Source: Cyanidioschyzon merolae (taxonomy: Eukaryota). Taken from it: a stretch of 64,000 bases of DNA. The notes beneath the pieces are model-generated. The model did no database searches. It saw only the letters and a list, made by a program, of their open reading frames with translations, and was not told the origin of the DNA. Shown here in pieces: positions 1 through 64,000 of the stretch. The translations under genes were made by a program, and so were the position numbers. The DNA is taken from the NCBI GenBank assembly GCA_000091205.1, contig AP006497.2, one strand, 5' to 3'. Each line of letters opens with the position of its first letter. The first letter of the stretch is position 1.

Positions 1-797
1 TTGGTTATGCCAGAATCATCATGGGACAAGTTGACCCAGCCATCGGCTTTGACATGATAAACGTTAATGTAGCCGCCGCTGTAAGCATCTCGGTGGGTTG
101 CGTGGAAGATAGCGCGTCGGCCGAGCTCCGCAGCCTCAGCTGCATCCATGTCCCAGCGATAGAACTGGTCCAGAACTCCGTAAGCAAATGTTGAACCTGA
201 CCCGACTGAGAATCGTGTCCCCCGTAAACGAACACCATCGCTATCGACGTAGAAAAGCTGCGGGCCGGTTTTATCCCAGCCCGCAATCATCGTGCCCATG
301 GACAATCCCATGCCCTTGTATTCGTAAACGATATTGGCAAGAAGCTTGGATGCAGCGGCGACTGAGATCCGTTCCCGGTGCTGCAACTCGTGTAGACGAC
401 ATCGCATTCCGAGATAGCGCTCCCAGAATGAGCAGTCGGCCGCGCCGCCCGCCATGGTGCCCAACAGATATGGATTGATCTCGATGATTTTCTTCACGGT
501 ACCAGATCCAATGTATTGGCCCATAGACGCTCTCGAGTCGACGGCCACAATAATCCCATCGCGGAAGACAAACGCTAAAGTGGTTGTCCCGTGCAAAAAC
601 TTCACCAAGGAGCTGTTCTGTTCGTCCCGTAGAACGTCCCGCAACCTCGGTGCGATGCTTGCTCCGCGAGGAACTCGAACTCGCCCAAGACTCAGGTCCA
701 TGGGTGCAGCGGTGTTGTCACCGTCCGAGCTGGGGCATATGTCGCTCCCGCTGCACAACGAAAACGTCCGATCTAAAAACTCCAGCGGTGCGTACAT
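1..797 (-). CDS. PSMB5: 20S proteasome subunit beta type-5 (chymotrypsin-like catalytic subunit), N-terminal ~265 aa; the C-terminal end runs off the window start
   Basis: Minus-strand translation from the ATG near 797 gives a propeptide followed by the mature N-terminus [60 protein letters not shown]...[25 protein letters not shown]...[15 protein letters not shown]...[13 protein letters not shown]. This is near-canonical beta5/PRE2 in one continuous frame. The listed ORF 5..286 is its downstream continuation. Confidence 0.9.
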
Positions 798-2755
798 GAG
801 CGGAACAGGACGCTGAAACTTTGAGCTGTGAAGAGAACCGCGGTTTCCCTAACAAAGAACCGCCTGGTCGATGCAGAGCGCCGTTTGACCAGGAGTACAC
901 ACAGCAAAGCCAGTCAGAGAAGGGCCTCCAGAAGCGTCCCCGTGCGACAGTAAGGCGTGCCTCAGCCCGAGAACGGACGTGCGAAGTAGCTGCAAGTCTC
1001 CCGTGCTCACTTAAAGGAAACCTTCGGTTTTGTGCGTGGCAAGTCAATGGCCAAGCTGCTGAAGAACGAAGCAATCCTAACGGTGCGAGAACGTTGAACT
1101 GAGCCAGCCGCTCACGTCCACGCGAGAAACGCCTCGAGCCCGCGCAATACGCCTGAAACGTCGTGCCCGGCTTGCGGTTCAGCGCAGAAGCGCTGTCCAT
1201 ATTGGACCATTTTTGTACATAACTGCGCTTCAGCGTCGCTACACCCTTACCTGGAACACGGAACCGCTCGATATGTTTCTGAATTTTGATGTATTCGAAC
1301 TTTTTAGATGTGCAACATCGACATTCAAACTGCATCCGTGCGAGATTACGGATTCGTAGATACTTGTAAGGTGCTCGATCTTCTGCTGGGGTCGCTCTTT
1401 CGAATCGTCTCCGCGGGAATTCGTAATGTCTCTGAAATCAAGATGATTCGCAGAGTTATTGAACACGAGTTGGTAAAATAACTGATACAGGTATCCCATG
1501 CAAATGAACAAGTGCCATACCTTTTCCGTCCTTACTTGTACAACGCTCAAAACACGCATACACTCCGAGCTGTCTACATATCTGCATCAACGGAAATTTT
1601 GGACTCGACACTTTTCGCAGCTTGATTGACGAGGAATCATACTCCACTTTTTCGCATGAAGACTTTTCAAAAATTCATGCATAGAGTTCAATGAACTTGG
1701 CAAGTCGAGTATTCCATGCGGTCCAATAGACATATTCTGCTCTCCTAGTGGCTATCGAAGAGACGCCATTCCACGATAGCATCATGATCGGTCTCATCGG
1801 GCACCATCCTTGAGGCTCCCTGTCCTTTCTGTTTGTATGGGAAAGGATCTTGGACTCGGACCTCAGTCATTCCAGGCATCGCGTCCAATGGAGCATGTCT
1901 TGCCAGCTTGCATGAATCACGCGTACACAATTGCAAAGTTCTCGACATCGCCTTCCGCCTGGATGTTCCCTCCGGTACCTGTGCCACCACGGGCAGCTCC
2001 TCGTTCGACAAATCCTCTCTCTCGTACCGGACAGCGTACGCTCGCATATGCAGCAGACGTTGCACCCACTGGATGCCTTATCCAGAAGAGATCCGCTTTC
2101 CTAGGGTACCGCACTGAGCGCGAGAACGGGGCAGCGCCTCCCAGAGAGCCCCCTGGATCTGTCAAGCGTATGTAGCAAACGGTAGAGCAAGCGTACGCAA
2201 GCTACAAGGCGGCGTTCAGAGCATGAGCTGCGGCACGCATCCGGGAACACCCGGCGAGGTCCACGTTTCACTCCTGGAAAGCGCGCACGGCTGCCGCAGA
2301 TGATGATCATCAAAATGGCAAGCGAAGTATCGTTCGCAACGACCGCCCGTGCATGGAACGCGCGACCAAAGTTCGCGAGCTGCTACATCAGAACTTTCAT
2401 GCTGCTATCCACATGCTTCGGCTGCTGACAATAGAGCTGGAGGCGCTGCGCATACCACGCGAATGAAAGACGTAGCTGGTGGAGCAAGGAAAATCAAGCC
2501 GTCAGATACCTTGCCTCCATTGACTGTTGTTGACGACAATGGCAAGAAATCCTGACTTGAACGTGTACACTCGAGTCCGTATAGTGAAGCTCTTCCATTG
2601 TGGTCTGAAAATGACAAGTGCAAGGCAGAACTGTTCGTGTGCATCGGCAGTCGTGCGTTTACCCGCTGAGGCCGCCCGCGCCCAGCGTCCAGATCCGTCG
2701 AGCGATTCGTTTCCGTTCACAGCGTCTAGGGCTTGACCTTTAACGCTGTCTGTAT

Positions 2756-2783
2756 ATGTGTGTGTGTGTGTGTGTGGGTGCTC
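2756..2783. repeat. (TG)n dinucleotide microsatellite
   Basis: Uninterrupted tgtgtgtgtgtgtgtgtgtgtg run seen directly in the sequence. Confidence 0.95.
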
Positions 2784-2844
2784 CTGCGTACGCTCGATAG
2801 TCGACTACACCCAAAGAAGAATTTGAAATAGCAATCAAACGCTC

Positions 2845-3687
2845 ATGTTTGTCACATGTTTACTCGTGTCCGGTTCGAGGCGTAAAGGAACCGCTAACTG
2901 TGCATTGAACTTGCACAGAGCACAAACGGCAACCTGGGCAGCCTCGCGAAGCACGCAGCAGTTGCAAGTGCAAGGTTGGCGGAAACCCGTCAAACCAGGG
3001 GCATGCCAGGTCCTAAACGCCCAGTTAACTGTCTTTCGAAATCCGAAAAGCGGAGGGCCCGGCGCTCAAGCGAGCCGCGAGCCGCCGTCATTCGCACAGG
3101 TCTTGCGTGAAATGGCGCCCACTGGAAAACTCGACGACTTTGTCGTTTACGACTCAGACGGAAAACAACACCAGTTGCTCGATGTTGTCGGGAGTTACGG
3201 ACCAGAAGATAAGGATATGAAAGCAACGTTAGTGATCTGGCCGCGGCACTTTGGCTGCGTGCTTTGTCGCCGCCTCGTGAAAGAGCTCGCCGCCCGTGAA
3301 CAAGCCTTTCGACAAGAGCGCAAGTGGCGGCTCATGGTGATAGGTTGCGGCACTCCGGAGCAAGCTGCCAAGTTCCGTACGGATGCAACGCTTGGGCCCT
3401 TACCAGCGAGCATTCCGGTATACACAGATCCGTTGCGTCGTTCGTATCTCGCACTACGTTTCCGACGCGGTATTCTGTCAACGTTCAACTTGCCTGCACT
3501 ACAGAACATCTTGGACAGTTTTCAGAAAGGCGAGCGTCAGCGCTGGGATATGATTCCTCCGGACGCGTTCCAACAGGGTGGTATTGCGCTCATTGAACGG
3601 GATACCGGGGCACTCTGGATGCTGTACCGTAGTCAGTACGCTGGCGATGCGCCCACTGCAGAGGACCTCCTGAATATAGAACTTTGA
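2845..3687 (+). CDS. Thioredoxin-fold protein of the PRXL2/SelU (AhpC-TSA-like) family; the true start is probably an internal Met (~3112, MAPTGKLDDF)
   Basis: ORF of 280 aa. The segment KATLVIWPRHFGCVLCRRLVKELA...RLMVIGCGTPEQAAKFRTDATLGPLPASIPVYTDPLRRSYLAL resembles the CxxC-containing PRXL2/FAM213-type redox fold. Assignment rests on remembered family features, not a search. Confidence 0.55.
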   Translation: MFVTCLLVSGSRRKGTANCALNLHRAQTATWAASRSTQQLQVQGWRKPVKPGACQVLNAQLTVFRNPKSGGPGAQASREPPSFAQVLREMAPTGKLDDFVVYDSDGKQHQLLDVVGSYGPEDKDMKATLVIWPRHFGCVLCRRLVKELAAREQAFRQERKWRLMVIGCGTPEQAAKFRTDATLGPLPASIPVYTDPLRRSYLALRFRRGILSTFNLPALQNILDSFQKGERQRWDMIPPDAFQQGGIALIERDTGALWMLYRSQYAGDAPTAEDLLNIEL

Positions 3688-4289
3688 TGCAAGCTGGGAT
3701 ATATTTTGCGCATATTCATGGAACCAAGGCTTGTCGCCTGTTCTGGCATGAAACTCTGGTGCATGATGCCGGCGCGCCAGAACGATTCACGTTTCGACGT
3801 ATGACTTGGTACCGGCCCGGACTCCCTGGCGGGCGCTACTCTTTGGTCACATGGACAGCGTGCCGGGCGAACAGAGCCATAGCAGGAGCCGAGTGTCCCT
3901 ATATGGCCGACGTGTCTGTGTTCAGATAAAACGAACCTGGGATTGTGTGACGCCCACGCAAGGTGCGAGGCACTGGCAGCGGCTGCTGCTTCGCCTTCAG
4001 GAAAGACGCCAGTCGAACAGAGCCTCGTGACCGGCGACGGCACGCGAACGTACGGTCGCAGGTTGCTGCAGCTCACACCCTCTGTTGACAGCGTTTGGCG
4101 GTCATGACGCGTGCCGTCGCAAAGCTTCAAATCGTTCGGGCAATTTTACCCAGCGAGCAGGACCCCACACAGGAGAAGCACCTGAGACATCGTTCACGTA
4201 CGGAATTGCGATCTGTTACCCACCCACGTGAAACTGCACCAGACTGTGCACCCAGACGCTGTCCGCTGCGTACCGTCGACGGGACAGCT

Positions 4290-5555
4290 TCAGTGTGAGG
4301 CCATTTTACGAGCGACCAATTCACGTGTTGCTTGCACTTCAGCGGTTAGTTTCCTGGAGGTATCGTCGTTTTGCGTACGCGATATGGTCAAGCCATCTGC
4401 GAGCCGGCGACGTATTCGTACCAGCACCCGAACCAAGCCAGAAATTGCCATGACGAGTACGGCAACGATGAGCAAAGTACGCATCAGGCGGAGCAGCGCT
4501 CGCTGATGCCTCGCAGCGCCACGGCTGGTATGCCCAGCGACATGCTCACGCAAGCCGAGTTCCAAGGTGTAGAGCTTGCGCCACCATTTGCCCGTAACAT
4601 AAAGATTTCGTGGTCGATTCGCATCCCAGGCAATCCCATTGAGCACTGCATCCGGATGTACGGGGTGCACCGGTGACGGGCCCTGCGCTGTTCGCTCCAG
4701 TGCCAGCACCGACAGGTTCAGTTCACCGACAAACAGCGCATGACGCTGACGCTCCAGACCCGCGCAAATATCCATAACAACGATGTTGCTTGAAAGCCAG
4801 ATATTTGCCCATAATTCGGGGAAGCGTTCCGGCCGATTTGCAGCTGGTCTCATGACGACCTCCAGTTCGTTCAGAGACGAGACCTGCTCTCCCGAGCAGG
4901 GATGGTGTAACGCGGGAAAGCTCGTGAGCCATGCTAGTGTCCGGGGATGTCGCACTGTAATGATGCTCGATCCGTTGCTCATGAGGAAGCAAGCTGGCTC
5001 CTCATCTCGTCGAAGACAGTGCTCCGAGTCGGAGCAGGTCCATTGCCGCAACGCACCCGGGCAGGCTGCCAGGTGGTCCCAGTGGACTGCAGCGAGACCC
5101 CAGGCACCCGAGGGCCCGTACGGAATGTCCTGCCCAAAACGGTATCGGAGCTCCGTGCGATCGAAGGTTAGGGCACGTCCAGCGCTCAAGGTCAAGACGA
5201 CGATAGCATCGTCGAAGGCGCGGTATGCAGCACCTTCGGCAAAGAGGCTAGCAGGTTCCACACGCGCTGTCTGTAGGACGCGACCTGTTGGTAGTTCAAC
5301 GTGTTGCAGCCTCGAACGAAAACGAAGCCCGCTCGACTCGTATAATCGACTGCTATTGATGGGGTCAACGAAGAGACCCTGCGTAAACGTAGTCTCGTCG
5401 TGTGGGAGTGCGTTTAAGACGCGAAAGGGAATAGCGTGTTGAAGGTAGCAGACGCGCTGAGCGTCTGGCGCCCAGGCCCGGTGCAGCACCGCTCCAGAGA
5501 CGACAGCTACGGCACTTGCGATGAACAGAAAGAGCGTGTGGAGTGGTCTGTGCAT
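4290..5555 (-). CDS. Glutaminyl-peptide cyclotransferase (plant/bacterial beta-propeller type) with N-terminal signal peptide and a C-terminal hydrophobic anchor
   Basis: ORF of 421 aa. Family motifs are present: HDETTFTQGL, LYESSGLRFRSRLQHVELPTGRV, LFAEGAAY, NGIAWDANRPRNLYVTGKWWRKLYTLEL. The N-terminus MHRPLHTLFLFIASAVAVVSGA is signal-like. The C-terminus LLIVAVLVMAISGLVRVLV is TM-like. Confidence 0.75.
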   Translation of the reverse strand: MHRPLHTLFLFIASAVAVVSGAVLHRAWAPDAQRVCYLQHAIPFRVLNALPHDETTFTQGLFVDPINSSRLYESSGLRFRSRLQHVELPTGRVLQTARVEPASLFAEGAAYRAFDDAIVVLTLSAGRALTFDRTELRYRFGQDIPYGPSGAWGLAAVHWDHLAACPGALRQWTCSDSEHCLRRDEEPACFLMSNGSSIITVRHPRTLAWLTSFPALHHPCSGEQVSSLNELEVVMRPAANRPERFPELWANIWLSSNIVVMDICAGLERQRHALFVGELNLSVLALERTAQGPSPVHPVHPDAVLNGIAWDANRPRNLYVTGKWWRKLYTLELGLREHVAGHTSRGAARHQRALLRLMRTLLIVAVLVMAISGLVRVLVRIRRRLADGLTISRTQNDDTSRKLTAEVQATRELVARKMASH

Positions 5556-5970
5556 GCTCCTCTTTGAATGCAGCTGTGCTCTTTTACGGCAGACGAAGCC
5601 GTGTTGTTCATACTACCGAACAGTGGAATCACTTCATCGGATCCAGTCGATGGCAGAGCTTGTTTGCCGCATGAAGCATTTGCAAAGCGAAGGCAGTTGC
5701 GCTTCGCATGCGGGTGCACTTGTTTTTCCTGGAGCTGTAAACCCCTGCGGGCTCTCATCAACGTACGGTGACGAGGTTGCACACATCCGGGAGACATTTG
5801 GGCAAGCGCCTGTTCTCGAGAAGAGGTGCTGGTTCTGAGGTAGCGCTCACCTGGTGTTTGGTGTCGCTATTCCGCTTTCCGAGACGGTGCTGTTGTGGAG
5901 CATCGTGCGCAGGTCTCCAGGCTTCTGTTCGGTGCTTGGTTTGGTAAGCGTAGCGAGAACAGGCCTCGTG

Positions 5971-6261
5971 ATGGCCCAGAAGCGCCACACGGTTGCACAG
6001 GACCGCGAAACGGCAAACGCTGGGCACGGTGAACCGCAGGATGAGGTTGCAGGTTCGACGTCTGATGCGTGCCAAGCTCTCTTCGACGCCTACATATCCT
6101 GTACACAGCGCTATTTGAGCAGAGGCGGCTTGATCAGAGACGAGTGTCGTCAGGAAGCGAGAGCCTATCGGGAGTGCATAGCGCACTATCTGGAACAGCA
6201 GCGAGCGACCTCGAGTGTCGGTAGAGTGCGGGCAGAACCGACGCGTTTCCAGGACTCGTGA
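5971..6261 (+). CDS. Small twin Cx9C (CHCH-domain) protein, likely mitochondrial intermembrane-space
   Basis: Within ORF 5854..6261 there are two Cx9C motifs: CQALFDAYISC and CRQEARAYREC. The start is placed at the internal Met (MAQKRHTV...). The upstream part of the ORF looks non-coding. Confidence 0.5.
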   Translation: MAQKRHTVAQDRETANAGHGEPQDEVAGSTSDACQALFDAYISCTQRYLSRGGLIRDECRQEARAYRECIAHYLEQQRATSSVGRVRAEPTRFQDS

Positions 6262-7234
6262 CGCGATACGACTCGAAAGCTACTGCGTAACAGGGCAAGT
6301 ACAGAAACGAGAAGCTGTCACTGCATCCTGTGACGTGGCGCTGTTCAGGGAGCACTGCAATCAAGTCGCTTTACCGAAACTGCTGTATAGCGATGGGGGT
6401 TCTCTCGAGGCCGCTTCGCTGCATCGTTGAAGGAATAGAAGCCCCGAGGAAATCGCTTTGACAGAGAAGTCATGTGAAAACGATTGCACCAGTGAAAGCA
6501 ACTGTTATTCCTGTGTTCTGATTACAACTGCTCAAAATGAAATGGAAGCGGAGTGCGGTGTCATATCATAAAAAATGTGATGCTGGCGCTAGTCGACATC
6601 CATCCAAGCAAGCGCCAACATTGGCCTTGGTTGGTCGTTCATGATACGCTGATACGTGTTCTTTGTTTTATTTCTTTTGAACAAGGTATCCGCTCTGCAG
6701 CGAGCTGCTGGGAAGCCGCTCGGGAAACGCTCATGACAGCCTAAAGTTCTGTGTTCGGATCAAGCGAAACCTCTAGTGCAATCATCTTCGCAATGAGACG
6801 CTTGTCGGCAGGGAGCAGATGTTTACAAAGCCTCCCGTTACAATCGTGCGTTTACGAGAAGCTGCAGCGATAGCCCTGGGGGCCTCCCAGCGTCAAGAGT
6901 CCGCGCAGCATCCTCGCACGACGGCCAAGCTGGCGGTATACTCAGGTCCGAGGTCAGCGATGCTTCCTGGGACGACATTCGCAGCCGCAGCGTCCCGTAC
7001 ACCGCAAAAAGGGTATGGTTGCGTCAGAGACCTGTTCGGGATAGATTCGCTCCCCGACATACGTTCAGCGGCAGTGCTTTCTTTTGCCGAAACGGCTATG
7101 CGATAAAGCAAGCCAGCGAGCGAAAAACCATGGATACCAGTCCAGTTCAGCGCGTTCCACTCGCGACGCTCGCACGACAAGTGCGGCAACTCGGACTGGT
7201 TTGGCACTGAGCACGATTCCAACTTTTCCGGTCG

Positions 7235-8716
7235 CTAGCGGCGAGGAATTGCCCCGCTTCGACCAGACATAAGCTGCTGCATGACGCGCTGGAGGCCACC
7301 CGGACCGCTTCCCAGTTGTTGGAGCATGCGTGGGTCCATCATTCTTTGCATCTGCTGCTCCATAGCGCCTATATTGGGTATGCTGTTTGGGCCGGTACCG
7401 TGGCCAACGCCGCCGTGCCCGGGCTGCATCAGGTGCTTCATATTCTTCCCGATACGACTCCATGCCTTGCTGATCAGTTTGTATTGTGTGAGAACCTCAT
7501 CAACCTCCTGCACAGAACGACCACTACCACGAGCAATGCGACGTTTGCGTGAATCATCCCACCGCACTGAAGTACTTTCATCAAGCTCTTCCCGATTCAT
7601 GGAATCGAGAATGACGAGCATATTCCGCACTCGAGTTTGAGCGTCCTTCTCGGAGCCTTTGGGCAGTATCTCCGCCATGCCCGGCATCATGGAGGCGACT
7701 TTGCTCAGCGGCCCAAGCCGCAGCACATTCGAGTACTGCATCTGCATATCGCGCAGCGTCAGGATGCCCTGTGAAATGCGATTCATTTGCTCCTCATCGG
7801 GATTCTCCAGATCTGCCTCCGCAATGGTCGACACGAGACCACGCACGTCTCCCATGCCTAAAAGGCGTCCGACAAAACTCTGTACCTGGAACTCTTCCAA
7901 GTCGTCTAGGTGTTCGCCAGTGCCCAGGAACACGATCGGTGAATGGGTAGCGGCCACTGCGCTGAGGGCACCACCGCCACGGGCGTGGCCGTCCATCTTG
8001 GTGAGGATGACGGAACCCACTCGAACGCGCTGTTGAAACGCTCGTGCCTGGTCGTAAGCTGCCTGACCGATGGAACCGTCCATCACGAATATCACGTGAT
8101 CTGGAGTCAGCGCTCGGTCCAATTGCTCCATTTCAGCGAAGAGGGCTGCCTCCTGCTTGTGCCGTCCACTCGTATCGACCAGAATGACTTCGAAGCCCTC
8201 GCGACGGAATCTTTCGACGCCCTCGCTCGCAACCTTGACAGCGTCGGTCTCACCGTAGCGCCCATAAAAAGGAACACGTGCACGTGTTGCATTCTGTCGC
8301 AGTTGGTCGAAGGCTCCCGCTCGAAAGGTATCGGCACAAACGAGGCCGGTGCGGTATCCCTTGCGCTTGTAAAAATAGGCTACTTTGACACAGCTGGTAG
8401 TCTTGCCGTTTCCCTGGAGACCGACGAACATGATGACGTTTGATTGGCCGCGTTGTGGTCTATAGGGCGGTATGCCTGGGTCCAGCATACGACATAGCTC
8501 CTCGAAGACGGTTTTGTGGATGAGGCGGCGACGATTGGTGCCCGGCGGGAGCTCGGCTAGTCGAACGCGGTTCTTCACGCGCTGGCGCAGCTCCGAGACC
8601 TGTTTTACGTTGACATCAGCCTCGAGAAGGGCACGTGCTACCTCTTTTAGAGCTGCTTCCAAAGCTGTTTCATCTACGACGACTTGGTTGGTTAGCGACT
8701 GCAGCGCCTTGACGAT
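7235..8716 (-). CDS. SRP54: Signal recognition particle 54 kDa protein (SRP54 GTPase)
   Basis: Continuous ORF (listed 7235..8785; the likely start is MVLETLGTKIVKAL at ~8716). It has an N domain, a G domain with GLQGNGKTTSCVKVAYFYKRKG and DTSGRHKQEAALFAEMEQL, and a Met-rich M domain (MEQQMQRMMDPRMLQQLG). Confidence 0.95.
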   Translation of the reverse strand: MVKALQSLTNQVVVDETALEAALKEVARALLEADVNVKQVSELRQRVKNRVRLAELPPGTNRRRLIHKTVFEELCRMLDPGIPPYRPQRGQSNVIMFVGLQGNGKTTSCVKVAYFYKRKGYRTGLVCADTFRAGAFDQLRQNATRARVPFYGRYGETDAVKVASEGVERFRREGFEVILVDTSGRHKQEAALFAEMEQLDRALTPDHVIFVMDGSIGQAAYDQARAFQQRVRVGSVILTKMDGHARGGGALSAVAATHSPIVFLGTGEHLDDLEEFQVQSFVGRLLGMGDVRGLVSTIAEADLENPDEEQMNRISQGILTLRDMQMQYSNVLRLGPLSKVASMMPGMAEILPKGSEKDAQTRVRNMLVILDSMNREELDESTSVRWDDSRKRRIARGSGRSVQEVDEVLTQYKLISKAWSRIGKNMKHLMQPGHGGVGHGTGPNSIPNIGAMEQQMQRMMDPRMLQQLGSGPGGLQRVMQQLMSGRSGAIPRR

Positions 8717-10699
8717 TTTGGTTCCAAGTGTTTCGAGAACCATGAAGCTGTGCAGGTGGCGCCGAACCGCAACAGCCTCCAGCACTTACGGCCGTTTTTT
8801 GACCTTGGAAGGCGCACCCGCTCCAATAAAAAGTGCTGGAGGCAGCCGCTGTTCCTTGTGACAGGTGCGTGCGAAGCACCGCGTACCGCAAAAACGGAGC
8901 GTTCCCCGGTAAACGACTGACCAGGTTGAGGTTTCGGGTCTGGGTAGCTGCTGGGACGTAGCAGCGGGCCCCGGTGCGGCCTGCTGTTCAACTAGATGGG
9001 TGCGTTCATAGAATGAGCAAGTATATACTATGGTGTTCGGAAAGTATAGTTTAGTCGCAGGGGCGAACACGCCTCGCCGATCTGCGCGCCTTGCTGCCCC
9101 GCTGCGTTTGGCAGATGAGCATGGGATGCGACGCTGGTCACTCGGTTCCCGAATTTCGAGTTGTTCCACCAGCATGAGCACCGAGATGCAGACTCGATAT
9201 TCATAGAGTGGCAATCAAGGCTCACGAGCGCCCGGGTAGCTTTCGAATTCGCGGTCGTCGTTTCGGAGTGGATTCTGGGAGACGTTGCAGTTGGAATGCC
9301 TCATGGGAGCGGCATCAAAAAATGATTCGCGACACCTTTGAACAAGGGTTCGTCCAGTAACCGACTTCGCCATCCCGTTTGTACGTATACCGCTCCATGA
9401 TTCGCTTTTGCGTACGTATAGCATGCGCAAACCGCGCATTGTTCAAGTTGCAGGTCTTTTATTTCTAAGAAAACGCAAGGATGCAGCAATGCGCGCTGCT
9501 GCATTCACGAGGCGCGAAGCTCGTCGTCGTCCTTTGGCGACTTGTTCAGAAACGCATGCAGAAACTTCGTTGACCCGATCACGTTAAATACTCAATTCTA
9601 TTCGAAAGAAAAACGCTACTCCTTTCTTTGACCATCGACGCGAATGCAATCGGCGTCAACATGTTCTCGCTCATGGGACATGCTCCCAGAGGTTCGCGTC
9701 TCTTCTGTTTGCGTGGAAGTGGGTCTTGGGGTCGGACCTGATTTGCTGCAGCAATCGCCTGCAGTGGGGAGTGCGTCACTGCTTTGTACGAAGCGGTTTC
9801 GTCCGATCGAAAAGATTTCGATTGTTCTCCAGCCTGGATTCTCCTTCCTGTTCTTGTTTCATCATGGATAACATCGCCGCTCGCGAATTCTCTATCGAAT
9901 GTAAAAGCGTGCACTTGCATGTGAGCGAACAGAACACTCCCTGAGCGGATCGGCATGAAGAGGCCTCTGTTCGTGGTGTACGGCGTCAGGCGCGAAAACG
10001 GAGAAGAGCATCGGGACGACATTGTGTATCCGTCAAGGGCATGGACCGAGCAGTGCAGCAAGCATACGCGTGTGACGAGGCGGCGTTCAGAGGAGGAGAT
10101 GTGGGAGACCTACGGGAACACCTGGCAACGGACAGGTGCCATTGCTGCGACGGACATGCCCTGATCATATGCGAAGGAGACGATACCGGTTGGTGAATCG
10201 TCGATCGATCGCAACTTTCTGCTGTGTATGAACTGGGTAGAAAACAGTGGGAAGCAGCGTCATCGCGACATGAACGATGCCATCAGCATCCTTCGACCTC
10301 GTTCATCGGACCCGAGCTGGCGCGATAGACCTCGGTATGTGAAGCCGGATACCAGAGCGATGAAGTGGAAACATTTGCGGAAGAATCCCGTAAAGGCTGA
10401 CGTTGATCACAGTACGAAGAGACGCAAACTTGCGCGTGCACGCCAGAGTTCGCTACGTGGACTCCCGCCACCTTAGTCCAACACGGATATACTTGTTCAC
10501 GTCGCACAGTCCTATTACCCAACTGTATCTGCTTTCATGGTCGAGACTACCGGTCGCATACGACGCATCAGAGACCGTATCCCGCAGAACTGAAGATAGC
10601 GCTTGTGAGCGCCCGGGAAGTGTTTGCGCGCTCGACATCGCAACGCCACCGCGCGTTGCTCTGCGGTGAATCACCGAGTGTTGCGCATGATTCGATGTA

Positions 10700-11200
10700 T
10701 TGGGGGCAACATTGCTGACAACGTTCGCGTTAGCCTGTTGGTTTGTTGGGATACCTGCCCTCGACGCAACGAGCGCTTGCCGCAGAGCATTCAGTGTCTG
10801 CAAACCTCGCTCTATGGCACTGCTCTATGAAAAGTCCGCGACCTGGCGTTGGCTCGTGCAGCAGGCGCGACGCTCCACAGCAGGGTTGCTCCGAGTGAGC
10901 GGCGCCTTCATTGCGATAGGTATGGGCACTGGTGTTGCGATTTATGCTTTTAGTGAGTGGTTCTCCGGTGGTGCGGAAGTGCGCGCGGCAAACTACCGGG
11001 CAGCTATGCGTCACGACCCGGAGGCTAAGCGCTACGCCGACCACAGCCGGGACGCGCTGCGAGCACTTTTCGCCCAACGAGCGGACCAGCAGAATGTGGA
11101 GCCGGAGACGAGCTCTGAAAAGAGCTCCGTAGCGCTCCCGAAGATTCCCCGAGTGGCCTGGCACCCCAAGGCCGACCCCAAGCCGGACTCGTGTTCCTAG
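10700..11200 (+). CDS. Hypothetical small single-pass membrane protein with a glycine-zipper TM segment
   Basis: ORF of 166 aa. The internal Met MALLYEKS... is followed by the TM-like segment GAFIAIGMGTGVAIYAF. No family was recognised. Coding status is uncertain. Confidence 0.3.
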   Translation: MGATLLTTFALACWFVGIPALDATSACRRAFSVCKPRSMALLYEKSATWRWLVQQARRSTAGLLRVSGAFIAIGMGTGVAIYAFSEWFSGGAEVRAANYRAAMRHDPEAKRYADHSRDALRALFAQRADQQNVEPETSSEKSSVALPKIPRVAWHPKADPKPDSCS

Positions 11201-11826
11201 ACGACCACGGTCGCTGGTCGCTTCCCCGGGTCGGTTGGGTCCCGGGTGTCGCTCCTCTTCTTGAGTCGTGTTGCACACTCGGGTGCACCTCGCTCGATGC
11301 CCTCATACCACTCCGCCAAAACAGGCAGCCAAGTCGGAGACGCCAACATAGAGGCCTCGACGCTGTCGCCTTGGAGACCAGGGGTGTCTGCTGTTGCGGT
11401 TGGCGCTGAAAGGTTACTCGAGCCCTGGATAGAGCCCTGAGACGCACCTGCTTGCTCGCGAGGTGCCTCTCGGGGTGCTGGCCCCTGCCTCTGAGCTGGC
11501 TGGTCGGAGCGAGTCCGCCGTCGCCAACGAAACCAGCCCCCTGAACCCGTGCGTGCGGCGGGTGCTGTGGACCCTGAACCTGTCGCCTTTAACTCACACA
11601 GTGCCTGTTCACTGCAAAGCATCTCCGCCAATTGCCAAGCTCGCGTTTGAACCAACTGCCTGCGCGCCTCTGCTAGCTGCGACTCGCGGTGCTTAAAGTC
11701 TGCGATCTGTAACCGCAGGCGCTCTTTATCGTCCTCTAGCTGCGTTTTACGCTCTAAACCCTGCAATGCCACTGCGAGCGCTAAACCAGCACACCCCATA
11801 GCGATCCAGTCCCAACGAGGAGCCAT
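11197..11826 (-). CDS. Hypothetical protein with N-terminal TM helix plus coiled-coil segment
   Basis: ORF of 209 aa, MAPRWDWIAMGCAGLALAVALQGLERKTQLEDDKERLRLQIADFKHRESQLAEARRQL.... No recognisable domain. Low-complexity C-terminus. Confidence 0.25.
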   Translation of the reverse strand: MAPRWDWIAMGCAGLALAVALQGLERKTQLEDDKERLRLQIADFKHRESQLAEARRQLVQTRAWQLAEMLCSEQALCELKATGSGSTAPAARTGSGGWFRWRRRTRSDQPAQRQGPAPREAPREQAGASQGSIQGSSNLSAPTATADTPGLQGDSVEASMLASPTWLPVLAEWYEGIERGAPECATRLKKRSDTRDPTDPGKRPATVVV

Positions 11827-13128
11827 GTTAGTGGCTCAGCAGCGGCCTGCTATCGAAGACACCGACGAAGAACGAAAACGGGGAAGCAGCGCCGACTGCC
11901 AGCATATCTGCACGGCGACCAGAACGGTTCTCAGAGACCGGTTCGATATTGACCGGGCGCGCACACTCATACGCTTCCTCGCCTAATACCTTCAGGGGTT
12001 TATCTAAACATCACTGGTACAGTTGATCATACGACCAGGAGTGTGCGCTCGCCCGAGTCCAGGAACCTGAAAGCGGGACGGGAACAGAACGTCGCCTCGT
12101 GGACAGCGTGGCGCTCTCTGGTGGTGCACTGGACCCAAGCACGCTTGGGTGTTCTTGTGAATAGTTTCAACCGGGGAAGTAGTAACTATTCTGGAATAAG
12201 AATGGAAACCCGTTGGAAAAGCGTCTTGTACACGTTCACGACACCAGTGGGTAGCGAGAGGACCTTCCCGGAACTTCCTCGCAGCTACCTAGCAGGTAGG
12301 TCGTCTGCGGGCACCTGTTTAGAAGAACCAGCGCAGCGAAGCCTGCTGAACGCAAAGTTCGCAAACTTGACGAGTTCTACGCGATGAATTTACAGTGTGT
12401 TTGCAAGGCGGCACGTAAGCGCAACGTTCGAGCACTTGATGGCGAACGGGGGTCGCTTTGCCGCTGCACCGACGATAAGACACCGTTTGAGCTGGTGTCA
12501 ATAACGACGACGGAGAAAAGCGCGTATATTCAAGGACGATTCTGCGAGGCGTGCACGTCGTCATGCATCCAATAGAAACAAGAGTTTATAGAGTGGAAAA
12601 AATGCTCGTTTTCTTGGTCCCTTGGACCCACGAACAGAAGCGCGTCGGTGGCTTTGGTAAACAATGTGCACGACATCGTCGTTCCCTGAACAGAATGCTT
12701 CGAAGCGTGCTTGCGTCATCACACAACGACTCTAGTCACGCCAACGAAGATGTCTGGAATCATCCTGCTCCTGTTTCTATGACGAGTGTTCCATTTCGAT
12801 GCTACGCTGAGCAAACAGACACACAGACGCTTGCACCCAAGCATTCGTCTACTATGGTGCGCGGATCCTAGGGTCTCTGCTGCACCAGCGTAGCAGCTAA
12901 GCGTTTCGTGAATCGAGCCGAAAGCTGCCCGCACCTAGCACACAGGCCAATGCGGAGATGCAGCCAGGCTCCTGGGGACAGCACCACGGGTCCAAGGCAC
13001 GCGACGACACCGCAGCGTGTTCCAGCGACCGAGAAGCTGCAGCAGTAGCGGGCATGGAGGTCAATGTGCTGCCATCCAGAAGCCAAGGTCTTTACACAGA
13101 CAGCCCTGCTGTAGTATCGAGGGCGCAC

Positions 13129-15726
13129 TCAAAATGGAGATTCTGCACCCGATAGGGACGAGACGGCGTACATGCCTTCCAAGTCGGAGGCGCTCCACGC
13201 ATCCATGTTGGCTTCGTCGTCCTCCGCCGAGAGACGCAGATATTCGAGTGCTGCGAAGCGATCCCAGTCCGTTAGGTCGGGGACTGCCCGCTCCTGTCTC
13301 AAGAGTGATGGATCTCGACTTTCGATCGCGATGAACTTGTTCAAGTTGAACAGGATATTGAAGAAATGGCTCTGCATGCGACTGGATCGTAAAGCTGAAC
13401 GCGTGATCACCGGTGGATCAAGATCCTTGCTGATCATGTCCAGCAACTGACAGAGAATATCCTCAAATGCAACTGGTTCGTGCCCCAGACACTCCATTCG
13501 ATGCAGTTGTTCTGAATAGAGCCAATCAACATCGTACAGGGTGATCTTTCCATCGCCGTCCGCATCAATGCAGCGAAACCAATAATCCAAGGCCGTCTCT
13601 GAATTCTTGTCTTCCTCGCTGAGGATAAACCAGATGAAATCCGTATAGCTCATGTAGCCTGGGCGTGCGCAGTCGAGAGGCCTTCCTCGTCCACTAAAGA
13701 TACAGTCAATGATCCGGTAGGTCAGGGCGTGCCCGTTGTAGCGCAGCAGATCCTCGCGGTCGATCATGAGATCATGATCTGTGTCCAATTCCCAGAATCG
13801 ACAGTAAATCACGTAGAAATGCTCGTAGCTGAAACAACTACGCTCCTGGTTGATGTCCTCTTGTTCGTCGACGCTTCGAAAAATGTCCAAGAGACGATGT
13901 CGGCGGATATCCGACAGATACGCCTGCCCATTCGGCCGGTTCAGATAGTAGAATATCCGTTCGATGACTGTCTCAGCGTAGCGATGCTGGAACTCTGGGG
14001 TGGACTGCAGAAACTGTAAGCCGGGATGCGTCGCCAGCAGCGCATCAATGAAGGGTCGAAAGTCGGAACCAACAAGGTATCGGCGCTCATGTGCTTGTCG
14101 GTCGGCTCGATCCCGTTGCCCGTCGAGATTCCGCCGATTCGATGTCCATGAAGCTGCTGCAGACCTGGGCGAGATGCTGCTTCTTGGTGAGGATACGCTG
14201 TGAGCGTCGCTCTCCGTACGCTCCTCGTTCGGAACCGATGCGTGATAGTCACGGGAGCGTTGGAGTGCGTGGAAGAGGCGAGCGTGTCGATCGTAGCCGG
14301 CACAGTCCTCAACATACCATTGCAAGAATATGGACTGATGGATACGCTCACCCGTTGCCCCCGGGATGCTGATCTCCTTTGCGCCCTTCTTGTTCGTACC
14401 TTCTACCTCCGAAGCTACGTTGGACGTTTCGAAGTGCTGTTGGCGTTGGAGCAAGCGCTCGAAAATGACCAGCGAGACAAAGCTCGGCAACCCGACAATG
14501 TCCATAATGAGTTCAACGACCTCGCGCTGGCTCAGTGCTCCGTCTTGGCAATCAAAAGCGGCCTGTATGGCCTGTTGTTCTTCTGCAGCCCGGATGACGT
14601 GTTCGTGCGCGCGCCCATCTGGATAGTAGAAGCGCGGGATCGTCTCCGCCTTTGCGAATGCGCACTCTGATGGTACAAAGAGCGCATTCACCGCTGAACG
14701 CTTGTTCAGACCTCCTGAATGGAGCGCATTTCGCTGGTGTGCTGTCTCCTCACATGCAGGTAATGGTGGCGAGAACGATGCTCCATTCTCAGTCGAAGAG
14801 CCATCGTGGCCTACTCCCGAGTCCATATATGATGCGATCTCATGGCAACGCTCCTCGGTATCGGATTGACCATGTGCCATCGCCGCATCGCTATCCTCAA
14901 CTTCGGACCAGATCCTAAAAACCTCATACTTTCTGATGAAATGTGATACTGGCGACTGTGGGCTCGACGTCAAAGAAGCTTCCTCTGTGGAGCTACTCCG
15001 TGAACGGCCTTGCCTTGCAACGCGTGCTTCGCCACCAGCGGGCGAGCCCGGAGTTTGGCTCAAGATGCGATAGAAGGCGCTGCGCGCCGCTCCGGCCGGG
15101 GAGTTTGGCGTAATGGTATCGGCATTCGTCGGACGCTTTGCGGTTGCCCCGTGCGATGCAGCATTACACGAAGCTGTCGGGCTCGAAAGTCGTTCCTGGC
15201 GGAGCATGGTAGGCTTCGGTGAACCAGCAGTCACAAGATCTTCGTCGGTCACCCTTCCCGTGACGTCCAGTTTCCCCAGGACCTGCTCCAACCAAGCGAG
15301 CGTTTCCGGGAGAAACAACCAACGCATAAAGAGGTACTCTAAGTGCCGTTTCGGCTCTAGCGCAATATCCGTGGCCGATAGCGTCACCAGCAGTTTTGGT
15401 GCGTCCATGGTGCCGGAAATCGCGTGCACACCGGACTCGTCGCCCCCGGTAACAAACACAGCTGTAACCTCTATACCAGACTCTATGGTCTGCTCAGAGG
15501 ACATTATTGAAGCGTTCCTACGTAGATCACTCGAGCTGCTGCAGCTCAGCGGAGTCAGGCCGGGGAGATGTGTGCCAAGCCTCACCCGCTTGCGTCTCAA
15601 GACACGAGGCGAGACTGGAACGCACCTTTCAACTTTACAACCATCGCCAGAAGCCGTTCGAAAGTCGAACGACGTCGGGCGTGTACAGTAGTGGCGGCGA
15701 ACGCGCCCTAGACAAATCGTCTCCAA
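13129..15726 (-). CDS. Protein phosphatase 2A regulatory subunit B'' (PR72/PR130-like, EF-hand)
   Basis: ORF of 865 aa. The C-terminal half matches the B'' family: DIFRSVDEQED, FSYEHFYVIYCRFWELDTDHDLMIDREDLLRYNGHALTYRIIDCIFSG, YWFRCIDADGDGKITLYDVDWLYSEQLHRMECLGHEPVAFEDILCQLLDMI. The true start is possibly the internal MSSEQTIESG (~15507), because the first 12 codons overlap the outer end of the inverted repeat. Confidence 0.85.
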   Translation of the reverse strand: METICLGRVRRHYCTRPTSFDFRTASGDGCKVERCVPVSPRVLRRKRVRLGTHLPGLTPLSCSSSSDLRRNASIMSSEQTIESGIEVTAVFVTGGDESGVHAISGTMDAPKLLVTLSATDIALEPKRHLEYLFMRWLFLPETLAWLEQVLGKLDVTGRVTDEDLVTAGSPKPTMLRQERLSSPTASCNAASHGATAKRPTNADTITPNSPAGAARSAFYRILSQTPGSPAGGEARVARQGRSRSSSTEEASLTSSPQSPVSHFIRKYEVFRIWSEVEDSDAAMAHGQSDTEERCHEIASYMDSGVGHDGSSTENGASFSPPLPACEETAHQRNALHSGGLNKRSAVNALFVPSECAFAKAETIPRFYYPDGRAHEHVIRAAEEQQAIQAAFDCQDGALSQREVVELIMDIVGLPSFVSLVIFERLLQRQQHFETSNVASEVEGTNKKGAKEISIPGATGERIHQSIFLQWYVEDCAGYDRHARLFHALQRSRDYHASVPNEERTESDAHSVSSPRSSISPRSAAASWTSNRRNLDGQRDRADRQAHERRYLVGSDFRPFIDALLATHPGLQFLQSTPEFQHRYAETVIERIFYYLNRPNGQAYLSDIRRHRLLDIFRSVDEQEDINQERSCFSYEHFYVIYCRFWELDTDHDLMIDREDLLRYNGHALTYRIIDCIFSGRGRPLDCARPGYMSYTDFIWFILSEEDKNSETALDYWFRCIDADGDGKITLYDVDWLYSEQLHRMECLGHEPVAFEDILCQLLDMISKDLDPPVITRSALRSSRMQSHFFNILFNLNKFIAIESRDPSLLRQERAVPDLTDWDRFAALEYLRLSAEDDEANMDAWSASDLEGMYAVSSLSGAESPF

Positions 15727-18195
15727 TTGCTGTGTAGACGCCTTCCCGTCTTTTTGGAGCGGCCGCCAACTACTGCTTCCAACTTTTTCTCATATAGTTC
15801 GACCTTGAGAGGTTGTCCAACAAAGTTCACTCTTGTCAACGCTGGAGGTCTCGTCTCCAGCGCCGCACATCTCCTTATATTGATGGCGGCGTTAAAGTCT
15901 CGGTTCACAAACTCCATACGTTTCGTGCCATCACTGGTTGTACTTACTGATGCAAGCAATCCTCGAACTTTCGCTCTCCTTTCCATTTGCCCTTCCGGCA
16001 GCGCTCCGTACTTTTTCGTATCCTTAGGGCTCCGCTGGCACTTTTCCATCTCCACCCTCTGGAGTGTACACCCCAGTTCATGGTGTGTATACGATGTTCG
16101 AAACTCATCTACAGGTATTGTTTCAAAACGCCGTGCGCGCTCCCTCTACGTTCTCGTCGTTGGAGCTGGCGTCGTCCTTTTTGGGTCTTCCATCGGCCTG
16201 CTCCGTACGCTACTATGAGCCTCTGACTTTTATCCTCCTTCAAGTCACTCAACTGATTGAGAAAGTTCGCGAACGCACGCTGCATCCCACCGTAGAGATT
16301 CATTCGCAAACGAGCCCACCGGGGCTTGGTATACTCCTCCCACAGCGCATCCCAATGGGCAACACGAACTTCCATGAATTTCCGAAAAGCATCAAGGTCC
16401 GCTCCTCGGCTCGTCACCTCGCTCATAGCTTCCAGGTGATCCTTCATTCCTGAATTCCATGTAACGATTTTCTTCCTCGCATTCACTATACCGGATTCTC
16501 GATAGTATCTCGCTCTCGAGAACCTCAACAGACGCATGTCTTTCTGACGAAAGTTGCCGTCAGCACCATCTTCCGCACGCTTGGGAGCAGCGATGGTGAT
16601 GATATTCGTGTTTCCGGGGTCCGCGCCAAGGACAAAGTCGTTATCCTGCACTTTCTGCATCGCAGGATCCGCCTCCTACTTTTCTTCATGCTTTGCCGCG
16701 TCAGCGACAAAGTCGTTATCCTGTACCTCCAGCGTCTCAGGATCCGCCTCCTTCCCATCTTCATCCTTCGTCACGTCAACGTTAAAGTCGTTATCCTGCA
16801 CTTTCTGCATCGTAGGACCCGCCTTCTTCTCATCTTCATGCTTCGTCACGTCAACGACAAGGTCGTTATGCTCCACCTCCTGCGTCGCAGGACCCGCCTC
16901 CTTCTTTGCTTCATCCTTCGTCACGGGCGCAGCCGAGGGCGGAACTGGCCGATCTTTCCTCAATGCCGATAGTGTACACAGATGGCTACTCCATCGGTTT
17001 CGATCAACCCAGTGAGTACCTTTTGTTTGCTGACTTTGAGAAGTTTGAAATTGAAGATATTCTTCCGGTACGCCTCCTGGTTTTCACCGGAGAACTCCTC
17101 CCTGCGAACATTGAACTCCAGACTGATCTCCTTCATAATGCCGTGAAGGATTCTGGAGTGGATGGACACAAAATCTGACCTTATGTTGCACATTGGAACC
17201 ACGTTGAAGCGCTTCCCCATTAGGAACGCCTTCCGTCTCTCCCGCTCTTCATTTCTTTCCTCACTCAGCTTCATCTCCGCTTTGCGTTCGAGCTCTCGGT
17301 CCAGAAACACGAAATATCGCAGGATGAGGCGATAATATCTTTCCTTATCTTTTTTCAACGCTGATATCTTTTCTGCTGGATTCGCCAGCCCCAAGACTGC
17401 ACAGTGCTCTTGTATAGCCGTACGGATTACAGAATCCTCATTCGTGCTCTCGTTTGACGCCTTCTTGTCAACGAATTCGATCTCATCTTCATGCTAGCGA
17501 TCTTTCGTGATGGCATCGATAATCGCCCATATTCCATTGCGAGATAGGCCCGGGTAGCGTGCAAACACGGCGCGTATCATGAAACGTTCGAGGTTCATAG
17601 TCAAATGCTTCTTCAGGTTCGTGAGCTACTTCATCGCCCCATAGTCGTAAATATTCGAGTCACCCTTGTATCGAGTACCATTGAATCTGTAAAAGGGATG
17701 TTTTTCGTGGAGGGTATGCACTAGCACATTTTCCTTCCGCGCTTTCTCTTTACGAAGCATCAGGTGTTGAATAAACGTCTTATCGATGGACTCGTCCGGA
17801 ATCTCGACCGTTTCGATCTGCGTCACGTCGCGATACATCTCTCTCGCCAAATGCATCAGTCCTGACGAAGCCTTGACAAGACTCTTGGAGTACGAGTCGA
17901 CACGGTTTTCGATTGCGTCTCGCAACTTTTCCCTGTACGGATCCTTGATATGTCCAAGAAGAATGGTTGTCGCCACCTTCTCGACGTACAGCCGTCTTTC
18001 TTGCCGCCTTCGACGTAGGGCCTCTCCCTTTAGGTCCTTCTTCGCTTCCTTGTCTTCTGGACTCGGCACAGTTTTCGTTTTTTTCTGGTAGTCGGCGACA
18101 CTGAGCCTCCAGGATCGTCGGCTTGCTGTTTCATAGCTTTTTTGTTTCTTTGAAAAACAACGCTCTTTGAAGGCTTCTGTTACATACAGCGACAA
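15708..18195 (-). CDS. TnpB/Fanzor-like RuvC-fold nuclease, copy 1. It has the same 4-segment structure (17626-18195, 16960-17394, 16109-16963, 15708-16055), plus 3 extra in-frame 25-aa repeat units before RuvC-I
   Basis: The ADPGNTNII motif has its Asp at ~16619-16621. The [10 protein letters not shown] motif has its Asp at 15897-15899. Segment translations are ~98% identical to copy 2. The same TAG codons and frameshift positions are present. Confidence 0.65.
16625..16925 (-). repeat. 4 tandem units of 75 bp, in frame, encoding 25-aa repeats ([25 protein letters not shown] and variants) just upstream of the RuvC-I motif of nuclease copy 1; copy 2 has a single unit (23871-23945)
   Basis: Minus-strand ORF 16676..16963 shows [25 protein letters not shown] / [25 protein letters not shown] / [25 protein letters not shown] / AAKHEEK...[18 protein letters not shown]. 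Confidence 0.85.
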
Positions 18196-18399
18196 AACGC
18201 TTGACTAGACTTGTTTGAGGTTTGAACCACAAATGAATTAGAAAACTACACTTTGCTACGACCTGAACGGATATCCAATGTTTTACAGCTGAACAACACG
18301 TTACTGATGCCCACGACAGGGACCTTTACCACAATGAACGGAGGGGCGGAGGCAGTAGCAGCAGAAAATATTGACGATAATTCTGAGTAGTTATCCGCT

Positions 18400-21300
18400 G
18401 CTCCCGAAACAACGCTGCAGCTTCGGGCGCAAAATCTGGGTCCATCCTCGAGCTCGGGCTCAGTTTTACCTCCTTCTTCGGTTTCTACCTCAACTCTGGA
18501 AACAATCTCGGCGGATATTTTGGAAGACGGCTGGCGGTATGTTCGCGTTCGAAGCTGGAACGAACGACTTGCCCGCCTATGTGTTTGGGGAGCGGATACA
18601 AAGCCGCTGAAAGGTTGGTTCGTAGAGTATCCCCAGTGGTTGAGGGGAGCTTCATGTGTCCGGCAAGATAAAGGTCGCATTCGAGTCGACCTTGACTAAT
18701 GTACATCTGATTCTACGCTAGTGCGGCGCCAAGCACTCAATGAACGACTGGAATGCGGGAGGCGCTGGTGGCATGTACGCTCACACACCCCGTGGAGGGT
18801 GCATCTAAATTGACGACGTATCTCTGGAGTACCGCAGCGCTATTCCTATTCCGTTACGCGCTACAAATCGGTAGGTATTGCATCATGGAATATTTGTGGT
18901 GTAGCCTCGAAACTAGAATAAGAGATATCGAATTACTAGTAGAGTAAAGAGGATCAGATACAACTGAAGGACTCTACAAAAGGAAAAGCGATCCAACGAG
19001 ATACGGAGAAGGAGACACAGGAACCTCATGATCCACCTAGATGCAAAATAACCAGAGAAAGCAGCTCAGGAAAGAGCCCGAAGAAGAAGAAGACCAACAA
19101 GAAAAGACAGAAGAATAGAGAGAAGAACTCCCAAGCGAGCCCATCATGAGTGATCCCCCGAAAGAGCACCCCAGCAGGAACTCAAGAAAGCCGTCGCCAA
19201 ACCGAGTCACCTACTCACAGCGCTGAAGATCCGAAAAGCCGTGCGTACAAATCTTTAGACCAATTGGCACGCGAGTTTGTAGATGGGAATCAGAAGACTG
19301 CCAGAGAACTGGGACGGCTGGCACCAGAACGCAACAGTTGGAAACCGCAGTACCTGAAACGACGTATCAAAACTCGGATTGATGAATGCCACCGACTCAA
19401 TAAGATCCTCAACCGCACCGCCATACGCGCCAACGCCGGAGACAAGGAAGCGAAGGCAGCGCTACCGGCGCTACAGGCGCAACATGAGGAAGCTATCAAA
19501 AGAAAGAAGAAACTTTCCAGAGAAGACAAACGAGAGGATCGAAACCGCAAAATCGCCTCTCTGATGGAATCTACGCTAGAGAGCACCAACGAAGATGAGA
19601 CCTGGCGCTATATTCGATCGAGACTCGACCCACCGAAAAGTGCTTGGGGCTCACACCAACTGTTAAAAAGAAGAGCTGAGGACGGAGAGTGCCTCAGTGA
19701 ATGAGGCCTGGATAGACCACGGGAGAGAGCTGCATGAAGACGCAACTGGGAACTGCCAAGACCGAATCTATTGGCATCAGTATGCTGCAGAACTACCGCG
19801 CCTCAACCCGGTACCGGAATGGAACGACCCAATCTTCTGGCCTGAATCTGTTCGGACCCTGCTATGCTCAAGCAACCGCAAAACACCTGGCATCGACGGT
19901 ATCGCGACGGAGTGGATGAAACTGGCGACCCCAAAAGACGGGACAACAGGGACACCATCGATACCAGATGAACCTGACACAATCTTAGGCAAACGCCCTC
20001 TGGAGCTCATCCAACGCATGTTTGAAGAAGCATACATCCCTGATGTATGTAGGAGTGTTGAGGTCGTATCGATCCTCAAAAAGGACTCCCACATACACAG
20101 ACATGAACAACTACCGGACTATTCGCCTCATCCCGTCAATCATGAAGCTACTTTGCGCCATGCTCACGAACCGGATCCAGAGGGGCCTCGAGGAGCGCAA
20201 GTTCTTCGCTTCAGAACAGGCTGGATTCCGGAGTCGCGAGGAGTGCATGAGCCATGTCCTGACCCTCATCGGAGTGGCGCAACGTCGCTCCATTAGCGAC
20301 CAACAACCAGCTTACGTATGCTTCATCGACTTTCAAAAGGCCTTTGACACGGTCCCGCACGAGGCTCCATTTCTCAAGATGGAACGCGCCGGAGTCTCCG
20401 AAAAGTGCTTGGCGTTCTTCAGTGCGCTCTATGCAGACTCGTGGATGCGCATCCGACTGGGCGACAGCTCAAGAACCCCTTCCAGAAGAATCCGCCGTGG
20501 ACTGCGACAGGGCGACCGCGCATCCCCGCTCCTTTTCAACATCTTCATCAACGATCTGCTGAACAACGGCAGACAATTCGTGGCTGAGGCGCCGTGGATA
20601 GACTGTGGAGATGTCCGGTGAGGAGCCCTCAGATAGGAACCGCCTCGCAGGCCTTCTATTCGCGGACGATGTCGTGCTGTTGGCACCCACCCCGGAAACG
20701 CTTGCGGCTAGCATGGAACAAGTCAGCGCCTGGACCGATCGCTGGGAGATGAGCATAGGAGCATCGAAGTGCGGCGTCATGGTCATCCATGGAGACTCGC
20801 AGAGCATTCGCAATCGCTCGTGGCGGTTGCAGAATCAGGAAATTCCGGTCGTGGAAAAATATCGCTACCTGGGGGTCGGTCTCATGCTGACGCTCGACGA
20901 AAAGGCACACATCGACGAGATGATCGCCAAGATGCATAGAGGTACAGCGATCGCACGCCCATTCCTATCCGATCCCTCTATCTGCATAGCAATCCGTACG
21001 AGGGCACTAAGGATGTGTATCATCCAGCCTGCGACCTGGGGTGCTGAATTGTGCGGCATAAAGCACAAAAATGCCTCGCGTCTGCAGACAGCCGCCAACA
21101 GGGCAATGCGACTCGTTCGTGTTGGATGCTCAGTGCAGAGCAGAGCAACCAACCCGTTGACACTCGGACCTGAACTCCAAACACCATCGACAGAGGCGAT
21201 AGCAGCAGGCTTCCAGGCACGTGTGTGGGCCAAAGGGCCCATCATGCGCACCTGGTTCAGTCGGAGTTTCATGCAGACCCCAACGCACTCCAAGAAATCT

Positions 21301-22400
21301 TGGATGGAATCGACGCAGATTTGGTTGGAGCGCCACTTAGGCGAAAACACGCTCCCCAATCATTCCCCAGGAATATAGAAGGCTCCCGCCGCCTCTAGCG
21401 AACGGTCCGAACAACCATATGGGAATTTAGACAAGGTACCAGTCGCGCAAGTAACGCCGGCTTGACCCTATCCGGAACTACACCCTAGCATACACATGCA
21501 AGTACTGGTAGGGGGTGCTGGAATTCCCGGGACTTGCTCGAGGTACCCAGTGGCTCGCCAAAATCCGCGTTGGTGGCTTCCGGCTGGCAGCACCGGCTCT
21601 AAGCCGGAAAGGAGCACTGGAATCGCACTGGGAATCACACTGTCCCTGCTGTGGAGACGAGAGCCCCCGAGAAGCTGACGCATTTACTGTTACAGTGCCC
21701 GCGCTAGAATCAGGAGCGCAGCGAGCTCCTTGAAGGACAGCAGCAGCTGGGCATCAGCGTGATAGTGGAAGGCCGGACACTCATTCTGAGTGTAGCACTG
21801 GCAACTGATGGTCCGCTAACCGAGCCGCAGCGCTCGTTAGTGGCGAACAAACTCACATTCTACCTTCTAAGCGGCAGGTCCAACGAATCGGATGAGCACA
21901 CGGGTTTAGTGCTCTTTGTGCCTGCCTACTGGCGGGTGTCAAGCACAAACCCGCATTGCCGACCGACAACACATTCAATGCATGATCACGAAGGAGAGAG
22001 GCGGCTCCCAGGATTCATCCTAACAGCCAAGTTTCTCCAGCGTGTCGTGCAGCGAAGGTAAGACTGCATTTGCAGACTCGCTGAGCATATATCGACGAAG
22101 AGACCCGATTCTACGTCGGGTGAACCACGCCTCGAGCCGACGCCCTCTGTGGTATAGCAACGCCGTTCTGTCTCTATGAGCTATCTGCTCCAGCATTTAA
22201 GGTGCAAAGGCGAATACGGAGCGGCAGCTACTAGGCACACACGATAGGACGTATGAAACGACCAGAATATCTGAGATGAAGCATAGGTAATCTAACTTGG
22301 AGGCAGGTGCTTCATCATGGACGCTTTCCCGAAAGCCATTATCCATTCCAAATTCTGGGATCCATGGTCAATGGAAACGTCTTGTCAATAACAAAAAAAC
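18400..22400 (+). mobile_element. Degenerate, probably 5'-truncated non-LTR retrotransposon (LINE, L1/CR1-like RT) occupying the centre of the palindrome
   Basis: RT motifs lie in three different frames: KTPGIDGIATEWMK (19697..20296), YRTIRLIPSIMKLL...QAGFRSREE...FIDFQKAFDTVPHE...GLRQGDRASPLLFNIFINDL (20022..20621), LLFADDVVLLA (20605..21378). A C-terminal Cys/His motif HCPCCGDES...H is at ~21640-21700. An A-rich tail-like stretch aataacaaaaaaacaaa is at ~22385-22400. No endonuclease domain is recognisable upstream. Confidence 0.8.
19697..21378 (+). pseudogene. LINE reverse transcriptase ORF2 remnant with at least two frameshifts
   Basis: RT domains 0-7 are spread over ORFs 19697..20296, 20022..20621 and 20605..21378 in different frames. 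Confidence 0.8.
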
Positions 22401-22482
22401 AAATTGCGCTCGGTGGGCGCACCTCGGAGATCGGGAAGTCAACTGACACGACGCGCATGCCGCCGTAGAAGGGTAACGCGAT

Positions 22483-24880
22483 TGGGATCAGTAACGTGTT
22501 GTTCAGCTGTAAAACATTGGATATCCGTTCAGGTCGTAGCAAAGTGTAGTTTTCTAATTCATTTGTGGTTCAAACCTCAAACAAGTCTAGTCAAGCGTTT
22601 TGTCGCTGTATGTAACAGAAGCCTTCAAAGAGCGTTGTTTTTCAAAGAAACAAAAAAGCTATGAAACAGCAAGCCGACGATCCTGGAGGCTCAGTGTCGC
22701 CGACTACCAGAAAAAAACGAAAACTGTGCCGGGTCCAGAAGACAAGGAATCGAAGAAGGACCTAAAGGGAGAGGCCCTACGTCGAAGGCGGCAAGAAAGA
22801 CGGCTGTACGACGAGAAGGTGGCGACAACCATTCTTCTTGGACATATCAAGGATCCGTACAGGGAAAAGTTGCGAGACGCAATCGAAAACCGTGTCGACT
22901 CGTACTCCAAGAGTCTTGTCAAGGCTTCGTCAGGACTGATGCATTTGGCGAGAGAGATGTATCGCGACGTGACGCAGATCGAAACGGTCGAGATTCCGGA
23001 CGAGTCCATCGATAAGACGTTTATTCAACACCTGATGCTTCGTAAAGAGAAAGCGCGGAAGGAAAATGTGCTAGTGCATACCCTCCACGAAAAACATCCC
23101 TTTTACAGATTCAATGGTACTCGATACAAGGGTGACTCGAATATTTACGACTATGGGGCGATGAAGTAGCTCACGAACCTGAAGAACCATTTGACTATGA
23201 ACCTCGAACGTTTCATGATACGCGCCGTGTTTGCACGCTACCCGGGCCTATCTCGCAATGGAATATGGGCGATTATCGATGCCATCACGAAAGATCGCTA
23301 GCATGAAGATGAGATCGAATTCGTTGACAAGAAGGCGTCAAACGAGAGCACGAATGAGGATTCTGTAATCCGTACGGCTATACAAGAGCACTGTGCAGTC
23401 TTGGGGCTGGCGAATCCAGCAGAAAAGATATCAGCGTTGGAAAAAGATAAGGAAAGATATTATCGCCTCATCCTGCGATATTTCGTGTTTCTGGACCGAG
23501 AGCTCGAACGGAAAGCGGAGATGAAGCTGAGTGAGGAAAGAAATGAAGAGCGGGAGAGACGGAAGGCGTTCCCAATGGGGAAGCGCTTCAACGTGGCTCC
23601 AATGTGCAACATAAGGTCAGATTTTGTGTCCATCCACTCCAGAATCCTTCACGGCATTATGAAGGAGATCAGTCTGGAGTTCAATGTTCGCAGGGAGGAG
23701 TTCTCCGGTGAAAACCAGGAGGCGTACCGGAAGAATATCTTCAATTTCAAACTTCTCAAAGTCAGCAAACAAAAGGTATTCACTGGGTTGATCGAAATCG
23801 ATGGAGTAGCCATCTGTGTACACTATCGGCATTGAGGAAAGATCGGCCAGTTCCGCCCTCGGCTGCGCCCGTGACGAAGGATGAAGCAAAGAAGGAGGCG
23901 GGTCCTGCGACGCAGGAGGTGGAGCATAACGACCTTGTCGTTGACGCGGACCCCGGAAACACGAATATCATCACCATCGCTGCTCCCAAGCGTGCGGAAG
24001 ATGGTGCTGACGGCAACTTTCGTCAGAAAGACATGTGTCTGTTGAGGTTCTCGAGAGCGAGGTACTGCCGAGAATCCGGTATAGTAAATGCGAGGAAGAA
24101 AATCGTTACATGGAATTCAGGAATGAAGGATCACCTGGAAGCTATGAGCGAGGTGACGAGCCGAGGAGCGGACCTTGATGCTTTTCGGAAATTCATGGAA
24201 GTTCGTGTTGCCCATTGGGATGCGCTGTGGGAGGAGTATACCAAGCCCCGGTGGGCTCGTTTGCGAATGAATCTCTACGGTGGGATGCAGCGTGCGTTCG
24301 CGAACTTTCTCAATCAGTTGAGTGACTTGAAGGAGGATAAAAGTCAGAGGCTCATAGTAGCGTACGGAGCAGGCCGATGGAAGACCCAAAAAGGACGACG
24401 CCAGCTCCAACGACGAGAACGTAGAGGGAGCGCGCACGGCGTTTTGAAACAATACCTGTAGATGAGTTTCGAACATCGTATACACACCATGAACTGGGGT
24501 GTACACTCCAGAGGGTGGAGATGGAAAAGTGCCAGCGGAGCCCTGAGGATACGAAAAAGTACGGAGCGCTGCCGGAAGGGCAAATGGAAAGGAGAGCGAA
24601 AGTTCGAGGATTGCTTGCATCAGTAAGTACAACCAGTGATGGCACGAAACGTATGGAGTTTGTGAACCGAGACTTTAACGCCGCCATCAATATAAGGAGA
24701 TGTGCGGTGCTGGAGACGAGACCTCCAGCGTTGACAAGAGTGAACTTTGTTGGACAACCTCTCAAAGTCGAACTATATGAGAAAAAGTTGGAAGCAGTAG
24801 TTGGCGGCCGCTCCAAAAAGACGGGAAGGCGTCTACACAGCAGTTGGAGACGATTTGTCTAGGGCGCGTTCGCCGCCACC
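22483..24880. repeat. Right arm of the large inverted repeat (contains nuclease copy 2 on the plus strand)
   Basis: Reverse-complement match to 15690-18310, read directly. Confidence 0.9.
22600..24862 (+). CDS. TnpB/Fanzor-like RuvC-fold nuclease, copy 2. The reading frame is split into 4 ORF segments (22600-23169, 23401-23835, 23832-24461, 24515-24862; ~657 aa total), so it is either an intron-containing gene or a pseudogene
   Basis: A RuvC-I-like motif [16 protein letters not shown] has its Asp at 23949-23951. A RuvC-III-like motif [15 protein letters not shown] has its Asp at 24671-24673; D-x-N-A-A-x-N-I is the TnpB/Cas12/Fanzor signature. The RuvC-II region reads [12 protein letters not shown] (no Glu), as reported for Fanzor1-type proteins. 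No CxxC...CxxC zinc ribbon is seen. Segments 1-2 are joined in frame through two TAG codons (23167, ~23296). Segments 2-3 differ by a frameshift. Segments 3-4 could be joined by a 56-nt GT..AG intron (24458-24513). A basic NLS-like stretch RRRRQERR lies near the N-terminus. There is no in-frame ATG at the N-terminal end. Confidence 0.65.
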
Positions 24881-25163
24881 GCTGAAAACTGCGGGAAGCA
24901 ACGTCTTTCTTTTGAAAGAGGTTTGTTGTTGCTGGTGGCGGTTGTGCATCTTTATATCCTGGATCGTGTCAGCGATCTCACACGGTACAAAAGTTGAAGG
25001 GGTGCAACACACGTACAGCTTCTCTGTCTGGGCACGTGCAACGCTCGAATCCTGGCGGCGCTCTCGAGACTGATAGAGAAAGCCCGCTTGTGAGGTATGC
25101 TCGGCGCTTGTTTGATTCGCGCTCTTACCCTGCGCAGGAAGCCGTGAACAAAATACTGCTGGC

Positions 25164-27260
25164 ATGGAGGCAGAAGGGGTTGCTGTTGCGACTGCCGCAG
25201 AGCAGGCAGCACTAGTATTCTTCTGCGGTCCGCTGAACGGCAGCATCTTTGTAGCGGAGTGCGCAGAAGTAATAGATGCCGCTATCGTTGAGAGCTCCGA
25301 GGCGTGGCGCTGGACGGTGCGACCAGTGTGGCTGCGCTCTCCCACGAGCGACAACGCATTGAGCCCCGCACTGGCGAGAGCAACCACTGACGGACGCGAA
25401 AGAAAGCGACAGCGGACGAAACCTGCTGACGTATCCGCCAATGTGTCCGAACGAGAGCACCTCCGAGCAGCCAAGGTTGCCGCTGCCCGCTCTCTGCGTG
25501 GCAATGGGGTACGCTGTATCGCGGCTCAGCGCTGCGGGCGGGCGACAAGTCGGGGCGATGGCGAGACCTGCTGGATGCTTGCCGCTGCCGGAGATGATAA
25601 GATACTGCGCGTTTTTCGAGGGAAACACATACAACCCGCGCAAGCGACAGATGCAGCGATGCTCTGGGAGACTGTCGTCGAAAAGTAAGCTGGTTCGGTA
25701 CGAGTACCTCGCTAGCATGCCGAGATCTAAGGATGAAGCGTATAACTGCATTGGACTAGAGTTTCTGAGTCTAATTCTGTGCTGAAAGCGTTGCTTTCCC
25801 TTGGCTGTCTGAAGCTTTCCGGAACGCTGGCCGGGTGCCTCGCACGCTTGACGATACGAGCGTCGCGGATGGAGCCTTTGCTGGACAGATAAACTAACCG
25901 CGGTAATTTTGAGCACAGAGCGAACCCGAAACGGATGACAGCTGTACAGCTGGGTTTCGACGGCCGTGTGGCGCTCACAGCCGACAAATTCGGTGACGTC
26001 TACGCGCTCCAGATCGGGGAGGAAGCGTTGCTGCCAGAGCCGGCTTGGCAGTATTTGTTGCGTCAGCCGGTATATGTTGCGGGGGACGCTTCTGTAGAGC
26101 CAGTCATGGGGCATTTGTCAATCATTACATCGTTGGCAATCGATCCTGGAGGCCGTCTCATAGCTAGTGCTGACATCGAGGGCCAAATTCGCATTTCGGC
26201 ATTTCCGGAGGTGTACAGAGTAGAGCAAATCTACTCTAGTTGCGGCGGTGATCCATCATGGTGCACATCCAGCGACTTTATCACGAGACTCTCCTGGAAG
26301 CATGGTAGTCAAACGCCAACGCTCATAGGCGCTGGGACCGACGTCTGGTTCGTGGCAAAACAAGTGAAGCCGGTGCCCGCGGCACGCGACACTTGCGATG
26401 GTGAATCCTGTTGGCGTATCTGGGGTGGGCGTCTCGGCTCCTTGCGCGGAACTGGAGCGGCCTATGAGGGATCAACTTCAGACGAGAACGCATCAATGGT
26501 GGCCCGAGCGCCTTCTGAGGGTGCAGCTGGCCGCGCACTGGGTCGAGCATCGGGGCTGGAATCTTGCTCGACGCACGGTTTCACGTGGATTTGTCTGGAT
26601 ATCGATGCTCGCCTGACGCTAGCGCTCTGGGGCAACGCTCAGCATCAGACGTGCTTCAGTATTATTTCGTTGATGAACGCGGAATCCGAGAGCGCACTGC
26701 ATCGTTTGAATGAAAGACTGGGCGATGCTCGAGCTCGCTATCGAACGCGTATACCAACCGGATGCTGCTCACTGCCGCTCAGCACGTGCTTGCCCAAGGG
26801 CCGTGAACACCAGCTCCGGTCGTTATCGACGCCCGTAGAACTGTGCTCGATGATCTTCGTTCCGACAGCGCCTGGTCCACTTGATGCCGCGGTCTGCTCG
26901 ATGCATGAGACAGGCGCCCGGTGGACACCTGAGGTGACCCGAACCTCCACAGACGTCTCTGAACCCGAAGCTGTTCGTTTCTTCTTTGTTCTTCCCTTTG
27001 TGGAAAGCGATGACCCAGCAGCGGAGGATGCGCTGTTGCCTCTGGCGGCGACGATGCAGTGGACGCTCAACCAGTCCGTCGCAACTTGCATCCGAGAGTC
27101 CAGCGGGGCGTTCAGTACATCTGAGCGAGCAAACACACCTTACAATGCCTTACATCACTCGGGCTGGAGCTGGATATTCGATCAGGCATGCAACGCCGTG
27201 ACCGGAGGCGACGGAAGCCCAGCGCCCGTGCCGACCCCCACTACGGAAACCTCGAGGTAG
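25164..27260 (+). CDS. tRNA (guanine-N7)-methyltransferase non-catalytic WD-repeat subunit (TRM82/WDR4-like), probably 2 exons (25164-25688 and ~25935-27260) with a long low-complexity C-terminal extension
   Basis: Downstream ORF: LTADKFGDVYALQI...VMGHLSIITSLAIDPGGRLIASADIEGQIRISAFPEVYRVEQIYSSCGGDPSWCTSSDFITRLSW, which includes the WDR4/Trm82 KFGDVY motif. Upstream ORF 25164..25688 carries a WD-like CWMLAAAGDDKILRVFRGKH. The intron position was not resolved. Confidence 0.55.
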
Positions 27261-27735
27261 AGCAGGGACAATTGCCAAGGAAACCTCGAGGTACAGATTG
27301 TGCGTGAGAAAGCCTCACACGAGCGCTTCACGCGCGCAAACTGGTTTTTGGATGACGATTACCGCACGGAGAGTCGCGTCCGAGCCCAACGCGATGCATA
27401 CATCGCGATAAAGCGCACAGACTTTCACAGCATACGTCGGATACTCGCCTATCGCAGCACAGTTCGCGTCGATGACGAGACCGTTACATGGTGCAGTTTT
27501 TAGCGTGCAAATGCTCAGGATATGATATCCCGACGACTCCAAGCTCCGCAAAGCCAATATCGACGCAAATTCTACGCTGCAGCCGGACGCTTTGGTGCTG
27601 CGGCTCTGGGTTACAGGGCTCTAGCGCCTGGTGACGGCATGCGGCTGCACCTGGAGATGTCGGTGACGCCCGGATCCACATATATCCACTATTGCCTGAA
27701 CCAGTTCTCAAATCGACGGCGTATCCGCAGCGATT

Positions 27736-28461
27736 TCAGATATCCACGATAACGAAAACCTCGTAAACGCGCTCGGGGTCGTTGTCGGCAGCTGTCTCTG
27801 CCGGTGTTCGTTTACGAATCGTCATTGCGCTGTACGTGATCGCTTTTACCTCAGTGCCAGTGCCGTGTTTTTGTGGGTCAAAAGCCTCACCGAATGCAGT
27901 GACTTGCATCTGATAGGATTCTCGAGCTTCAGCGGTTAACTGGCCTTCCGAATCATTTAAATCGCTTTCTCGAAATAACTCTTTGTCGGAGACTGGTATT
28001 TGCCACGCCGTCACCAGCACTCGTGCAGCCACGAAGCCGTCCACGTGAAATCGATATAGACCCTCGGACAGAAAGTCGTACAGAAGACTCTTGAGATCGT
28101 GACCCCGAGCGCTCCACGTTTGCGGACTCGCATCCAAGCGCGCACGCACTTGTTCCACGTTGAGCATGACCCCGTAGAGTCCCAGCAGGCACTGGGCGAA
28201 CGCCCCAGGCAATGAGCTCGACCACGCATGGATCATGACGTCGGCAGTGTGGTCAAGATACGTAAACTGGCCACGCGAGTCTAGAATGCTCGCCTCGGCG
28301 ATCGCAACCGGGAACGCGTCGAGTGCCTCAGGCTGCTCCTCCGTTCGCTCCGGGACGTGGTGAGCACCAGAGTCCCGACACAAACGCTGACTTGAACCAG
28401 AGGCGTGGGCGCCTTCCTCGCCCTGCCCCATAGGATCATGCGTTTGGTCAAGTACCGCTTG
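27736..28461 (-). CDS. Archease (cofactor of the tRNA-splicing ligase RtcB)
   Basis: ORF 27736..28797(-). From the internal Met MGQGEEG... it reads FTYLDHTADVMIHAWSSSLPGAFAQCLLGLYGVM...HDLKSLLYDFLSEGLYRFHVDGFVAARVLV...GTEVKAITYSAMTIRK...YEVFVIVDI, which are archease hallmarks. The 5' part of the listed ORF overlaps the neighbouring gene and is probably not coding. Confidence 0.8.
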   Translation of the reverse strand, partial: QAVLDQTHDPMGQGEEGAHASGSSQRLCRDSGAHHVPERTEEQPEALDAFPVAIAEASILDSRGQFTYLDHTADVMIHAWSSSLPGAFAQCLLGLYGVMLNVEQVRARLDASPQTWSARGHDLKSLLYDFLSEGLYRFHVDGFVAARVLVTAWQIPVSDKELFRESDLNDSEGQLTAEARESYQMQVTAFGEAFDPQKHGTGTEVKAITYSAMTIRKRTPAETAADNDPERVYEVFVIVDI

Positions 28462-28856
28462 CCCTGGCTGGTGCAGACTCTCCAGTGAAGAGGCAGCCGT
28501 CGTCGCTGGCTCAGACGTGCGAACCGTAGCCCGCCGCTGGCAACGGGGCCCCGCGGGACGCCTCGGAAGTGAACGGAACCCCCATTCGATCATATGCGGG
28601 TCAAGAGACATACTGTGGCACTGTTTGCTTTCAGGCAAGCGTCCAGTGCTGGCGTCGAGTCGCACGTTCAATACCCGAACTGAGTTTTGTCCACAAGCGA
28701 CTTGTATCGCTGAGAAGCTATCTCCCAGCCGCGTACGGCGTTGCGCATGTGCTGGCGTCCTGCCGACGCACCGATGACTCCCAGGTCGTTGCCGCATTCA
28801 CTTGTGAACTTGGGTGCCTGTGGGGCCACCTAAACAGCATAAATCCAGAAAGCATG

Positions 28857-29654
28857 GCGTTTGGAGTGGTTCCGCAGACACCAAGGCAACAGCCGTCTTT
28901 TTTTCGTTCGCGAACGACGTGCTGTTTCGTGCAACGAACTGCGCAGAGCTCTCCCGCAGTCCTGCGAGCGGCTAGTGCGCTCTCCTGGAACGAAGGCGGA
29001 GCCCAGAGGCCGCTTTGGTTCGTTCCCCCGGCCACAGGAGGACAATCTAAACATTGTGCGAGTGGTAGTCTGTTGATCGCTGCCTCTGACGGGAAACCGG
29101 CGCACACGAACTTGAACCGTCAACGTTCGGGGCCTGCATATCGACCGTCGCGGGACACCAGGCGCGGTGGACACCACCGTGCAGGCGGACGCCCCCAAGC
29201 AAGGCGTTCCGAACAGCAGTGTTTCGTGCTCGTCGCCAACCCGTGCAGACGACCAACGCAGCGCCCGATTATTGAAGTTCGGGCAAGCAAGGCTGTCTTT
29301 GGGAAACGAGCAACGGTGCGGACCCGAGCGCGAAGACGCCTTCGCGCTGCTGCACGGCAAGTGCTGGTGATCTGGGGACGCAGCGACTTTTCCTACGTTA
29401 TTCACGGCTTACCGGAATGTCTCTTTGTGTCGTGGAAAGACCTGCTACAGGAAATGATGGAAGCTTTGCAACGGTCTGGTTGTGCGCATGAGAAAGCTCG
29501 TGCTCCGCCACGTCTACCGCAGCACCCACACGACGCCTCCTCTTCATCAAATGGGCAGGCGTCTGCCGCGGAATCCACCAAAGACGGTTCTCCAGCCGCG
29601 CAGTTGACTCAAACAGATGAAAAACCCACTACAGACGCGTTTCGACGACAGTAG
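28857..29654 (+). CDS. Protein containing a bacterial-type RNase P protein component (RnpA)-like domain
   Basis: ORF 28569..29654. The region PIIEVRASKAVFGKRATVRTRARRRLRAAARQVLVIWGRSDFSYVIHGLPECLFVSWKDLLQEMMEALQRSG parallels the RnpA pattern G.tVaKK.v.rAveRNR.KRrlREafR....DfVvvar....l..l..L. The start is placed at the internal Met MAFGVV... to avoid overlap with archease. Confidence 0.45.
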   Translation, partial: AFGVVPQTPRQQPSFFRSRTTCCFVQRTAQSSPAVLRAASALSWNEGGAQRPLWFVPPATGGQSKHCASGSLLIAASDGKPAHTNLNRQRSGPAYRPSRDTRRGGHHRAGGRPQARRSEQQCFVLVANPCRRPTQRPIIEVRASKAVFGKRATVRTRARRRLRAAARQVLVIWGRSDFSYVIHGLPECLFVSWKDLLQEMMEALQRSGCAHEKARAPPRLPQHPHDASSSSNGQASAAESTKDGSPAAQLTQTDEKPTTDAFRRQ

Positions 29655-30084
29655 CGCCAATGTCACTGCAGTGAAGCGGCGCTCGAACCATACCAGCATG
29701 ACGACTCAGACAAGAGCTGGAAGTACTGTATCGCATGAGCCGATGTTGGCGACCATTCTTCCATTCCATTGAGGAGTAGAATCGATGATGCGAGGAGGTC
29801 GCCATGCGCGCTAGTGGATGATAGCGAATAGAGCGAAACGGCATTCAGTGCTGTGGCCGACGACAGTGCCCCAGATGCATGCCCCTAGCCCAATGCCCCT
29901 ATTCTGATCACGATACCTGCAGCGATGCCTTGGTGTAGCGTTTTTCGGATGCAATACAGGCAGGCTGCATCGAATGGATGCGGAATATGGCGGGAAACGG
30001 GACACGTGTGCCTTGAATGAACCCCGCGATCATGAGGAACAAGCGGACTCGCCCGTGTGTGTATCAACCGCGTCTCCTTGCGGT

Positions 30085-30548
30085 GTTCACATTCCGCTGA
30101 TAAAGCGCTTTGCTGAGTACGAGACGTTCTCGTGATGAGAGCGCAGCCCCGGTGCTTGTCTCTCGCAGTGATCACGCCCATGGCAGAGCACTGGGAACCC
30201 CCGCATTGCACTCATAAAGCGCTTTGCTGAGTACGAGACGTTCTCGTGATGAGAGCGCAGCCCCGGTGCTTGTCTCTCGCAGTGATCACGCCCATGGCAG
30301 AGCACTGGGAACCCCCGCATTGCACTCATAAAGCGCTTTGCTGAGTACGAGACGTTCTCGTGATGAGAGCGCAGCCCCGGTGCTTGTCTCTCGCAGTGAT
30401 CACGCCCATGGCAGAGCACTGGGAACCCCCGCATTCCACTCATAACGCGCTTTGCTGAGTACGAGACGTTCTCGTGATGAGAGCGCAGCCCCGGTGCTTG
30501 TCTCTCGCAGTGATCACGCCCATGGCAGAGCACTAGGAACCGGAACGA
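30085..30548. repeat. Tandem repeat, 4 copies of a 114-115 bp unit
   Basis: The unit ...aaagcgctttgctgagtacgagacgttctcgtgatgagagcgcagccccggtgcttgtctctcgcagtgatcacgcccatggcagagcactgggaacccccgcattgcactcat recurs at 30102, 30216, 30330 and 30444. Read on the minus strand (ORF 30087..30770) it encodes 38-aa repeats. Confidence 0.95.
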
Positions 30549-31900
30549 GTGCGTGCACTGCGATTCAGCTTGAGAATGAGGAGATCCTCGATACCATGTG
30601 CTAAACGAATACCTGGTGGACAGCAAATATCCCGACCATATCGCCGCTCTTCGAGTTGCATACGCGCCACACTGATTGCTAAAAACGGAGGCGGTATCAC
30701 GTCGCGCTCCACGAACACATCGATGGCTCGTACGATCCAGTTCACGAACCCGAGTTGAAGGTCGGTGCATTCCTCCAGATCGGTCGGACGAACTGGCAGC
30801 CGCATTCGAAAGCCACGGGGGTGCAGTACACCCGATACATCAACGGCATAAAAACCCGCATGAATAGGCAGCATGTTCACCGGATCGATTTGGAGCTGTC
30901 GTAGAACAGCCCGATAACAGTGGTCGATCGGTTGTGCTGATCCGTTTTGCACAGCGCTTAATGCCGCTTCATCAGTGTAAACAATGAGGTTATAGAGTGG
31001 TCCGCAAAACGTCAGTGAGTTACGTCGATTCCGAGCGCAGCGGTGGTAAACATGCAGGTCCGCATAGAGCGGCTCCAACGGCACACTAAGATAGATGTCA
31101 GGCTGTTGATAGCGTTGAATCACCGCAGGGATCATGGTTTTCGAGTGTCTGTTTCGGGACCTTGCCGAGCTGGCACGGTTCGGTCGCAGCATCCCCGTCA
31201 GGCTAGTGAGTGCGGGGTGTAGAGGCGCCAACCACTGAGGCCCCGGTGACTGCTCCACTGCTGCAGACGCTTTCTGCACAGTCGCTGCCTGAGCTGCCTG
31301 CCGGTGCTGTTGGTTGCGTAGGCCCCAGCGCGACTCTTGGAGTGATCTAGCAACGCGACTGGCAACCTGAGGCTGCACGCGAGCCGAGGCTAGCGCCGCT
31401 CGTTGCACAGCGATCCAGCCCTGCATGTGCCTCTCGGAACAACCGGCGTTTGTTGAGCTATACCAACAGCTGGACGTGAAACTCAAACTTCGAAACTGAA
31501 GTATAAACGCTCTGAAAGAAAACAACGCCAACGCTGCAGCGGCAGGTGCGCTGTCGTCTCTCGGAACACTGAAACCGATGATTGTATGCCGCTGAATGCC
31601 ATGGTTGTGGGCAAAGCAGCGAATTCTGGAGAACCTGTACCAGAACACCCTATTTATCTTGGTTTCCCCAAAGGCATGGAACAAAGGGAAAGTATCGAGT
31701 AGAGTGGAGACAAGTCCCGCAACGTCTGTGTGCTGTGCCTGCTGGCATGACCTGTACCAGAACACGCTATTTATCTTGGTTTCCCCAAAGGCATGGAACA
31801 AAGGGAAAGTATCGAGTAGAGTGGAGACAAGTCCCGCAACGACTGTGTGCTGTGCCTGCTGGCATGAAGGAGAACGGCATGACGTGTCGGTGTCAGTCAC
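30533..31900 (-). CDS. Hypothetical 455-aa ORF whose N-terminus is built from the 117-bp repeats; C-terminal ~200 aa are globular-looking but the family was not recognised
   Basis: A long ORF in GC-rich DNA. The C-terminal segment ...PIDHCYRAVLRQLQIDPVNMLPIHAGFYAVDVSGVLHPRGFRMRLPVRPTDLEECTDLQLGFVNWIVRAIDVFVERD... has mixed composition, suggesting a real domain. Confidence 0.35.
   Translation of the reverse strand: MTDTDTSCRSPSCQQAQHTVVAGLVSTLLDTFPLFHAFGETKINSVFWYRSCQQAQHTDVAGLVSTLLDTFPLFHAFGETKINRVFWYRFSRIRCFAHNHGIQRHTIIGFSVPRDDSAPAAAALALFSFRAFILQFRSLSFTSSCWYSSTNAGCSERHMQGWIAVQRAALASARVQPQVASRVARSLQESRWGLRNQQHRQAAQAATVQKASAAVEQSPGPQWLAPLHPALTSLTGMLRPNRASSARSRNRHSKTMIPAVIQRYQQPDIYLSVPLEPLYADLHVYHRCARNRRNSLTFCGPLYNLIVYTDEAALSAVQNGSAQPIDHCYRAVLRQLQIDPVNMLPIHAGFYAVDVSGVLHPRGFRMRLPVRPTDLEECTDLQLGFVNWIVRAIDVFVERDVIPPPFLAISVARMQLEERRYGRDICCPPGIRLAHGIEDLLILKLNRSARTRSGS
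31634..31867. repeat. Tandem repeat, 2 copies of a 117-bp unit
   Basis: cctgtaccagaaca...ctgctggcatga recurs at 31634 and 31751. It is ORF-preserving in both the + (31596..32006) and - (30533..31900) frames. Confidence 0.9.
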
Positions 31901-32233
31901 TTTTTCGGTCAGCAGGCGGATGAACTACCCGCGCCGTTGTTCCTATGCTGATAGCCTTGCACCGAAAACAGAACTTGGGAAACTCTATTCACACCACTGT
32001 ATCTAGTGGTCCTCTGGTTCCACTCCGCACGCCCAATCCGAAATACCATTGAATACGTCGTAGAATGAGAAGTTTCCATGCCTTGGATACGAATGGTGAT
32101 ATATGGACGCGCATCGACCGAGATAAGAAGCACTTTTTGCGATAGACCTTTCGAGCGTTGAACAACTCATAATCGATTTTTTAGTGGCATATGAACGCTG
32201 ATTACCGGAGCAATCAGAGATTCGTCTCTTTCG

Positions 32234-32700
32234 ATGAGACGTTATGAGGTAGCAATGCTAGACCTGCATATGCATCATCCTGGAGAGCGCAACCCTTTTG
32301 CTCCCAGAGATGGGCCTGAGCGGCGACTCAGTCGTACGCTCGCCCACAAATCGCTAAATGAACAGAGACCTTCAACATCTTCTCCTTCGTCGAAGCACTC
32401 TTCGTGCCTTCTCCTTCCAATATTTTTGCGTCCTGCTCTTGGACAACGTCCCTAAACATGCTTGGACAGCTGGCGAGGCGGACACGGCTGAGAATTGCTT
32501 TGAGCTGCGCTTCGTGCTTGCTGATTCTCCTTCGTTTAATGCAGTCGATGGCGTCTTCACTGTTGCCCAGTGACAGTTTTTCAGTAACGGACCAATAGGG
32601 GAATCGTTCGCGTCCAAAACATCGATGGATGCAGGGCGCTATTAGGAATCGTGTAGCTTCTGACTTGAGGCAGACTGGCCGAGATTTCCTCGTATGAAGC
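32234..32700. repeat. Copy of a dispersed repeat family shared with 48460-48700
   Basis: The DNA segment cttctccttcgtcgaagcactcttcgtgccttctccttccaatatttttgcgtcctgctcttggacaa resembles cttatacttcgtcgaagcagtcttcgcggatcctccttcccatattcttgcgtcgtgctctcagacaa at 48500. Translations also correspond: SSKHSSCLLLPIFLRPALGQRP vs SSKQSSRILLPIFLRRALRQGR, and PSPSNIFASCSWTTSLNMLGQLARR vs PPSHILASCSQTRALSITYLGQGHRR. Confidence 0.6.
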
Positions 32701-35247
32701 ATCCAGTTAAGCCACTGATCGTACGAGTTCGGGACCTAGGGATGCCAATTCTCCACAATTCTCTGGTTTGCTTCCAGCAAACCTTCAATACGGCAACACA
32801 GCTAATGCTCGGGACTGAAGAGGCTGCACAGATTGTACATAGGATCCGGGATGTACACATCCGCGTCCCAGAATACCATGACACGTTGCCGCAGCACGTC
32901 GGCGATGCGAGCATCCAAAGCGCGGGTACCGAACCTTGTCTGACGAACATCGAAAAAGAACATCTCCATATGCAGATCATTGTCGTGAAGTTCATGCAGC
33001 GCAGCAGCTGAGCGTTGTGCCCACAAATTCGTGGTCCGGTAAAATGCGAAGTGATGCACATGATTCTTGGGATGTTGATAGAGGCAAGTGATCGGCTGGT
33101 GCCACAAGACATCGAGGTGATTGCGAGCTCAGACGAGATGCCGCAACGAGATCCAGAGACGCTTCAGGTCGTTCATGCTTATGATGGTGCTCTGTTTCTC
33201 GGACTGTTGGATGTCGCATGCAGATATCGTTGGAAATGTGATGTGTTCGTGCATTCCTTGCTACCTGCACTCCCGTGTTTTCCTGAAGCGAACGCTCCAG
33301 AGCAAGGAATGCTCCATGTCACTGCAACCCGGGCGCTCTCGCCTCCTCAAAGCTTGAGGACGATATGGTCCCCATGAGTCACATCTACGCCAAAGATATT
33401 ACCATGGACAATTGGATAGCGTACTTTACGGCCTGTTCAGGGAGCGACGGCTTGTCTCTGGCAGCAAACGTAGAGGAGTATTCCGACAACATCGCCTGGA
33501 GCGTTGGCGGAGCCTTTGCAAGGTGTCTCGTTTACAGGGAAGAAACGGAAAGAAGCCGATCAGACAATCGAGATCAACGGAATATCCATTTGTATGCAAT
33601 TCTTGGAACCTTTGCCTGAAGCGAGCGGCTACAATCGATTGCAACCTTTCGTGTAGATGAAGCTCAGGACTTTGTGGTACACGTGGATGCCGGGTCGAAA
33701 GCCGTCATCGTCATCGCCACGCGTCTCGATCAGGAGCGCGGATCCAAACGCCTGATCGGGAGCATGGACGACGCTGCAAAACTATTCGAAGGCTCTTTAC
33801 GATAGCGAGAAGGCCACGCTGGAGGCCAGGATGCGTACCAGCAGGTCGAAGGACGGGATCAGGACCCGTTCGACGCGCTGAGCACCGCATCGAGCCGATG
33901 AGGATGCTATTTACGCAGTACTCAGAGCGTCCGTGAGCATCCAGATGCTTTATGAAGACGAGTTTTGACAGGCGTGTATGTCAGATCGCGCTGGAGTCGC
34001 CAATTGTTCTGATTGGATGGAGACAAGAACATGCTTTAGCCAATTGCATGAATGAGTTGGAAAAGTGACTCGCCGACAAATCGCGTCTATCACTGGTAAC
34101 CTATGGTGCTAGACGTGCCGTAGCGCGCAAAGGCTGCCCGTTTCCCATGATGAACCGAGCGTACAACGAGTGCAGGTATTGATCCTGAGCGATTCCCATC
34201 GATGCGCTCGAGGCGGCATATGCGCACCACGACCATGAACGCATGTGGAATCTGGTAGAAGGAACCAGTGTGAAGCAGATTCGGATGCACTATCTGGTGT
34301 CCGGGAAGCGGACCGGACGCCAGATACCGAAGTGATCGAAGATGAGAGGCTTGCTGTGCTGCGATTCCACGAGCAACAACGCACTTTCTGAACCCAGACC
34401 TGAATGCCTCCATCACCAATACGAAACGTGTCGTGCTTGCAGGGCGTCCGCCGGCCTTGTATCGATCGATGCTTCGAGGTGATCGCTTCGTACTCAATGT
34501 TAGCGTTGTGCTAAAAAGGCTGAAGGCTTCTGATGGGTAAAAATCAATAGCCAGGAGGCCGAGCATTGGAATCTCGAAAGGAGTACGGCATTGGCAGGGC
34601 ACGGTTCAGCAATTCAAAAACGCCAAAAGCGTGGTATATATGCGACAGGAACACTTTCAGCCTGGGCAATCAATGACCAATTGATGAGCTTCATGAATTG
34701 ATGTTGCTGAGTACACGAAACTCGCCATCGACGAAGGTTGATGGCGTTACGTCTCGATCGCAGTGATGAAGGCGTAGCAAACAATGGGGAACAACGAGTA
34801 TTCCCATGCATTTACGGGAAGTAGTCTCCGAGCACGCGGTAGCAGCTTGGGGCGGAAAGATGCCCCGCTTGGTGACCAGCCAGTCACTCGGTCTGTCAGC
34901 CAGACAGCCGGTGCCATGAGGTATCTTGCCGACAGGTGTCTAGCCCGCCATCCATGCTCGTATCCCTTTCAACTACAACGTTCTAGAATTCGCCAGTACC
35001 GTCCACGCTTTGTCACGAACGGCTGTCGCGGACGCCGCCTATGGTGTGTCCAGTTCCTGCCTAACGTTTTCGAATCAATCGGATGCTCGCTAATTTCGTG
35101 CGGCGAAAGAGTCACGCCCCTTGTCGTTGCAGCACAGGCACGCCATCCCCAGCCGCTGATGACCGAATGCAGGGTCAAACGAGCCTTCGCGTGCCTGCAT
35201 ACAGCGCCTGGAAGAGCGGGACGCCGGCACGCGGATGTGCTGACGCA

Positions 35248-37374
35248 TCATCGCAACTGCGGCTGGGGAGAGTCGGTGGCATTCGATGACTCGGTGTGCG
35301 TCGATGACGGCAGACTCTGGCTGGTACGTCGCGAAACGAGCCATGCTGAACGGGGCCATGGCCAACGGCGATACGTCGTTGCACCGGTGCTTGCTTCATG
35401 AGCTTGCGTTGCTGGCGCTACCGGCGCATTCATCATGGTGCCGCTCGGCGGGAGCGCTTCACCAATACCCCGCTCGACGTCTCCAGGTTGTGCAACTGGA
35501 TCCGGTAAACGAGGTTCATTTGGTAGAGCATGGTTCCGCAACAACGGCGAAAAGTCTTCGCGACATACCGGGCACGCCGGATGCTTGCGCAACCACGGGT
35601 CAATGCAGTCTGTATGAAAAAGGTGGTGGCAACCGACCCGACGCACGCGATCCCCATCTGCAAAATCCTCCAGACACACTGGACACGTGATGCTGCTGTA
35701 GGCGATCGACCTCTCTGGGTCGAACATGGCGGATTCGGGGGGTAGTCGCGGCACAGCCGCTAGATCCGTCGTTGATTTCGCCAACTCTCGCGCTTGAACA
35801 AGCAGCGACGGTGAAGTCAACGATTCCGCGGAATTCGGCATCATCATATACGGTGTCGTGTTATCATTGATCGCATCAGGGGTGCGCTCGCCCCCTAGAG
35901 GTACCCCTGGAGTTGCTGCAGCGTTTTCCCCAGCGGCAGCGTCGTCACTCGTATCCGAGCGCTTGCAGGATTGATGCTCTCCGCTGCAATACAAAGACGC
36001 TGGGAATACAGCTTCAATTTTTTCAGGTGGTATCGGAGGAAGACGGTTGCGGGCACCGCGCTGCCCTCGCAACGGCACGATTCGAATGCCGCTGTTCGCG
36101 AGCCTCTGAGCTTCGGCCTCGCTGACGTAAGGACCCATCGCATAAAGAACGCCTGGATCCGTCGGGTATTCCCGCCGCGGGAACAACCAGGCGAGAAGCA
36201 GCCCTATACCCAAGACGCCGGCGATGCCTCCGAAAAGTATCGGGAGTAGGAAAAACCAGCTGTTGTAGAAAGGCGGCCCGGTGCACGCCGGCGACGCCGG
36301 TGGACACGAACCACTGCTACCGCCACAAATTTTCACTTGCAGGGTCACGTTTGCCTTGGAGAACGGATCCATATTCGTTGGACAATACCGGTTTGCAACC
36401 GAAACCCAGTACGTGCTTGCATTTGGTGACAGCAACACGTTTTGCGTCGAATAGCCGCAGATGAAACTGTTCGTATCCGATTCGTTCGCTGGGAAGTTAT
36501 CATTCGGAGAGAATGTTGCGAACACAGGCATCGACCGGTAAGATCCATTGTCCGGGGTAACCAAAAGCTCTGGGCAGCCGTTTTGCCCTTGAATCGCTAA
36601 CGTAACAGCATAGTTGGTAGCTCCCGAGCTCGTATTCAATGTTTGTGCGGAGAAGCGATAATACGACAAGGTGCTGAAATTCACCAAAGTCGTCGTGGAT
36701 TCTCCAACAGTAATATTGGGTGCCTCCACTGAGCAGTACGGTCCGACAAGGCTGCCGCTGCAGTCACATACCCCCCTGGTACTACAGGTCCCATTTCCCC
36801 AGCACGGACTTTCGGAGAACGGTCCTAAGGCGCAGGTTTGCTTCAGCGAGTCCGCGAAGCGCAAACGAATCGGCCCCTGTATCGTGATTGATTGCGGCTC
36901 GCTCGTTAGTACAGAAGAATAGTTCCCCTGGACTGCTACATTCAACGTCCTATTCCCAAACTGCGTCTTATTCAAGACAACATAAACGTATGGGAGTCCA
37001 GCGAGATAGCCCCAGTTGTCCGTAGCCAGCGTCAGATTTCGTGCAACATCCTGAACAGTGAGCTCGACGCGCCCAGCCAAGCGAAAAGCATCAACCGTCA
37101 CGTTTTCTCGTGACATTTCAATTATAAGATACGAGCTATCCATGGAAGATGTATTGACGCGAAACGACAGCGCGGGGCTCGCTACCGGCAAACTAGCGAA
37201 ACAAGCCGAGCTATCCTGTGTCAAAACGGTGTCGTTCGAGCACGTTTCATTTATCGCGCTCCATGGTACTGGAGTCGGCACAGAAGCGTTGACATGCCCA
37301 GTGAAGCGTAGCAGTAACAGGGATAAAACCCCAAGCAAGAAACCGAGCTGCGCTCGGTGCTCATGGCTCGCCAT
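35248..37374 (-). CDS. Type-I transmembrane RING-H2 E3 ubiquitin ligase with large extracellular domain containing an EGF-like Cys module
   Basis: ORF 35248..37509(-). The likely start is MASHEHRAQLGFLLGVLSLLLLRF (a signal peptide). The ectodomain has many N-glycosylation sequons and CWGNGTCSTRGVCDCSGSLVGPYCS. The TM segment is FFLLPILFGGIAGVLGIGLLLAWLF. The cytoplasmic RING-H2 is CPVCLEDFADGDRVRRVGCHHLFHTDCIDPWLRKHPACPVCR. Confidence 0.8.
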   Translation of the reverse strand: MASHEHRAQLGFLLGVLSLLLLRFTGHVNASVPTPVPWSAINETCSNDTVLTQDSSACFASLPVASPALSFRVNTSSMDSSYLIIEMSRENVTVDAFRLAGRVELTVQDVARNLTLATDNWGYLAGLPYVYVVLNKTQFGNRTLNVAVQGNYSSVLTSEPQSITIQGPIRLRFADSLKQTCALGPFSESPCWGNGTCSTRGVCDCSGSLVGPYCSVEAPNITVGESTTTLVNFSTLSYYRFSAQTLNTSSGATNYAVTLAIQGQNGCPELLVTPDNGSYRSMPVFATFSPNDNFPANESDTNSFICGYSTQNVLLSPNASTYWVSVANRYCPTNMDPFSKANVTLQVKICGGSSGSCPPASPACTGPPFYNSWFFLLPILFGGIAGVLGIGLLLAWLFPRREYPTDPGVLYAMGPYVSEAEAQRLANSGIRIVPLRGQRGARNRLPPIPPEKIEAVFPASLYCSGEHQSCKRSDTSDDAAAGENAAATPGVPLGGERTPDAINDNTTPYMMMPNSAESLTSPSLLVQARELAKSTTDLAAVPRLPPESAMFDPERSIAYSSITCPVCLEDFADGDRVRRVGCHHLFHTDCIDPWLRKHPACPVCREDFSPLLRNHALPNEPRLPDPVAQPGDVERGIGEALPPSGTMMNAPVAPATQAHEASTGATTYRRWPWPRSAWLVSRRTSQSLPSSTHTESSNATDSPQPQLR

Positions 37375-39197
37375 GGGCGCTGCTATCTGCCGTGGAGCGC
37401 GCGCCTCGTGCTCACGTTGGCGTTCACGTACCGCCCCAGGCGTGAAACTTGTGCCACTGGTCAAAGCTTTGAAAGTGGAAACTATCACTGCTAGGTTGTA
37501 CGCACACACCGCAACTCAAGAAGCAGGTATCCGAGCGTTCGTTCAGAGTCCGGATTCCGGGTGCGGAAATCGACGTTGGCGTTGTGAACACGATCGCGCT
37601 GCATGCGGCAACGCAAAGGGCGCATCCTCACAGAGGAGCCAGAATACGCTGAAACGTGCAGTTTTTTGGCCATTCTATATGCTTTTGAGAGAGCCACAAC
37701 ATAGCGCACAACTCCTCGCACGCTACCCCTGTACCAGGTGAAAAGAAGGACACGAAGCTGGTTGCTCTGGTTCTTTTTATTCGATTTCTTGTACAATATT
37801 AGCTGTAAATGGACAGTCTCTACATTTGGCGTACAGCGAAAGAGCGCTTTACGTACATGGACGTGATTTAAGGACTTTCGGTCATCGTTTTGAGGTGTGT
37901 ACTTGGACGCTTTGACGAAGGCATATGCTACGTAACGTTAATGAAGATGGGTCGTGACACACTCGAATGAGAGCTCGTAAAATAACCGATAGCAGTATTC
38001 CATGCGAATGCACGAGCCTCAACTCTCGTTCCTTCGCTATGCGACGCATGCTCCATATGATGCATGCGTCAGGTTTTCGATATCTCTGTTTCAAGACACA
38101 TTGTGGGGGCAGCGATTCACACACTCGGATTGACGAGGATAAACAGTCGACGTCGTACTTTGACGACATCTTCACAGCAGAGGCATCCGCGAAGGGGCTG
38201 AATTCTCATCGCTTTTAGCGACGCTATGTTATCGCGTATCTGCCAGTATCCCGCCCGATTCATCCACTGTACACCTTTCAAAAAGTATTGAATCGGATGC
38301 CGGGCTTCAAGTAGGCACACCCGCCGCAGCAGAACGAAGACGCCACGACTCCTGTAGACGATACCACGGAACTCAAGGCTATTTGGGTAGCTAGATCTAT
38401 GAAGTCTCTGGTGCTTCGTTGAGAGTCGGTGGAAATCTCTAAACATCCTTGGAGGAGCTGAGATCTCCTCTCTGGATACCTGTAGCGATTGTGTACGCAC
38501 CGTATTTTGGTTCGATTCACGTATCTCGCAGCGTAGAAAAGTTCCGCTCCGACCGGTAAAGTCGCGTTTCCTCAGCTTCGAATGTCATGAGTCCAGCCAG
38601 CCGGTACTTGCACACATATCTACCCATACATGTCCATGCACATGTACATAGAATGCGGAGCTGTCGTCGAACGCATGGGCGAGGCACGATCCCACTTCTT
38701 AGCCGCCACGAGCCCCGTGAGAATACACCAAACGACCCATAATCATCATTTGCAACGGAAATATCCATCCGCTCCAGTTACCGTGCCCTAGCGATGAAGG
38801 ATGGTACGCACCACTTGGAAGCAAGCGCAGCGAAGAGCTGAATCACTGAGCGAGACCCGCTTATGTCGCTGGGATTCCCTCGAAGCCTGTTAGGACAAAG
38901 CGCTTGGAAACCTGCCCTATTGTTTCCACATTACCCTCGAGTAAAAATCGATCTCAAATGCACTTGAATACAATACCAAAAGCGTCTAGTGACGACGCAG
39001 ATCCCTCAAAGCTCTATGGTATAGAGCGCGGCTCGCTTCACCGATCATCGAGGTGGCGCTTGTTCGGAACTCGGAAGACGTCCGCACTTGAGCGGTTTGT
39101 CGACCTGCACGCTGCTCGGGACGTGAGGCATACGTTGACCTTTAAATCTTCGAATAGCCACAGTTTTCGGTCTTCTTAACTGATTCAGCATTCGATC

Positions 39198-41369
39198 TTG
39201 AACGCGTCTTCGACGAAGCTGGACACCGGTCTGGCCCGTGCGCCTACAGAGGCGCAGCAGCCGCCAGAGGACCCTGGCCTGACTACTGTCGTAGAAAAGT
39301 TCCGAGCGACGTTCGATGCTAACTTGGACTGGCAACCGCTGCAGTATGGCTTGGTAGATGCTGTAACGCCGGGCGCACAGCGGAAAGGTTCTGTTTCTCA
39401 GGTCCTTCGCGCAGAACGCAAAGCTCAGCGACAGAGAGCGAACAGACTCGCCTCTATCGCCGTGGACGCGGCAGCCGTCCAAGCACTCTACGAACAAGGC
39501 AGCTGGGTACTTGCGCCTGAACTCGCTGGAAACGCTGCTCTTGGGACGTCCCCAGAGCAGAACTGGCTTCGTTGCTGGCCGCTGCTGGGGAACAAACGTT
39601 GCGGACGCTGGTACGTGCCGCCGCCGAACACTTTCGCTCAGCTGGGCGAACTTTCATTCGAACCAGTGGTGCACTTCAAGTCCGTTGATGGGCATCATGG
39701 CAAACAGCGCTTTTCAATGCGGTTCATGAACTTGCCAGCCTTGTTACAATGCATTCGCTGCGGAGGCCTGGCGATTGTGGATGCGACCCGCTCCGGGAAA
39801 CTCTGGCCGGATGCGTTACGCTGCACCTTGCCATTGTGGTGTGCAGTAATGAACGCTTTGTGGTGGTGGCCCGTTTTCCACAGCTCGGTCGACGATGTCC
39901 CGGATCCTGCACAGCTCTCGTGTGTTGCAGCATTCTGGCTACGCCTTTGTTGCAACTGGGGCATCGACAAGGACGAAATGACACAGTTGGGGCAAGCGGC
40001 CGCCGCTGCACTGGGCGCATTGATATCCTGCAAACCTTTTATGGACTGGTTTGAAGAAATGATCCGCCAGCGCAGTGACTGGGGTGTACTTTGGCCAATG
40101 GTCGCATTTCGAGGCGACCAAAAACTCGCTGAAAGGTTTCAGGGAACGTCCGCATGTCGCGTTTGTTCGGGACAGTCGTCGAGCGATACCGGGGACTGGC
40201 TCTCGCTCAGCTGCTCAGTACGCGAGGCCTTGGCGGTGCTGCAGCAGGTCGGAATGCGTCTGCAGTACACCGGGGGCAAGCAGTCGTCTCTGCATGTGAT
40301 ACCTGTGGTTGGGATTTCCGCATCTGATGCTCGCCAGGAGGGCAACCCGATCCTCAGTTGTCGTTACCGCTATGTCGCTGGTGCCGGAGACGACGAGGAG
40401 TCCTGGAGCGAGGGCCTCGAGCCGACGCTCTGGTGGCAATACCAGTCGCGTATTCGGGATGTGCTCGCACAGGGTGAAGCACTTTCGTCCGTCCTGCCTG
40501 ATCAGTCGGCTGAAAACAGGCACATTTGTGGGATAGATCACGGAAGCTGCAGAGTAGAGATCCTTGCAAGCATTTGGAAGCAGGAGCGTGTACATGTTTT
40601 TCTGGGACGTTGCGCCTGTTCCAGGGCTAACCCAACATCTGGAGACCACTGTGGACTCCAGTCGGAGAATTCCTTGCACGCTCGCCGGGTTTTCTGGCTG
40701 GATGCGCTCCCTTGCAAGCGCTCTTCGCGTGCAGCAGCAATGCTAGAGTCCAGTTTACGGAGTGCAAGCGTCGCAATACAGCAGACGCGCTCAAACGAAG
40801 ACCTAAGCCCGACGCGTAGCCCGTCTACGCAACCTTTGCATTGCACGCCGCACGAACTCGAGAGAGAGCAATCGACAAAAGCTTGGAAGCAGCCGGAAGC
40901 CGCGGGAGCGCGCTCCGCGCCTCGCGCCTATGCACACCATGGGGATAACTCCGCCCAACAGTGTGCTCGCTCGGCATCGTATGCTCCATGCAAACATTTG
41001 CTGAATTCAGGACAGCCTGCAGCGAGTAACGGTCAGCAGCGATGCGAGGATTGCCTAGCGGTAAGCAACGGCAAGCTGTCTCGTGCAGAGGCGAGCGCTG
41101 CCGCCCTTCTCGATACGCTGTTGCCCCAGATACGCCAGTGTATACAGGAAGAGGATCGATCGGTGGTGCTAGCCTCCACAGCGGGGGACGGCCTGGCGCT
41201 CGCAGCCGCCCTTGTCTGGCTGGCCACCAGTGGTCTGCAGCAGCCAGAGACGGGGCTGTGTCGTCTTCAAGAGACTCTCCTGCTCCTACAGTGTCGATAT
41301 CCTTCAGCGGAAGTGTCTCAAGCGGTCATGAAGCTGGTTCGCGCACACCTGCGACGTTATGCGAGGTAG
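39198..41369 (+). CDS. Initiator tRNA A64 2'-O-ribosylphosphate transferase (RIT1-like) with C-terminal extension
   Basis: ORF of 723 aa. Rit1-family motifs are present: LLGNKRCGRWYVPP (cf. ANERCGSWY) and IVDATRSGKLWPDALRCTLPLWCAVMN (cf. DSTRRGKxMPDALSKTIPIWCAVLN). Confidence 0.7.
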   Translation: MNASSTKLDTGLARAPTEAQQPPEDPGLTTVVEKFRATFDANLDWQPLQYGLVDAVTPGAQRKGSVSQVLRAERKAQRQRANRLASIAVDAAAVQALYEQGSWVLAPELAGNAALGTSPEQNWLRCWPLLGNKRCGRWYVPPPNTFAQLGELSFEPVVHFKSVDGHHGKQRFSMRFMNLPALLQCIRCGGLAIVDATRSGKLWPDALRCTLPLWCAVMNALWWWPVFHSSVDDVPDPAQLSCVAAFWLRLCCNWGIDKDEMTQLGQAAAAALGALISCKPFMDWFEEMIRQRSDWGVLWPMVAFRGDQKLAERFQGTSACRVCSGQSSSDTGDWLSLSCSVREALAVLQQVGMRLQYTGGKQSSLHVIPVVGISASDARQEGNPILSCRYRYVAGAGDDEESWSEGLEPTLWWQYQSRIRDVLAQGEALSSVLPDQSAENRHICGIDHGSCRVEILASIWKQERVHVFLGRCACSRANPTSGDHCGLQSENSLHARRVFWLDALPCKRSSRAAAMLESSLRSASVAIQQTRSNEDLSPTRSPSTQPLHCTPHELEREQSTKAWKQPEAAGARSAPRAYAHHGDNSAQQCARSASYAPCKHLLNSGQPAASNGQQRCEDCLAVSNGKLSRAEASAAALLDTLLPQIRQCIQEEDRSVVLASTAGDGLALAAALVWLATSGLQQPETGLCRLQETLLLLQCRYPSAEVSQAVMKLVRAHLRRYAR

Positions 41370-41778
41370 ACATCTGGACATAATGCCAATTTCCATCGAT
41401 ACACTATCAAGATTAGAGAGGTCGAGGAAGTTTCGCAGGGCACCGCTGTAGATGGCGGCATGCAAACAGGCTCTCGCTTACGCCCAAGAAACCCAGATGC
41501 GTGAGCGGGTCCTCACGAACGCCCACAGAAGAGATAGCGACGCGGCTGACGTGGCAACGGTACGAGAGCGGGTGCCTGCTGGCTCACCACACGCCTGCTC
41601 CTAGTGCACCTACGAACGCACCATACCAAAGCAGCTGGCAGTGCAGCAACACAAGAACAGGTGCCTCGAGGTTTATCACACGCTTGCTCACAACTGGTCT
41701 CTGGACACGGAAGCGAACTTCATTCTTTCCAGCGCAAGAACTGGTGGCCGTTGCGAGCCCGCGGGTATCCCTTTCGCC

Positions 41779-42087
41779 CTAGCGGACGACGCGAAAGGGG
41801 TTCCACTGCCTCCACTCGTCAGGGTGCTGCGGCGGAGGCAACCACTCGATGTCAACGCGATCCACCCGCGCAAGCTCTGGACCACGACGACACCAAGCCA
41901 GGAGCTCCTCAACTTTTGTAGTGGTTCCAAACGCCTCGAGCTCCACGGAGCCGTCGGCACAGTTTCGCACCCAGCCAGCTACGCCGAGCTGTGTGGCTTT
42001 CTCCTGCGTGGAAGCTCGATAAAAGACGCCCTGTACAAGACCGTAAACTCGAGCTCTACAGTGACAGAGGCTTGGACTCGCTTCCAT
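41779..42087 (-). CDS. Acylphosphatase
   Basis: Within ORF 41779..42225(-): RVYGLVQGVFYRASTQEKATQLGVAGWVRNCADGSVELEAFGTTTKVEELLAWCRRGP. The V.G.VQGV.FR and GWV.N..dGsV motifs are present. The start is placed at the internal MEASPSL. Confidence 0.75.
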   Translation of the reverse strand: MEASPSLCHCRARVYGLVQGVFYRASTQEKATQLGVAGWVRNCADGSVELEAFGTTTKVEELLAWCRRGPELARVDRVDIEWLPPPQHPDEWRQWNPFRVVR

Positions 42088-43001
42088 TTGACCCAGTAGG
42101 TCACGTGTCCTATGTGTTTGCTGTGAACGGGATTGCAGCACTCGCGAGCAGTTCATCGCGGTTTCCTCGTTCCGTTCGCTTCCAGGCGATACCAACACGC
42201 TGTCTGTTTCAACGACCATTTGCATGGGTTTGTGTGTTGACTACCAGCTGTTATTCGGATTCGAAGTAGCTCAGATATGCAGTGCTCTGATACATACGCT
42301 TGAGAGCACCTTAGCGCTCCTGGGGCATTCTGTGCGCTTGCAGCGATGTTCTTCTTGACCCTGGATGAGGAGCGACTTGGATTGCCTCGTAGCGTATCGT
42401 ACTATTTTCGCGGTAAACGAGTCGTTTAGTTCCCGAAATCGCTTTGTAAACGCAGTGTCTCTACGCCTTGAGGCAGTGCGGAGATATCGGGCTTGTGTTG
42501 CTTTTCAAGGCGAACATGGTCAGAGCCCCGGAGTTCCGCCATGTGTGCGTCCGCCTTGAGAATGCCCGGCGATAGCTTGAGTGCATCTCTTCCGAGCACA
42601 TATCAAGCAGAGTCTCAAGAATCCCCATGTTGGTATTGATTCAGTACGGAGCATCGGTGCAGCACGCCTGCGACCTCAGAACTGATGCCGGAAAACAGCG
42701 CTCCAGAAAGATCCCATCCCCGGTTTCCTGATCCAGCGTAACGCTTACCTCGACCAGCGTACCCTCATCGTCTCTAGGTGATTTCTCGGGACCTTTCGCT
42801 GCGTGGCTATCGTGGATTGGAAGCCGCCGTCTCTGTCGGGGCATCCGCAACCACCAGGCACCTGTCGTCCATGCGCATTCCAGGTCATCGCTCGCCGAGA
42901 CTTTGCTCGCAACGAGTCGTTCGCTGCTTCGTTGTGAGTCATCTTCGAGGGATTTGCCTCTGGCTCTGCGTCAAGCACTTGACGCCCTCTCTGGGGCTGC
43001 C

Positions 43002-43823
43002 TCATCGACGACGCGATCGACGGGATGCTGGTTCCGCTCTGGCGGCATCTGCAGCGGCTGTGGGCGCACTGCTCGGTTCCCCGGTGCGCTCTGGATCCGC
43101 CTCCGGCGAATTCGTCACCATGGCTTCCTCATGCTCTGACGATTCATCAACAGAAGGCGATGCTCTCGCAAATGCCTCCTCCGCTAGAGGTTCCGATTCA
43201 ATCATCCGCGTTTGCGGACTGTCGCCCAAGTTACCAGCGGTATCGCTGTGCGCATGCGTCACGATGGCGACTCGCTGGTTGACTGCGTCGGACACTGCGA
43301 GCACGGTTGAGTAGCCGCCTCCGTCTGTGGCTACTGGCAATGCTCGTTTATTGAGTTCCCGTTTCCTCTTCTGAGCCGTCACCCGGAAAACCGGAGCGGT
43401 GAGTTGGAGTTCCTCGGGCGGGAGCTCCACTGTATCGCGATCGCCTCTGAATACAGGCAGGGGAACCGCATTCAGTTCACGAGCGTGAAGCATCTGCACT
43501 TCTCGCGGTGGAGGCTGCACGAACTCTCGTTGTAGCTTGAGTTCAATAGCTAGCTTCACGTCGTTCACGTCGATCTCAGCCATGTCACCAGCTGCAGCAG
43601 CTGCGCTAACTCCAGAACCAGTGCGACTAACTTTGCCCTGGCCACGATGAGCGTGTTCTGACAAGTCCCGCGCGTCTGTCAAGACCTCTGCAACATAGCG
43701 ATAGAGAAGCTCCAGTAGTTGGTGGATGACGCGATCATCATACTCTTCGATGCCCATCGATGACAGGATGCTCGCGAGTATGCGCGCGTCCAGCGGCGCT
43801 CCAGCGACCTCCACTTTACTCAT
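43002..43823 (-). CDS. TAF9: Transcription initiation factor TFIID subunit 9 (TAF9, histone-fold)
   Basis: PLDARILASILSSMGIEEYDDRVIHQLLELLYRYVAEVLTDARDLSEHA...IDVNDVKLAIELKLQREFVQPPPREVQMLHARELNAVPLP closely parallels the TAF9 histone-fold and conserved region. Confidence 0.8.
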   Translation of the reverse strand: MSKVEVAGAPLDARILASILSSMGIEEYDDRVIHQLLELLYRYVAEVLTDARDLSEHAHRGQGKVSRTGSGVSAAAAAGDMAEIDVNDVKLAIELKLQREFVQPPPREVQMLHARELNAVPLPVFRGDRDTVELPPEELQLTAPVFRVTAQKRKRELNKRALPVATDGGGYSTVLAVSDAVNQRVAIVTHAHSDTAGNLGDSPQTRMIESEPLAEEAFARASPSVDESSEHEEAMVTNSPEADPERTGEPSSAPTAAADAARAEPASRRSRRR

Positions 43824-45154
43824 GTTGCTGCGTGTGCAAAAACTATTTCCTTAAGTGAGGTCCAAAGCGACACAAGAGTCCAGCTGAAAGTTCGAATCGG
43901 TCAGCCTCGGTGCACCGACGCCTCAGCGAAGCGAGCGTTGGTTGTGGGCAGCGGCCACGTCCGAGCGAAACCACAAGTTTGTGTTCGTTCGGGAGCTACT
44001 AGTCACCTTCGAGGCAAGCCAACCTGCCCACGGAATGAATCGACTCCTGAACCCGTACACGCTCTGAATAAACGTCACTGGTGACCGATGCGAGTGTCTC
44101 AGCGCAGCACGCGAACAGGTATAGAAATGCGAGGATGTGTGCTGGGCGTGTTGGTGCGTGCGCCAGACGCTGCGTCGGCATGAGCACGTTCCAAAGCGAG
44201 TTGTCTGCATGGACTCAGCCTTGCGCGCTTTGGAAGGTTCCTGTATGGGAACAAGGGTACTATGTGGTGTCGGTCACTGTAGGAACTGAGTAGAACAGGT
44301 TCGGTTTGGGAACTGCTTGGGTTTTCGAGCAGTCGAAGACGACTGAGCTAGCTCTCGTGGGTTGTTTGAACAAACGCTGCGTTCTTGGATAATAGTGCAG
44401 TACGTTGCTTTGGATTGACTGATAAATTTTCATCGCACTGGGTCACCGACAGAGTTACGTGCTACAAAACTGCAGGCAAAGCGCTGTGTCCGTGCACGAC
44501 AGAGCACTCGGTTGCTGCGGAGACAGCATCCGGCAGCGTGGTGCCTCCACAGCGAGCCGGATCGTTTCTTTCTCGTGCGTATTTCCCGAGGACATAGAGG
44601 ATGAGCGCCATTGCTGGGCACTAGATTATAAGGTATCGAGGCATTTTGAGCCAGACGAGGCTTAGGGCGCACGACTAGACTCAGCCTTTATCTCGTTAGT
44701 TACCAGTACGCGTTTGGGCGCATCCACGGGTTCCGTCCGAGTCATTGGACCGCTCGAGATATGGTATGCGGTATCTGGCCTGTTCGCTATGTCGACGCGG
44801 AGCCATGTGCCGCTAGACCTGATGCCAAACCAGTGTTTGTTTCGTTTGTTGAAAATGCAAGGAGCGAAGCCTGGTCAGGTTCGGTAAGCCGGCGGTGTCT
44901 CTGCTGGAGCCCATTTGAAACCTCGCTCAGTGATGCAATGATCGTATTGAGGGTCATATCTAGTTTTACATGGATATGGGGGAAACAACATGGGGTCATG
45001 CATCCGCCCGAACAGGCGGTATGAAAATGATAAGCAGGAGCGCAGACCAAGAGCCGCGTACAACTTGGTAAGCGGTAGTATGTACATTAGACGGCAGCCC
45101 CGGGGCAGCCAATGTGGTGATTGCTGCTGGCCCGAAATCGCGCTTGCCGAGTTG

Positions 45155-46177
45155 TCAGTTTAATCTGTGAATCAGCATCGCGCGGTACTCATCGTATCGC
45201 AGTTCCGCCTTGGTGCTTCGGTATGTGGTCAGGAAGACGCATTCCGACCACCAGGAGTCGGTTTCCGTCGCCGGAACGTCACCTAAGTAACCAGATTTTC
45301 TGATAAGAGAACAAATGGTCTCGTATTTGCTCCATTTCAGTTCTAGCGGAACCTCGGGTAGATACGTTGCGCTGTACCGCGAGGTCCGTGGCCTTGTGAA
45401 CCTTCTCCACGCAAATCGCCGCTGCTGAGACTGCGGTTCCACTTCAACAATCAATCCATGGACGCCAGGTTCCCAGTCCCAAACCGAGTCGCGCTCCGTA
45501 AAGTCGCTCAGAAGACTAACAACGCATAGCAGCCGGGGAAGTTCCTCGATACGGATCGGGGCGAAGCGACGATCATGCAAGGCCGCGGTGACTGCGTATG
45601 AACGCAATGCATCGTGGAGGCCGGTCGGTGTCAGTGTACCGATGCAACCGCGAAGTTGCCACACCGAGTCGGTGGTCGTCCGCAGATGCCCTCTGTCCGC
45701 GAGTATCTTCCATGTGATGAAGAGTCCGTAAGCGTCGCTGTCTGGTGGCAGCGCTTCACGGAACGGGTCGTCATCGGTTGATAGACGACCTCGAGCGCGC
45801 AGTTCCCGTTCTAGCACCGAGAACGCGTATGCACACATGACAGACGTCGCGACCACACCAGTAACCCCACCGGGGTGCTGCGCAGCCCCGCCGGCACCGC
45901 TGACCGTTGCGTTCGAAGCGTCCACCTGGGCGGTTACCGAATTGTTGAGCGGCAATCCCGGTGATTCTCTGGCTTTCGTTGCATCACTCAAGTTCCGTGC
46001 CGTTGGTTCGGTGGTAACGCTGCTCTCGTCCGACGTTGCCGCTGGGCTCCGTGTCAAGCGCTCGCCTGCACTTGCGGCCGGCTCAGTTGCTGCTGAGGAA
46101 GCTTTGTCACCAAAGTCAGTGTCTGAACGCTCTGACTGAACAGCGTCTCTTCGAATTAACTTATTCCACATAGGCAA
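45155..46177 (-). CDS. AMMECR1-domain protein (N-terminal ~110 aa low-complexity; alternative start at internal Met ~45841)
   Basis: CAYAFSVLE...LFITWKI...LRGCIGT...ALHDRRFAPIRIEELPRLLCVVSLLSDFTE...WEPGVHGLIVEV...YSATYLPEVPLELKWSKYETICSLIRKSGY matches the AMMECR1 domain pattern. Confidence 0.8.
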   Translation of the reverse strand: MPMWNKLIRRDAVQSERSDTDFGDKASSAATEPAASAGERLTRSPAATSDESSVTTEPTARNLSDATKARESPGLPLNNSVTAQVDASNATVSGAGGAAQHPGGVTGVVATSVMCAYAFSVLERELRARGRLSTDDDPFREALPPDSDAYGLFITWKILADRGHLRTTTDSVWQLRGCIGTLTPTGLHDALRSYAVTAALHDRRFAPIRIEELPRLLCVVSLLSDFTERDSVWDWEPGVHGLIVEVEPQSQQRRFAWRRFTRPRTSRYSATYLPEVPLELKWSKYETICSLIRKSGYLGDVPATETDSWWSECVFLTTYRSTKAELRYDEYRAMLIHRLN

Positions 46178-47099
46178 GCAAACGTTTTCAGGTGAACGTG
46201 CGTGCGCACGTCCATGGACGCACGCATCCGCTTCCTAGACACGCACGCGTGCACGCACGCATGTCAAGTCTTTCAACTCAATTCTGTTTCACCCCTGCTG
46301 CAGCGTATAGCAGGTGATCGATATTACGATGCAAAGTACCGTTTGAATCGTTGGCGAATTGAATGTAGGATACATATTCTTTACTGAACATTGGGAAGAG
46401 CACTGCACTCCTCTTTCGGGTCAGTAGGACCATAGGAGAGGTACGGTTGGGGAACACTGACAGGAACCCATGTATGCTGCCTTTACCAAGACCCGATATT
46501 CTAAAAGTCTGCTTATGGTCAATGGTAGAAAAGGACCCGTTGATCACTTTAGGAGAAGCAAAAGCGACGACAATGGTCGCCACGAGCGTCTCTGTTTCTC
46601 AATACGTTGTCTGTTTGGCCCTGAAACCCTGAGCGTTCCGTCACCAAAAAGTCCGATTTCGATCACGGACATCGCGCACCGAAATCGCAATGGCGGCGTT
46701 CCTGGAACGTCACAATCGGTACGAAGCACATGGACGTAGGTTTGTTTCTTAAGTCGATAAGACTCGCTTCGGAAAAACGGTCGGTGCTCATATGGGTATT
46801 CGCCGAGCAGGGCGCCCGTTTTATGAACGATCGAACTCGAAGAGAACGACGACATCGGCGTATGTTCTAGCTGAAGTGGGTTTATTCGGCAGCCTCAGTT
46901 CCGCTCGTAGAGAAGGCTCATGTAACAGCACCACCGACTTTGCCGAATCATTGAAATCTTTTCCCTGATTTCTGGTGACGTCCTTCTAGTAGATAACGTG
47001 GCATTTACCTGTTCCCGTTGCGTTCGAGCTTTTGCCGATTCTGCCGAGGCGTAGAGCTGCTTCTCATTCCTTCGTATGCTCTGTGGTTGAATCTCATGG

Positions 47100-47740
47100 A
47101 TGGAATGTTTTCCGTCGTGAAACGGAATGATCGATCGATCGTTCGAATTGATGAAGCCTTCAGCACAGTGACACACCGGGGCACATTTCGTATGCCTTCG
47201 GGAAACCGTTTTCCTTCAGGCAAGGTCCTCTCCCGATGGCATAAAGGAGGGGATTCAGTTTCAGAAATAAAAAACCCCAAAGAAAAGTTATGCACATCGA
47301 ATTCGAGTACTCTGGAGGGTCGTCACCCCCGGGTCCGACAAAACCAGAGCGAAAAGTTCTCTTCTAGCCTACCATCGAGCGAAGAAGAACAAATGACGAA
47401 GGAGACGAGGGAGAGTGGGACCTTGGCCAGAAAAAATGTGTATCTGACAGGACGGTGACGAGACGTAGTGTCACAGAGGGCACGAGTTCGAGGACTACTT
47501 GCATTCGTGAGTTCAACCAGAGGACACGAACGCAGGGACTCTGTGAACCAAGACTTGAACGCCGCCATGAATATCCGGAGACCTGCGGCGCTGAAGACAA
47601 GACCCGAAGCGCTGATGCCATTCAACTCTGTGGGGCACCCTCTCACACTCGAATATTGCACGGAGATGCTGAAGCCGATGGCGGGCGGCCGGTCGGAAAC
47701 GGCTTGGAGGCGTCTGTCTGGAGGTATATACGGATAACCT
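47100..47740 (+). pseudogene. Degenerate relic of the TnpB/Fanzor-like nuclease family (3' portion, copy 4)
   Basis: ORF 47468..47737 reads RARVRGLLAFVSSTRGHERRDSVNQDLNAAMNIRRPAALKTRPEAL...MAGGRSETAWRRLSGGIYG. This is homologous to copy 2's [48 protein letters not shown]...[21 protein letters not shown]. The antisense ORF 47323..47844 also matches antisense ORF 15727..16218. It is diverged and interrupted. Confidence 0.55.
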
Positions 47741-48203
47741 CGATGGTTATAGAGCTGCTCAGTTTCACTGATAGGTACGTTGACACGCACACCTCTGAAC
47801 ACGCCGCGGTTGCCCAGCGCCCCGTTGTATGCGAAGCACAGCATTCTGAGTTATCGGACCCAGCACGTCCTTTTCTGTTTCTGTCTATTTTTTCCTTGCA
47901 GCTATTCAACGAACACAATGTATTTAATGAATGGGAGGAACGTCACGAAAAGACTTGACACGCTCACCGCTAGCGAGCGAGGAATGGTTATATGTGTTCA
48001 AGCCAATCACTGCACCGTCCTGAGGTTGACGAACGGACCCTCTCATGGCTCGTATCCTGAACGCTGTCGTCCCAAAATCCAAGTTTCCAGACTCTTTCTA
48101 CAAGAATGTCTCCTGGTCACTCAATTCTCGTCACATATAGTCTATTAGGAAAACGATTAAAGAAGGCACCAGACGAGCAGTTTCCATTCCGTGCATACGA
48201 ACG

Positions 48204-49229
48204 GTGATGATGGGAAACGGATGCGAGGGAGAAGCGCGCCTCTATACAAGACGGTCGCGCGTCCAGCTCCACACAATCGATTTCGTACTGACACGCGAAT
48301 CCTCATTCCAGGACAGAAAGGTATTCGTCTCACTCGATAGGATTCCGTTCGCGAACAACGGCGGACCTGTGTACGGGTACTCAAACCGGGGCCGAACCGC
48401 TGTTTACAATGAAGAAACTAAAACGAGCATGACGACGGCATCAGTCCTAGTGGAGGAGCTGTCGTGTGGTCTCGTATTTATCGCAGATGGCTCGGGATCG
48501 TTCTCCACCTTATACTTCGTCGAAGCAGTCTTCGCGGATCCTCCTTCCCATATTCTTGCGTCGTGCTCTCAGACAAGGGCGCTTTCTATCACATATCTGG
48601 GTCAAGGGCATCGGCGGAATGTGTGGTGCTTCAAGCTTTATTCTGAAGAGCAGCTGCGCTGTAAATGCAGAACGCTTCGGTACTTGGGCAACGCAAAACT
48701 GGGCCTGTCGAGAACGGGTGCAGCATGTTCCCGCTGCAAACTCGACTCGTCGATGTTGTTATTGTGGGTTCTGCCCTGCACCCGAAACTCACGAGCGGCG
48801 TCGCAGCTAGGCCCTCATCTCTGGACCCATGCATCGTTGCTCTTGACACGTGCGGGAAACCTTGCAGATGCTGAGCATTTTGGGCTCGATCTCCAGAATG
48901 AGCTGAGAAAGCAGTCGGCGCTCAAATCCAATCTGTTCCGTTGCCGTATCGCCAGTCGCACGGCTCCCGGGACGCAACCCGTCTCTGCATCGCTTCCAGG
49001 CTCGCTTGACGCACTCTGGGCCAGCTACTGGGCTAATGCTCCAAACACCCGGTGCATGACCCGCAGACAAGATATTGCACAGCGAGCGTGGACGCGTCAT
49101 TCTGGCGGCCCGCAGGTGACCTTGGATCTGGAAGCGCCTTTCTCCATCTCACGATGGATCATGCCTGATGTAAATGAGAACATTTACGATGTTGGCGCCT
49201 GGGTTCACCATCGAAATCACAATCTCTAG
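48204..49229 (+). CDS. Hypothetical 341-aa ORF; its 5' third overlaps the dispersed repeat, so coding status is doubtful
   Basis: A long ORF with no recognised domain. It contains the repeat segment 48460-48700. Confidence 0.2.
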   Translation: MMMGNGCEGEARLYTRRSRVQLHTIDFVLTRESSFQDRKVFVSLDRIPFANNGGPVYGYSNRGRTAVYNEETKTSMTTASVLVEELSCGLVFIADGSGSFSTLYFVEAVFADPPSHILASCSQTRALSITYLGQGHRRNVWCFKLYSEEQLRCKCRTLRYLGNAKLGLSRTGAACSRCKLDSSMLLLWVLPCTRNSRAASQLGPHLWTHASLLLTRAGNLADAEHFGLDLQNELRKQSALKSNLFRCRIASRTAPGTQPVSASLPGSLDALWASYWANAPNTRCMTRRQDIAQRAWTRHSGGPQVTLDLEAPFSISRWIMPDVNENIYDVGAWVHHRNHNL

Positions 49230-49462
49230 GAATTCTCTGACGACATGCGCGCAGAGGTGTCCGCAAAACGGAAACAGCTGTTGGAATGGATCTGAGCGTG
49301 ATCTCATCCGTGCCCGCACAAGGAGATGCGATCCGCTTCTACCAAATCAAGGTTTGATACATGGCGGACAAGTGCCTTACTGATCTCAGCCCGAAAGACC
49401 GTTCCGAACGCGGTTTCCGTTCCTTGGTTCATGCGGCAAGCAAGGGTTCGACGTCGTATCGG

Positions 49463-50479
49463 TTAAGTCCGACGATGACGTTTGGACACTGGAACTTCGT
49501 CCTCGTCTTCGTCCTCGTCAACGGCATCCTCGTCGTCGTCGTCGTCGTCGGCTTCCTCTTCCTCTTCGTCTTCATCAAAGTCTCCGCCCCCGTCCTCATC
49601 GTCATCGAACTCATTATCCTCATCATCCTCTTCTTCACTAAACTCATCGTCCTCGTCTTCTTCGTCGTAGACATAGTCGCCCCCGTCATCATCTTCATCG
49701 TCCTCGTCATCAACGTCGCCGGCGAGGTAGTGCCCGCCCGAAGGGCCTGACGCCTCATCTTCCGAATCCGCCCCATTATTGTCATCTTCCTCCTCTTCGT
49801 CCTCGTCATAGTCACCCTCTTCGTCCTCTTCTCCATCCTCCGCGTCACCACGGTCGTCTTCCTCGTCTTCCTCGTCCAGATCCGCCGGCCTTGTTTTACC
49901 ATACGCCTGTCGAAGCACTGCGTCCTCCTGTTGAATCTCTTCCTCGTCCTCTTCGTATTCCTCATCGTTCTCGTCTTCCTCTGCCCCCTCACCTTCAGCC
50001 TCTTCGTCGTCCTCAACGTCCTCGCCATTTTCATCCTTACCATCTAGCACCATAAGTCCGCGAATCTCGCGGAACATAAACGCGCGATAGTCTTTCAGGT
50101 TGCTCACCGGGCATCCGTAGCAGTCGACGACCCTAAGGTGCAAACAACCGCGCAACGGCTTCAGCGAATCGAGCGTGCGAATAGCGTTTCCAGAAAGATT
50201 CAATACCTCCAAGCGAGGAGCGTGTGTAGGCAAAAGCTCCAGCCCGGCACCAGTTAGGCGGTTGTCGCTGAGCTCCAGCCTCCGCAGCGCCGGAAGCATC
50301 GGAAACCCCGGGGTCAACGAAGTCAATCCGCATCCGTTCATGGACAGAACCTCCAGCGAATCGAAGTTCTCGAGCCCACTTGGATGCGATTGTTTGCAAC
50401 GGTTGTCCAGCACTAACTCCTTGACCTGTCGAGGGAGTTGCTCCCCGATGGCCTTCTTGATTGCCGCCTCCATCTCCAA
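49463..50479 (-). CDS. Acidic leucine-rich nuclear phosphoprotein 32 (ANP32) family member: N-terminal LRR cap plus long poly-Asp/Glu tail
   Basis: MEMEAAIKKAIGEQLPRQVKELVLDNRCKQ...LEVLSMNGCGLTSL...LRRLELSDNRLTGAGLELL...LEVLNLSGNAIRTLDSLKPL...LHLRVVDCYGCPVSNLKDYRAFMFREIRGLMVLDG, followed by ~170 residues of D/E-rich tail. Confidence 0.85.
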   Translation of the reverse strand: MEMEAAIKKAIGEQLPRQVKELVLDNRCKQSHPSGLENFDSLEVLSMNGCGLTSLTPGFPMLPALRRLELSDNRLTGAGLELLPTHAPRLEVLNLSGNAIRTLDSLKPLRGCLHLRVVDCYGCPVSNLKDYRAFMFREIRGLMVLDGKDENGEDVEDDEEAEGEGAEEDENDEEYEEDEEEIQQEDAVLRQAYGKTRPADLDEEDEEDDRGDAEDGEEDEEGDYDEDEEEEDDNNGADSEDEASGPSGGHYLAGDVDDEDDEDDDGGDYVYDEEDEDDEFSEEEDDEDNEFDDDEDGGGDFDEDEEEEEADDDDDDEDAVDEDEDEDEVPVSKRHRRT

Positions 50480-51253
50480 AAGGTGGCGTCTTTCGACGAT
50501 CTAGCTTCTTCCTGTCTCCGAAAATGATTCAAATCGATGATCCTCTGTGTAGCGTAACGCGGTCAGACTGCTATCCCGTTCCTTACGACGGCCAGCAGAG
50601 ACTAGTCGGAGACTCTGCTGCTCGCCTCAGCTCGCTACAGATGAAGAGCGTCCTCTGCAGGCTGAATGCGCGTGTGCGCGGGCAGCGCACGCACCCGCGT
50701 CCACGTCGCCGAGCGATTCGCCACGGCACGCCGCCCAGCGCAGGCGACGCAGTCCAGCGGCGCGACGGAGGTTCGCGCGCGTGTGCGCTGCCCACATGCG
50801 CATCCACGTGACTGTCCCCGCCGCCGCTGCTGTTGTGCCGCGCGGAGATTCCACAGACAGCGATCGCCTTCGGGCGCGCATGCGCTTCAGGTGGCCGATC
50901 GCGTGACACCGAGGTGTCCGCTATGGTGTTTCACTTCAATTGTGTTCCAATCGCCGCTGCGTGCTATGGAATGCTTTTTCGTGGTTTATGGCGGATGCGT
51001 TCAAAGTGAGTTTCTTTGAAGAAATGAAAAATTCACGGGGAAGTGCGTGGACATGGAAATCGGGGGTTCTGGCGGGCCGTCATCACTGAGTTCTACGAAA
51101 ACGATAAGAATCCTCTTCTCGCCGACCATCGAACGAAGAAGCGCAAGTGACGACGAAGAAGAGGCGAGGTAGGCAAGAAAAGGTGTTTGCCCGACGGGAC
51201 GATGACGAGTGTGTCGTGGTACGGGGCCACGAGTTCGATGAATCCTTACATTG

Positions 51254-51270
51254 GAGTGTGTGTGTGTGTG
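51254..51270. repeat. (TG)n microsatellite
   Basis: gtgtgtgtgtgtgtgtg read directly. Confidence 0.9.
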
Positions 51271-51279
51271 TGCAGTCAA

Positions 51280-51970
51280 CGGCAATGCACGAAAGGAGTT
51301 CGTGAACCGAGCCCTCAATATCATGCGCTGCGCTGTCAAGACTCCGCACTTTTTTATATCGTCAGGACTGATCTGGCACTTTTCCATCTCGAGCGTCTGA
51401 AGTGTACACCCCAGCTCGTGGTCTATGCAGGACGTCCGGAACTCGTCTATCGGGAATGTGACAAAACGCCTTGCGCACTCCTTGTAAGCGCGTGTCGGTG
51501 AGGCTGGAGTGCACCCTGTTTTCGACGCCCAGCGCCCTGCTCCCTATGCTGCTACGAGGCTTTGACGCTTGTCCTCCTTGAGGGTGCTCAGCGCATGAAA
51601 AAAGTTCCCAAATGCACGCCATTCCGCACAGTACAAGTTCATATGCGGACGATGGCATGGACATTGGCTTTTGAACGCTCTCTCCGCCGCTGCTTCCATT
51701 GCCGCTCTCTTAGCCCCGAGTGAACATGTGCCGGTCTCTCTTGTCCTTGCAGTTCCCGAGTCAGCAGTCGAGGGATGTCGGTGGCAGCGTTCAAGTTCCG
51801 ATTTCGCCACTTCCCGCCCGTGGTAACGCGTCCCGCGCGTAGGGCCAAGTTGCGGTCCGCACGTCGTTCCCCACGTTCATCTTCTGTGCACATACAGCTT
51901 CGGTGTGTCTTTCGCTGCGCTGACACCGGACTGTGATCAGACGTTCGCATATTCGTCTGCCGCATCTCTC
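51280..51970 (-). pseudogene. Degenerate relic of the TnpB/Fanzor-like nuclease family (3' portion, copy 3) with an internally inverted RuvC-III segment
   Basis: ORF 51544..51810(-) reads ...HMNLYCAEWRAFGNFFHALSTLKEDKRQSLVAA, cf. copy 2 [40 protein letters not shown] 51001..51387(-) reads MEKCQISPDDIKKCGVL, cf. [19 protein letters not shown]. The plus strand at ~51295-51340 reads EFVNRALNIMRCAV. That is the RuvC-III block in opposite orientation to its flanks, with 4 codons deleted. Confidence 0.55.
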
Positions 51971-52632
51971 ACGCGACCGAGCGCCGCCCTGTGGCATGCG
52001 AAGGCTTGCTTCAGCGCTCGATGCATGTCCGGGACTGGCGTAGAAGGCGCTCGTCGAATCCATTCTTTGTCTGCATACCCGATGCCGTGACGAACGATGA
52101 CGGGCTGGTTCCGGGCGATTCCCTTTGCGAGTGCGCTGTATGGTGCAAAAGCAAGCATACGCAGTCCCGTTTGAGAAGGGATTCGTGGAATGCGATATTG
52201 GCCTTGGTGAGGCAGGCACCGGAATGATAACACTCATAGGAGAACCAGTCGAGTGATTTCGATCCGTCCACGCTGTTCTACAGCGAAGCGGCGATCCAGT
52301 CTGCACCAGAGGCGATCGCTGCGACGACTATAGTCAAGGACTTCATTCCATGCAACCAGAAGAGGCGAGTGCATCTGGGCGCGAATCCCCGTGTAACGTA
52401 CGATGCAGCTGTCGAATTCCCTGTCTCGCGGATGACCACAGGGACACAAGGATTTGTCTTTCGAAAGGATTCGATCATTTGATACGAGAAGCACGATGAG
52501 GCTTGGGCGTGAGCGTGTGAACACGTCGTCAAGGAGCGACGTCGGGCTCCGTGCCGCGCCAGTCCAGTGGCGAGCATTGCTGTGCCCACGGGTTGCCTTG
52601 AAACAGAAAGATCGAAAACATGAAGCATGCAT
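51937..52632 (-). CDS. Possible glycosyltransferase group-1 (GT4)-like C-terminal fragment, interrupted
   Basis: ORFs 52234..52632(-) and 51937..52233(-) show a weak resemblance (GLRMLAFAPYSALAKGIARNQPVIVRHGIG, cf. EGFGlvllEAmAcGtPVia...gG). Very tentative. Confidence 0.2.
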
Positions 52633-54673
52633 GATTTGCGCATGCTATACACAAGGAACGCGATAGCGGTAGAGGCTTGTGCCTACAAATTGGTTCATAA
52701 AATCGGCTATTTTACAAACCTTTGTTTGGCGGCGTCGAGAAGCATCTCGATCCCGGTGACGTATCGAGTTACAGGGGCAACGCGTCGAAAGTGGCACGCA
52801 GTAACGCCGACCGGGAATCCGGAAACTGCGCATGAATTTCCAAGCCCTGATTGTTGCACTTTGAGTGTCTAGACCATATATCTAGGACAATGCCGGGAAA
52901 AAAAATCGAAAGGCAGGGCCAGCGCGTGCAGTGCAGTATCCCGTATTCATCCAACGGTGGCACAGCGCTGCGGGAATCGGGCACCATTGAGGCGGGGCGT
53001 GTGTTGCGATGAATTCTATAATCAAAAGAACGTTCTGTTCTGAGCACGGGACCGAACGCTCGATGGATATCATCACCCTGGAAAGCGTCCATTATGCCTC
53101 GCCTTACGTTCAGGTACCAGCCGCCACTAGGCATACTTTTCCTCAGAGATACTAGTCGTCATATGTGTTCAACACTGTTCCGAATCTTCCGAAAATGCCG
53201 GGCAAATTGCGCTGGCTGTGGAGCGCGCTTCGAATGTAGTGCACCAGTGCCGAGAGCGCTTCGACGGCTCGTGCCATCGCGTCTCTGGTACGCCAGGCGA
53301 AGACGAGCCAACGTTGTTGCTGGTGTAAAACTTCTGAAAGGTGCCATGGATTTGGCATTCGCAGGCAGGAGTTGCACAGGCGACACCGACAGCGTACTAT
53401 CAAAAAAATAGGCGCATGGCATGTCGTAGCATAGGGAGCCTTCGTCTCATGAGTGTGTACTGGAAACACGAGTGGCTGCCGCACAGAAGCTGCGGATCGC
53501 GCCGAGAAGCAGCTGGGCATGCGCACAACCCGAGTAATGGGGCACACGCGAGCGTCTCGACGCGACTCCAGTGCTCCAGAATGCCTGGAAGCGTGTGCCG
53601 CGGCCTAGGCTGCCAGGCAAGCCTCGTTCGAGCGGCACCGTCCGGCGCGAGTCGAGTGCGACCTCCCCTCCCACGAGTCAGGCATCCGGGTGCCGGACGC
53701 AAATGATCCTCAGTCGGTATAGCGCGTGCGCATATTGTAGCGACGTGCTCCGATATGGCCGCAACACGTAGGCCACTGGCGCAACTTTTTCGCAGCCCGA
53801 CATACTCTAAACTGCCCAGAGGCTTCTCACTGCGCTTCATGCCGCAAAGCGTTTCCAGTCAGTACTTAGGGCGGTGTCGAGCGCCCTGCTCGACGCAGCG
53901 TTCTCGCGCGCCGCATCAAGTCGTTCTGCAATTCATCATCATTGTTCCGCCTCCGTGACTCGATTCAGTCGCATGCCCTCTAGACTTGCCATCCCGAGTC
54001 GCTGCCCGCGCATTGCGTCCACGAAAGCTCGTCTGTGTAGACAACAAGCGAATCGTTCCAGTCACAACGCTCGTCCCCGTGGACGCGATACAGGATACCC
54101 GCGTCGCCACACGCAGCGGTTACTCGAAGCGTCCCGCTCCTGCCGCTGATACGAGTGCTGCGGCCTCAGCGTCGATATGCCTGCGCAGCGCATGTTTCCG
54201 GCCTGCTTTTTTTTCATTGACAAAACGTTTACTTAGGCCAGCGTTCTCCGATTACGCGCATTTTTCTTTTCTTACTTTTTTCTGTGAGTGTTTTTTTCCC
54301 CGCCCTGCTGCGGAGGCGCGGCGCCCGCGCGATCGATGAACGCATCCCCGCGGATCGTTGCAAAAGCGCGACACGTCACAGCGCCGCATGCGTGCGTGCG
54401 TGCCGGCGGCGGCGGCGGCGGGAACAGCACTGTGGCATGCGTGCGTGCCGCGAACGCTCATTCAACAGTAGGCTCTCAGCGCAGCGTTCTGTTTTTGGGC
54501 GAATACAGGGAGCACCGGCAGTGTTCATCGAGAAGGAGTGTACTACGCGCCTGTGCGAGCGGTGACCGGGCGAAGGACCATTCGGTAGGTATCACTTGGT
54601 ACTCGTTCGAGAACGCCAGAGTTTTCTGCAGAAGCTTTTCGGATTTCGGTAAGAGGAGCCAGCGCGCCGAGGA

Positions 54674-57031
54674 ATGCTTGGTGATAGCACACGTCCCGTG
54701 TTCCTCTCGCCGGGCTTTTGGTGGATAGCCACAGCGCTCCTTTCAACGTATGCCGTTGTCGACGCGCACCTTGGTCACCTCACCAGTGTTTTCGAACGCG
54801 TTGCCGTGGCAGTGCCTTTGGGCTGGGCGGTGTCCTCGTGGCTCGCGTATTTGTTTGCGTCGCTGCGCTACCAAACGCTTGATGTACGATCCGTTCGAGC
54901 TGCTTGGCTAGTGCAAGCTGCAATCGGCTTGTTTCATGTGTGGCTGGTTCAGCGACGGAGAAAGGCGGGTCATGAACCAGCTGGCACCGTGAGGGACTCG
55001 CCGGCCCGCAGTGCGAAGGTAGCACCGCACAGGCCTGGGATGGGCGTCACAGCATTGACGGCTTTGATTGTCTGGCCCATGGTCTCGAGTCGTTTCCTGC
55101 GGAACGAACCAGATGGTAGCGTGAGCTCAGGTGGCGCAACCTGGGCCGATTTGCCGTTCCACATGAATATAGCGGCATCGTTCCTCTATGGAACGAACCG
55201 GGAATTCGACTATCGTCGCACAGAGGCAGCATTTTATGCAGGTTCGCGCCTTGTTTATCCGCTACTTCCAGACTTTCATGCAGCGTGTCTGCGGGTATCG
55301 GGCATGAGCTGGCGCATGAGTTTTCTGCTACCGGCACTGTTTCTGGCTGTATCAGCATCGGCGCTGCTGTATGCGGTGAACTGGCGTTTAACCGGCAGTC
55401 GCGCCGCTGCCGTGCTCTCCGTTCTCCTCGTCATGTGTGCAGGTGGTACCGGGTCCTTTGAGCACTGGATCGAGCGAGGCTGGAGTCACGCGACGCGCGT
55501 AGCCTGGGATGTGGATCCGGTCCAAGCTGACCGTGAGGGCGGCAGACAAGAGATCCTGTGGTTTGCCTACTTTGGGCATGTGTTCTTGCCACAGCGACCG
55601 GCCACGTATGCAATTCCCCTGATCCTCATTGTTATCCTGCTGCTTGTTCTTGCCATGACCGAAGGTGTTCCGCTTCAACAGAGCGCTATTGTGTTGAGGC
55701 TGGCGGCCTTTGTCGCCGGTATCTTGCCCTTATTCCAGGCGCACGCATTTGTTGGTGCAGTGATTCTCTGCTCTGTGCTCTTCATTATGGATTTCGACCG
55801 ATGGTACACACATATGGATCTTCTCTGGCGAGGGTGGCTCACAGCCGCTTTCATCGGTTTGGCGTTGTCGGCGCCCCAGCTTCCGGTATACATCGGGAGG
55901 GTGGCATCGTCGAGGGAGCAAAGAGGCTTTCTTCGCTTCTCTTGGACGGCAATGTCATCCTTCAACAGAGGGTTTTGGAGAACCTGGTTCCGCGCCCTGA
56001 CTCTACACGTTCCAGTCTATACACTTGTGTTTGGCATTGTGTCCGTGGTGCTGTTGGCACAGGCGCTTGCAGATCTGGAGAGACTTTTCGGAGTACGCGG
56101 ATACTTTCCGATCGTGGAACGCATCCAAAACCGCGTTGTGCACTTGCTGCGGGGCCTTGCTCCGGCTTTTAGCGGGCCTTCACATTACTGGCGTTTGAAG
56201 TTCTTCCCCGCATTCGCTGCAGTTTTCGTTTTCTGTAATCTTTTCCTCATTCAGCCATGGGTCAAGGATAACGTCAAGCTCGTGTATATTTGGCTCTTTC
56301 AGGCTGCAGGTGTCGTTGGGTATCTGCTGGTGCGTTTATGGCGGCGCGGTGGGCCTCTGGGCAAGCTCCTGACCCCGCTGATCCTGTTTTTCATGCTCTT
56401 TAGCGGCTTTCTGGGGATGCGCCGAGAATGGGGTGGCGTTACGGCTGAGCTCTTCACACCCGCCGATCAAGAGCTAGGTGAATGGATCAAAATGAACACG
56501 CATTGGCGATCGGTGTTTCTGACTGGCGAAGAGCACGTCAATCCCGCTTGTGCCCTCGGCGGAAGATCGCTGTATCTTGGCTACCTGGGCTGGGTGTGGT
56601 CCCATGGTCTGCCGAATATTCACGAGCGAGTGCAGCTTCGGGACAAAGTGCTTCGAGGTGATGATCGGAATGGGACAGAGCTCTTGAATCTGCTCCGATT
56701 CCGGCGAGTGAGTCATATTTTGCTGGAGCCAAGAATACCGGATCCAGGCTTTGAGAGCATTTTTAACCCGTCCGACGTATGGCTCGGGTACGAGAACCAA
56801 GGATGGCGTCTGTACTTCATCAAGGATGTCGTTCTCGGTGATCGGCCCATCGAGTCTATCTCGAGAGAGCAGCTCTTCTTCTCGACTGGAGTCTCGCTCG
56901 TTGCACTCTGGATGGCCGCTATCTGCTTGTGGTATTTGCCGTGCGTGTTTACGCGGCAGAAGACCGAAGAAGACGGGAACTACGTGCTGCCGCATGGCAC
57001 GATCGGCGGTCGACGCATGAAAGCGCTGTAG
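54674..57031 (+). CDS. Large polytopic membrane protein (>=10 predicted TM helices), family not recognised; possibly a GT-C-type glycosyltransferase-like or transporter-like protein
   Basis: ORF of 785 aa with many long hydrophobic segments (WIATALLSTYAVV, LVYPLLPDFHAACL, LLPALFLAVSASALLYAV, AIPLILIVILLLVLAMT, LAAFVAGILPLFQAHAFVGAVILCSVLFIM, VPVYTLVFGIVSVVLLAQ, etc.). No diagnostic motif was found by eye. Confidence 0.65.
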   Translation: MLGDSTRPVFLSPGFWWIATALLSTYAVVDAHLGHLTSVFERVAVAVPLGWAVSSWLAYLFASLRYQTLDVRSVRAAWLVQAAIGLFHVWLVQRRRKAGHEPAGTVRDSPARSAKVAPHRPGMGVTALTALIVWPMVSSRFLRNEPDGSVSSGGATWADLPFHMNIAASFLYGTNREFDYRRTEAAFYAGSRLVYPLLPDFHAACLRVSGMSWRMSFLLPALFLAVSASALLYAVNWRLTGSRAAAVLSVLLVMCAGGTGSFEHWIERGWSHATRVAWDVDPVQADREGGRQEILWFAYFGHVFLPQRPATYAIPLILIVILLLVLAMTEGVPLQQSAIVLRLAAFVAGILPLFQAHAFVGAVILCSVLFIMDFDRWYTHMDLLWRGWLTAAFIGLALSAPQLPVYIGRVASSREQRGFLRFSWTAMSSFNRGFWRTWFRALTLHVPVYTLVFGIVSVVLLAQALADLERLFGVRGYFPIVERIQNRVVHLLRGLAPAFSGPSHYWRLKFFPAFAAVFVFCNLFLIQPWVKDNVKLVYIWLFQAAGVVGYLLVRLWRRGGPLGKLLTPLILFFMLFSGFLGMRREWGGVTAELFTPADQELGEWIKMNTHWRSVFLTGEEHVNPACALGGRSLYLGYLGWVWSHGLPNIHERVQLRDKVLRGDDRNGTELLNLLRFRRVSHILLEPRIPDPGFESIFNPSDVWLGYENQGWRLYFIKDVVLGDRPIESISREQLFFSTGVSLVALWMAAICLWYLPCVFTRQKTEEDGNYVLPHGTIGGRRMKAL

Positions 57032-58485
57032 CCAATGGCTTCATGAAGAGGGGTTAACGCTCGAGGCTCGACGATATCTTGCTTCTGTCCGCTACATTGC
57101 GAAGCGATTCTTTGGCCGACGCGAGTTGTGCGTACGTATCCGGAATTCGGTGTTGCAGCATCTCAGCGGAGAGGCCATGAATGCTGCACTCGTCAGGCTT
57201 GCTCTCTGACTATCGCCAACGACGTGTCTCTTCATATCTAGTGGGGTCTAGTGACCATTTCGTGCCTGCTACAGCGATGCCAAACGACAAGCATGCAGGT
57301 AGGCAGCCATGTATACCCATACACATACGCAGGCGCTGTTCGTGTTGGAGAAGGCACGGCGCCCTGGTCGCATGCTCGTTCAGGGCACAGGCCAACGCGG
57401 TGACAACGAGCAGCATCCCCGTCCTCGCGGATCGCAAACCGGAGAGCGTCGATTCACTACCAGGACTGCGTGCTCGGGTTGTGTTGTGGCGACGCATAGC
57501 GTCGGGGCACTCATCTTGATGACTAAGCGGGTGCAGCTTTTGAACCGACCGGCTTGAGCCGGAGATCAGCCGCCTGAGCAGCCACGGGAACGATGACGAA
57601 GCGTGCTGGGGTGCGCAAATGCCGCGCACTATTCTAAACGAGACATCAGCGATTCTCTCGTAGTCCCTGGGTACGAGTATTCCCGCATTGCGACGACATG
57701 GCGGGCCATTGATCCATGCGCCTGGTTCACGTTCAGCACAAACCCTGTGGTGTTTTGCAAGTTGTCCCAGTAGTGTCGCCTTTTTGAACGCGAGCAAGCC
57801 TGAGGCTTCGATATCAACCGACTGCGGGCAGGAATTTACGGTGCCAGCGTTGCCGGATGCCTCTGCATGATATGGCAACCTAGACACCGTCGTCGCCAGA
57901 GGCGGGTATGTTGAATCAGCGTATGTGACAGGTCATCGATACATGGGATGTATTGGGTACTCCATGAGCGAGTGCAGCCTATCAGCACATCACATTTGCC
58001 CGCCACTCTCGGAATAACAACCAAACACCTCCAGTCCTCTGGGCGTCGTTTCGTCCTAGAGTGCCACTCCATAATCAGCTAGAACGGGAGAATCAGCAAA
58101 TTCGAGCGCTGAAATCTCCGCTTGTCGGTAAAGGCGTCAACGCAGGGGTGATCTGAGCCAAAGCGACACGTTTCCGTGCGCTGCATATACCCGGGTCCAT
58201 GCCATCGAAGCATTTGTGCAGCGCGGTTTCTCAGTTGCGCGTTGACGTCCGTGTTGCGCAGTAGCACCCCGTGGGGTATTTCAACGCGACCCGTTTGGAT
58301 GCGTCATAAGCGCACACGATTCATGGAGCGGGCACGGCGGACTCGGGACACGCTCAGATGCGTGCCTGAGCGCTCCTTCGATATGCAGCACCATCGAAAG
58401 AGACCAACATGAGGAACGAGCTGTACCTCTGTTGAATGGATACAGATGAACGTATATGCTGCGTTGAGGATGCGGGCACGCGGGG

Positions 58486-61400
58486 ATGACGCCCGAAACA
58501 ATCGCATCGCCTCCAAGCGCTGCAAGGAGAGATGAAATTTTTGTTCGTCAACGGCACCTTTACACACACACACACACAGAGCGATACTTCGGGAATCTGC
58601 TATGTCACGACTGGTATCGGCTTTCGGGAAAGCATCCATCGTTTCGCGTCCTTGTCCCGGGGATTCCACCTCCCCCCAGACTTTCACTCTGGGACACGCG
58701 TTCTGTCTCACGCTCTAACGTGCGTCCAGAGTGCCACCTAGAGCGCCGGTGCGGTCGCAGTACGCAGTCAGAACGGCTTTGCGATACCCCAGCGGGCACC
58801 GGCTCGTCATGGAACAGACGAATGGACGTGCGATGCCCGCTTGCCTGTCGCCAGGTCCGCTGGTGGTCGTGCAGGCGCTGGGGATGCCATCAAGCCAGCG
58901 CCTCTGGCCAATCGATACGCAGCAGCGAAGGGACGCGGAAAATACGCTCACTGCAGCGGGTACGAACTGGCTCTGCACTCCTGGACTGGGTCTACGTTGC
59001 TATGAACCTTGTTCGGAGCCAGCTTGCCTTACAGCGACTACAAGACGGAATTGAGTCCGTTCGATGGAGATATACTGTATTGGATGCGTTGCGAGTAGAG
59101 CCGCGGTTCGTTTCTGCGCTCGTGGCTCGTGAACGGAGCTCCGGAGAGCGTCCTGCGACAACGTCCAGCTCGCGTGACTGCCTCGTGGCGGAGCGTCTTG
59201 ACGGTATCGACGTCGGTGCGGCGGTGACCGAGGCAGAGCTGTGGACTCGGGCGGCAGAACGGGCACCAAAACTTGTTGTACGCCTTGTGGAGTTTATCAA
59301 GGTGGGTGCACGGAGCTGCGTGTTTGTGTACGAAACCTACACGCCAGTCGACCGCGACGCCACGCCGACAGACGCTCAGGTAGTTCGGGTTGCTGCCCAG
59401 GCTTTTTGCCTAGTACGCCTGTGCGAAACGCTGGGCACAAGTGTCAACGGTAGACTGGACAGGTCCGAACTTAGCTTTCAAGGCAAAGCGCGTGGTTTCG
59501 GACCTGGAGTTCTTCTCAGGAGGGAGGCACCGGCAGGCGTCCTCGAAAGCGAATCGGCTGCATCCGAAAGCATAGCCCAGCAGGATGAAAAACAAGTCGT
59601 CTTTCAGCTGGGATGCCTTATGGGCGATCTTTTAGCCGAGGACACGCAGTACTATTCTCGGCGGTTACTACGCCTGCAAGCTAGTTGTGTTCGAGAAGCA
59701 CCTGAAGCGCGTCCAACGCTGAATATCGTGGAGCGGAAGCTTCGACGTCAGATTCAGCGCCTGGTGCGAGCACGCTCCGACAGCGGCTCCACCGAGGCAC
59801 GCGATGAACCACCGTCTACCCCGGAAATCAGCGATGTGACTGCACCGGTGCCGAGCCACGAAGACCTAGAAGAAATGTTGCACCAATGGGAGAGCGGCAT
59901 GTCTGGTAGCCAGACACCGGGACGGGCGTCGAAGAGCTCGCGGGACTCGGAGTCGACGGTGCCAGCCTCTTGTGCCGCTTACCCCGCTGGACCCAGCGTC
60001 GACTCAAATCCCCTTGGCGGTCATGTCGAGGCACCCTGGGCCATGGAGTCGTGCAGTGACCCGACACCGAACGCTGATCGAGTCGAGCAGCTCATTCAGC
60101 TGGCTTTGGGACGTTCCGAGCAAAGCTTCGGGTTTCCGCACTGCATTCGAGCGTTGCTGCTCGAGGCGTTCGCTCGACCCGATCGAGCCGTCATCGACAC
60201 CGTGCTCAAAGCGCTTCGTCGGCGAGTCTTGCAGGACGCTCTGAGCGTATTTTCTCGTTTGCAAGCGCTGTATATTATTCACTTTCTGTTGCTCCGCGGG
60301 CCGCGGAGCGTTTACGATAGCGCCATAACTTACACGGATTTTATTTCTCTTCTTAGGTCCGCTGGTCAGCGTTCCACAAAGACTGCCTTGAAGCAGGTGT
60401 CTCCCAGACCAAAAGGGGCAGGCTTTTGGGTCCAGGGTTGCACTGGCGGCTCCCGGGATGCAACAGGGATCGTGCACCGATACCGTGAAAGAGACCCTTA
60501 TGGCTGGGTGGTCGGCAGCGCGGTGCACGCAAAAGGCGACCAGCAGGCCGAGCGCTCGGCGAACCGCCGACAGGAGATGCTTCTCGAGCAAGCCAATGAG
60601 CTATCGAGGCACTACGGTGCACTTATCCTGAGCAAACTCGACGCGGTGCGGACCTGGCGAGACCAACGGGGCGCAAACAACGACGATGCGCGCCACCAGT
60701 CGAGACGTTTGGGGATGGCGTCCTCGTTGTTGCAAATTTCGAAATCCGCAGGCAAATTGGCTGAAGAGCTCCTTACAAACCCCGCTCCATTACCATTTCG
60801 AGAGCCAGTGATTGATGAGCTACTCTTGGATGTGTTGTGCGGCTTTGCTACCGTGACCTCTATTTTGGCGCCCCGTTTGAGTGGCGTCGAGCGCGTTCGA
60901 CTGGATCACGAGTTCGTCGTGATTTTTCGAGGACTTGCGCGCCTTTTTGGGCTCGCAATTCCCTATTACATCGAACGGAGCCACGAGGCCTTCCTGCGGA
61001 TCGGTCGGAGTCTGTGGGGCCTCTCGCAGAATTGCTCCCTCGACGAACGAACGATTTTCATACAGGCTGCGCGGCGACTTCCGGCGGAGCTGGCTATCGG
61101 CTGTGGCCTTCGCGCTCCAGACACTTATTCGGCGCTACCAGCGTTGGCGCTGTACGCGTTCCGCGCATGCTCATCGTCGAAGTCGGGTAACGTTCGGTCG
61201 ATGCAAGTGGATGCAACGCTGGCTTCCGCCGTGGCAACGACTGCAGATATAACAGCCGATGATTACCGTGCCGCACATTGCCGGGCGCGGAGTAAGAGCA
61301 TCTGCACTGTGCCAAGTTTCGAGACCAGGCTCGGGAATCTGCCCCTGAACCCTGAAGCAACACCTGCGAGACTTGGGCGAAATCTGGATATCGACTGGTT

Positions 61401-62214
61401 GAATATCGAGCTCATTGAGGAACTCGGCCGCGGCAGTTTTGGTACCGTCCATAAGGCAAGATACCTGAATCGCTTGGTGGCAGTGAAAATCTTCGAAATG
61501 GGGCGCAAGTATGCACAAGGCGATCAATATCGTAATTTCTATGCTGAAGTGCGCACGTTGTGTAGTCTCGATCACGAGAACATCCTTCCGTTTATTGGAG
61601 CGGGTAGAGCGCCCGATCCACCGCGTCTTTTCATCGTGACGGAGTTCATGCCCCGCGGAACGCTCTTCGATCTTTTGCATCGTCGACGGGAGGCGCTATC
61701 GCCGCTGCGGAAAAAGTGCATCGCGCTGGACATTTGCCGGGGGATGGCGTACCTGCATGAGCATGGTCTTTTGCATCGCGATCTCAAGTCTTCGAATTTA
61801 CTAATCGATGGTTCTTATCGGGTGAAAATTGGGGATTTTGGCCTGTCCAAGTCCATTCGTTATCTGGCGCTGGACCAGCCAATGACGGGGAACTGCGGCA
61901 CTCCCCAGTACATGGCACCGGAGGTGCTGGCGTCTGCACCCTACGGCACTGCTGCAGACGTGTTCTCATTCGGAATTCTGCTCTGGGAGCTACTAGCGGA
62001 ACAATTACCGTACCAGGGCTTGGAGCCGATGCAGGTCATCACCGCTGTGCTGCAACGCGATGAACGACCGCCGTTAAATCCGCGATGGGATGTCGAGCTC
62101 GTGCGATTGCTCTGCGAGTGCTGGGATCGGGATCCAGCGAAGCGGCCACCATTTCGAGCATTGGTTGCGCGACTGCCGCCAGTTCCATTCCCGGTACCTG
62201 CGCTTGCCGACTAG
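58486..62214 (+). CDS. Protein kinase with C-terminal TKL-like Ser/Thr (dual-specificity-like) catalytic domain (~61390-62200) and long N-terminal region; the N-terminal start is uncertain
   Basis: ELGRGSFGTVHKARYLNRLVAVKIF...ILPFIGAG...LFIVTEFMPRGTLFDLL...GMAYLHEHGLLHRDLKSSNLLIDGSYRVKIGDFGLSK...GTPQYMAPEVL...DVFSFGILLWELL. These are G-loop, VAVK, HRDLK, DFG and APE motifs. The ORF is 3.7 kb and uninterrupted. Confidence 0.85.
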   Translation: MTPETIASPPSAARRDEIFVRQRHLYTHTHTERYFGNLLCHDWYRLSGKHPSFRVLVPGIPPPPRLSLWDTRSVSRSNVRPECHLERRCGRSTQSERLCDTPAGTGSSWNRRMDVRCPLACRQVRWWSCRRWGCHQASASGQSIRSSEGTRKIRSLQRVRTGSALLDWVYVAMNLVRSQLALQRLQDGIESVRWRYTVLDALRVEPRFVSALVARERSSGERPATTSSSRDCLVAERLDGIDVGAAVTEAELWTRAAERAPKLVVRLVEFIKVGARSCVFVYETYTPVDRDATPTDAQVVRVAAQAFCLVRLCETLGTSVNGRLDRSELSFQGKARGFGPGVLLRREAPAGVLESESAASESIAQQDEKQVVFQLGCLMGDLLAEDTQYYSRRLLRLQASCVREAPEARPTLNIVERKLRRQIQRLVRARSDSGSTEARDEPPSTPEISDVTAPVPSHEDLEEMLHQWESGMSGSQTPGRASKSSRDSESTVPASCAAYPAGPSVDSNPLGGHVEAPWAMESCSDPTPNADRVEQLIQLALGRSEQSFGFPHCIRALLLEAFARPDRAVIDTVLKALRRRVLQDALSVFSRLQALYIIHFLLLRGPRSVYDSAITYTDFISLLRSAGQRSTKTALKQVSPRPKGAGFWVQGCTGGSRDATGIVHRYRERDPYGWVVGSAVHAKGDQQAERSANRRQEMLLEQANELSRHYGALILSKLDAVRTWRDQRGANNDDARHQSRRLGMASSLLQISKSAGKLAEELLTNPAPLPFREPVIDELLLDVLCGFATVTSILAPRLSGVERVRLDHEFVVIFRGLARLFGLAIPYYIERSHEAFLRIGRSLWGLSQNCSLDERTIFIQAARRLPAELAIGCGLRAPDTYSALPALALYAFRACSSSKSGNVRSMQVDATLASAVATTADITADDYRAAHCRARSKSICTVPSFETRLGNLPLNPEATPARLGRNLDIDWLNIELIEELGRGSFGTVHKARYLNRLVAVKIFEMGRKYAQGDQYRNFYAEVRTLCSLDHENILPFIGAGRAPDPPRLFIVTEFMPRGTLFDLLHRRREALSPLRKKCIALDICRGMAYLHEHGLLHRDLKSSNLLIDGSYRVKIGDFGLSKSIRYLALDQPMTGNCGTPQYMAPEVLASAPYGTAADVFSFGILLWELLAEQLPYQGLEPMQVITAVLQRDERPPLNPRWDVELVRLLCECWDRDPAKRPPFRALVARLPPVPFPVPALAD
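58561..58578. repeat. (AC)n microsatellite
   Basis: acacacacacacacacac read directly. Confidence 0.9.
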
Positions 62215-63124
62215 AATAGAGGCGTGCGGCTGTCTGGGGCGCTTCTTCGAGTCTGGGCGGCGTCGGATGCGCACCACTGGGGTGCGCGTCTACTCCTGCT
62301 CATACGCGAATGTATCGCACAATCGGTATCGTTTTCCGGTTCCGTTTGGCGATCTCGCGACAGTTACGATGGTATGATAAAGTCGGGGAAATAGATGGCC
62401 CCGTTTTGCAACGCGTGAAACTGCATCGGTGGCAGGAACATACCCGCGTAAACATCATCGTGCAGAGCGAATGTTGCTTCCGATCCACCAGGACAAGCAT
62501 GCGCCTCGGAAGAAATTACGGGATACCGCTTCATGGACACGCTGTCGTTGTCGCAGACAAAACACAGCTTCCGTCATCGGCATGCCAACAAACGATGCCT
62601 CGATCATGGCCAGGTCAGGGGTCCGGGGGTGCAGCGCCGCGCTCCAGGTGTGCACACCGAACACTCCCGAGGCGTGTGCGATGCGCGAACGCCGATGCGC
62701 GCACGGGCACATTCACGCACACGTATGCGATGCGGGAACGGAATGCGTGCGAAGCGACACGTGGCACCACCAAAATGCGCCGCGGAGATTGTCGCGCGAT
62801 TACGCACGAGCTGCCCAGGTGGGCACGGATGCGGTTTCCGCACGTCAAGTCACTTCATTTTACATTGGTGTTGATCATTAAGGTTGTACGTTGCGTCAAC
62901 AGCCGACAGAGTTTTTCTAGGTACTTCGTAAACGAGTTCTATGGCGCCGCAAGGAGACAAAGGTAAGGGAAAGGAGGCAGAGCAGTCCAAACCGATGGGT
63001 GGTCCAGCGATGGCCAAGCCTGCTGCGGATAAGCCTGGGGATAAGCCCGGACAAGGCAGGGCAGGTGGAAAGCCCAAGGGCAAGTGAGCACGTCCTCTGA
63101 AGGTTGTGGGTGTTCTACCGGAAT

Positions 63125-63176
63125 CGTATGGTTGGTTAGTTGGTTGGTTAATTGGTTAGTTGGTTGGTTGGTTGGC
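63125..63176. repeat. (GGTT/GGTTA)n-like microsatellite
   Basis: ggttggttagttggttggttaattggttagttggttggttggttgg read directly. Confidence 0.9.
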
Positions 63177-64000
63177 TATCGTATTGACAAGTGGGTGCTA
63201 ACTTTAGCCGCCGGCGTGACACACGTTGTTTGGTAAGGTGTCGCAGTTCGCGAGCGAGGTCGCAGCGTCTGGACCGTCGACACGGCTGAGGGCGCGTCCT
63301 TGTCAGGTAATCGTCCGCACTGGCGTGGTTGTCAGAGCACGGGTGCGCTGGAACGGATGCTCGTGGTCGTCGTCGATGCTCAGTAGAACAGCGGCGGCGC
63401 CGACTGCATTCCGATGAATGGCAGGGTTTTCCGGCGAGGTCTTGGGGCATCATGAGCATTGCCACCATCGTCGTCGTCATGTTGGTGCCGATGTCGTCAT
63501 GGATTCCATGGTGGCCACGGGTGTGGAGCGATGACATTCAGTGTAAACGTTTTTTCTTGGAGAAAATTAAAGACTTCCATCGGTGTACCAGGCGCACAAC
63601 ACGCGCTGTCCATACGCCCGTGGCGCCGAAAAGACTCAGTGGTAACAAAATCGTGGATGCCGCTGACCTCCTCGACAGCGGGTGTATTTGACGCAACACG
63701 GTACGGGCGCGGCGGCATGGATCGAACGGAGTATGCGGTCTCTGCTTCCTTGTATTTCGTATCAGGGCGCGTGTGCCGCAGCCGTGAAACGGAGCGCGCG
63801 CGCGAACCCCAACACACCCATGGACAGCGGTGATATCGCCGCAGCGATTGCATCGCTGGTATCGCTCCTCCGGAATGACCTATTCCGTGCAGCACGAACT
63901 GCCTCGACAACGGCTCGATGACGCCCCGCATCATTCAGAGCCGGGAGCATGCTCCATAGAGACCAGACGGGCGTCGACTCGAGCGTCGCCTCCGGTTCGA

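Follow-up and report, generated by a model that had tools for sequence, protein, structure and literature searches.

A probably inherited tRNA-gene neighbourhood in a red alga and a candidate protein partner for plastid RNase P RNA

Introduction

When genes with related functions lie side by side in a eukaryotic nuclear genome, does the arrangement reflect selection, common arrival from elsewhere, or simply the order that a lineage inherited? We address this question at a locus within 64,000 nucleotides of nuclear, intron-poor DNA (the window) from a hot-spring Cyanidiales red alga of Cyanidioschyzon/Cyanidiococcus type. Between 25164 and 41369 it holds four tRNA-maturation genes: a TRM82/WDR4 homologue, archease, a gene for an RnpA-like protein and Rit1 (Table 1). 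An earlier note on this DNA had proposed these identities and had suggested that the clustering might be coincidence, co-regulation or a transferred block. We assign a probability of roughly 0.7 to the reading that the four are real, independent genes brought together by chance within an inherited syntenic block, and that the RnpA-like protein is most likely the partner of plastid rnpB RNA.

Table 1 Features of the locus, in window coordinates
Feature	Coordinates	Strand	Evidence or remark
TRM82/WDR4-like exon 1	25164..25684	+	ORF with ATG start; donor GTAAGC at 25685
TRM82-like intron, 234 nt	25685..25918	+	GTAAGC ... ACTAACC ... CACAG
Box C/D snoRNA inside TRM82 intron	~25721-25820	+	Boxes and guides conserved
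TRM82/WDR4-like exon 2	25919..27260	+	In-frame join ...VVEK/ANPKR...
Archease	27736..28431	-	PF01951, E 3.8e-32
Intergenic region, archease / RnpA-like	28432..28853		From the two start-codon coordinates; divergent; putative shared promoter
RnpA-like, bacterial-type RNase P protein, 266 aa	28854..29654	+	PF00825; predicted RnpA fold
114-bp tandem repeat, ~3.9 copies	30090..30541		Just 3' of the bL25-like gene
bL25/CTC-like ribosomal protein gene, bacterial-type, organellar	30533..31426	-	Profile match to bL25
RING-H2 membrane protein, not tRNA-related	35248..37509	-	zf-RING_2, E 8.5e-15
Rit1-like gene (initiator-tRNA 2'-O-ribosylphosphate transferase)	39198..41369	+	PF17184, E 4.5e-41

Results

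Identities of the genes

The ORFs at 25164-25688 and 25935-27260 form a single two-exon TRM82/WDR4 gene, whose spliced protein of 620 aa is collinear with an annotated 605-aa protein of Cyanidiococcus; the splice donor GTAAGC is kept in Cyanidiococcus and in L005, a metagenome relative. Pfam gave this protein a weak WD40 match and nothing else. Searching the PDB with a profile of three orthologues, we found yeast Trm82 (2vdu_B) at E 8e-9 over one 146-residue stretch and human WDR4 at E ~1e-4, the top natural proteins for this profile, with the next natural WD40 protein at 3e-3; the similarity seen with the three-orthologue profile is specific to Trm82/WDR4, beyond generic WD40 repeats. In the snoRNA of the TRM82 intron, boxes C, D' and D and both guides are conserved in Cyanidiococcus and L005, whereas Cyanidium and the more distant relative L007 have a variant D' and the second guide of L007 is degenerate. 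The Rfam matches of this snoRNA, to snoZ157/R69/R10 (25.6 bits, E 0.004) and TtnuCD15, lie below the gathering threshold.

The archease domain is full length, the PF01951 match spanning the C-terminal 176 aa and profile positions 1-136 of 136. Its ORF stays open to 28797; in the metagenome the gene is called at 231 aa, a length whose start is likely the true one. Among 293 archease homologues, every named one is a eukaryotic archease. The N-terminal domain of Rit1 (PF17184) is present in the window protein and in its orthologues P0006 and P0007, at 2e-45 and 8e-46. A DUSP-like domain (PF04179) was sought in three Rit1 orthologues, and none appeared at E <= 1; the three share a conserved, unassigned C-terminal region of ~300 aa. 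No in-frame ATG was found upstream of the conserved domain in the Rit1 gene. The window, which includes no organellar DNA, contains no gene for Trm8 or RtcB.

TRM82, archease and the RnpA-like gene are immediate neighbours of one another. The interval from there to Rit1 is occupied by a bL25-like gene, a 3.3-kb stretch in which no recognisable gene was found and the gene for a RING membrane protein. In the PDB, a four-orthologue bL25-like profile matched bL25 chains, the best at E 1.8e-6; the chains hit include mitoribosomal bL25m. The Pfam matches of the orthologues to L25p and TL5_C are weak. The copy number of the adjacent tandem repeat is not the same in the metagenome contig. All four proposed tRNA-gene identities were borne out, by the PDB profile (TRM82), PF01951 (archease), PF00825 and a structural model (RnpA-like) and PF17184 (Rit1), as was the direct adjacency of three of them, by coordinates 25164-29654.

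Conservation and origin of the neighbourhood

Under a model of random gene order, taking the genome to hold 4800 genes, 60-120 of them acting on tRNA, the genome-wide probability of finding four tRNA genes among six consecutive genes is 0.001-0.017, and that of a run of three is 0.009-0.07. The arrangement is nominally unusual, for a category that was set post hoc and is one of many that could have been noticed. We compared gene order across relatives. The order EF-hand, TRM82, archease, RnpA, bL25, RING, Rit1, acylphosphatase and TAF9 is common to the window, Cyanidiococcus and L005. The Cyanidium block runs glutaminyl cyclase, SRP54, EF-hand, TRM82, archease, RnpA, bL25 and RING, and then continues with DUF488 and a HEAT protein where Rit1 would be; Rit1 is not in this block. 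In L007 only TRM82 and archease stay together, and the other neighbours differ. TRM82-archease adjacency was found in all five Cyanidiales-like lineages sampled, L007 included, and the divergent archease / RnpA-like pair with a short spacer in four. The RING gene is syntenic in all three Cyanidiales relatives in which the locus extends to its position. The neighbours of the RnpA-like gene are unrelated in Galdieria partita and a further alga, as are those of archease in Gracilaria and of Rit1 in another alga. Because the non-tRNA flanking genes of the Cyanidiales block are as well conserved as the tRNA genes, the conservation of the latter is ordinary synteny.

These comparisons bear on whether the cluster is selected, with co-regulation keeping the genes together and coordinating the tRNA-maturation capacity of cytosol and plastid, for example through one bidirectional promoter driving archease and the RnpA-like gene. 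We consider this improbable. The nominal improbability of the four-of-six arrangement and the persistence of the TRM82-archease pair in every Cyanidiales-like lineage sampled speak for it, and the divergent starts of archease and the RnpA-like gene, only ~420 bp apart, make a shared promoter possible, but a compact genome normally has short divergent spacers, and TRM82 and archease cannot share a promoter because they are convergent. The adjacency is lost outside Cyanidiales, the unrelated bL25 and RING genes inside the block are equally conserved and, as noted, the functional category was chosen after the fact. Across the Cyanidiales relatives, Galdieria, Gracilaria and other algae, we found no adjacency that went beyond background synteny or had re-formed independently. 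The products also act on different substrates, probably in different compartments: TRM82/WDR4 would assist, as its non-catalytic partner, the methyltransferase that makes m7G46 in nuclear-encoded tRNAs, archease would help the RtcB ligase as a cofactor when tRNAs are spliced and Rit1 would modify the initiator tRNA of the cytosol. The four products would serve separate steps.

Joint arrival of the tRNA genes by horizontal transfer, from a prokaryote or another eukaryote, is hardly credible. The RnpA-like gene and the adjoining bL25-like gene are of bacterial type, which speaks for such a transfer, but GC content is uniform along the window (0.49-0.59) with no compositional discontinuity found, archease groups with eukaryotic sequences and TRM82 is interrupted by a spliceosomal intron whose snoRNA is conserved. 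To our knowledge, the TRM82/WDR4 and Rit1 families occur in eukaryotes only. The RnpA-like gene, the sole one of bacterial ancestry among the four, is unlinked in Galdieria and is present in Cyanidium and in many long algal homologues. On the strength of the uniform composition, the eukaryotic affinities of archease, the membership of TRM82 and Rit1 in families known from eukaryotes, the TRM82 intron and the wide, unlinked occurrence of the RnpA-like gene, we rejected a transferred block. That wide algal occurrence at unlinked positions points to ancient endosymbiotic transfer of single genes as the source of the RnpA-like gene.

Most likely, the cluster is a gene order passed down by descent and neither a functional nor a transferred block, and we infer that selection for clustering is absent. 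The juxtaposition would have formed in the ancestor of Cyanidiales and then been carried inside a larger, slowly rearranging syntenic block, without being an operon-like or a transferred unit. Coincidence, which the earlier note had allowed for, is thus the reading we favour, as flanking genes are co-conserved and the order erodes with distance. Its proposed synteny check gave a divided answer, with each gene that was checked in Galdieria, Gracilaria or other algae standing by itself but the four-gene order common to Cyanidiococcus and L005. The pattern it had named as the mark of chance, dispersed genes with vertical phylogenies, largely holds, with dispersal outside Cyanidiales and eukaryotic affinities for archease. 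Its interpretation therefore stands in part, keeping the identities and the adjacency and losing the transferred block. The clustering itself is of little consequence, other than to show that conserved synteny in compact genomes can mimic functional clustering.

A nuclear-encoded, bacterial-type RNase P protein

The RnpA-like protein consists of an N-terminal presequence (MAF...), an RnpA domain (~29199-29474) and a variable tail. PF00825 (cut-off 22.3 bits) is the sole family above its threshold for the window protein (28.7 bits) and its three orthologues (23.0, 24.3 and 22.8), all of which pass. Against the NCBIfam rnpA equivalog TIGR00188, the window protein scored 16.7 bits, below the cut-off of 38.35, and neither of the two orthologues tested matched. 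The basic positions of the RNR helix, with the pattern R-x-R-x-[KR]-R-x-x-R, are in place; the window protein reads VRTRARRRLRAAAR, which includes R65, invariant in the family, and R67, R70 and R71, which are nearly so. The nearly invariant Asn of the motif is absent, replaced by Thr in the window protein and Cyanidiococcus, Ala in L005 and Ser in Cyanidium; most other matches of the RnpA-like search retain it. The profile search retrieved RnpA proteins with the RNR motif, and a PDB search by sequence alone, with a three-sequence profile, found none of the solved RnpA structures. An AF2 model with a pLDDT of 90.1, built from an input alignment that contained bacterial RnpA sequences, has the topology beta-beta-beta-alpha-beta-alpha, and all of its top 16 Foldseek matches in the PDB are bacterial RNase P proteins. 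The model shows the RnpA alpha-beta sandwich (alpha1-beta1-beta2-beta3-alpha2-beta4-alpha3), except that the N-terminal alpha-1 helix was not seen. The nuclear gene thus encodes a protein of bacterial RNase P type.

There are no acidic residues among the first 46 of this protein, and the MAF start recurs in all three orthologues whose N-terminus is intact. Many relatives open with AF.AP-type N-termini, which are typical of plastid transit peptides in red algae and glaucophytes. Judged by these residues, the N-terminus is probably a plastid-type presequence, favouring the plastid over the mitochondrion. The relatives are widespread in algae, including Cyanidium, Galdieria and long algal homologues, and the algal family spans 220-400 aa with the signature SLPTxRER ... 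RNRAKRR ... CWED.

Discussion

All red-algal plastids, including those of C. merolae and Cyanidium, encode rnpB, and red-algal plastid RNase P RNA has no activity on its own in vitro; no algal rnpA was known beyond prasinophytes (PMC4264200), and PRORP is reported missing from red algae (PMC10941002). Our literature search found no earlier report of a red-algal RnpA-like gene. We know of no rnpB in red-algal mitochondrial genomes.

Sequence and model together make the RnpA-like protein a candidate partner of plastid RNase P RNA. The arginine-rich helix of the organelle-targeted protein would most likely bind the plastid-encoded rnpB RNA and allow 5' leaders to be removed from plastid pre-tRNAs. 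We infer this partnership and, if the plastid reading is true, the plastid RNase P RNAs would be inactive alone in vitro because they need the RnpA-like subunit. That this protein and its relatives in Cyanidium, Galdieria and the 220-400-aa algal family are the red-algal plastid RNase P protein subunit is, in our view, an even bet. It is rather unlikely that the protein instead works in the mitochondrion or has diverged into an RNA-binding protein that serves some other function. The lost Asn, the alpha-1 helix that is not evident, the score under the TIGR00188 cut-off and the solved structures missed by the three-sequence profile would all fit such a divergence, and the match of the neighbouring bL25-like gene to bL25m chains would fit a mitochondrial setting, but the distribution of rnpB points to the plastid, the MAF and AF.AP-type N-termini resemble plastid ones, and the protein keeps both the RnpA fold and the arginine helix through which P RNA is contacted.

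Red-algal chloroplasts were thought to be without a bacterial RNase P protein, and the nuclear RnpA-like copy supplies a candidate for the plastid subunit. If it is one, the rnpB genes of red-algal plastids would be functional ribonucleoprotein components, not relics. A presequence-bearing nuclear RnpA in Cyanidiales, Galdieria and other algae makes the question of plastid RNase P accessible to experiment, which is feasible because C. merolae is genetically tractable.

Comparison with known systems

As in bidirectional gene pairs and in eukaryotic clusters such as yeast GAL and DAL, neighbours at the locus fall in one broad functional class and include one divergent pair. Unlike GAL and DAL, its genes share neither pathway nor substrate, genes of unrelated function lie among them and the order breaks down in more distant relatives as ordinary synteny does. 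The snoRNA resembles the box C/D snoRNAs reported from C. merolae introns, 11 of which are described (bioRxiv 10.1101/2025.12.01.691491), in sitting in one of few retained introns. Both its guides match plant and ciliate snoRNA families of Rfam, but it differs from snoZ157/R69/R10 in its sub-threshold score and in its host gene, here a TRM82/WDR4 homologue.

With bacterial RnpA (1a6f, B. subtilis; 1nz0 and 3q1q, T. maritima; 6d1r, S. aureus; 2ljp, E. coli), the RnpA-like model shares the predicted beta-beta-beta-alpha-beta-alpha core (target-normalised TM 0.52-0.71, rmsd 2.0-4.1 A over ~97 residues) and the conserved arginines of the long helix. It differs in its 10-18% identity, its length (266 aa versus ~115 aa), its presequence and C-terminal tail, the replaced Asn and the absence of rpmH-rnpA linkage.

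Closer in setting is the nuclear bacterial-type RnpA of Ostreococcus tauri and related prasinophytes (Lai et al. 2011, as cited in PMC4264200 and PMC7050145). Both are PF00825-type proteins encoded by algal nuclear genes in lineages whose plastid genomes retain rnpB, and both extend N-terminally beyond bacterial proteins. The present host, however, belongs to the red algae, in which the RNase P literature searched states that rnpA is not found; in Cyanidiales, RTR, RAR or RSR replaces RNR and the N-terminal segment is degenerate, and relatives in other algae have a long insertion between the N-terminal SLPTxRER segment and the core. The mitochondrion-targeted RnpA of the jakobid Andalucia godoyi is likewise highly diverged, nuclear and paired with an organelle-encoded, bacterial-type RNA; its partner is mitochondrial, whereas here the sole known organellar rnpB is that of the plastid (PMC7050145).

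A nuclear locus with four genes acting on tRNA

The composition of the window (GC 50–59% along its length, without a compositional break), the long open reading frames on both strands with introns nearly absent, the hot-spring metagenome contigs that are 99.3–99.7% identical to it (L001–L003) and its collinearity over ~10.8–43.8 kb with JANCYV010000004.1 of Cyanidiococcus yangmingshanensis, the nearest named relative, identify it as nuclear DNA from a Cyanidiales alga of Cyanidioschyzon/Cyanidiococcus type. The earlier note had placed four genes acting on tRNA within 16 kb; profile matches confirmed all four identities, over a span of 16.2 kb, as well as the direct adjacency of TRM82, archease and the RnpA-like gene. 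TRM82 and archease are convergent, with stop codons 475 bp apart, and archease and RnpA-like are divergent, with start codons ~420 bp apart. Scanned as a whole for tRNA genes and, at gathering threshold, for Rfam families, the window gave no match to either, and an Rfam E-value scan of 29600–35300 was empty.

Features of the locus, in window coordinates
Feature	Position	Strand	Remarks
Palindromic insertion	15681–24889		directly upstream of TRM82
Palindrome arms	15681–18311 and 22484–24889		97–99% complementary; 4.2-kb centre
75-bp tandem repeat	16624–16923		in palindromic insertion
Reverse-transcriptase ORF	20605–21378		RVT_1; in palindrome centre
TRM82/WDR4 exon 1	25164–25684	+	one gene, two exons
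TRM82/WDR4 intron	25685–25918	+	234 nt; GTAAGC, ACTAACC branch site, CACAG
Box C/D snoRNA (candidate)	~25721–25820	+	inside sole TRM82 intron
TRM82/WDR4 exon 2	25919–27260	+	joined to exon 1 across intron
Archease	27736–28431	-	
RnpA-like	28854–29654	+	
Tandem repeat, 114 bp x 3.9	30090–30541		near-perfect; flanks bL25-like gene
bL25/CTC-type organellar ribosomal protein	30533–31426	-	PDB profile match, best E 1.8e-6
Tandem repeat, 117 bp x 2	31633–31867		near-perfect; flanks bL25-like gene
Stretch of ~3.3 kb	31900–35250		neither recognisable gene nor Rfam match
Rit1-like	39198–41369	+	
Copy of a 71-bp piece of the ~3.3-kb stretch	48506–48576		82% identity

All three intron motifs of the TRM82/WDR4 gene are kept in Cyanidiococcus and in L005, a second metagenomic relative. 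Pfam found only a weak WD40 repeat in the product; a PDB search with a profile of three spliced orthologues reached yeast Trm82 (2vdu_B, E 8e-9, over one stretch of 146 residues) and human WDR4 (E about 1e-4), and these two outranked all other natural WD40 proteins. The archease is unambiguous by its domain match (PF01951, E 3.8e-32), and the archeases homologous to it come from eukaryotes (green algae, animals and other red algae). In the Rit1 product, PF17184, a domain specific to Rit1, matches at E 4.5e-41; PF04179, the other domain of Rit1, was sought in it and not detected. A word-indexed homologue search yielded only four proteins for Rit1 and four for the RnpA-like protein, and none of the queries brought up a protein under the name C. 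merolae. Between the upstream stop and the conserved N-terminal domain of the Rit1 reading frame (39198–39300) there is no in-frame ATG, and starting at the first ATG would cost ~180 conserved residues. The ATG is also missing in the 99%-identical metagenome copies, and Cyanidiococcus has a normal one. Translation may begin at a non-AUG codon, or a small 5' intron may have escaped recognition; the search for an upstream exon supplying the ATG gave weak donor sites only.

The candidate snoRNA in the TRM82 intron comprises box C (GGATGAA), the guide GGACTAGAGTTT followed by CTGA (D') and the guide CCCTTGGCTGT followed by CTGA (D), and its conservation exceeds that of the exons on either side. 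Both guides are exact in Cyanidiococcus and L005. In Cyanidium and in L007, the contig of a more distant relative, D' reads CCGA; the L007 TRM82 gene also has the snoRNA-bearing intron, with a degenerate second guide. Matches to Rfam snoZ157/R69/R10 and to Tetrahymena TtnuCD15 are sub-threshold, with guide sequences that agree. C/D snoRNAs are hosted by 11 C. merolae introns (2025 preprint, bioRxiv 10.1101/2025.12.01.691491).

Inherited synteny as the best explanation of the arrangement

Each fetched locus was scanned in six frames with profiles of the four proteins, and annotated contexts were added; for Galdieria this covered the RnpA-like locus alone. The neighbourhood described in the earlier note is shared by Cyanidiococcus and L005, where all four genes lie near each other in the order and orientation of the window, and mostly by Cyanidium caldarium, which has TRM82, archease, RnpA-like, bL25 and RING followed by DUF488 and a HEAT protein, with Rit1 not found within 10 kb at that locus. 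L007 (69% GC, archease 37% identical) has convergent TRM82 and archease, and DUF4079 and PEMT occupy the expected RnpA-like position. At greater distance the neighbourhood does not hold, and single genes stand without the other three: RnpA-like in Galdieria partita (GJQ13765.1; neighbours Spc25, AMPK-CBM, ASF1 and CPP1-like) and at two loci of a plastid-bearing alga (L011 and L012), archease in Gracilaria domingensis, and Rit1, adjoining TIC20, in another alga (L013). Within the Cyanidiales, unrelated flanking genes (glutaminyl cyclase, SRP54, EF-hand, bL25, RING, acylphosphatase and TAF9) keep their order alongside the tRNA genes. Judged by gene order, the arrangement is ordinary synteny eroding with phylogenetic distance rather than preferential retention of tRNA genes.

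Under random gene order the four-gene arrangement is nominally unusual: in simulations of 4800 genes, with 60–120 taken as acting on tRNA, the genome-wide probability was 0.009–0.07 for a run of three such genes and 0.001–0.017 for four among six consecutive genes, for a class ("acts on tRNA") that was picked after seeing the genes and is one among many of similar size. The four proteins share no substrate step and most likely no compartment. The best explanation, to which we give a probability of roughly 0.7, is that the proximity of these genes would be a chance juxtaposition passed on by inherited synteny. A functional cluster kept by selection for co-regulation would gain from the divergent spacing of archease and RnpA-like, a layout compatible with a shared promoter but no proof of one; TRM82, however, converges with archease, and the unrelated neighbours are conserved equally in order, which makes such a cluster improbable. 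The earlier note had also raised a horizontally transferred block, and we reject this reading. RnpA-like, the sole gene of bacterial ancestry among the four, occurs at unlinked positions throughout Cyanidiophyceae and outside them, GC is uniform, the archease is of eukaryotic type and a spliceosomal intron interrupts the TRM82 gene; the TRM82/WDR4 and Rit1 families are known to us from eukaryotes only. The wide, unlinked distribution of RnpA-like indicates that it was probably acquired by an old single-gene endosymbiotic transfer.

Neighbouring features

RnpA-like and Rit1 are separated by the bL25/CTC-type gene, the ~3.3-kb stretch and a gene for a RING-H2 membrane protein. The bL25-like gene is convergent with RnpA-like, of bacterial type and has an N-terminal extension, so that two organelle-directed genes of bacterial ancestry adjoin. 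The 114-bp repeat beside it differs in copy number in L001. Two reading frames of 455 and 227 aa (30087–31900) were considered as genes, and their parts running through the 114-bp and 117-bp repeats were rejected as artefacts. In Cyanidiococcus, bL25-like and RING are less than 1 kb apart; the 71-bp repeated piece of the ~3.3-kb stretch was seen via the 99%-identical L001. Neither Cyanidiococcus nor Cyanidium has the palindromic insertion at the syntenic site; it probably represents a retroelement whose terminal repeats are inverted.

A nuclear-encoded RnpA-like protein

The ATG at 28854 is most likely the start of the RnpA-like gene, because the MAF N-terminus is kept in three orthologues with intact N-termini. 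Each of four orthologous sequences scored above the gathering threshold of Pfam Ribonuclease_P, with all other families sub-threshold, and the protein falls short of the NCBIfam equivalog threshold for RnpA. Searching 1.84 billion representative proteins with a profile of three Cyanidiales cores (110 positions) identified 156 proteins at E <= 1e-3, nearly all with RNRxKR or RNRxRR, the RNR motif that marks bacterial RnpA. The best matches were Cyanidium KAK4536263.1 and a 107-aa Logan fragment, with Galdieria partita found later. About 35 proteins of 220–400 aa have an N-terminal SLPTxRERRYL, a variable insertion, the core PPWAYIVRVRAxKxxLGKRAVxRNRAKRRxRAAAAQ and often CWED, many with AF.AP-type N-termini; the remainder (100–150 aa) begin with LKKRxDFL, as is classical for bacterial RnpA. 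The long family includes P0131–P0170 (L011 and L012) from Logan and JGI assemblies, and one long homologue shares its contig with Tic22, which points to a plastid-bearing eukaryote. One partial match of 124 aa (P0177), which its annotation assigns to the fungus Umbelopsis isabellina as a hypothetical protein, hints that a Mucoromycota fungus may encode a bacterial-type RnpA in its nucleus. The metagenomic copies already bear the label "RNase P protein component" in automated JGI annotation.

A PDB sequence search with the three-sequence profile did not reach the solved RnpA structures, so a fold comparison was required. The AlphaFold model of the core (mean pLDDT 90.1) is beta-beta-beta-alpha-beta-alpha with an arginine-rich helix of 22 residues. 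In Foldseek against the PDB its best 16 matches were all bacterial RNase P proteins, holoenzyme structures included, from B. subtilis, S. aureus, T. maritima and E. coli (target-normalised TM 0.52–0.71, rmsd 2.0–4.1 Å). Profiles and model together show homology to RnpA, a predicted RnpA fold and conserved, putatively RNA-binding arginines.

The N-terminus contains Phe, as red-algal and glaucophyte transit peptides typically do, and from this we infer plastid import. Once imported, the protein would bind the plastid RNase P RNA through its arginine helix and would supply the cofactor function needed to remove 5' leaders. The RNA gene, rnpB, is present in every sequenced red-algal plastid genome, C. 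merolae and Cyanidium included, and red-algal plastid RNase P RNAs are inactive alone in vitro (PMC4264200). Rhodophyceae apparently lack PRORP, the protein-only RNase P, according to a 2024 review (PMC10941002). On this sequence evidence we lean slightly towards the protein being the plastid RNase P protein partner, the alternative being a mitochondrial or other role. The main value of the locus lies in this gene, which makes an old question on plastid RNase P experimentally tractable.

Comparison with known RnpA proteins

Among algae, rnpA was known from prasinophytes alone (PMC4264200), and nuclear rnpA was recorded in 2020 from prasinophytes and Andalucia only (PMC7050145). The literature searched, which excluded the main eukaryotic RNase P survey (Lechner et al. 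2015), held no report of a red-algal nuclear rnpA; that survey may mention one. Our results point to a member of the nuclear-encoded bacterial-type RnpA family that had gone unrecognised in red algae. Compared with canonical RnpA, the window protein has Thr in place of the Asn of RNR (Ala or Ser in relatives), a degenerate N-terminal alpha-1 that is absent from the model, an extension of ~90–115 residues whose first 46 contain no acidic residue, and a variable C-terminal tail.

What the first reader, a model, noticed from the sequence alone, without database searches (positions are those of the whole stretch)
29200..29520. Bacterial-type RNase P protein (RnpA)-like domain in a nuclear ORF
The segment IEVRASKAVFGKRATVRTRARRRLRAAARQV...DFSYVIHG...LLQEMMEALQRSG follows the RnpA fold pattern, including the basic RNR-like helix. 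Most eukaryotes lack RnpA. Nuclear-encoded bacterial-like RnpA is known only in a few algal lineages for organellar RNase P. This could mark an organelle-targeted RNase P subunit, or a horizontally acquired gene.
Basis: partly seen in the sequence, partly recalled or inferred. Interest (0 to 1): 0.6.

Follow-up and report, generated by a model that had tools for sequence, protein, structure and literature searches.

The report
Red-algal bacterial-type RNase P protein

Summary
Window 29200-29520 lies inside an intronless 266-codon gene (28854-29654, +). This is C. merolae 10D CMO161C, named "hypothetical protein" at NCBI. Residues 116-207 match Pfam PF00825 (Ribonuclease_P) above the gathering score.

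- **Family:** A profile of 37 algal homologues retrieves 762 proteins, nearly all bacterial RnpA. Of 35 full-length homologues, 33 hit PF00825 and no other family.
- **Fold:** An AlphaFold model (pLDDT 82) superposes on solved RnpA structures, which fill all top 15 Foldseek hits.
- **Distribution:** Named homologues exist in Cyanidiococcus, Cyanidium, three Galdieria species and Pyropia, plus about 40 unlabelled proteins of the same build. The gene is therefore old in red algae, not a recent transfer.
- **Conservation:** The domain is 75% identical between genera; the flanks are 16-28% identical.
- **Targeting:** The protein starts MAF. This N-terminal Phe is conserved in 27 of 35 homologues and is the rhodophyte plastid-targeting mark.

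All red-algal plastids encode rnpB, whose RNA is inactive alone. The papers I could read say no red-algal rnpA was known.

Most likely this is the protein subunit of plastid RNase P (inferred, not shown). The C. merolae copy lacks helix α1 and reads R-T-R instead of R-N-R. Its nearest bacterial relatives look alphaproteobacterial rather than cyanobacterial.

The parts
28854..29654 (+). Complete intronless CDS (266 codons plus stop) of C. merolae 10D gene CMO161C, a precursor of a bacterial-type RNase P protein
   Evidence: ORF list and translation. The exact protein is BAM81524.1 / XP_005537560.1 / UniProt M1V9H6, 'hypothetical protein CYME_CMO161C'; JGI/IMG automatic name 'RNase P protein component'. 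Identical protein on hot-spring metagenome contigs with only 1-2 synonymous DNA differences.
28854..28925 (+). Putative plastid transit peptide (residues 1-24, MAFGVVPQTPRQQPSFFRSRTTCC) with the N-terminal Phe motif. The cleavage point is inferred, near a Cys column shared by most homologues
   Evidence: F3 aligns with Phe in 27 of 35 homologues (1 Tyr; the rest are N-terminally truncated). Residues 1-95 hold 10 K+R and 2 D+E. An F-based motif at the very N-terminus is the plastid-targeting signal of rhodophytes (PMC7038456). No localisation predictor or experiment was available.
28926..29141 (+). Poorly conserved spacer (residues 25-96), Ser/Ala/Gly/Pro-rich
   Evidence: Residues 1-95 are 28% identical to Cyanidiococcus, against 75% for the domain. 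pLDDT is below 50 in both models.
29142..29201 (+). Arg/Gly/Pro-rich basic segment (residues 97-116, RPSRDTRRGGHHRAGGRPQA) where RnpA helix α1 would sit; degenerate here
   Evidence: It aligns with 'SLPTxRERRYL...' of other red-algal homologues and 'IPHTRERRDMFWRGV' of Galdieria. It is predicted disordered (pLDDT about 44-52). The Pfam match starts only at profile position 20. It is 52% identical to Cyanidiococcus.
29202..29477 (+). RnpA core domain (residues 117-208): strands 117-120, 124-130 and 139-143; short helix 146-149; long helix 153-174; strand 179-185; short helix 187-190; helix 194-208
   Evidence: PF00825 at 28.7 bits, gathering score 22.3. AlphaFold2 model with a 127-sequence alignment: pLDDT above 90 over this stretch. 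Foldseek against PDB: the top 15 hits are all bacterial RnpA, with E from 1e-5 to 5.5e-3, target-normalised TM 0.53-0.72 and rmsd 2.0-4.4 Å over 96-103 alignment columns. Translation checked.
29301..29357 (+). RNR-motif region GKRATVRTRARRRLRAAAR (residues 150-168): loop plus the start of the long basic helix; R-N-R is R-T-R here
   Evidence: Translation. In the 127-sequence alignment G150, A153, R156, R158, A159, R161, R162, L163, R164, A165, A166 and A167 match columns conserved at 80% or more. V-to-T154 and N-to-T157 do not match; K-to-R160 is conservative.
29502..29651 (+). Unconserved, slightly acidic C-terminal tail (residues 217-266)
   Evidence: 16% identity to Cyanidiococcus and dN about equal to dS. 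Low pLDDT. Absent from bacterial RnpA. Other red algae carry a different conserved tail, CWE..LRREKYC.R.

Best explanation
[quoted passage not shown] The proposed mechanism has three steps. First, the protein is made in the cytosol with an N-terminal, Phe-initiated transit peptide and is imported into the plastid. Second, its basic core (three strands, the long Arg-rich 'RNR' helix, a fourth strand and a C-terminal helix) binds the plastid-encoded, bacterial-type RNase P RNA (rnpB). Third, it acts there as the cofactor that stabilises the catalytic fold and helps bind pre-tRNA, so that the ribonucleoprotein removes 5' leaders from plastid pre-tRNAs. Shown here: homology, fold, conservation, distribution across red algae, and the N-terminal extension with a conserved Phe. 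Taken from the literature: the presence of rnpB in the plastid and its inactivity alone. Inferred: plastid location, binding to rnpB RNA and the role in tRNA 5' processing. In the Cyanidioschyzon/Cyanidiococcus lineage the first helix of RnpA, which in bacteria helps line the leader-binding cleft, is replaced by a disordered Arg/Gly/Pro-rich stretch. Leader recognition there is probably altered or handed to the RNA.
For: Family: PF00825 above the gathering score and the only Pfam hit; 33 of 35 full-length homologues hit PF00825 individually. A whole-library HMMER search with the two-sequence cyanidialean profile gives 125 hits, made up of eukaryote-like homologues and short RnpA-like bacterial proteins. 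The 37-sequence algal profile finds 762 proteins, nearly all pre-annotated PF00825 or 'ribonuclease P protein component'. hhalign of the algal profile against a bacterial RnpA profile gives probability 99.6% over 100 columns. Fold: the model has pLDDT 82, and all top 15 PDB matches are RnpA from B. subtilis, S. aureus, T. maritima and E. coli. Selection: the domain is 75% identical between genera against 16-28% for the flanks, with dN 0.22 against 0.71 and 1.26. Age: orthologues occur in Cyanidiococcus, Cyanidium, Galdieria partita, G. phlegrea and G. sulphuraria, and Pyropia vietnamensis, and the archease neighbour is shared with Cyanidiococcus. Targeting: the extension is poor in acidic residues; the N-terminal Phe is conserved in 27 of 35 homologues; the F-motif marks plastid rather than mitochondrial precursors in rhodophytes (PMC7038456). 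Partner and need: all red-algal plastid genomes examined encode rnpB. The C. merolae plastid RNA had no activity alone in vitro, and the authors expected a missing bacterial-type protein cofactor but found no rnpA (PMC4264200). A 2024 review states that Rhodophyceae apparently lack PRORP (PMC10941002). The window itself holds no tRNA or Rfam RNA, as expected for a partner encoded in the plastid.
Against: There is no experimental or predictor-based localisation and no expression data; a proteomics supplement did not list the gene. The stricter NCBIfam rnpA equivalog model scores only 16-18 bits against a cut-off of 38.35. Single-sequence and two-sequence profile searches of PDB sequences found no RnpA. 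The 37-sequence profile found one RnpA chain at E = 3.4e-4, alongside equally strong spurious hits to an SDR enzyme and designed repeat proteins. Helix α1 is missing, and the near-invariant Asn of R-N-R is Thr; 9 of 26 highly conserved columns differ. The high-confidence model was built on an alignment dominated by bacterial RnpA, so the fold match is not independent of the sequence homology. The only algal RnpA tested so far (Ostreococcus tauri) activated bacterial P RNAs but not its own plastid RNA, as reported in PMC4264200. The family resembles alphaproteobacterial RnpA more than cyanobacterial RnpA, which would fit a mitochondrial ancestry. The 2014 paper, unlike the 2024 review, says red algae encode PRORP-like sequences, so a protein-only plastid RNase P is not excluded.
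Confidence: 0.6

Rival explanations
1. It is an RnpA-derived RNA-binding protein that no longer works in RNase P. The fold is kept as a general basic RNA-binding or chaperone module for another organellar RNA process, such as rRNA or mRNA maturation or decay. Plastid tRNA 5' processing would then be done by the RNA with other proteins or by a protein-only enzyme.
For: Helix α1 is lost and the R-N-R Asn is replaced in C. merolae, and 9 of 26 conserved columns differ. The TIGR00188 equivalog score is far below its cut-off. O. tauri RnpA did not activate its own organellar RNAs (PMC4264200). PDB entry 6ov1, among the fold matches, is titled as an S. aureus RnpA mutant 'with defective mRNA degradation activity', so RnpA proteins can have other RNA roles.
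Against: The Arg-rich helix region is the best-conserved part of the protein across all red algae; in bacteria this region contacts P RNA (my own knowledge, not tested here). Most other red-algal homologues keep α1 and canonical R-N-R. The named lineages that have the gene (red algae here; prasinophytes and Andalucia in the literature) also have an organellar rnpB.
Confidence: 0.2
2. It is a mitochondrial or dual-targeted RnpA: a relic of the alphaproteobacterial RNase P of the mitochondrial ancestor, acting in mitochondrial tRNA processing.
For: The nearest bacterial relatives look alphaproteobacterial. All 6 organism-named top hits are Alphaproteobacteria. Every one of the 37 algal domains scores higher on the alpha-like HMM (median 62 bits) than on a cyanobacterial HMM (27 bits). 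Quartet analysis groups the algal set with the alpha-like set in 65-79% of replicates. Andalucia has a mitochondrion-targeted RnpA (PMC7050145). If red algae lack PRORP, their mitochondria also need an RNase P.
Against: To my knowledge no rnpB is reported in red-algal mitochondrial genomes, so the RNA partner would be missing; this was not tested here. The conserved N-terminal Phe is the feature that distinguishes plastid from mitochondrial precursors in rhodophytes. The origin analysis is biased by how the sequence sets were chosen. The ancestry of a gene does not fix where its product now goes.
Confidence: 0.12
3. It is a recent horizontal transfer from a bacterium, bacterial contamination of the assembly, or a chance ORF with a basic helix.
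For: The bacterial-type domain sits in a eukaryotic genome. The single-sequence match to Pfam is modest (28.7 bits) and PDB sequence searches with one or two sequences found nothing.
Against: The gene lies between eukaryotic genes on a 902,900-bp chromosome record and shares its archease neighbour with Cyanidiococcus. It has eukaryote-style N- and C-terminal extensions. Orthologues exist in two red-algal classes. It is no more than about 50% identical to any bacterial protein listed. The domain shows strong purifying selection.
Confidence: 0.02

Closest known systems
Bacterial RNase P protein RnpA / C5 / P protein (Pfam PF00825, COG0594; structures 1A6F and 4JG4 B. subtilis, 1NZ0 and 3Q1Q T. 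maritima, 6D1R S. aureus, 2LJP and 7UO0 E. coli)
   Same: Same Pfam family above threshold. The core has the same order of elements (three strands, long Arg-rich helix, strand, C-terminal helix), with rmsd 2.0-2.5 Å over about 98 alignment columns for the best matches. The domain is similarly small and strongly basic (net +12 over residues 121-216). The G-x2-A-x2-R-x-R-x2-R-R-L-R-A-A signature is conserved.
   Different: Encoded in a eukaryotic nucleus with a roughly 116-residue N-terminal extension and a 50-residue tail. Helix α1 is absent or disordered. R-N-R reads R-T-R. The loop before the motif is 2-3 residues longer. It falls below the NCBIfam equivalog cut-off. It is not next to rpmH or yidC as in bacteria; that gene order is cited in PMC10941002.
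Nuclear-encoded bacterial-type RNase P protein of prasinophyte green algae (Ostreococcus tauri RPP; Lai et al. 2011, as described in PMC4264200 and PMC4919922)
   Same: A bacterial RnpA homologue encoded in the nucleus of an alga whose organelle genomes keep a bacterial-type rnpB with little or no activity on its own.
   Different: A different algal phylum. Prasinophytes also have PRORP, and have rnpB in both organelles. The O. tauri protein complements E. coli and activates bacterial P RNA; nothing has been tested for the red-algal protein. Orthology between the two was not tested here. Unlabelled high-GC homologues such as P0061, P0063 and P0125 might be prasinophyte proteins, but I could not name them.
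Mitochondrion-targeted RnpA of the jakobid Andalucia godoyi (PMC7050145)
   Same: A highly diverged nuclear RnpA that pairs with an organelle-encoded bacterial-type P RNA. Like the red-algal family, it would be of alphaproteobacterial type if the origin lead is right.
   Different: Targeted to mitochondria. The red-algal protein carries the plastid-type Phe motif, and its presumed partner RNA is plastid-encoded.
Cyanelle/plastid RNase P ribonucleoproteins with an unidentified protein moiety (Cyanophora paradoxa, Porphyra and other red algae; PMC4264200)
   Same: This is the enzyme the protein is proposed to belong to: a plastid rnpB RNA that needs protein to work and can in some cases be reconstituted with a bacterial RnpA.
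   Different: For red algae the papers I could read name no protein component. This gene is a candidate, not a demonstrated subunit.

Membership tests
Bacterial RNase P protein, RnpA (Pfam PF00825 / COG0594) | Sequence matches the curated family HMM above its gathering score | tested here: met
   PF00825 at 28.7 bits against 22.3, E = 1.5e-6, residues 116-207, profile positions 20-107 of 109, and the only family hit. 33 of 35 homologues hit it individually, best E = 1.5e-9.
Bacterial RNase P protein, RnpA (Pfam PF00825 / COG0594) | Passes the stricter NCBIfam equivalog model TIGR00188 (rnpA) | tested here: not met
   16-18 bits against a cut-off of 38.35. This model is tuned to bacterial full-length proteins. 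The failure argues against 'typical bacterial RnpA', not against homology.
Bacterial RNase P protein, RnpA (Pfam PF00825 / COG0594) | Reciprocal similarity: a profile of the candidate family retrieves bona fide RnpA | tested here: met
   762 hits at E <= 1e-3, nearly all PF00825 or 'ribonuclease P protein component'. hhalign against the bacterial profile gives probability 99.6% and E = 9e-25 over 100 columns.
Bacterial RNase P protein, RnpA (Pfam PF00825 / COG0594) | α/β core fold of RnpA (central sheet, long RNR helix, C-terminal helix) | tested here: met
   Model pLDDT is above 90 over residues 117-210. The top 15 PDB matches are all RnpA, with target-normalised TM 0.53-0.72. Caveat: the alignment used for the model is mostly bacterial RnpA.
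Bacterial RNase P protein, RnpA (Pfam PF00825 / COG0594) | N-terminal helix α1 with aromatic residues lining the 5'-leader-binding cleft (role known from B. subtilis and T. maritima work; my own knowledge) | tested here: not met
   The Pfam match starts at profile position 20. Residues 97-116 are Arg/Gly/Pro-rich and predicted disordered. The helix motif is present in Galdieria and most other red-algal homologues (IPHTRERRDMFWRGV; SLPTxRERRYL).
Bacterial RNase P protein, RnpA (Pfam PF00825 / COG0594) | RNR motif (A-x2-R-N-R-x-K/R-R-x2-R) | tested here: inconclusive
   C. merolae has A-T-V-R-T-R-A-R-R-R-L-R. All the Arg positions are kept, but the Asn (94% conserved in 127 sequences) is Thr. 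17 of 26 columns conserved at 80% or more match. Pyropia and Galdieria also lack the Asn; most other homologues have R-N-R.
Bacterial RNase P protein, RnpA (Pfam PF00825 / COG0594) | Binds a bacterial-type P RNA and stimulates pre-tRNA 5' cleavage | not testable with these tools
   Needs reconstitution or genetics. The literature shows the partner RNA exists and is inactive alone (PMC4264200).
Nuclear-encoded organellar RnpA of algae and protists (prasinophytes, Andalucia) | Nuclear gene with an N-terminal organelle-targeting extension | tested here: met
   Chromosomal gene between eukaryotic neighbours. The extension of about 95-116 residues holds 10 K+R and 2 D+E over residues 1-95 and begins MAF. 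The Phe is conserved in 27 of 35 homologues. The targeting function itself is inferred from PMC7038456.
Nuclear-encoded organellar RnpA of algae and protists (prasinophytes, Andalucia) | The same organism keeps an organelle-encoded bacterial-type rnpB | not testable with these tools
   The organelle genomes are not in the window or in the searchable collections. PMC4264200 states that rnpB is present in all 19 red-algal plastid genomes examined, and the authors cloned and assayed the C. merolae gene.
PRORP (protein-only RNase P) | PPR repeats plus a NYN metallonuclease domain | tested here: not met
   There are no Pfam hits other than PF00825 on the full protein.
Archaeal/eukaryal nuclear RNase P proteins (e.g. 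Pop5/Rpp14) | Match to the Rpp14/Pop5 family model or closest fold match to those proteins | tested here: not met
   No such Pfam hit. No Pop5/Rpp14 chain is among the top 50 PDB fold matches, while 16 of the top 17 are bacterial RnpA.

The most novel reading that the evidence does not exclude
Red-algal plastid RNase P may be a chimeric ribonucleoprotein. Its RNA descends from the cyanobacterial endosymbiont and stayed in the plastid genome. Its protein would be an alphaproteobacterial-type RnpA inherited from the mitochondrial ancestor, moved to the nucleus and re-addressed to the plastid by a Phe-type transit peptide. This diverged protein (in Cyanidioschyzon even lacking helix α1) would be the 'missing cofactor' that explains why every red-algal plastid P RNA tested is inactive on its own or with standard conditions. 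If red algae truly lack PRORP, it would be essential for plastid translation.
Probability: 0.25. Interest if true: 0.8.

Novelty: new member of a known kind. Interest (0 to 1): 0.62.

Why it matters
[quoted passage not shown] Papers from 2016, 2020 and 2025 that I could read still list only prasinophytes and Andalucia. A 2024 review says red algae apparently lack the protein-only alternative.

A conserved, plastid-addressed RnpA homologue found across red algae turns "is plastid rnpB a relic or a working ribozyme?" into a direct experiment. The steps would be to reconstitute C. merolae rnpB RNA with this protein, then localise and deplete the protein in this genetically tractable alga. The finding also adds a third eukaryotic lineage that retains the bacterial two-part RNase P. 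It offers natural variants (no α1, no Asn in R-N-R, large insertions) for asking what the protein subunit minimally has to do.

Automatic pipelines (JGI/IMG) already label the protein "RNase P protein component". The homology itself is therefore not hidden in databases; what seems to be missing is its recognition and testing.

Tried and rejected
- **PDB sequence searches.** phmmer of the domain against PDB sequences gave no hit. The two-sequence profile against PDB gave only spurious weak hits to the prostaglandin receptor. The 37-sequence algal profile found one RnpA chain (E = 3.4e-4) and 1A6F (E = 0.15). It also gave equally strong false positives to an SDR enzyme and designed repeat proteins, so I do not lean on this search.
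- **First AlphaFold run.** With only 3 sequences the model was unusable (pLDDT 37.5), although the order of secondary-structure elements already fitted RnpA.
- **First protein search.** The word-indexed search with the single domain found only the two Cyanidiococcus proteins. The exhaustive HMMER search was needed to see the family.
- **Third protein search.** The full-length alignment returned only cyanidialean proteins, not the many unlabelled long homologues. Their organisms stay unknown except Pyropia vietnamensis.
- **Genome scans.** I used a DNA pattern for AVVRNRIKRQ instead, which supplied 52 labelled cyanobacterial rnpA genes.
- **Unavailable resources.** The afdb50 fold library was not available. 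Lechner et al. 2015 (MBE) and Lai et al. 2011 could not be read, so I cannot exclude that a red-algal RnpA is mentioned there.
- **Literature and expression.** 'CMO161C' occurs in no paper of the library and in no supplement of a 2026 C. merolae proteomics paper.
- **Close strains.** Comparing near-identical metagenome strains gave only 1-2 synonymous differences, too few to measure selection.
- **Readings rejected.** The 361-codon ORF from GTG 28569 is an artefact of the ORF caller; it overlaps the divergent archease gene. The overlapping minus-strand ORFs (for example 28830-29405) have no support.
Full report
**1. What is at the coordinates.** The + strand of window 28569-29654 is one long open frame. 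Its biological start is the ATG at 28854, giving a 266-residue protein MAFGVVPQT...FRRQ. LLQEMMEALQRSG) is residues 140-209. An exact-sequence look-up identifies the protein as BAM81524.1 / XP_005537560.1 / UniProt M1V9H6, "hypothetical protein CYME_CMO161C" of Cyanidioschyzon merolae 10D, on a 902,900-bp record. JGI/IMG pipelines call identical metagenome copies "RNase P protein component". The window is therefore red-algal nuclear DNA. The window composition (49-59% G+C in 2-kb windows) and an uninterrupted ORF agree with what I know of this nearly intron-free genome. Upstream on the opposite strand lies an archease gene (PF01951, E = 4e-32).

**2. Is it an RnpA domain?**
- *Pfam.* Pfam-A gives one hit, PF00825 Ribonuclease_P: 28.7 bits against a gathering score of 22.3, E = 1.5e-6, residues 116-207 on profile positions 20-107 of 109.
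- *Stricter model.* The NCBIfam equivalog TIGR00188 scores only 16-18 bits against a cut-off of 38.35.
- *PDB sequence searches.* Searches with one or two sequences see nothing. This is therefore a far-diverged member.
- *Exhaustive search.* HMMER with a C. merolae plus Cyanidiococcus profile against 1.84 billion representatives gave 125 hits at E <= 1e-3. They comprise about 55 longer eukaryote-like proteins and about 70 short proteins with the look of bacterial RnpA.
- *Family profile.* A profile of 37 algal domains then retrieved 762 proteins at E <= 1e-3 from 5.8 billion. Nearly all are pre-annotated PF00825 or "ribonuclease P protein component".
- *Individual members.* Scanned one by one, 33 of 35 full-length homologues hit PF00825 and nothing else.
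- *Profile-profile.* The algal profile against bacterial RnpA gives 99.6% probability over 100 columns.
- *Structure.* With a 127-sequence alignment AlphaFold2 gives pLDDT 82 (above 90 over residues 117-210). The elements are strands 117-120, 124-130 and 139-143, helix 153-174, strand 179-185 and helix 194-208. Foldseek against the PDB puts RnpA from B. subtilis, S. aureus, T. maritima and E. coli in all top 15 places. E runs from 1e-5 to 5.5e-3, target-normalised TM from 0.53 to 0.72, and the best matches have rmsd 2.0-2.5 Å over about 98 columns. Lower hits (EF-G domain IV, RNase PH, ribosomal S9) belong, to my knowledge, to the same broad fold class.
- *Caveat.* The model's alignment is mostly bacterial RnpA, so the fold match follows from the sequence homology rather than confirming it independently.

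**3. Anatomy.**
- *Residues 1-24.* MAFGVVPQTPRQQPSFFRSRTTCC. The Phe and a Cys column further on are shared by most homologues.
- *Residues 25-96.* An unconserved spacer.
- *Residues 97-116.* An Arg/Gly/Pro-rich stretch that aligns with the first helix of RnpA in other red algae (SLPTxRERRYL; Galdieria IPHTRERRDMFWRGV). Here it has lost the helix-forming and aromatic residues and is predicted disordered.
- *Residues 117-208.* The RnpA core.
- *Residues 150-168.* GKRATVRTRARRRLRAAAR, the RNR-motif region. All the conserved Arg, Leu and Ala positions are kept, but R-N-R reads R-T-R.
- *Conserved columns.* 17 of the 26 columns that are at least 80% conserved in 127 sequences match.
- *Residues 217-266.* An unconserved tail.

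**4. Conservation and distribution.** Against the Cyanidiococcus orthologue, identity is 28% (residues 1-95), 52% (96-116), 75% (117-216) and 16% (217-266). dN is 0.71, 0.22 and 1.26 for the N-terminal part, the domain and the tail, with dS saturated. Only the RnpA core is under strong constraint. The archease neighbour is shared between the two genera. Named homologues are:
- Cyanidium caldarium (P0019);
- Galdieria partita, G. phlegrea and G. sulphuraria;
- Pyropia vietnamensis, a bangiophyte (P0042).

About 40 further unlabelled proteins from public read-set assemblies share one architecture. It consists of an N-terminal Phe motif, a Cys, helix α1 and strand 1 (SLPTxRERRYL...FSLxVWPL), a variable and often acidic insertion of 0-200 residues, the core with canonical RNRAKRR, and a CWE..LRREKYC.R tail. 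I infer that these are other red algae, but I could not name them.

**5. Where it goes.** The first 95 residues hold 10 Lys+Arg against 2 Asp+Glu, with 17 Ser+Thr. The Phe at position 3 aligns with Phe in 27 of 35 homologues; most of the rest are truncated. According to PMC7038456, rhodophytes and glaucophytes address plastid proteins with a single aromatic residue, usually Phe, at the very N-terminus. That motif lets the cell tell plastid from mitochondrial precursors. This is the basis for proposing plastid import. No predictor or experiment was available.

**6. What it most likely does.** From established work on bacterial RNase P (my own knowledge), RnpA binds the catalytic RNA through the RNR helix region. 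It contacts the pre-tRNA 5' leader in the cleft formed by the sheet and helix α1, which raises substrate and metal affinity. PMC4264200 reports the following:
- all 19 red-algal plastid genomes then available encode rnpB;
- the C. merolae, Cyanidium and Gracilaria RNAs show no activity alone;
- a bacterial-type protein cofactor was expected, but "a rnpA gene ... is not found" in algae other than Ostreococcus and close relatives.

The 2016 review and the 2020 and 2025 papers still list only prasinophytes and Andalucia. The 2024 review says Rhodophyceae apparently lack PRORP. CMO161C fits the missing part: it is nuclear, plastid-addressed, conserved in its RNA-binding core, and present across the phylum that universally keeps rnpB. 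I rate this reading at about 0.6.

The steps "imported into the plastid", "binds rnpB RNA" and "needed for tRNA 5' maturation" are inferences. The loss of α1 in the Cyanidioschyzon/Cyanidiococcus branch suggests changed leader handling there.

**7. Reasons for caution.**
- The only algal RnpA tested, that of O. tauri, activated bacterial RNAs but not its own plastid RNA.
- The C. merolae protein departs from the family at α1 and at the motif Asn.
- The 2014 paper, unlike the 2024 review, states that red algae have PRORP-like sequences.
- A repurposed RNA-binding role (0.2) or a mitochondrial or dual location (0.12) remains possible.
- Recent horizontal transfer, contamination or chance are effectively excluded by synteny, distribution and constraint.

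**8. A side lead on origin.** The bacterial proteins closest to the family look alphaproteobacterial.
- All six organism-named top hits are Alphaproteobacteria.
- The short hits of the unbiased search share the LKKRxDFLRV...RVGFTVSKKVGNAVxRNRAKRRLRxAA pattern, which I take to be alphaproteobacterial from the named hits and from memory.
- I obtained 52 labelled cyanobacterial rnpA genes by a DNA-pattern scan.
- The algal HMM scores them at a median of 34 bits, against 62 for the alpha-like set and 16 for other bacteria.
- Each algal domain scores higher on the alpha-like HMM (median 62) than on the cyanobacterial HMM (median 27).
- Distance quartets with column resampling group algal with alpha-like sequences in 79% of cases, or 65% when the motif columns are removed.

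The alpha-like set was chosen by similarity to the algal profile, and the other sets by one shared motif. Composition is Arg/Ala-rich and only 52-66 columns are usable. This is a lead, not a result.

**9. Verdict.** The gene is a new, previously undiscussed member of a known kind: nuclear-encoded bacterial-type RnpA for an organellar RNase P. Automatic annotation has already flagged it, so the novelty lies in the biological connection and in the unusual α1-less form. Its main value is that it makes a question left open since at least 2014 experimentally testable in a tractable organism.

Noticed in passing
window 27736-28797 (- strand); L005 5007-5501: An archease gene (PF01951, E = 4e-32) is transcribed divergently from the RnpA gene. 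Its longest ORF starts only 56 bp from the RnpA ATG. The same neighbour sits beside the Cyanidiococcus orthologue. Archease is known to me as a cofactor of the RtcB tRNA ligase, so two tRNA-maturation genes are adjacent; this may be coincidence.
   Followed up: partly
window 30100-30541 and 31633-31867: Near-perfect tandem repeats lie downstream of the gene: 114 bp x 3.9 copies (99% match) and 117 bp x 2.0 copies (98%). The first creates a spurious repetitive ORF on the minus strand (30087-30770).
   Followed up: partly
protein sets; analyses: The red-algal RnpA family is closer to alphaproteobacterial-type than to cyanobacterial RnpA by HMM scores, hhalign and distance quartets (65-79% against 17-22%). 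The sequence sets were chosen in biased ways. If real, the plastid enzyme would combine a mitochondrion-derived protein with a cyanobacterium-derived RNA.
   Followed up: partly
alignment A4: homologues P0021-P0059: Most non-cyanidialean homologues carry a variable, often acidic insertion of up to about 200 residues between strand 1 and strand 2 of the RnpA fold. They also carry a conserved C-terminal extension, CWE(D)..T.E.LRREKYC.R, with two Cys. Both are absent from C. merolae and from bacterial RnpA; some alpha-like bacterial proteins end in a similar L(D/E)(A/C)W(R)(E/D).
   Followed up: no
alignment A4, column aligned with C. merolae C23/C24: A Cys is conserved 15-40 residues after the N-terminal Phe and 5-15 residues before the start of the RnpA helix α1 motif in most homologues. 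It may mark the transit-peptide cleavage site; a (V/I)-x-(A/C)|A type site is known to me from plants.
   Followed up: no
L006 6340-7794; L008 11283-12467: Two unlabelled eukaryotic homologue loci (P0026 and P0046) both have an Xaa-Pro aminopeptidase gene (AMP_N + Peptidase_M24) within about 1.5 kb of the RnpA gene. This suggests conserved synteny in that unnamed lineage.
   Followed up: no
L001-L004 (ENA and JGI metagenome contigs): Contigs from environmental metagenomes encode a protein identical to CMO161C with only 1-2 synonymous differences, so very close relatives of strain 10D are present in those samples. Prokaryotic gene callers there extend the gene to a 361-codon ORF from a GTG at window 28569, which is an artefact.
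   Followed up: partly
PDB search: The algal RnpA profile matches an SDR-family oxidoreductase (9kq1_A, E = 2e-5, 59 columns, '..LGK..A.RN.A......AA.Q.L') more strongly than it matches solved RnpA chains. I take this as chance similarity, and as a warning about short basic-helix profiles.
   Followed up: no
window 1-64000: No tRNA gene (ARAGORN) and no Rfam family at gathering score anywhere in the 64-kb window.
   Followed up: yes

Follow-up and report, generated by a model that had tools for sequence, protein, structure and literature searches.

Fanzor proteins are eukaryotic, TnpB-like, RNA-guided nucleases of the RuvC type. Non-autonomous derivatives of DNA transposons that have arisen by internal deletion are well known, with Ds from Ac and the deleted P elements as examples. 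In Cyanidioschyzon merolae, the Fanzor1-encoding element CMe-1A is represented by about 150 old copies, which are ~80% identical to their consensus, are ~3 kb long and have no terminal inverted repeats (Bao & Jurka 2013, Mob DNA 4:12; PMC3627910). The same paper describes mariner/IS630-type transposons with a captured Fanzor1 gene. The family was thus already reported in this genome in 2013, and dead fragments of it matter little by themselves. The gain from the locus described here is corrective, as an apparent inversion becomes the junction of two relics, and descriptive, as the family appears to have left at least one internally deleted derivative, in two copies.

The window, that is, the whole stretch of 64,000 nucleotides that was analysed, lies on chromosome 15 of C. 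merolae 10D; locus tag CMO170C is among its exact protein matches. A host gene of the ANP32/PAL31 type (49463-50473, minus strand) stands between the relics. Its product contains leucine-rich repeats (Pfam LRR_9 and LRR_4) followed by a long acidic tail and is an exact match to BAM81532.1, annotated as 'similar to proliferation related acidic leucine rich protein PAL31'. The intergenic DNA on both sides of this gene is non-functional debris of Fanzor-bearing transposons, the product of ordinary decay of an already described transposon family. In the overall model, which we regard as probable, two relics called copy 4 and 3b are copies of one internally deleted derivative of the CMe-1A type, and 3b abuts a separate relic, 3a.

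A reading made from the sequence alone had assigned the relics to a nuclease family, which on profile evidence is Fanzor1. A profile of 34 relatives matches the solved Fanzor1 structures 9cf0 (E 8e-19), 8gkh (E 4e-11) and 9cer (E 1e-5), and the relics match the same protein profile (copy 4 with E 5e-11, 3a with E 3e-11). These structural matches came after the alignment had been widened; a PDB profile search with close relatives only returned nothing. The catalytic residues D421, E592, R657 and D658 are invariant in the alignment of the 34 relatives, and the set formed by the RuvC-I Asp, the Glu beside [TS][TS] and the RuvC-III Arg-Asp is complete in the family and broken in the relics. Pfam scans of the stitched reference protein and its close relatives found no family, PF07282 did not match the stitched 753-residue reference translation, and the consensus of the CMe-1A-type lineage holds no CxxC...CxxC zinc finger between [TS][TS] and RD. 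A precomputed match to PF26935 names only a domain of unknown function (DUF8286). AlphaFold2 run on a shallow alignment gave a mean pLDDT of 31. At the 3' end of the element, the search for a guide RNA (ωRNA) produced no Rfam match and the tRNA scan was empty; the 3' 326 nt have a fold z of -1.9, and the covariation term in the consensus fold of five copies is unfavourable, with few sequences behind it. The family matches what has been written about CMe-1A in host, size, gene content, divergence of its copies and absence of terminal inverted repeats, and it is a putative member of that subfamily.

Members of the same family also form an inverted pair within the window (15691-18311 and 22484-24879), whose arms are 98.6% identical. 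The relics around the host gene are 63-75% identical to the fuller copies, and fuller copies of different loci are ~82% identical to each other. The proposal that two old relics share a nuclease family with the palindrome copies was thus borne out, and the divergence of the relics, far above that of the inverted pair, supports the further proposal that the family has long been active. Such divergence would accord both with long activity and with the published description of an old family.

Copy 4 (47254-47740, plus strand) consists of a 5' segment joined straight to the 3' end of the element, with ~2 kb skipped. Its 3' segment (47476-47740) encodes residues 662-745 of the stitched reference, which belong to the Fanzor C-terminus, and runs on into the beginning of the 3' tail. 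It is detected by nhmmer (E 8e-33; profile 2549-2792 at 47476-47716), by tblastn (47468-47716 against reference residues 662-745, 52% identity, E 4e-17) and by blastn (47485-47653, 76%, E 1e-28), and likeness to the reference fades at ~47716-47740. The plus strand and the 3' end at 47740 that had been proposed for this copy are thereby confirmed. The RuvC-III motif has decayed to NQDLNAAMNI, in which NQD marks the loss of the Arg of 'RD'. The 5' segment (47254-47460) corresponds to profile positions 360-554, roughly reference 22636-22828, and includes N-terminal codons. Its origin in the 5' region is detected only by a DNA profile built from five fuller copies (nhmmer E 7e-6, modest support alone); the pairwise comparison of the upstream part with the reference copy is not significant (z = 2-2.5), and a protein search with the ORF upstream of the C-terminal part returned only itself. 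The two segments meet at a deletion junction with filler (47461-47475), where profile position 554 is joined to 2549 and ~2 kb has been lost. An origin of the upstream region from the 3' end of the element, in reverse complement, was considered and rejected. The sequence-only reading had delimited the whole locus as 47100-51970; family similarity was undetected in 47100-47254, and 51694-51970 belongs to an older relic, 3c, which is discussed below.

The same structure recurs on the other side of the host gene. Relic 3b (50923-51345, plus strand) carries the deletion junction of copy 4, between a 5' segment at 50923-51218 (profile 271-553; nhmmer E 7e-15), which contains a relic start codon at 50988 (MADAFKVSFF...), and a 3' segment at 51232-51345 (profile 2558-2650; residues 662 to ~706), which is collinear with copy 4 and with the reference. 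The junction and filler at 51219-51231 are the same as those at 47461-47475. The 5' part of copy 4 recurs in direct orientation at 51041-51252 (69% identity, E 2e-18), and the alignment of copy 4 with 3b runs continuously through the junction, the direct repeat being 69-71% identical. Both relics share the junction 554|2549-2558 and its filler, while the flanks outside the unit are unrelated. Copy 4 and 3b, as far as their sequences tell, represent in the same orientation a single non-autonomous derivative to which a CMe-1A-type element gave rise by internal deletion. In this derivative, ~200-300 bp of the 5' region (the ORF start and, in 3b, a bit of upstream sequence) would be fused to the last ~290 bp. 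Because the two copies have the same junction, the deletion occurred once; the unit would then have been multiplied, whether it was mobilised in trans or duplicated locally. These two routes are indistinguishable because just two copies were seen, both of which stop short of the element's 5' end: the 5' side of the derivative extends only to profile position 271-360, and its 3' end is kept by copy 4 alone. Two other Cyanidioschyzon loci (L024 and L026), of which ~44 kb was searched, yielded no further copies of the derivative.

Within the 3' segment of 3b, downstream of a (GT)n microsatellite (51256-51272), lies the block EFVNR..ALNIMRCAV (51296-51337, plus strand), on which the earlier inversion claim turned. 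Read on the plus strand, the peptide NGNARKEFVNR----ALNIMRCAV (51278-51337) is without the four codons DFNA, which include the RuvC-III catalytic Asp. Could this short block be a chance similarity, or the whole arrangement an assembly artefact? On its own, the block gives only a tblastn E of 0.12 and a profile E of 0.2-0.7, as chance would allow. Its DNA similarity nevertheless stands at z = 6-8, a score that 0-1 of 1000-2000 shuffles reach, with no signal for the block on the opposite strand in the shuffle test, and it continues, in collinear order, the direct repeat detected at E 2e-18. As for an artefact, eight independent contigs (L001-L004, L027, L028, L030, L031) are collinear with the relic region at 99.0-99.9% identity, a single alignment to L027 covering 42461-54872. 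As all eight have an identical structure, the arrangement is real, and we give this explanation almost no credence. A search for diverged orthologous loci that might date the events returned only contigs ~99% identical.

Relic 3a (51342-51652, minus strand) spans residues 553-657, from profile position 2213 to ~2520-2553, and comprises RuvC-II and a decayed zinc-finger region. It is identified by nhmmer (E 4e-59, minus strand), by tblastn (51651 to ~51339 against residues 553-657, 54% identity, E 4e-34) and by blastn (51619-51342, 73%, E 1e-39). It contains an in-frame stop, and its 5' part and 3' end are missing, so that neither RuvC-I nor RuvC-III is present. The minus strand proposed for what had been called copy 3 holds for this relic, as does the convergent arrangement, copy 4 on the plus strand and 3a on the minus strand flanking the gene at 49463-50473. 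To judge from its minus-strand match and the lack of inverted-repeat similarity to 3b, 3a is a separate fragment that meets 3b tail to tail. All relic pieces are non-coding; since copy 4 has lost the RuvC-III Arg, 3b the Asp, and 3a has a stop, none of them can encode a nuclease.

The sequence-only reading had instead seen one minus-strand copy 3, in which a RuvC-III block of ~60 bp was inverted in place by a hairpin or foldback event, a scar that would suit a palindrome-forming element. It is true that the opposite-strand block immediately adjoins the break of 3a, that the break falls in a conserved hairpin with a possible 4-bp overlap, and that another part of the window has an inverted pair of the family. 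The outer flank of the block, however, is plus-strand sequence of the 5' region that runs for more than 400 bp and includes the junction of copy 4, so that the block continues the plus-strand relic at 50923-51345. In-place inversion would also require residues 658-679 to be inverted along with it, whereas codons 662-674 precede the block and are in plus orientation, and the rest of the 3' end that it predicts on the minus strand at the position of the block is absent. Nor do 3a and 3b have complementary arms: no inverted repeat links 50900-51345 with 51342-52100, and in the lack of such mutual similarity the two are not arms of a palindrome. Because the block is the collinear continuation of 3b and 3a is separate, there is no 20-codon inversion within one copy; the inversion and its interpretation as a foldback scar do not stand, and we consider this reading quite improbable. 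The block once taken for inverted is what 3b retains of its C-terminal coding sequence.

A larger inversion of ~3.9 kb (~47476-51341), would have flipped ANP32 and split a single minus-strand copy, one half becoming 3a and the other the 3' segment of copy 4. In its favour, the two pieces lie on opposite strands and their coverage is almost exactly complementary (553-657 and 662-745). Against it, the junction at the left edge of this 3' segment recurs with its filler in 3b, so that the edge is no unique breakpoint; reversing the event would make an equally odd junction on the left; and 3b is a second copy of residues 662-706, which is impossible from a single ancestor. We reject this inversion as very improbable, because 3b has the junction of copy 4.

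The precise point at which 3b gives way to 3a is harder to fix. In the junction zone (51311-51345), whose strand is ambiguous and which may include a 4-bp CTCC overlap at 51342-51345, the plus reading matches RuvC-III DNA at 16-19 of 27 positions and the minus reading, as an ungapped continuation of 3a, at 15-18 of 31. The loss of the four codons, which had been noticed before, is thus seen when the zone is read on the plus strand, yet it is uncertain, as is the exact breakpoint, because the last 30-35 bp fit either strand about equally. Two relics might also meet at ~51311, with 3a running ungapped to ~residue 667, 3b ending after EFVNR, and the likeness of ALNIMRCAV to AINIRRCAV being largely coincidental; no 4-codon deletion would then be needed. 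For such a junction speak the 18/31 match of the fixed-register ungapped continuation of 3a to the family (binomial p 4e-4), the nhmmer alignment, which carries 3a to 51312, and the fact that where the two templates differ the relic agrees with each about equally. On the other hand, the plus reading reaches 19/27 against the reference copy (p 6e-6) with 7 of 9 residues identical, and it alone is significant in a local alignment search. A junction at ~51311 is therefore unlikely in our estimation.

As the simplest history of the contact between 3b and 3a, two copies would have inserted convergently, and a deletion closed by end-joining would later have taken away both tails; 3b and 3a would each have lost its 3' end at the point of contact. 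The break point lies within a small conserved hairpin of 6-7 bp (CTGGAG-N7-CTCCAG, reference ~24705-24725), which hints faintly that hairpin breakage or microhomology joining might have made the junction. On its 3' side 3a ends at reference 24566-24598, close to where the derivative's 3' segment begins (~24591), a coincidence with a ~1-2% chance under independent events by a post hoc estimate; a hotspot shared by both, or a link between the events, may lie behind it. That all three near-coincident breakpoints, namely the limit of 3a, the 3' start of the derivative and the end of 3b in the hairpin, mark a recurrent hotspot of breakage or strand switching is very doubtful. If it were true, the hotspot might be a structured site, in the DNA or in an RNA template, on which transposition of the Fanzor element relies, and the locus would bear the marks of how the element itself works, not of random decay. 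A map of truncation points across the ~150-copy family might shed light on the movement of those Fanzor1 elements that have no recognisable transposase.

Relic 3c (51694-53003, minus strand) shares the strand of 3a and lies a short way upstream of it, but the two are not collinear. In 3c, a remnant of a DDE_3 transposase (IS630/Tc1-mariner type) is followed by a TnpB/Fanzor-like C-terminus with RuvC-II, a C4 zinc ribbon and RuvC-III. By nhmmer, 3c matches 9066-10370, 1253-2484 and copies in L024 and L026 (E 1e-37 to 1e-70), and copies of its family are 53-61% identical to each other over the 3'-terminal ~400 bp. The consensus of six copies reaches 28.3 bits for PF07282 (cut-off 26.3), E 1e-11 with the Fanzor1 profile and E 4.5e-6 with DDE_3; a PDB search with the consensus returned nothing. 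The lineage carries the C4 motif CHRC...CMKC, unlike the CMe-1A-type lineage. Taken together, these comparisons indicate that 3c belongs to a different and older family than 3a, 3b and copy 4, and its recognition in the same intergenic region is a descriptive gain. Like the mariner/IS630 elements with captured Fanzor1 genes, the 3c unit combines a DDE_3 remnant, a TnpB-like C-terminus and a C4 zinc ribbon; unlike them, it is fused, deleted and very old, with no intact copy recovered. A family of the 3c type is absent from the C. merolae listing of Bao & Jurka (2013; PMC3627910).

With the solved Fanzor1 proteins of Parasitella parasitica (9cf0), Spizellomyces punctatus (8gkh) and Guillardia theta (9cer), the family of copy 4, 3a and 3b shares profile-level homology over the WED/RuvC half, and it conserves the D of RuvC-I, the E in VDEFRT and the RuvC-III motif RD..NAA.NI, although the relics themselves are fragmentary, their motifs broken and stop codons present. 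CMe-1A is the closest described element: the host is the same, the Fanzor1-encoding element measures 2.4-2.9 kb here against the ~3 kb reported, the copies are old and diverged (~82% between fuller copies here, ~80% to the consensus in the paper), and terminal inverted repeats are not evident here either. Short one-end derivatives such as TE-N2_CMe exist as well (Bao & Jurka 2013; PMC3627910), whereas a derivative that joins 5' and 3' regions by internal deletion, the present copies and the tail-to-tail junction are not part of that account. In comparison with Ds and the deleted P elements, the termini at this locus are too poorly kept to show mobilisation over local duplication. The derivative nevertheless resembles them in that a single junction with a few filler bases unites the parent's 5' and 3' regions, the coding capacity is lost, and an identical junction is found in more than one copy.

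Relics of the Fanzor1 element lie on both sides of the ANP32-like gene BAM81532.1 (49463-50473, minus strand), which is annotated as 'similar to proliferation related acidic leucine rich protein PAL31' and whose product combines leucine-rich repeats with a long acidic tail. Cyanidioschyzon merolae strain 10D has exact or near-exact counterparts of the window's SRP54 and TAF9 proteins, the chromosome 15 gene CYME_CMO170C lies at 54674-57031, and the G+C content (55%) and intronless genes on both strands are consistent with this species. Across all relic pieces, eight contigs assembled independently, taken from metagenomes and a Logan run, stay collinear with the window at 99.0-99.9% identity, and one of them covers 42461-54872 in a single alignment; therefore, the arrangement is not an assembly artifact. 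Near the gene, gene callers also report an ORF of 341 codons (48204-49229), for which Pfam gives no match and which may be spurious.

The reference elements are two nearly identical inverted copies of approximately 2.4-2.6 kb, copy 1 (15691-18311, minus) and copy 2 (22484-24879, plus), which are 97-99% identical (98.6% in the identity comparison of copies). They stand head to head, separated by a 4.2-kb spacer (18312-22483) that encodes a reverse transcriptase in frameshifted form (RVT_1, E 2e-19). In-frame stops and two frameshifts interrupt the reading frame of copy 2; should copy 1 have the same defects, the pair was duplicated after inactivation. Residue numbers refer to a 753-residue conceptual translation stitched from this pair. 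A Pfam scan of the stitched protein found no family, and the precomputed Pfam label of its lineage is only a DUF (PF26935, DUF8286). The protein has close relatives in metagenomes and 1444 relatives in a 50%-clustered protein library, and a profile built from 34 relatives hits three solved Fanzor1 structures, from Parasitella (E 8e-19), Spizellomyces (E 4e-11), and Guillardia (E 1e-5). Positions that never vary among these 34 include the RuvC-I Asp, the Glu of VDEFRT, and the RD of NRDxNAAxNI. Within the Fanzor ORF, a 75-78-bp tandem repeat encodes units with an acidic 16-residue stretch, whose number differs between copies (window 16624-16923 and 23870-23948; contigs L024 10540-10618, L025 10426-10651, and L026 11226-11374).

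Copy 4, left of the ANP32-like gene, was confirmed on the plus strand, where 47468-47716 corresponds to residues 662-745 (tblastn, 52% identity, E 4e-17). Sensitive blastn of the regions flanking the gene against each other revealed a direct repeat, 47291-47505 versus 51048-51252 (69% identity, E 2e-18), which starts about 180 bp upstream of the C-terminal coding part of copy 4. Pairwise comparison did not reveal the origin of this upstream stretch, and no relatives of its ORF were found. A DNA profile of five fuller copies, the inverted pair plus three on Cyanidioschyzon contigs, placed it: copy 4 consists of a 5' segment (47254-47460, profile 360-554, E 7e-6) followed directly by a 3' segment (47476-47716, profile 2549-2792, E 8e-33). 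To the right of the gene, relic 3b, also on the plus strand, has the same composition (50923-51218, profile 271-553, E 7e-15; 51232-51321, profile 2558-2650). Since the profile positions on both sides agree, the two relics carry the same internal deletion of approximately 2 kb, and they align continuously across its junction, including a filler of about 13 nt.

This shared junction bears on a short peptide match, NGNARKEFVNR----ALNIMRCAV (tblastn, 51278-51337, plus, E 0.12), which the sequence-only reading had taken for a block inverted within a single minus-strand relic, copy 3. On the plus strand, the block resembles the whole element with z = 6-8, only 0-1 of 1000-2000 shuffles scoring as well, and its reverse complement gives z of about 0; the resemblance is not due to chance. 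Inversion in place is contradicted by the block's left flank, which is plus-strand 3b with the deletion junction of copy 4. The block stands where copy 4 predicts it, right behind a (GT)n microsatellite that has taken the place of a few codons, and by position and strand it appears to be the remaining C-terminal part of 3b rather than an inverted piece of a minus-strand copy.

The minus-strand relic itself holds as relic 3a, which runs from 51651 to about 51339 (residues 553-657, 54% identity, E 4e-34, tblastn); neither the block nor the stretch 51694-51970 belongs to it. In the profile search it spans 51652 to 51342 or 51312 (profile 2213 to approximately 2520-2553, E 4e-59). Copy 4 and 3a, the two larger pieces, are 76% and 73% identical to the element by blastn. 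As 3a and copy 4 are complementary in residue coverage, one ancestral copy split by a 3.9-kb inversion might have produced both; this is contradicted by 3b, whose 3' segment starts with the identical junction that would have to be the breakpoint in copy 4.

Alignment to the reference traces 3a securely to ...AAAAAGTGCGGAG, ending at 51342, and 3b to ...GTCAAGACTCC, ending at 51345, with a possible 4-bp CTCC overlap. In the 27-31 bp ahead of this meeting point, the plus reading matches RuvC-III DNA at 16-19/27 positions and the minus reading matches an ungapped continuation of 3a at 15-18/31; where the templates differ, the relic agrees with each about equally. Because these last base pairs are ambiguous in strand, the breakpoint falls somewhere in 51311-51345, and the four codons said to be missing from the block are absent under the plus reading only. 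Under that reading, 3b ends within a small hairpin, CTGGAG-N7-CTCCAG, conserved in the fuller copies, which is the one feature that hints, weakly, at a hairpin-related break; a comparison of 3a with 3b found no complementary arm in common. Three breakpoints, namely where 3a ends, where the 3' segment retained by copy 4 and 3b starts, and where 3b ends in the hairpin, lie close together (at about 24566-24598 and 24705-24725 of the reference copy; window 51311-51345 and 47461-47476), which may reflect coincidence or a hotspot. No further partial copies of the element were found in about 44 kb of other Cyanidioschyzon sequence.

Relic 3c includes a repeat of about 380 bp that occurs three times in the window (51694-52074, minus; 2122-2484; 9996-10370) and in other Cyanidioschyzon loci, and it extends to 53003. 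Since its RuvC-III region lies upstream of the RuvC-II region of 3a, 3a and 3c are distinct fragments rather than a single copy extending to 51970. Family copies lie at 51694-53003 (minus), 1253-2484 (plus), 9066-10370 (plus), and 37703-38176 (minus), and on other contigs (L024 1804-3036; L026 16443-17721 and 2410-1182). A six-copy consensus stays open in frame across the final ~135 codons (3' ~400 bp), where it contains GYGTGRGNG..., EHLTT, CHRC...CMKC, and a further 10-residue motif. Its score for the Cas12f1-like TNB / OrfB zinc-ribbon domain exceeds the Pfam threshold (28.3 bits, E 2e-6), and it matches the Fanzor1 profile (E 1e-11); its upstream part matches DDE_3, an IS630/Tc1-mariner type transposase, just under the Pfam cut-off (E 4.5e-6). 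The consensus joins a DDE_3 transposase remnant to a TnpB/Fanzor-like C-terminus that retains a C4 zinc ribbon. The search brought up five predicted proteins from other samples, all of them short (186-216 aa), and in two an open frame retains the TnpB-like C-terminal motifs. With copies 53-61% identical over the aligned 3'-terminal ~400 bp, 3c is an older relic.

The window has further repeats. One of approximately 700-800 bp (E 5e-38) lies just downstream of copy 4, overlapping the start of ORF 48204-49229 (47800-48593, plus), and a second time (31585-32458, plus) immediately 5' of a nearly complete, very old Fanzor copy at 32769-34504. Relics of different elements meet end to end within about 40-60 bp at 47740-47800 (3' end of copy 4, then 5' end of this repeat) and at 51652-51694 (3' end of 3c, then 3a), which may indicate insertion beside resident copies or simple crowding, gene-free intervals being few. 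Long minus-strand ORFs contain or adjoin tandem repeats of 114 bp (30090-30541, 97-99% identical, seen as three overlapping 224-nt matches with 114-bp spacing) and 117 bp (31633-31866, two units, 98%).

The alignments establish the identities, strands, and common junction of the relics; their history probably ran as follows. An internally deleted, non-autonomous derivative would have arisen once and come, by mobilization or local duplication, to two direct-orientation copies 3.7 kb apart flanking ANP32. To the right of the gene it would have stood opposite a minus-strand fragment of its own family, and deletion with end-joining would then have removed both 3' tails. This history leaves without explanation that the end of 3a nearly coincides with the deletion junction. 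None of the pieces can encode a nuclease; RNA family (Rfam) and tRNA scans found nothing, and a search for conserved RNA structure gave nothing convincing.

The relics share 63-75% identity with the fuller copies (K2P 0.3-0.5); copy 4 shares 71% with 3b, and fuller copies share about 82% from one locus to another. Together with the 98.6% of the inverted pair, these values fit the proposal of long activity; the copies that the family left behind differ greatly in age, in agreement with Bao & Jurka 2013 (PMC3627910). The nuclease family is already known, since that work reported the Fanzor1 family CMe-1A in the same genome, with ~150 copies of ~3 kb, each ~80% identical to the consensus and without terminal inverted repeats. 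The ~700-800-bp repeat may correspond to its short 5'-end derivative, TE-N2_CMe. In the alignment of the 34 relatives, this Fanzor1 lineage (window 24470-24600) has no conserved CxxC...CxxC between VDEFRT and NRD, and the zinc finger, part of the family motif in Bao & Jurka, appears to have been lost from it. As the same paper lists only one Fanzor family for C. merolae, the 3c lineage may be undescribed; taken as a whole, the locus shows a known transposon family decaying in the ordinary way where genes are sparse.
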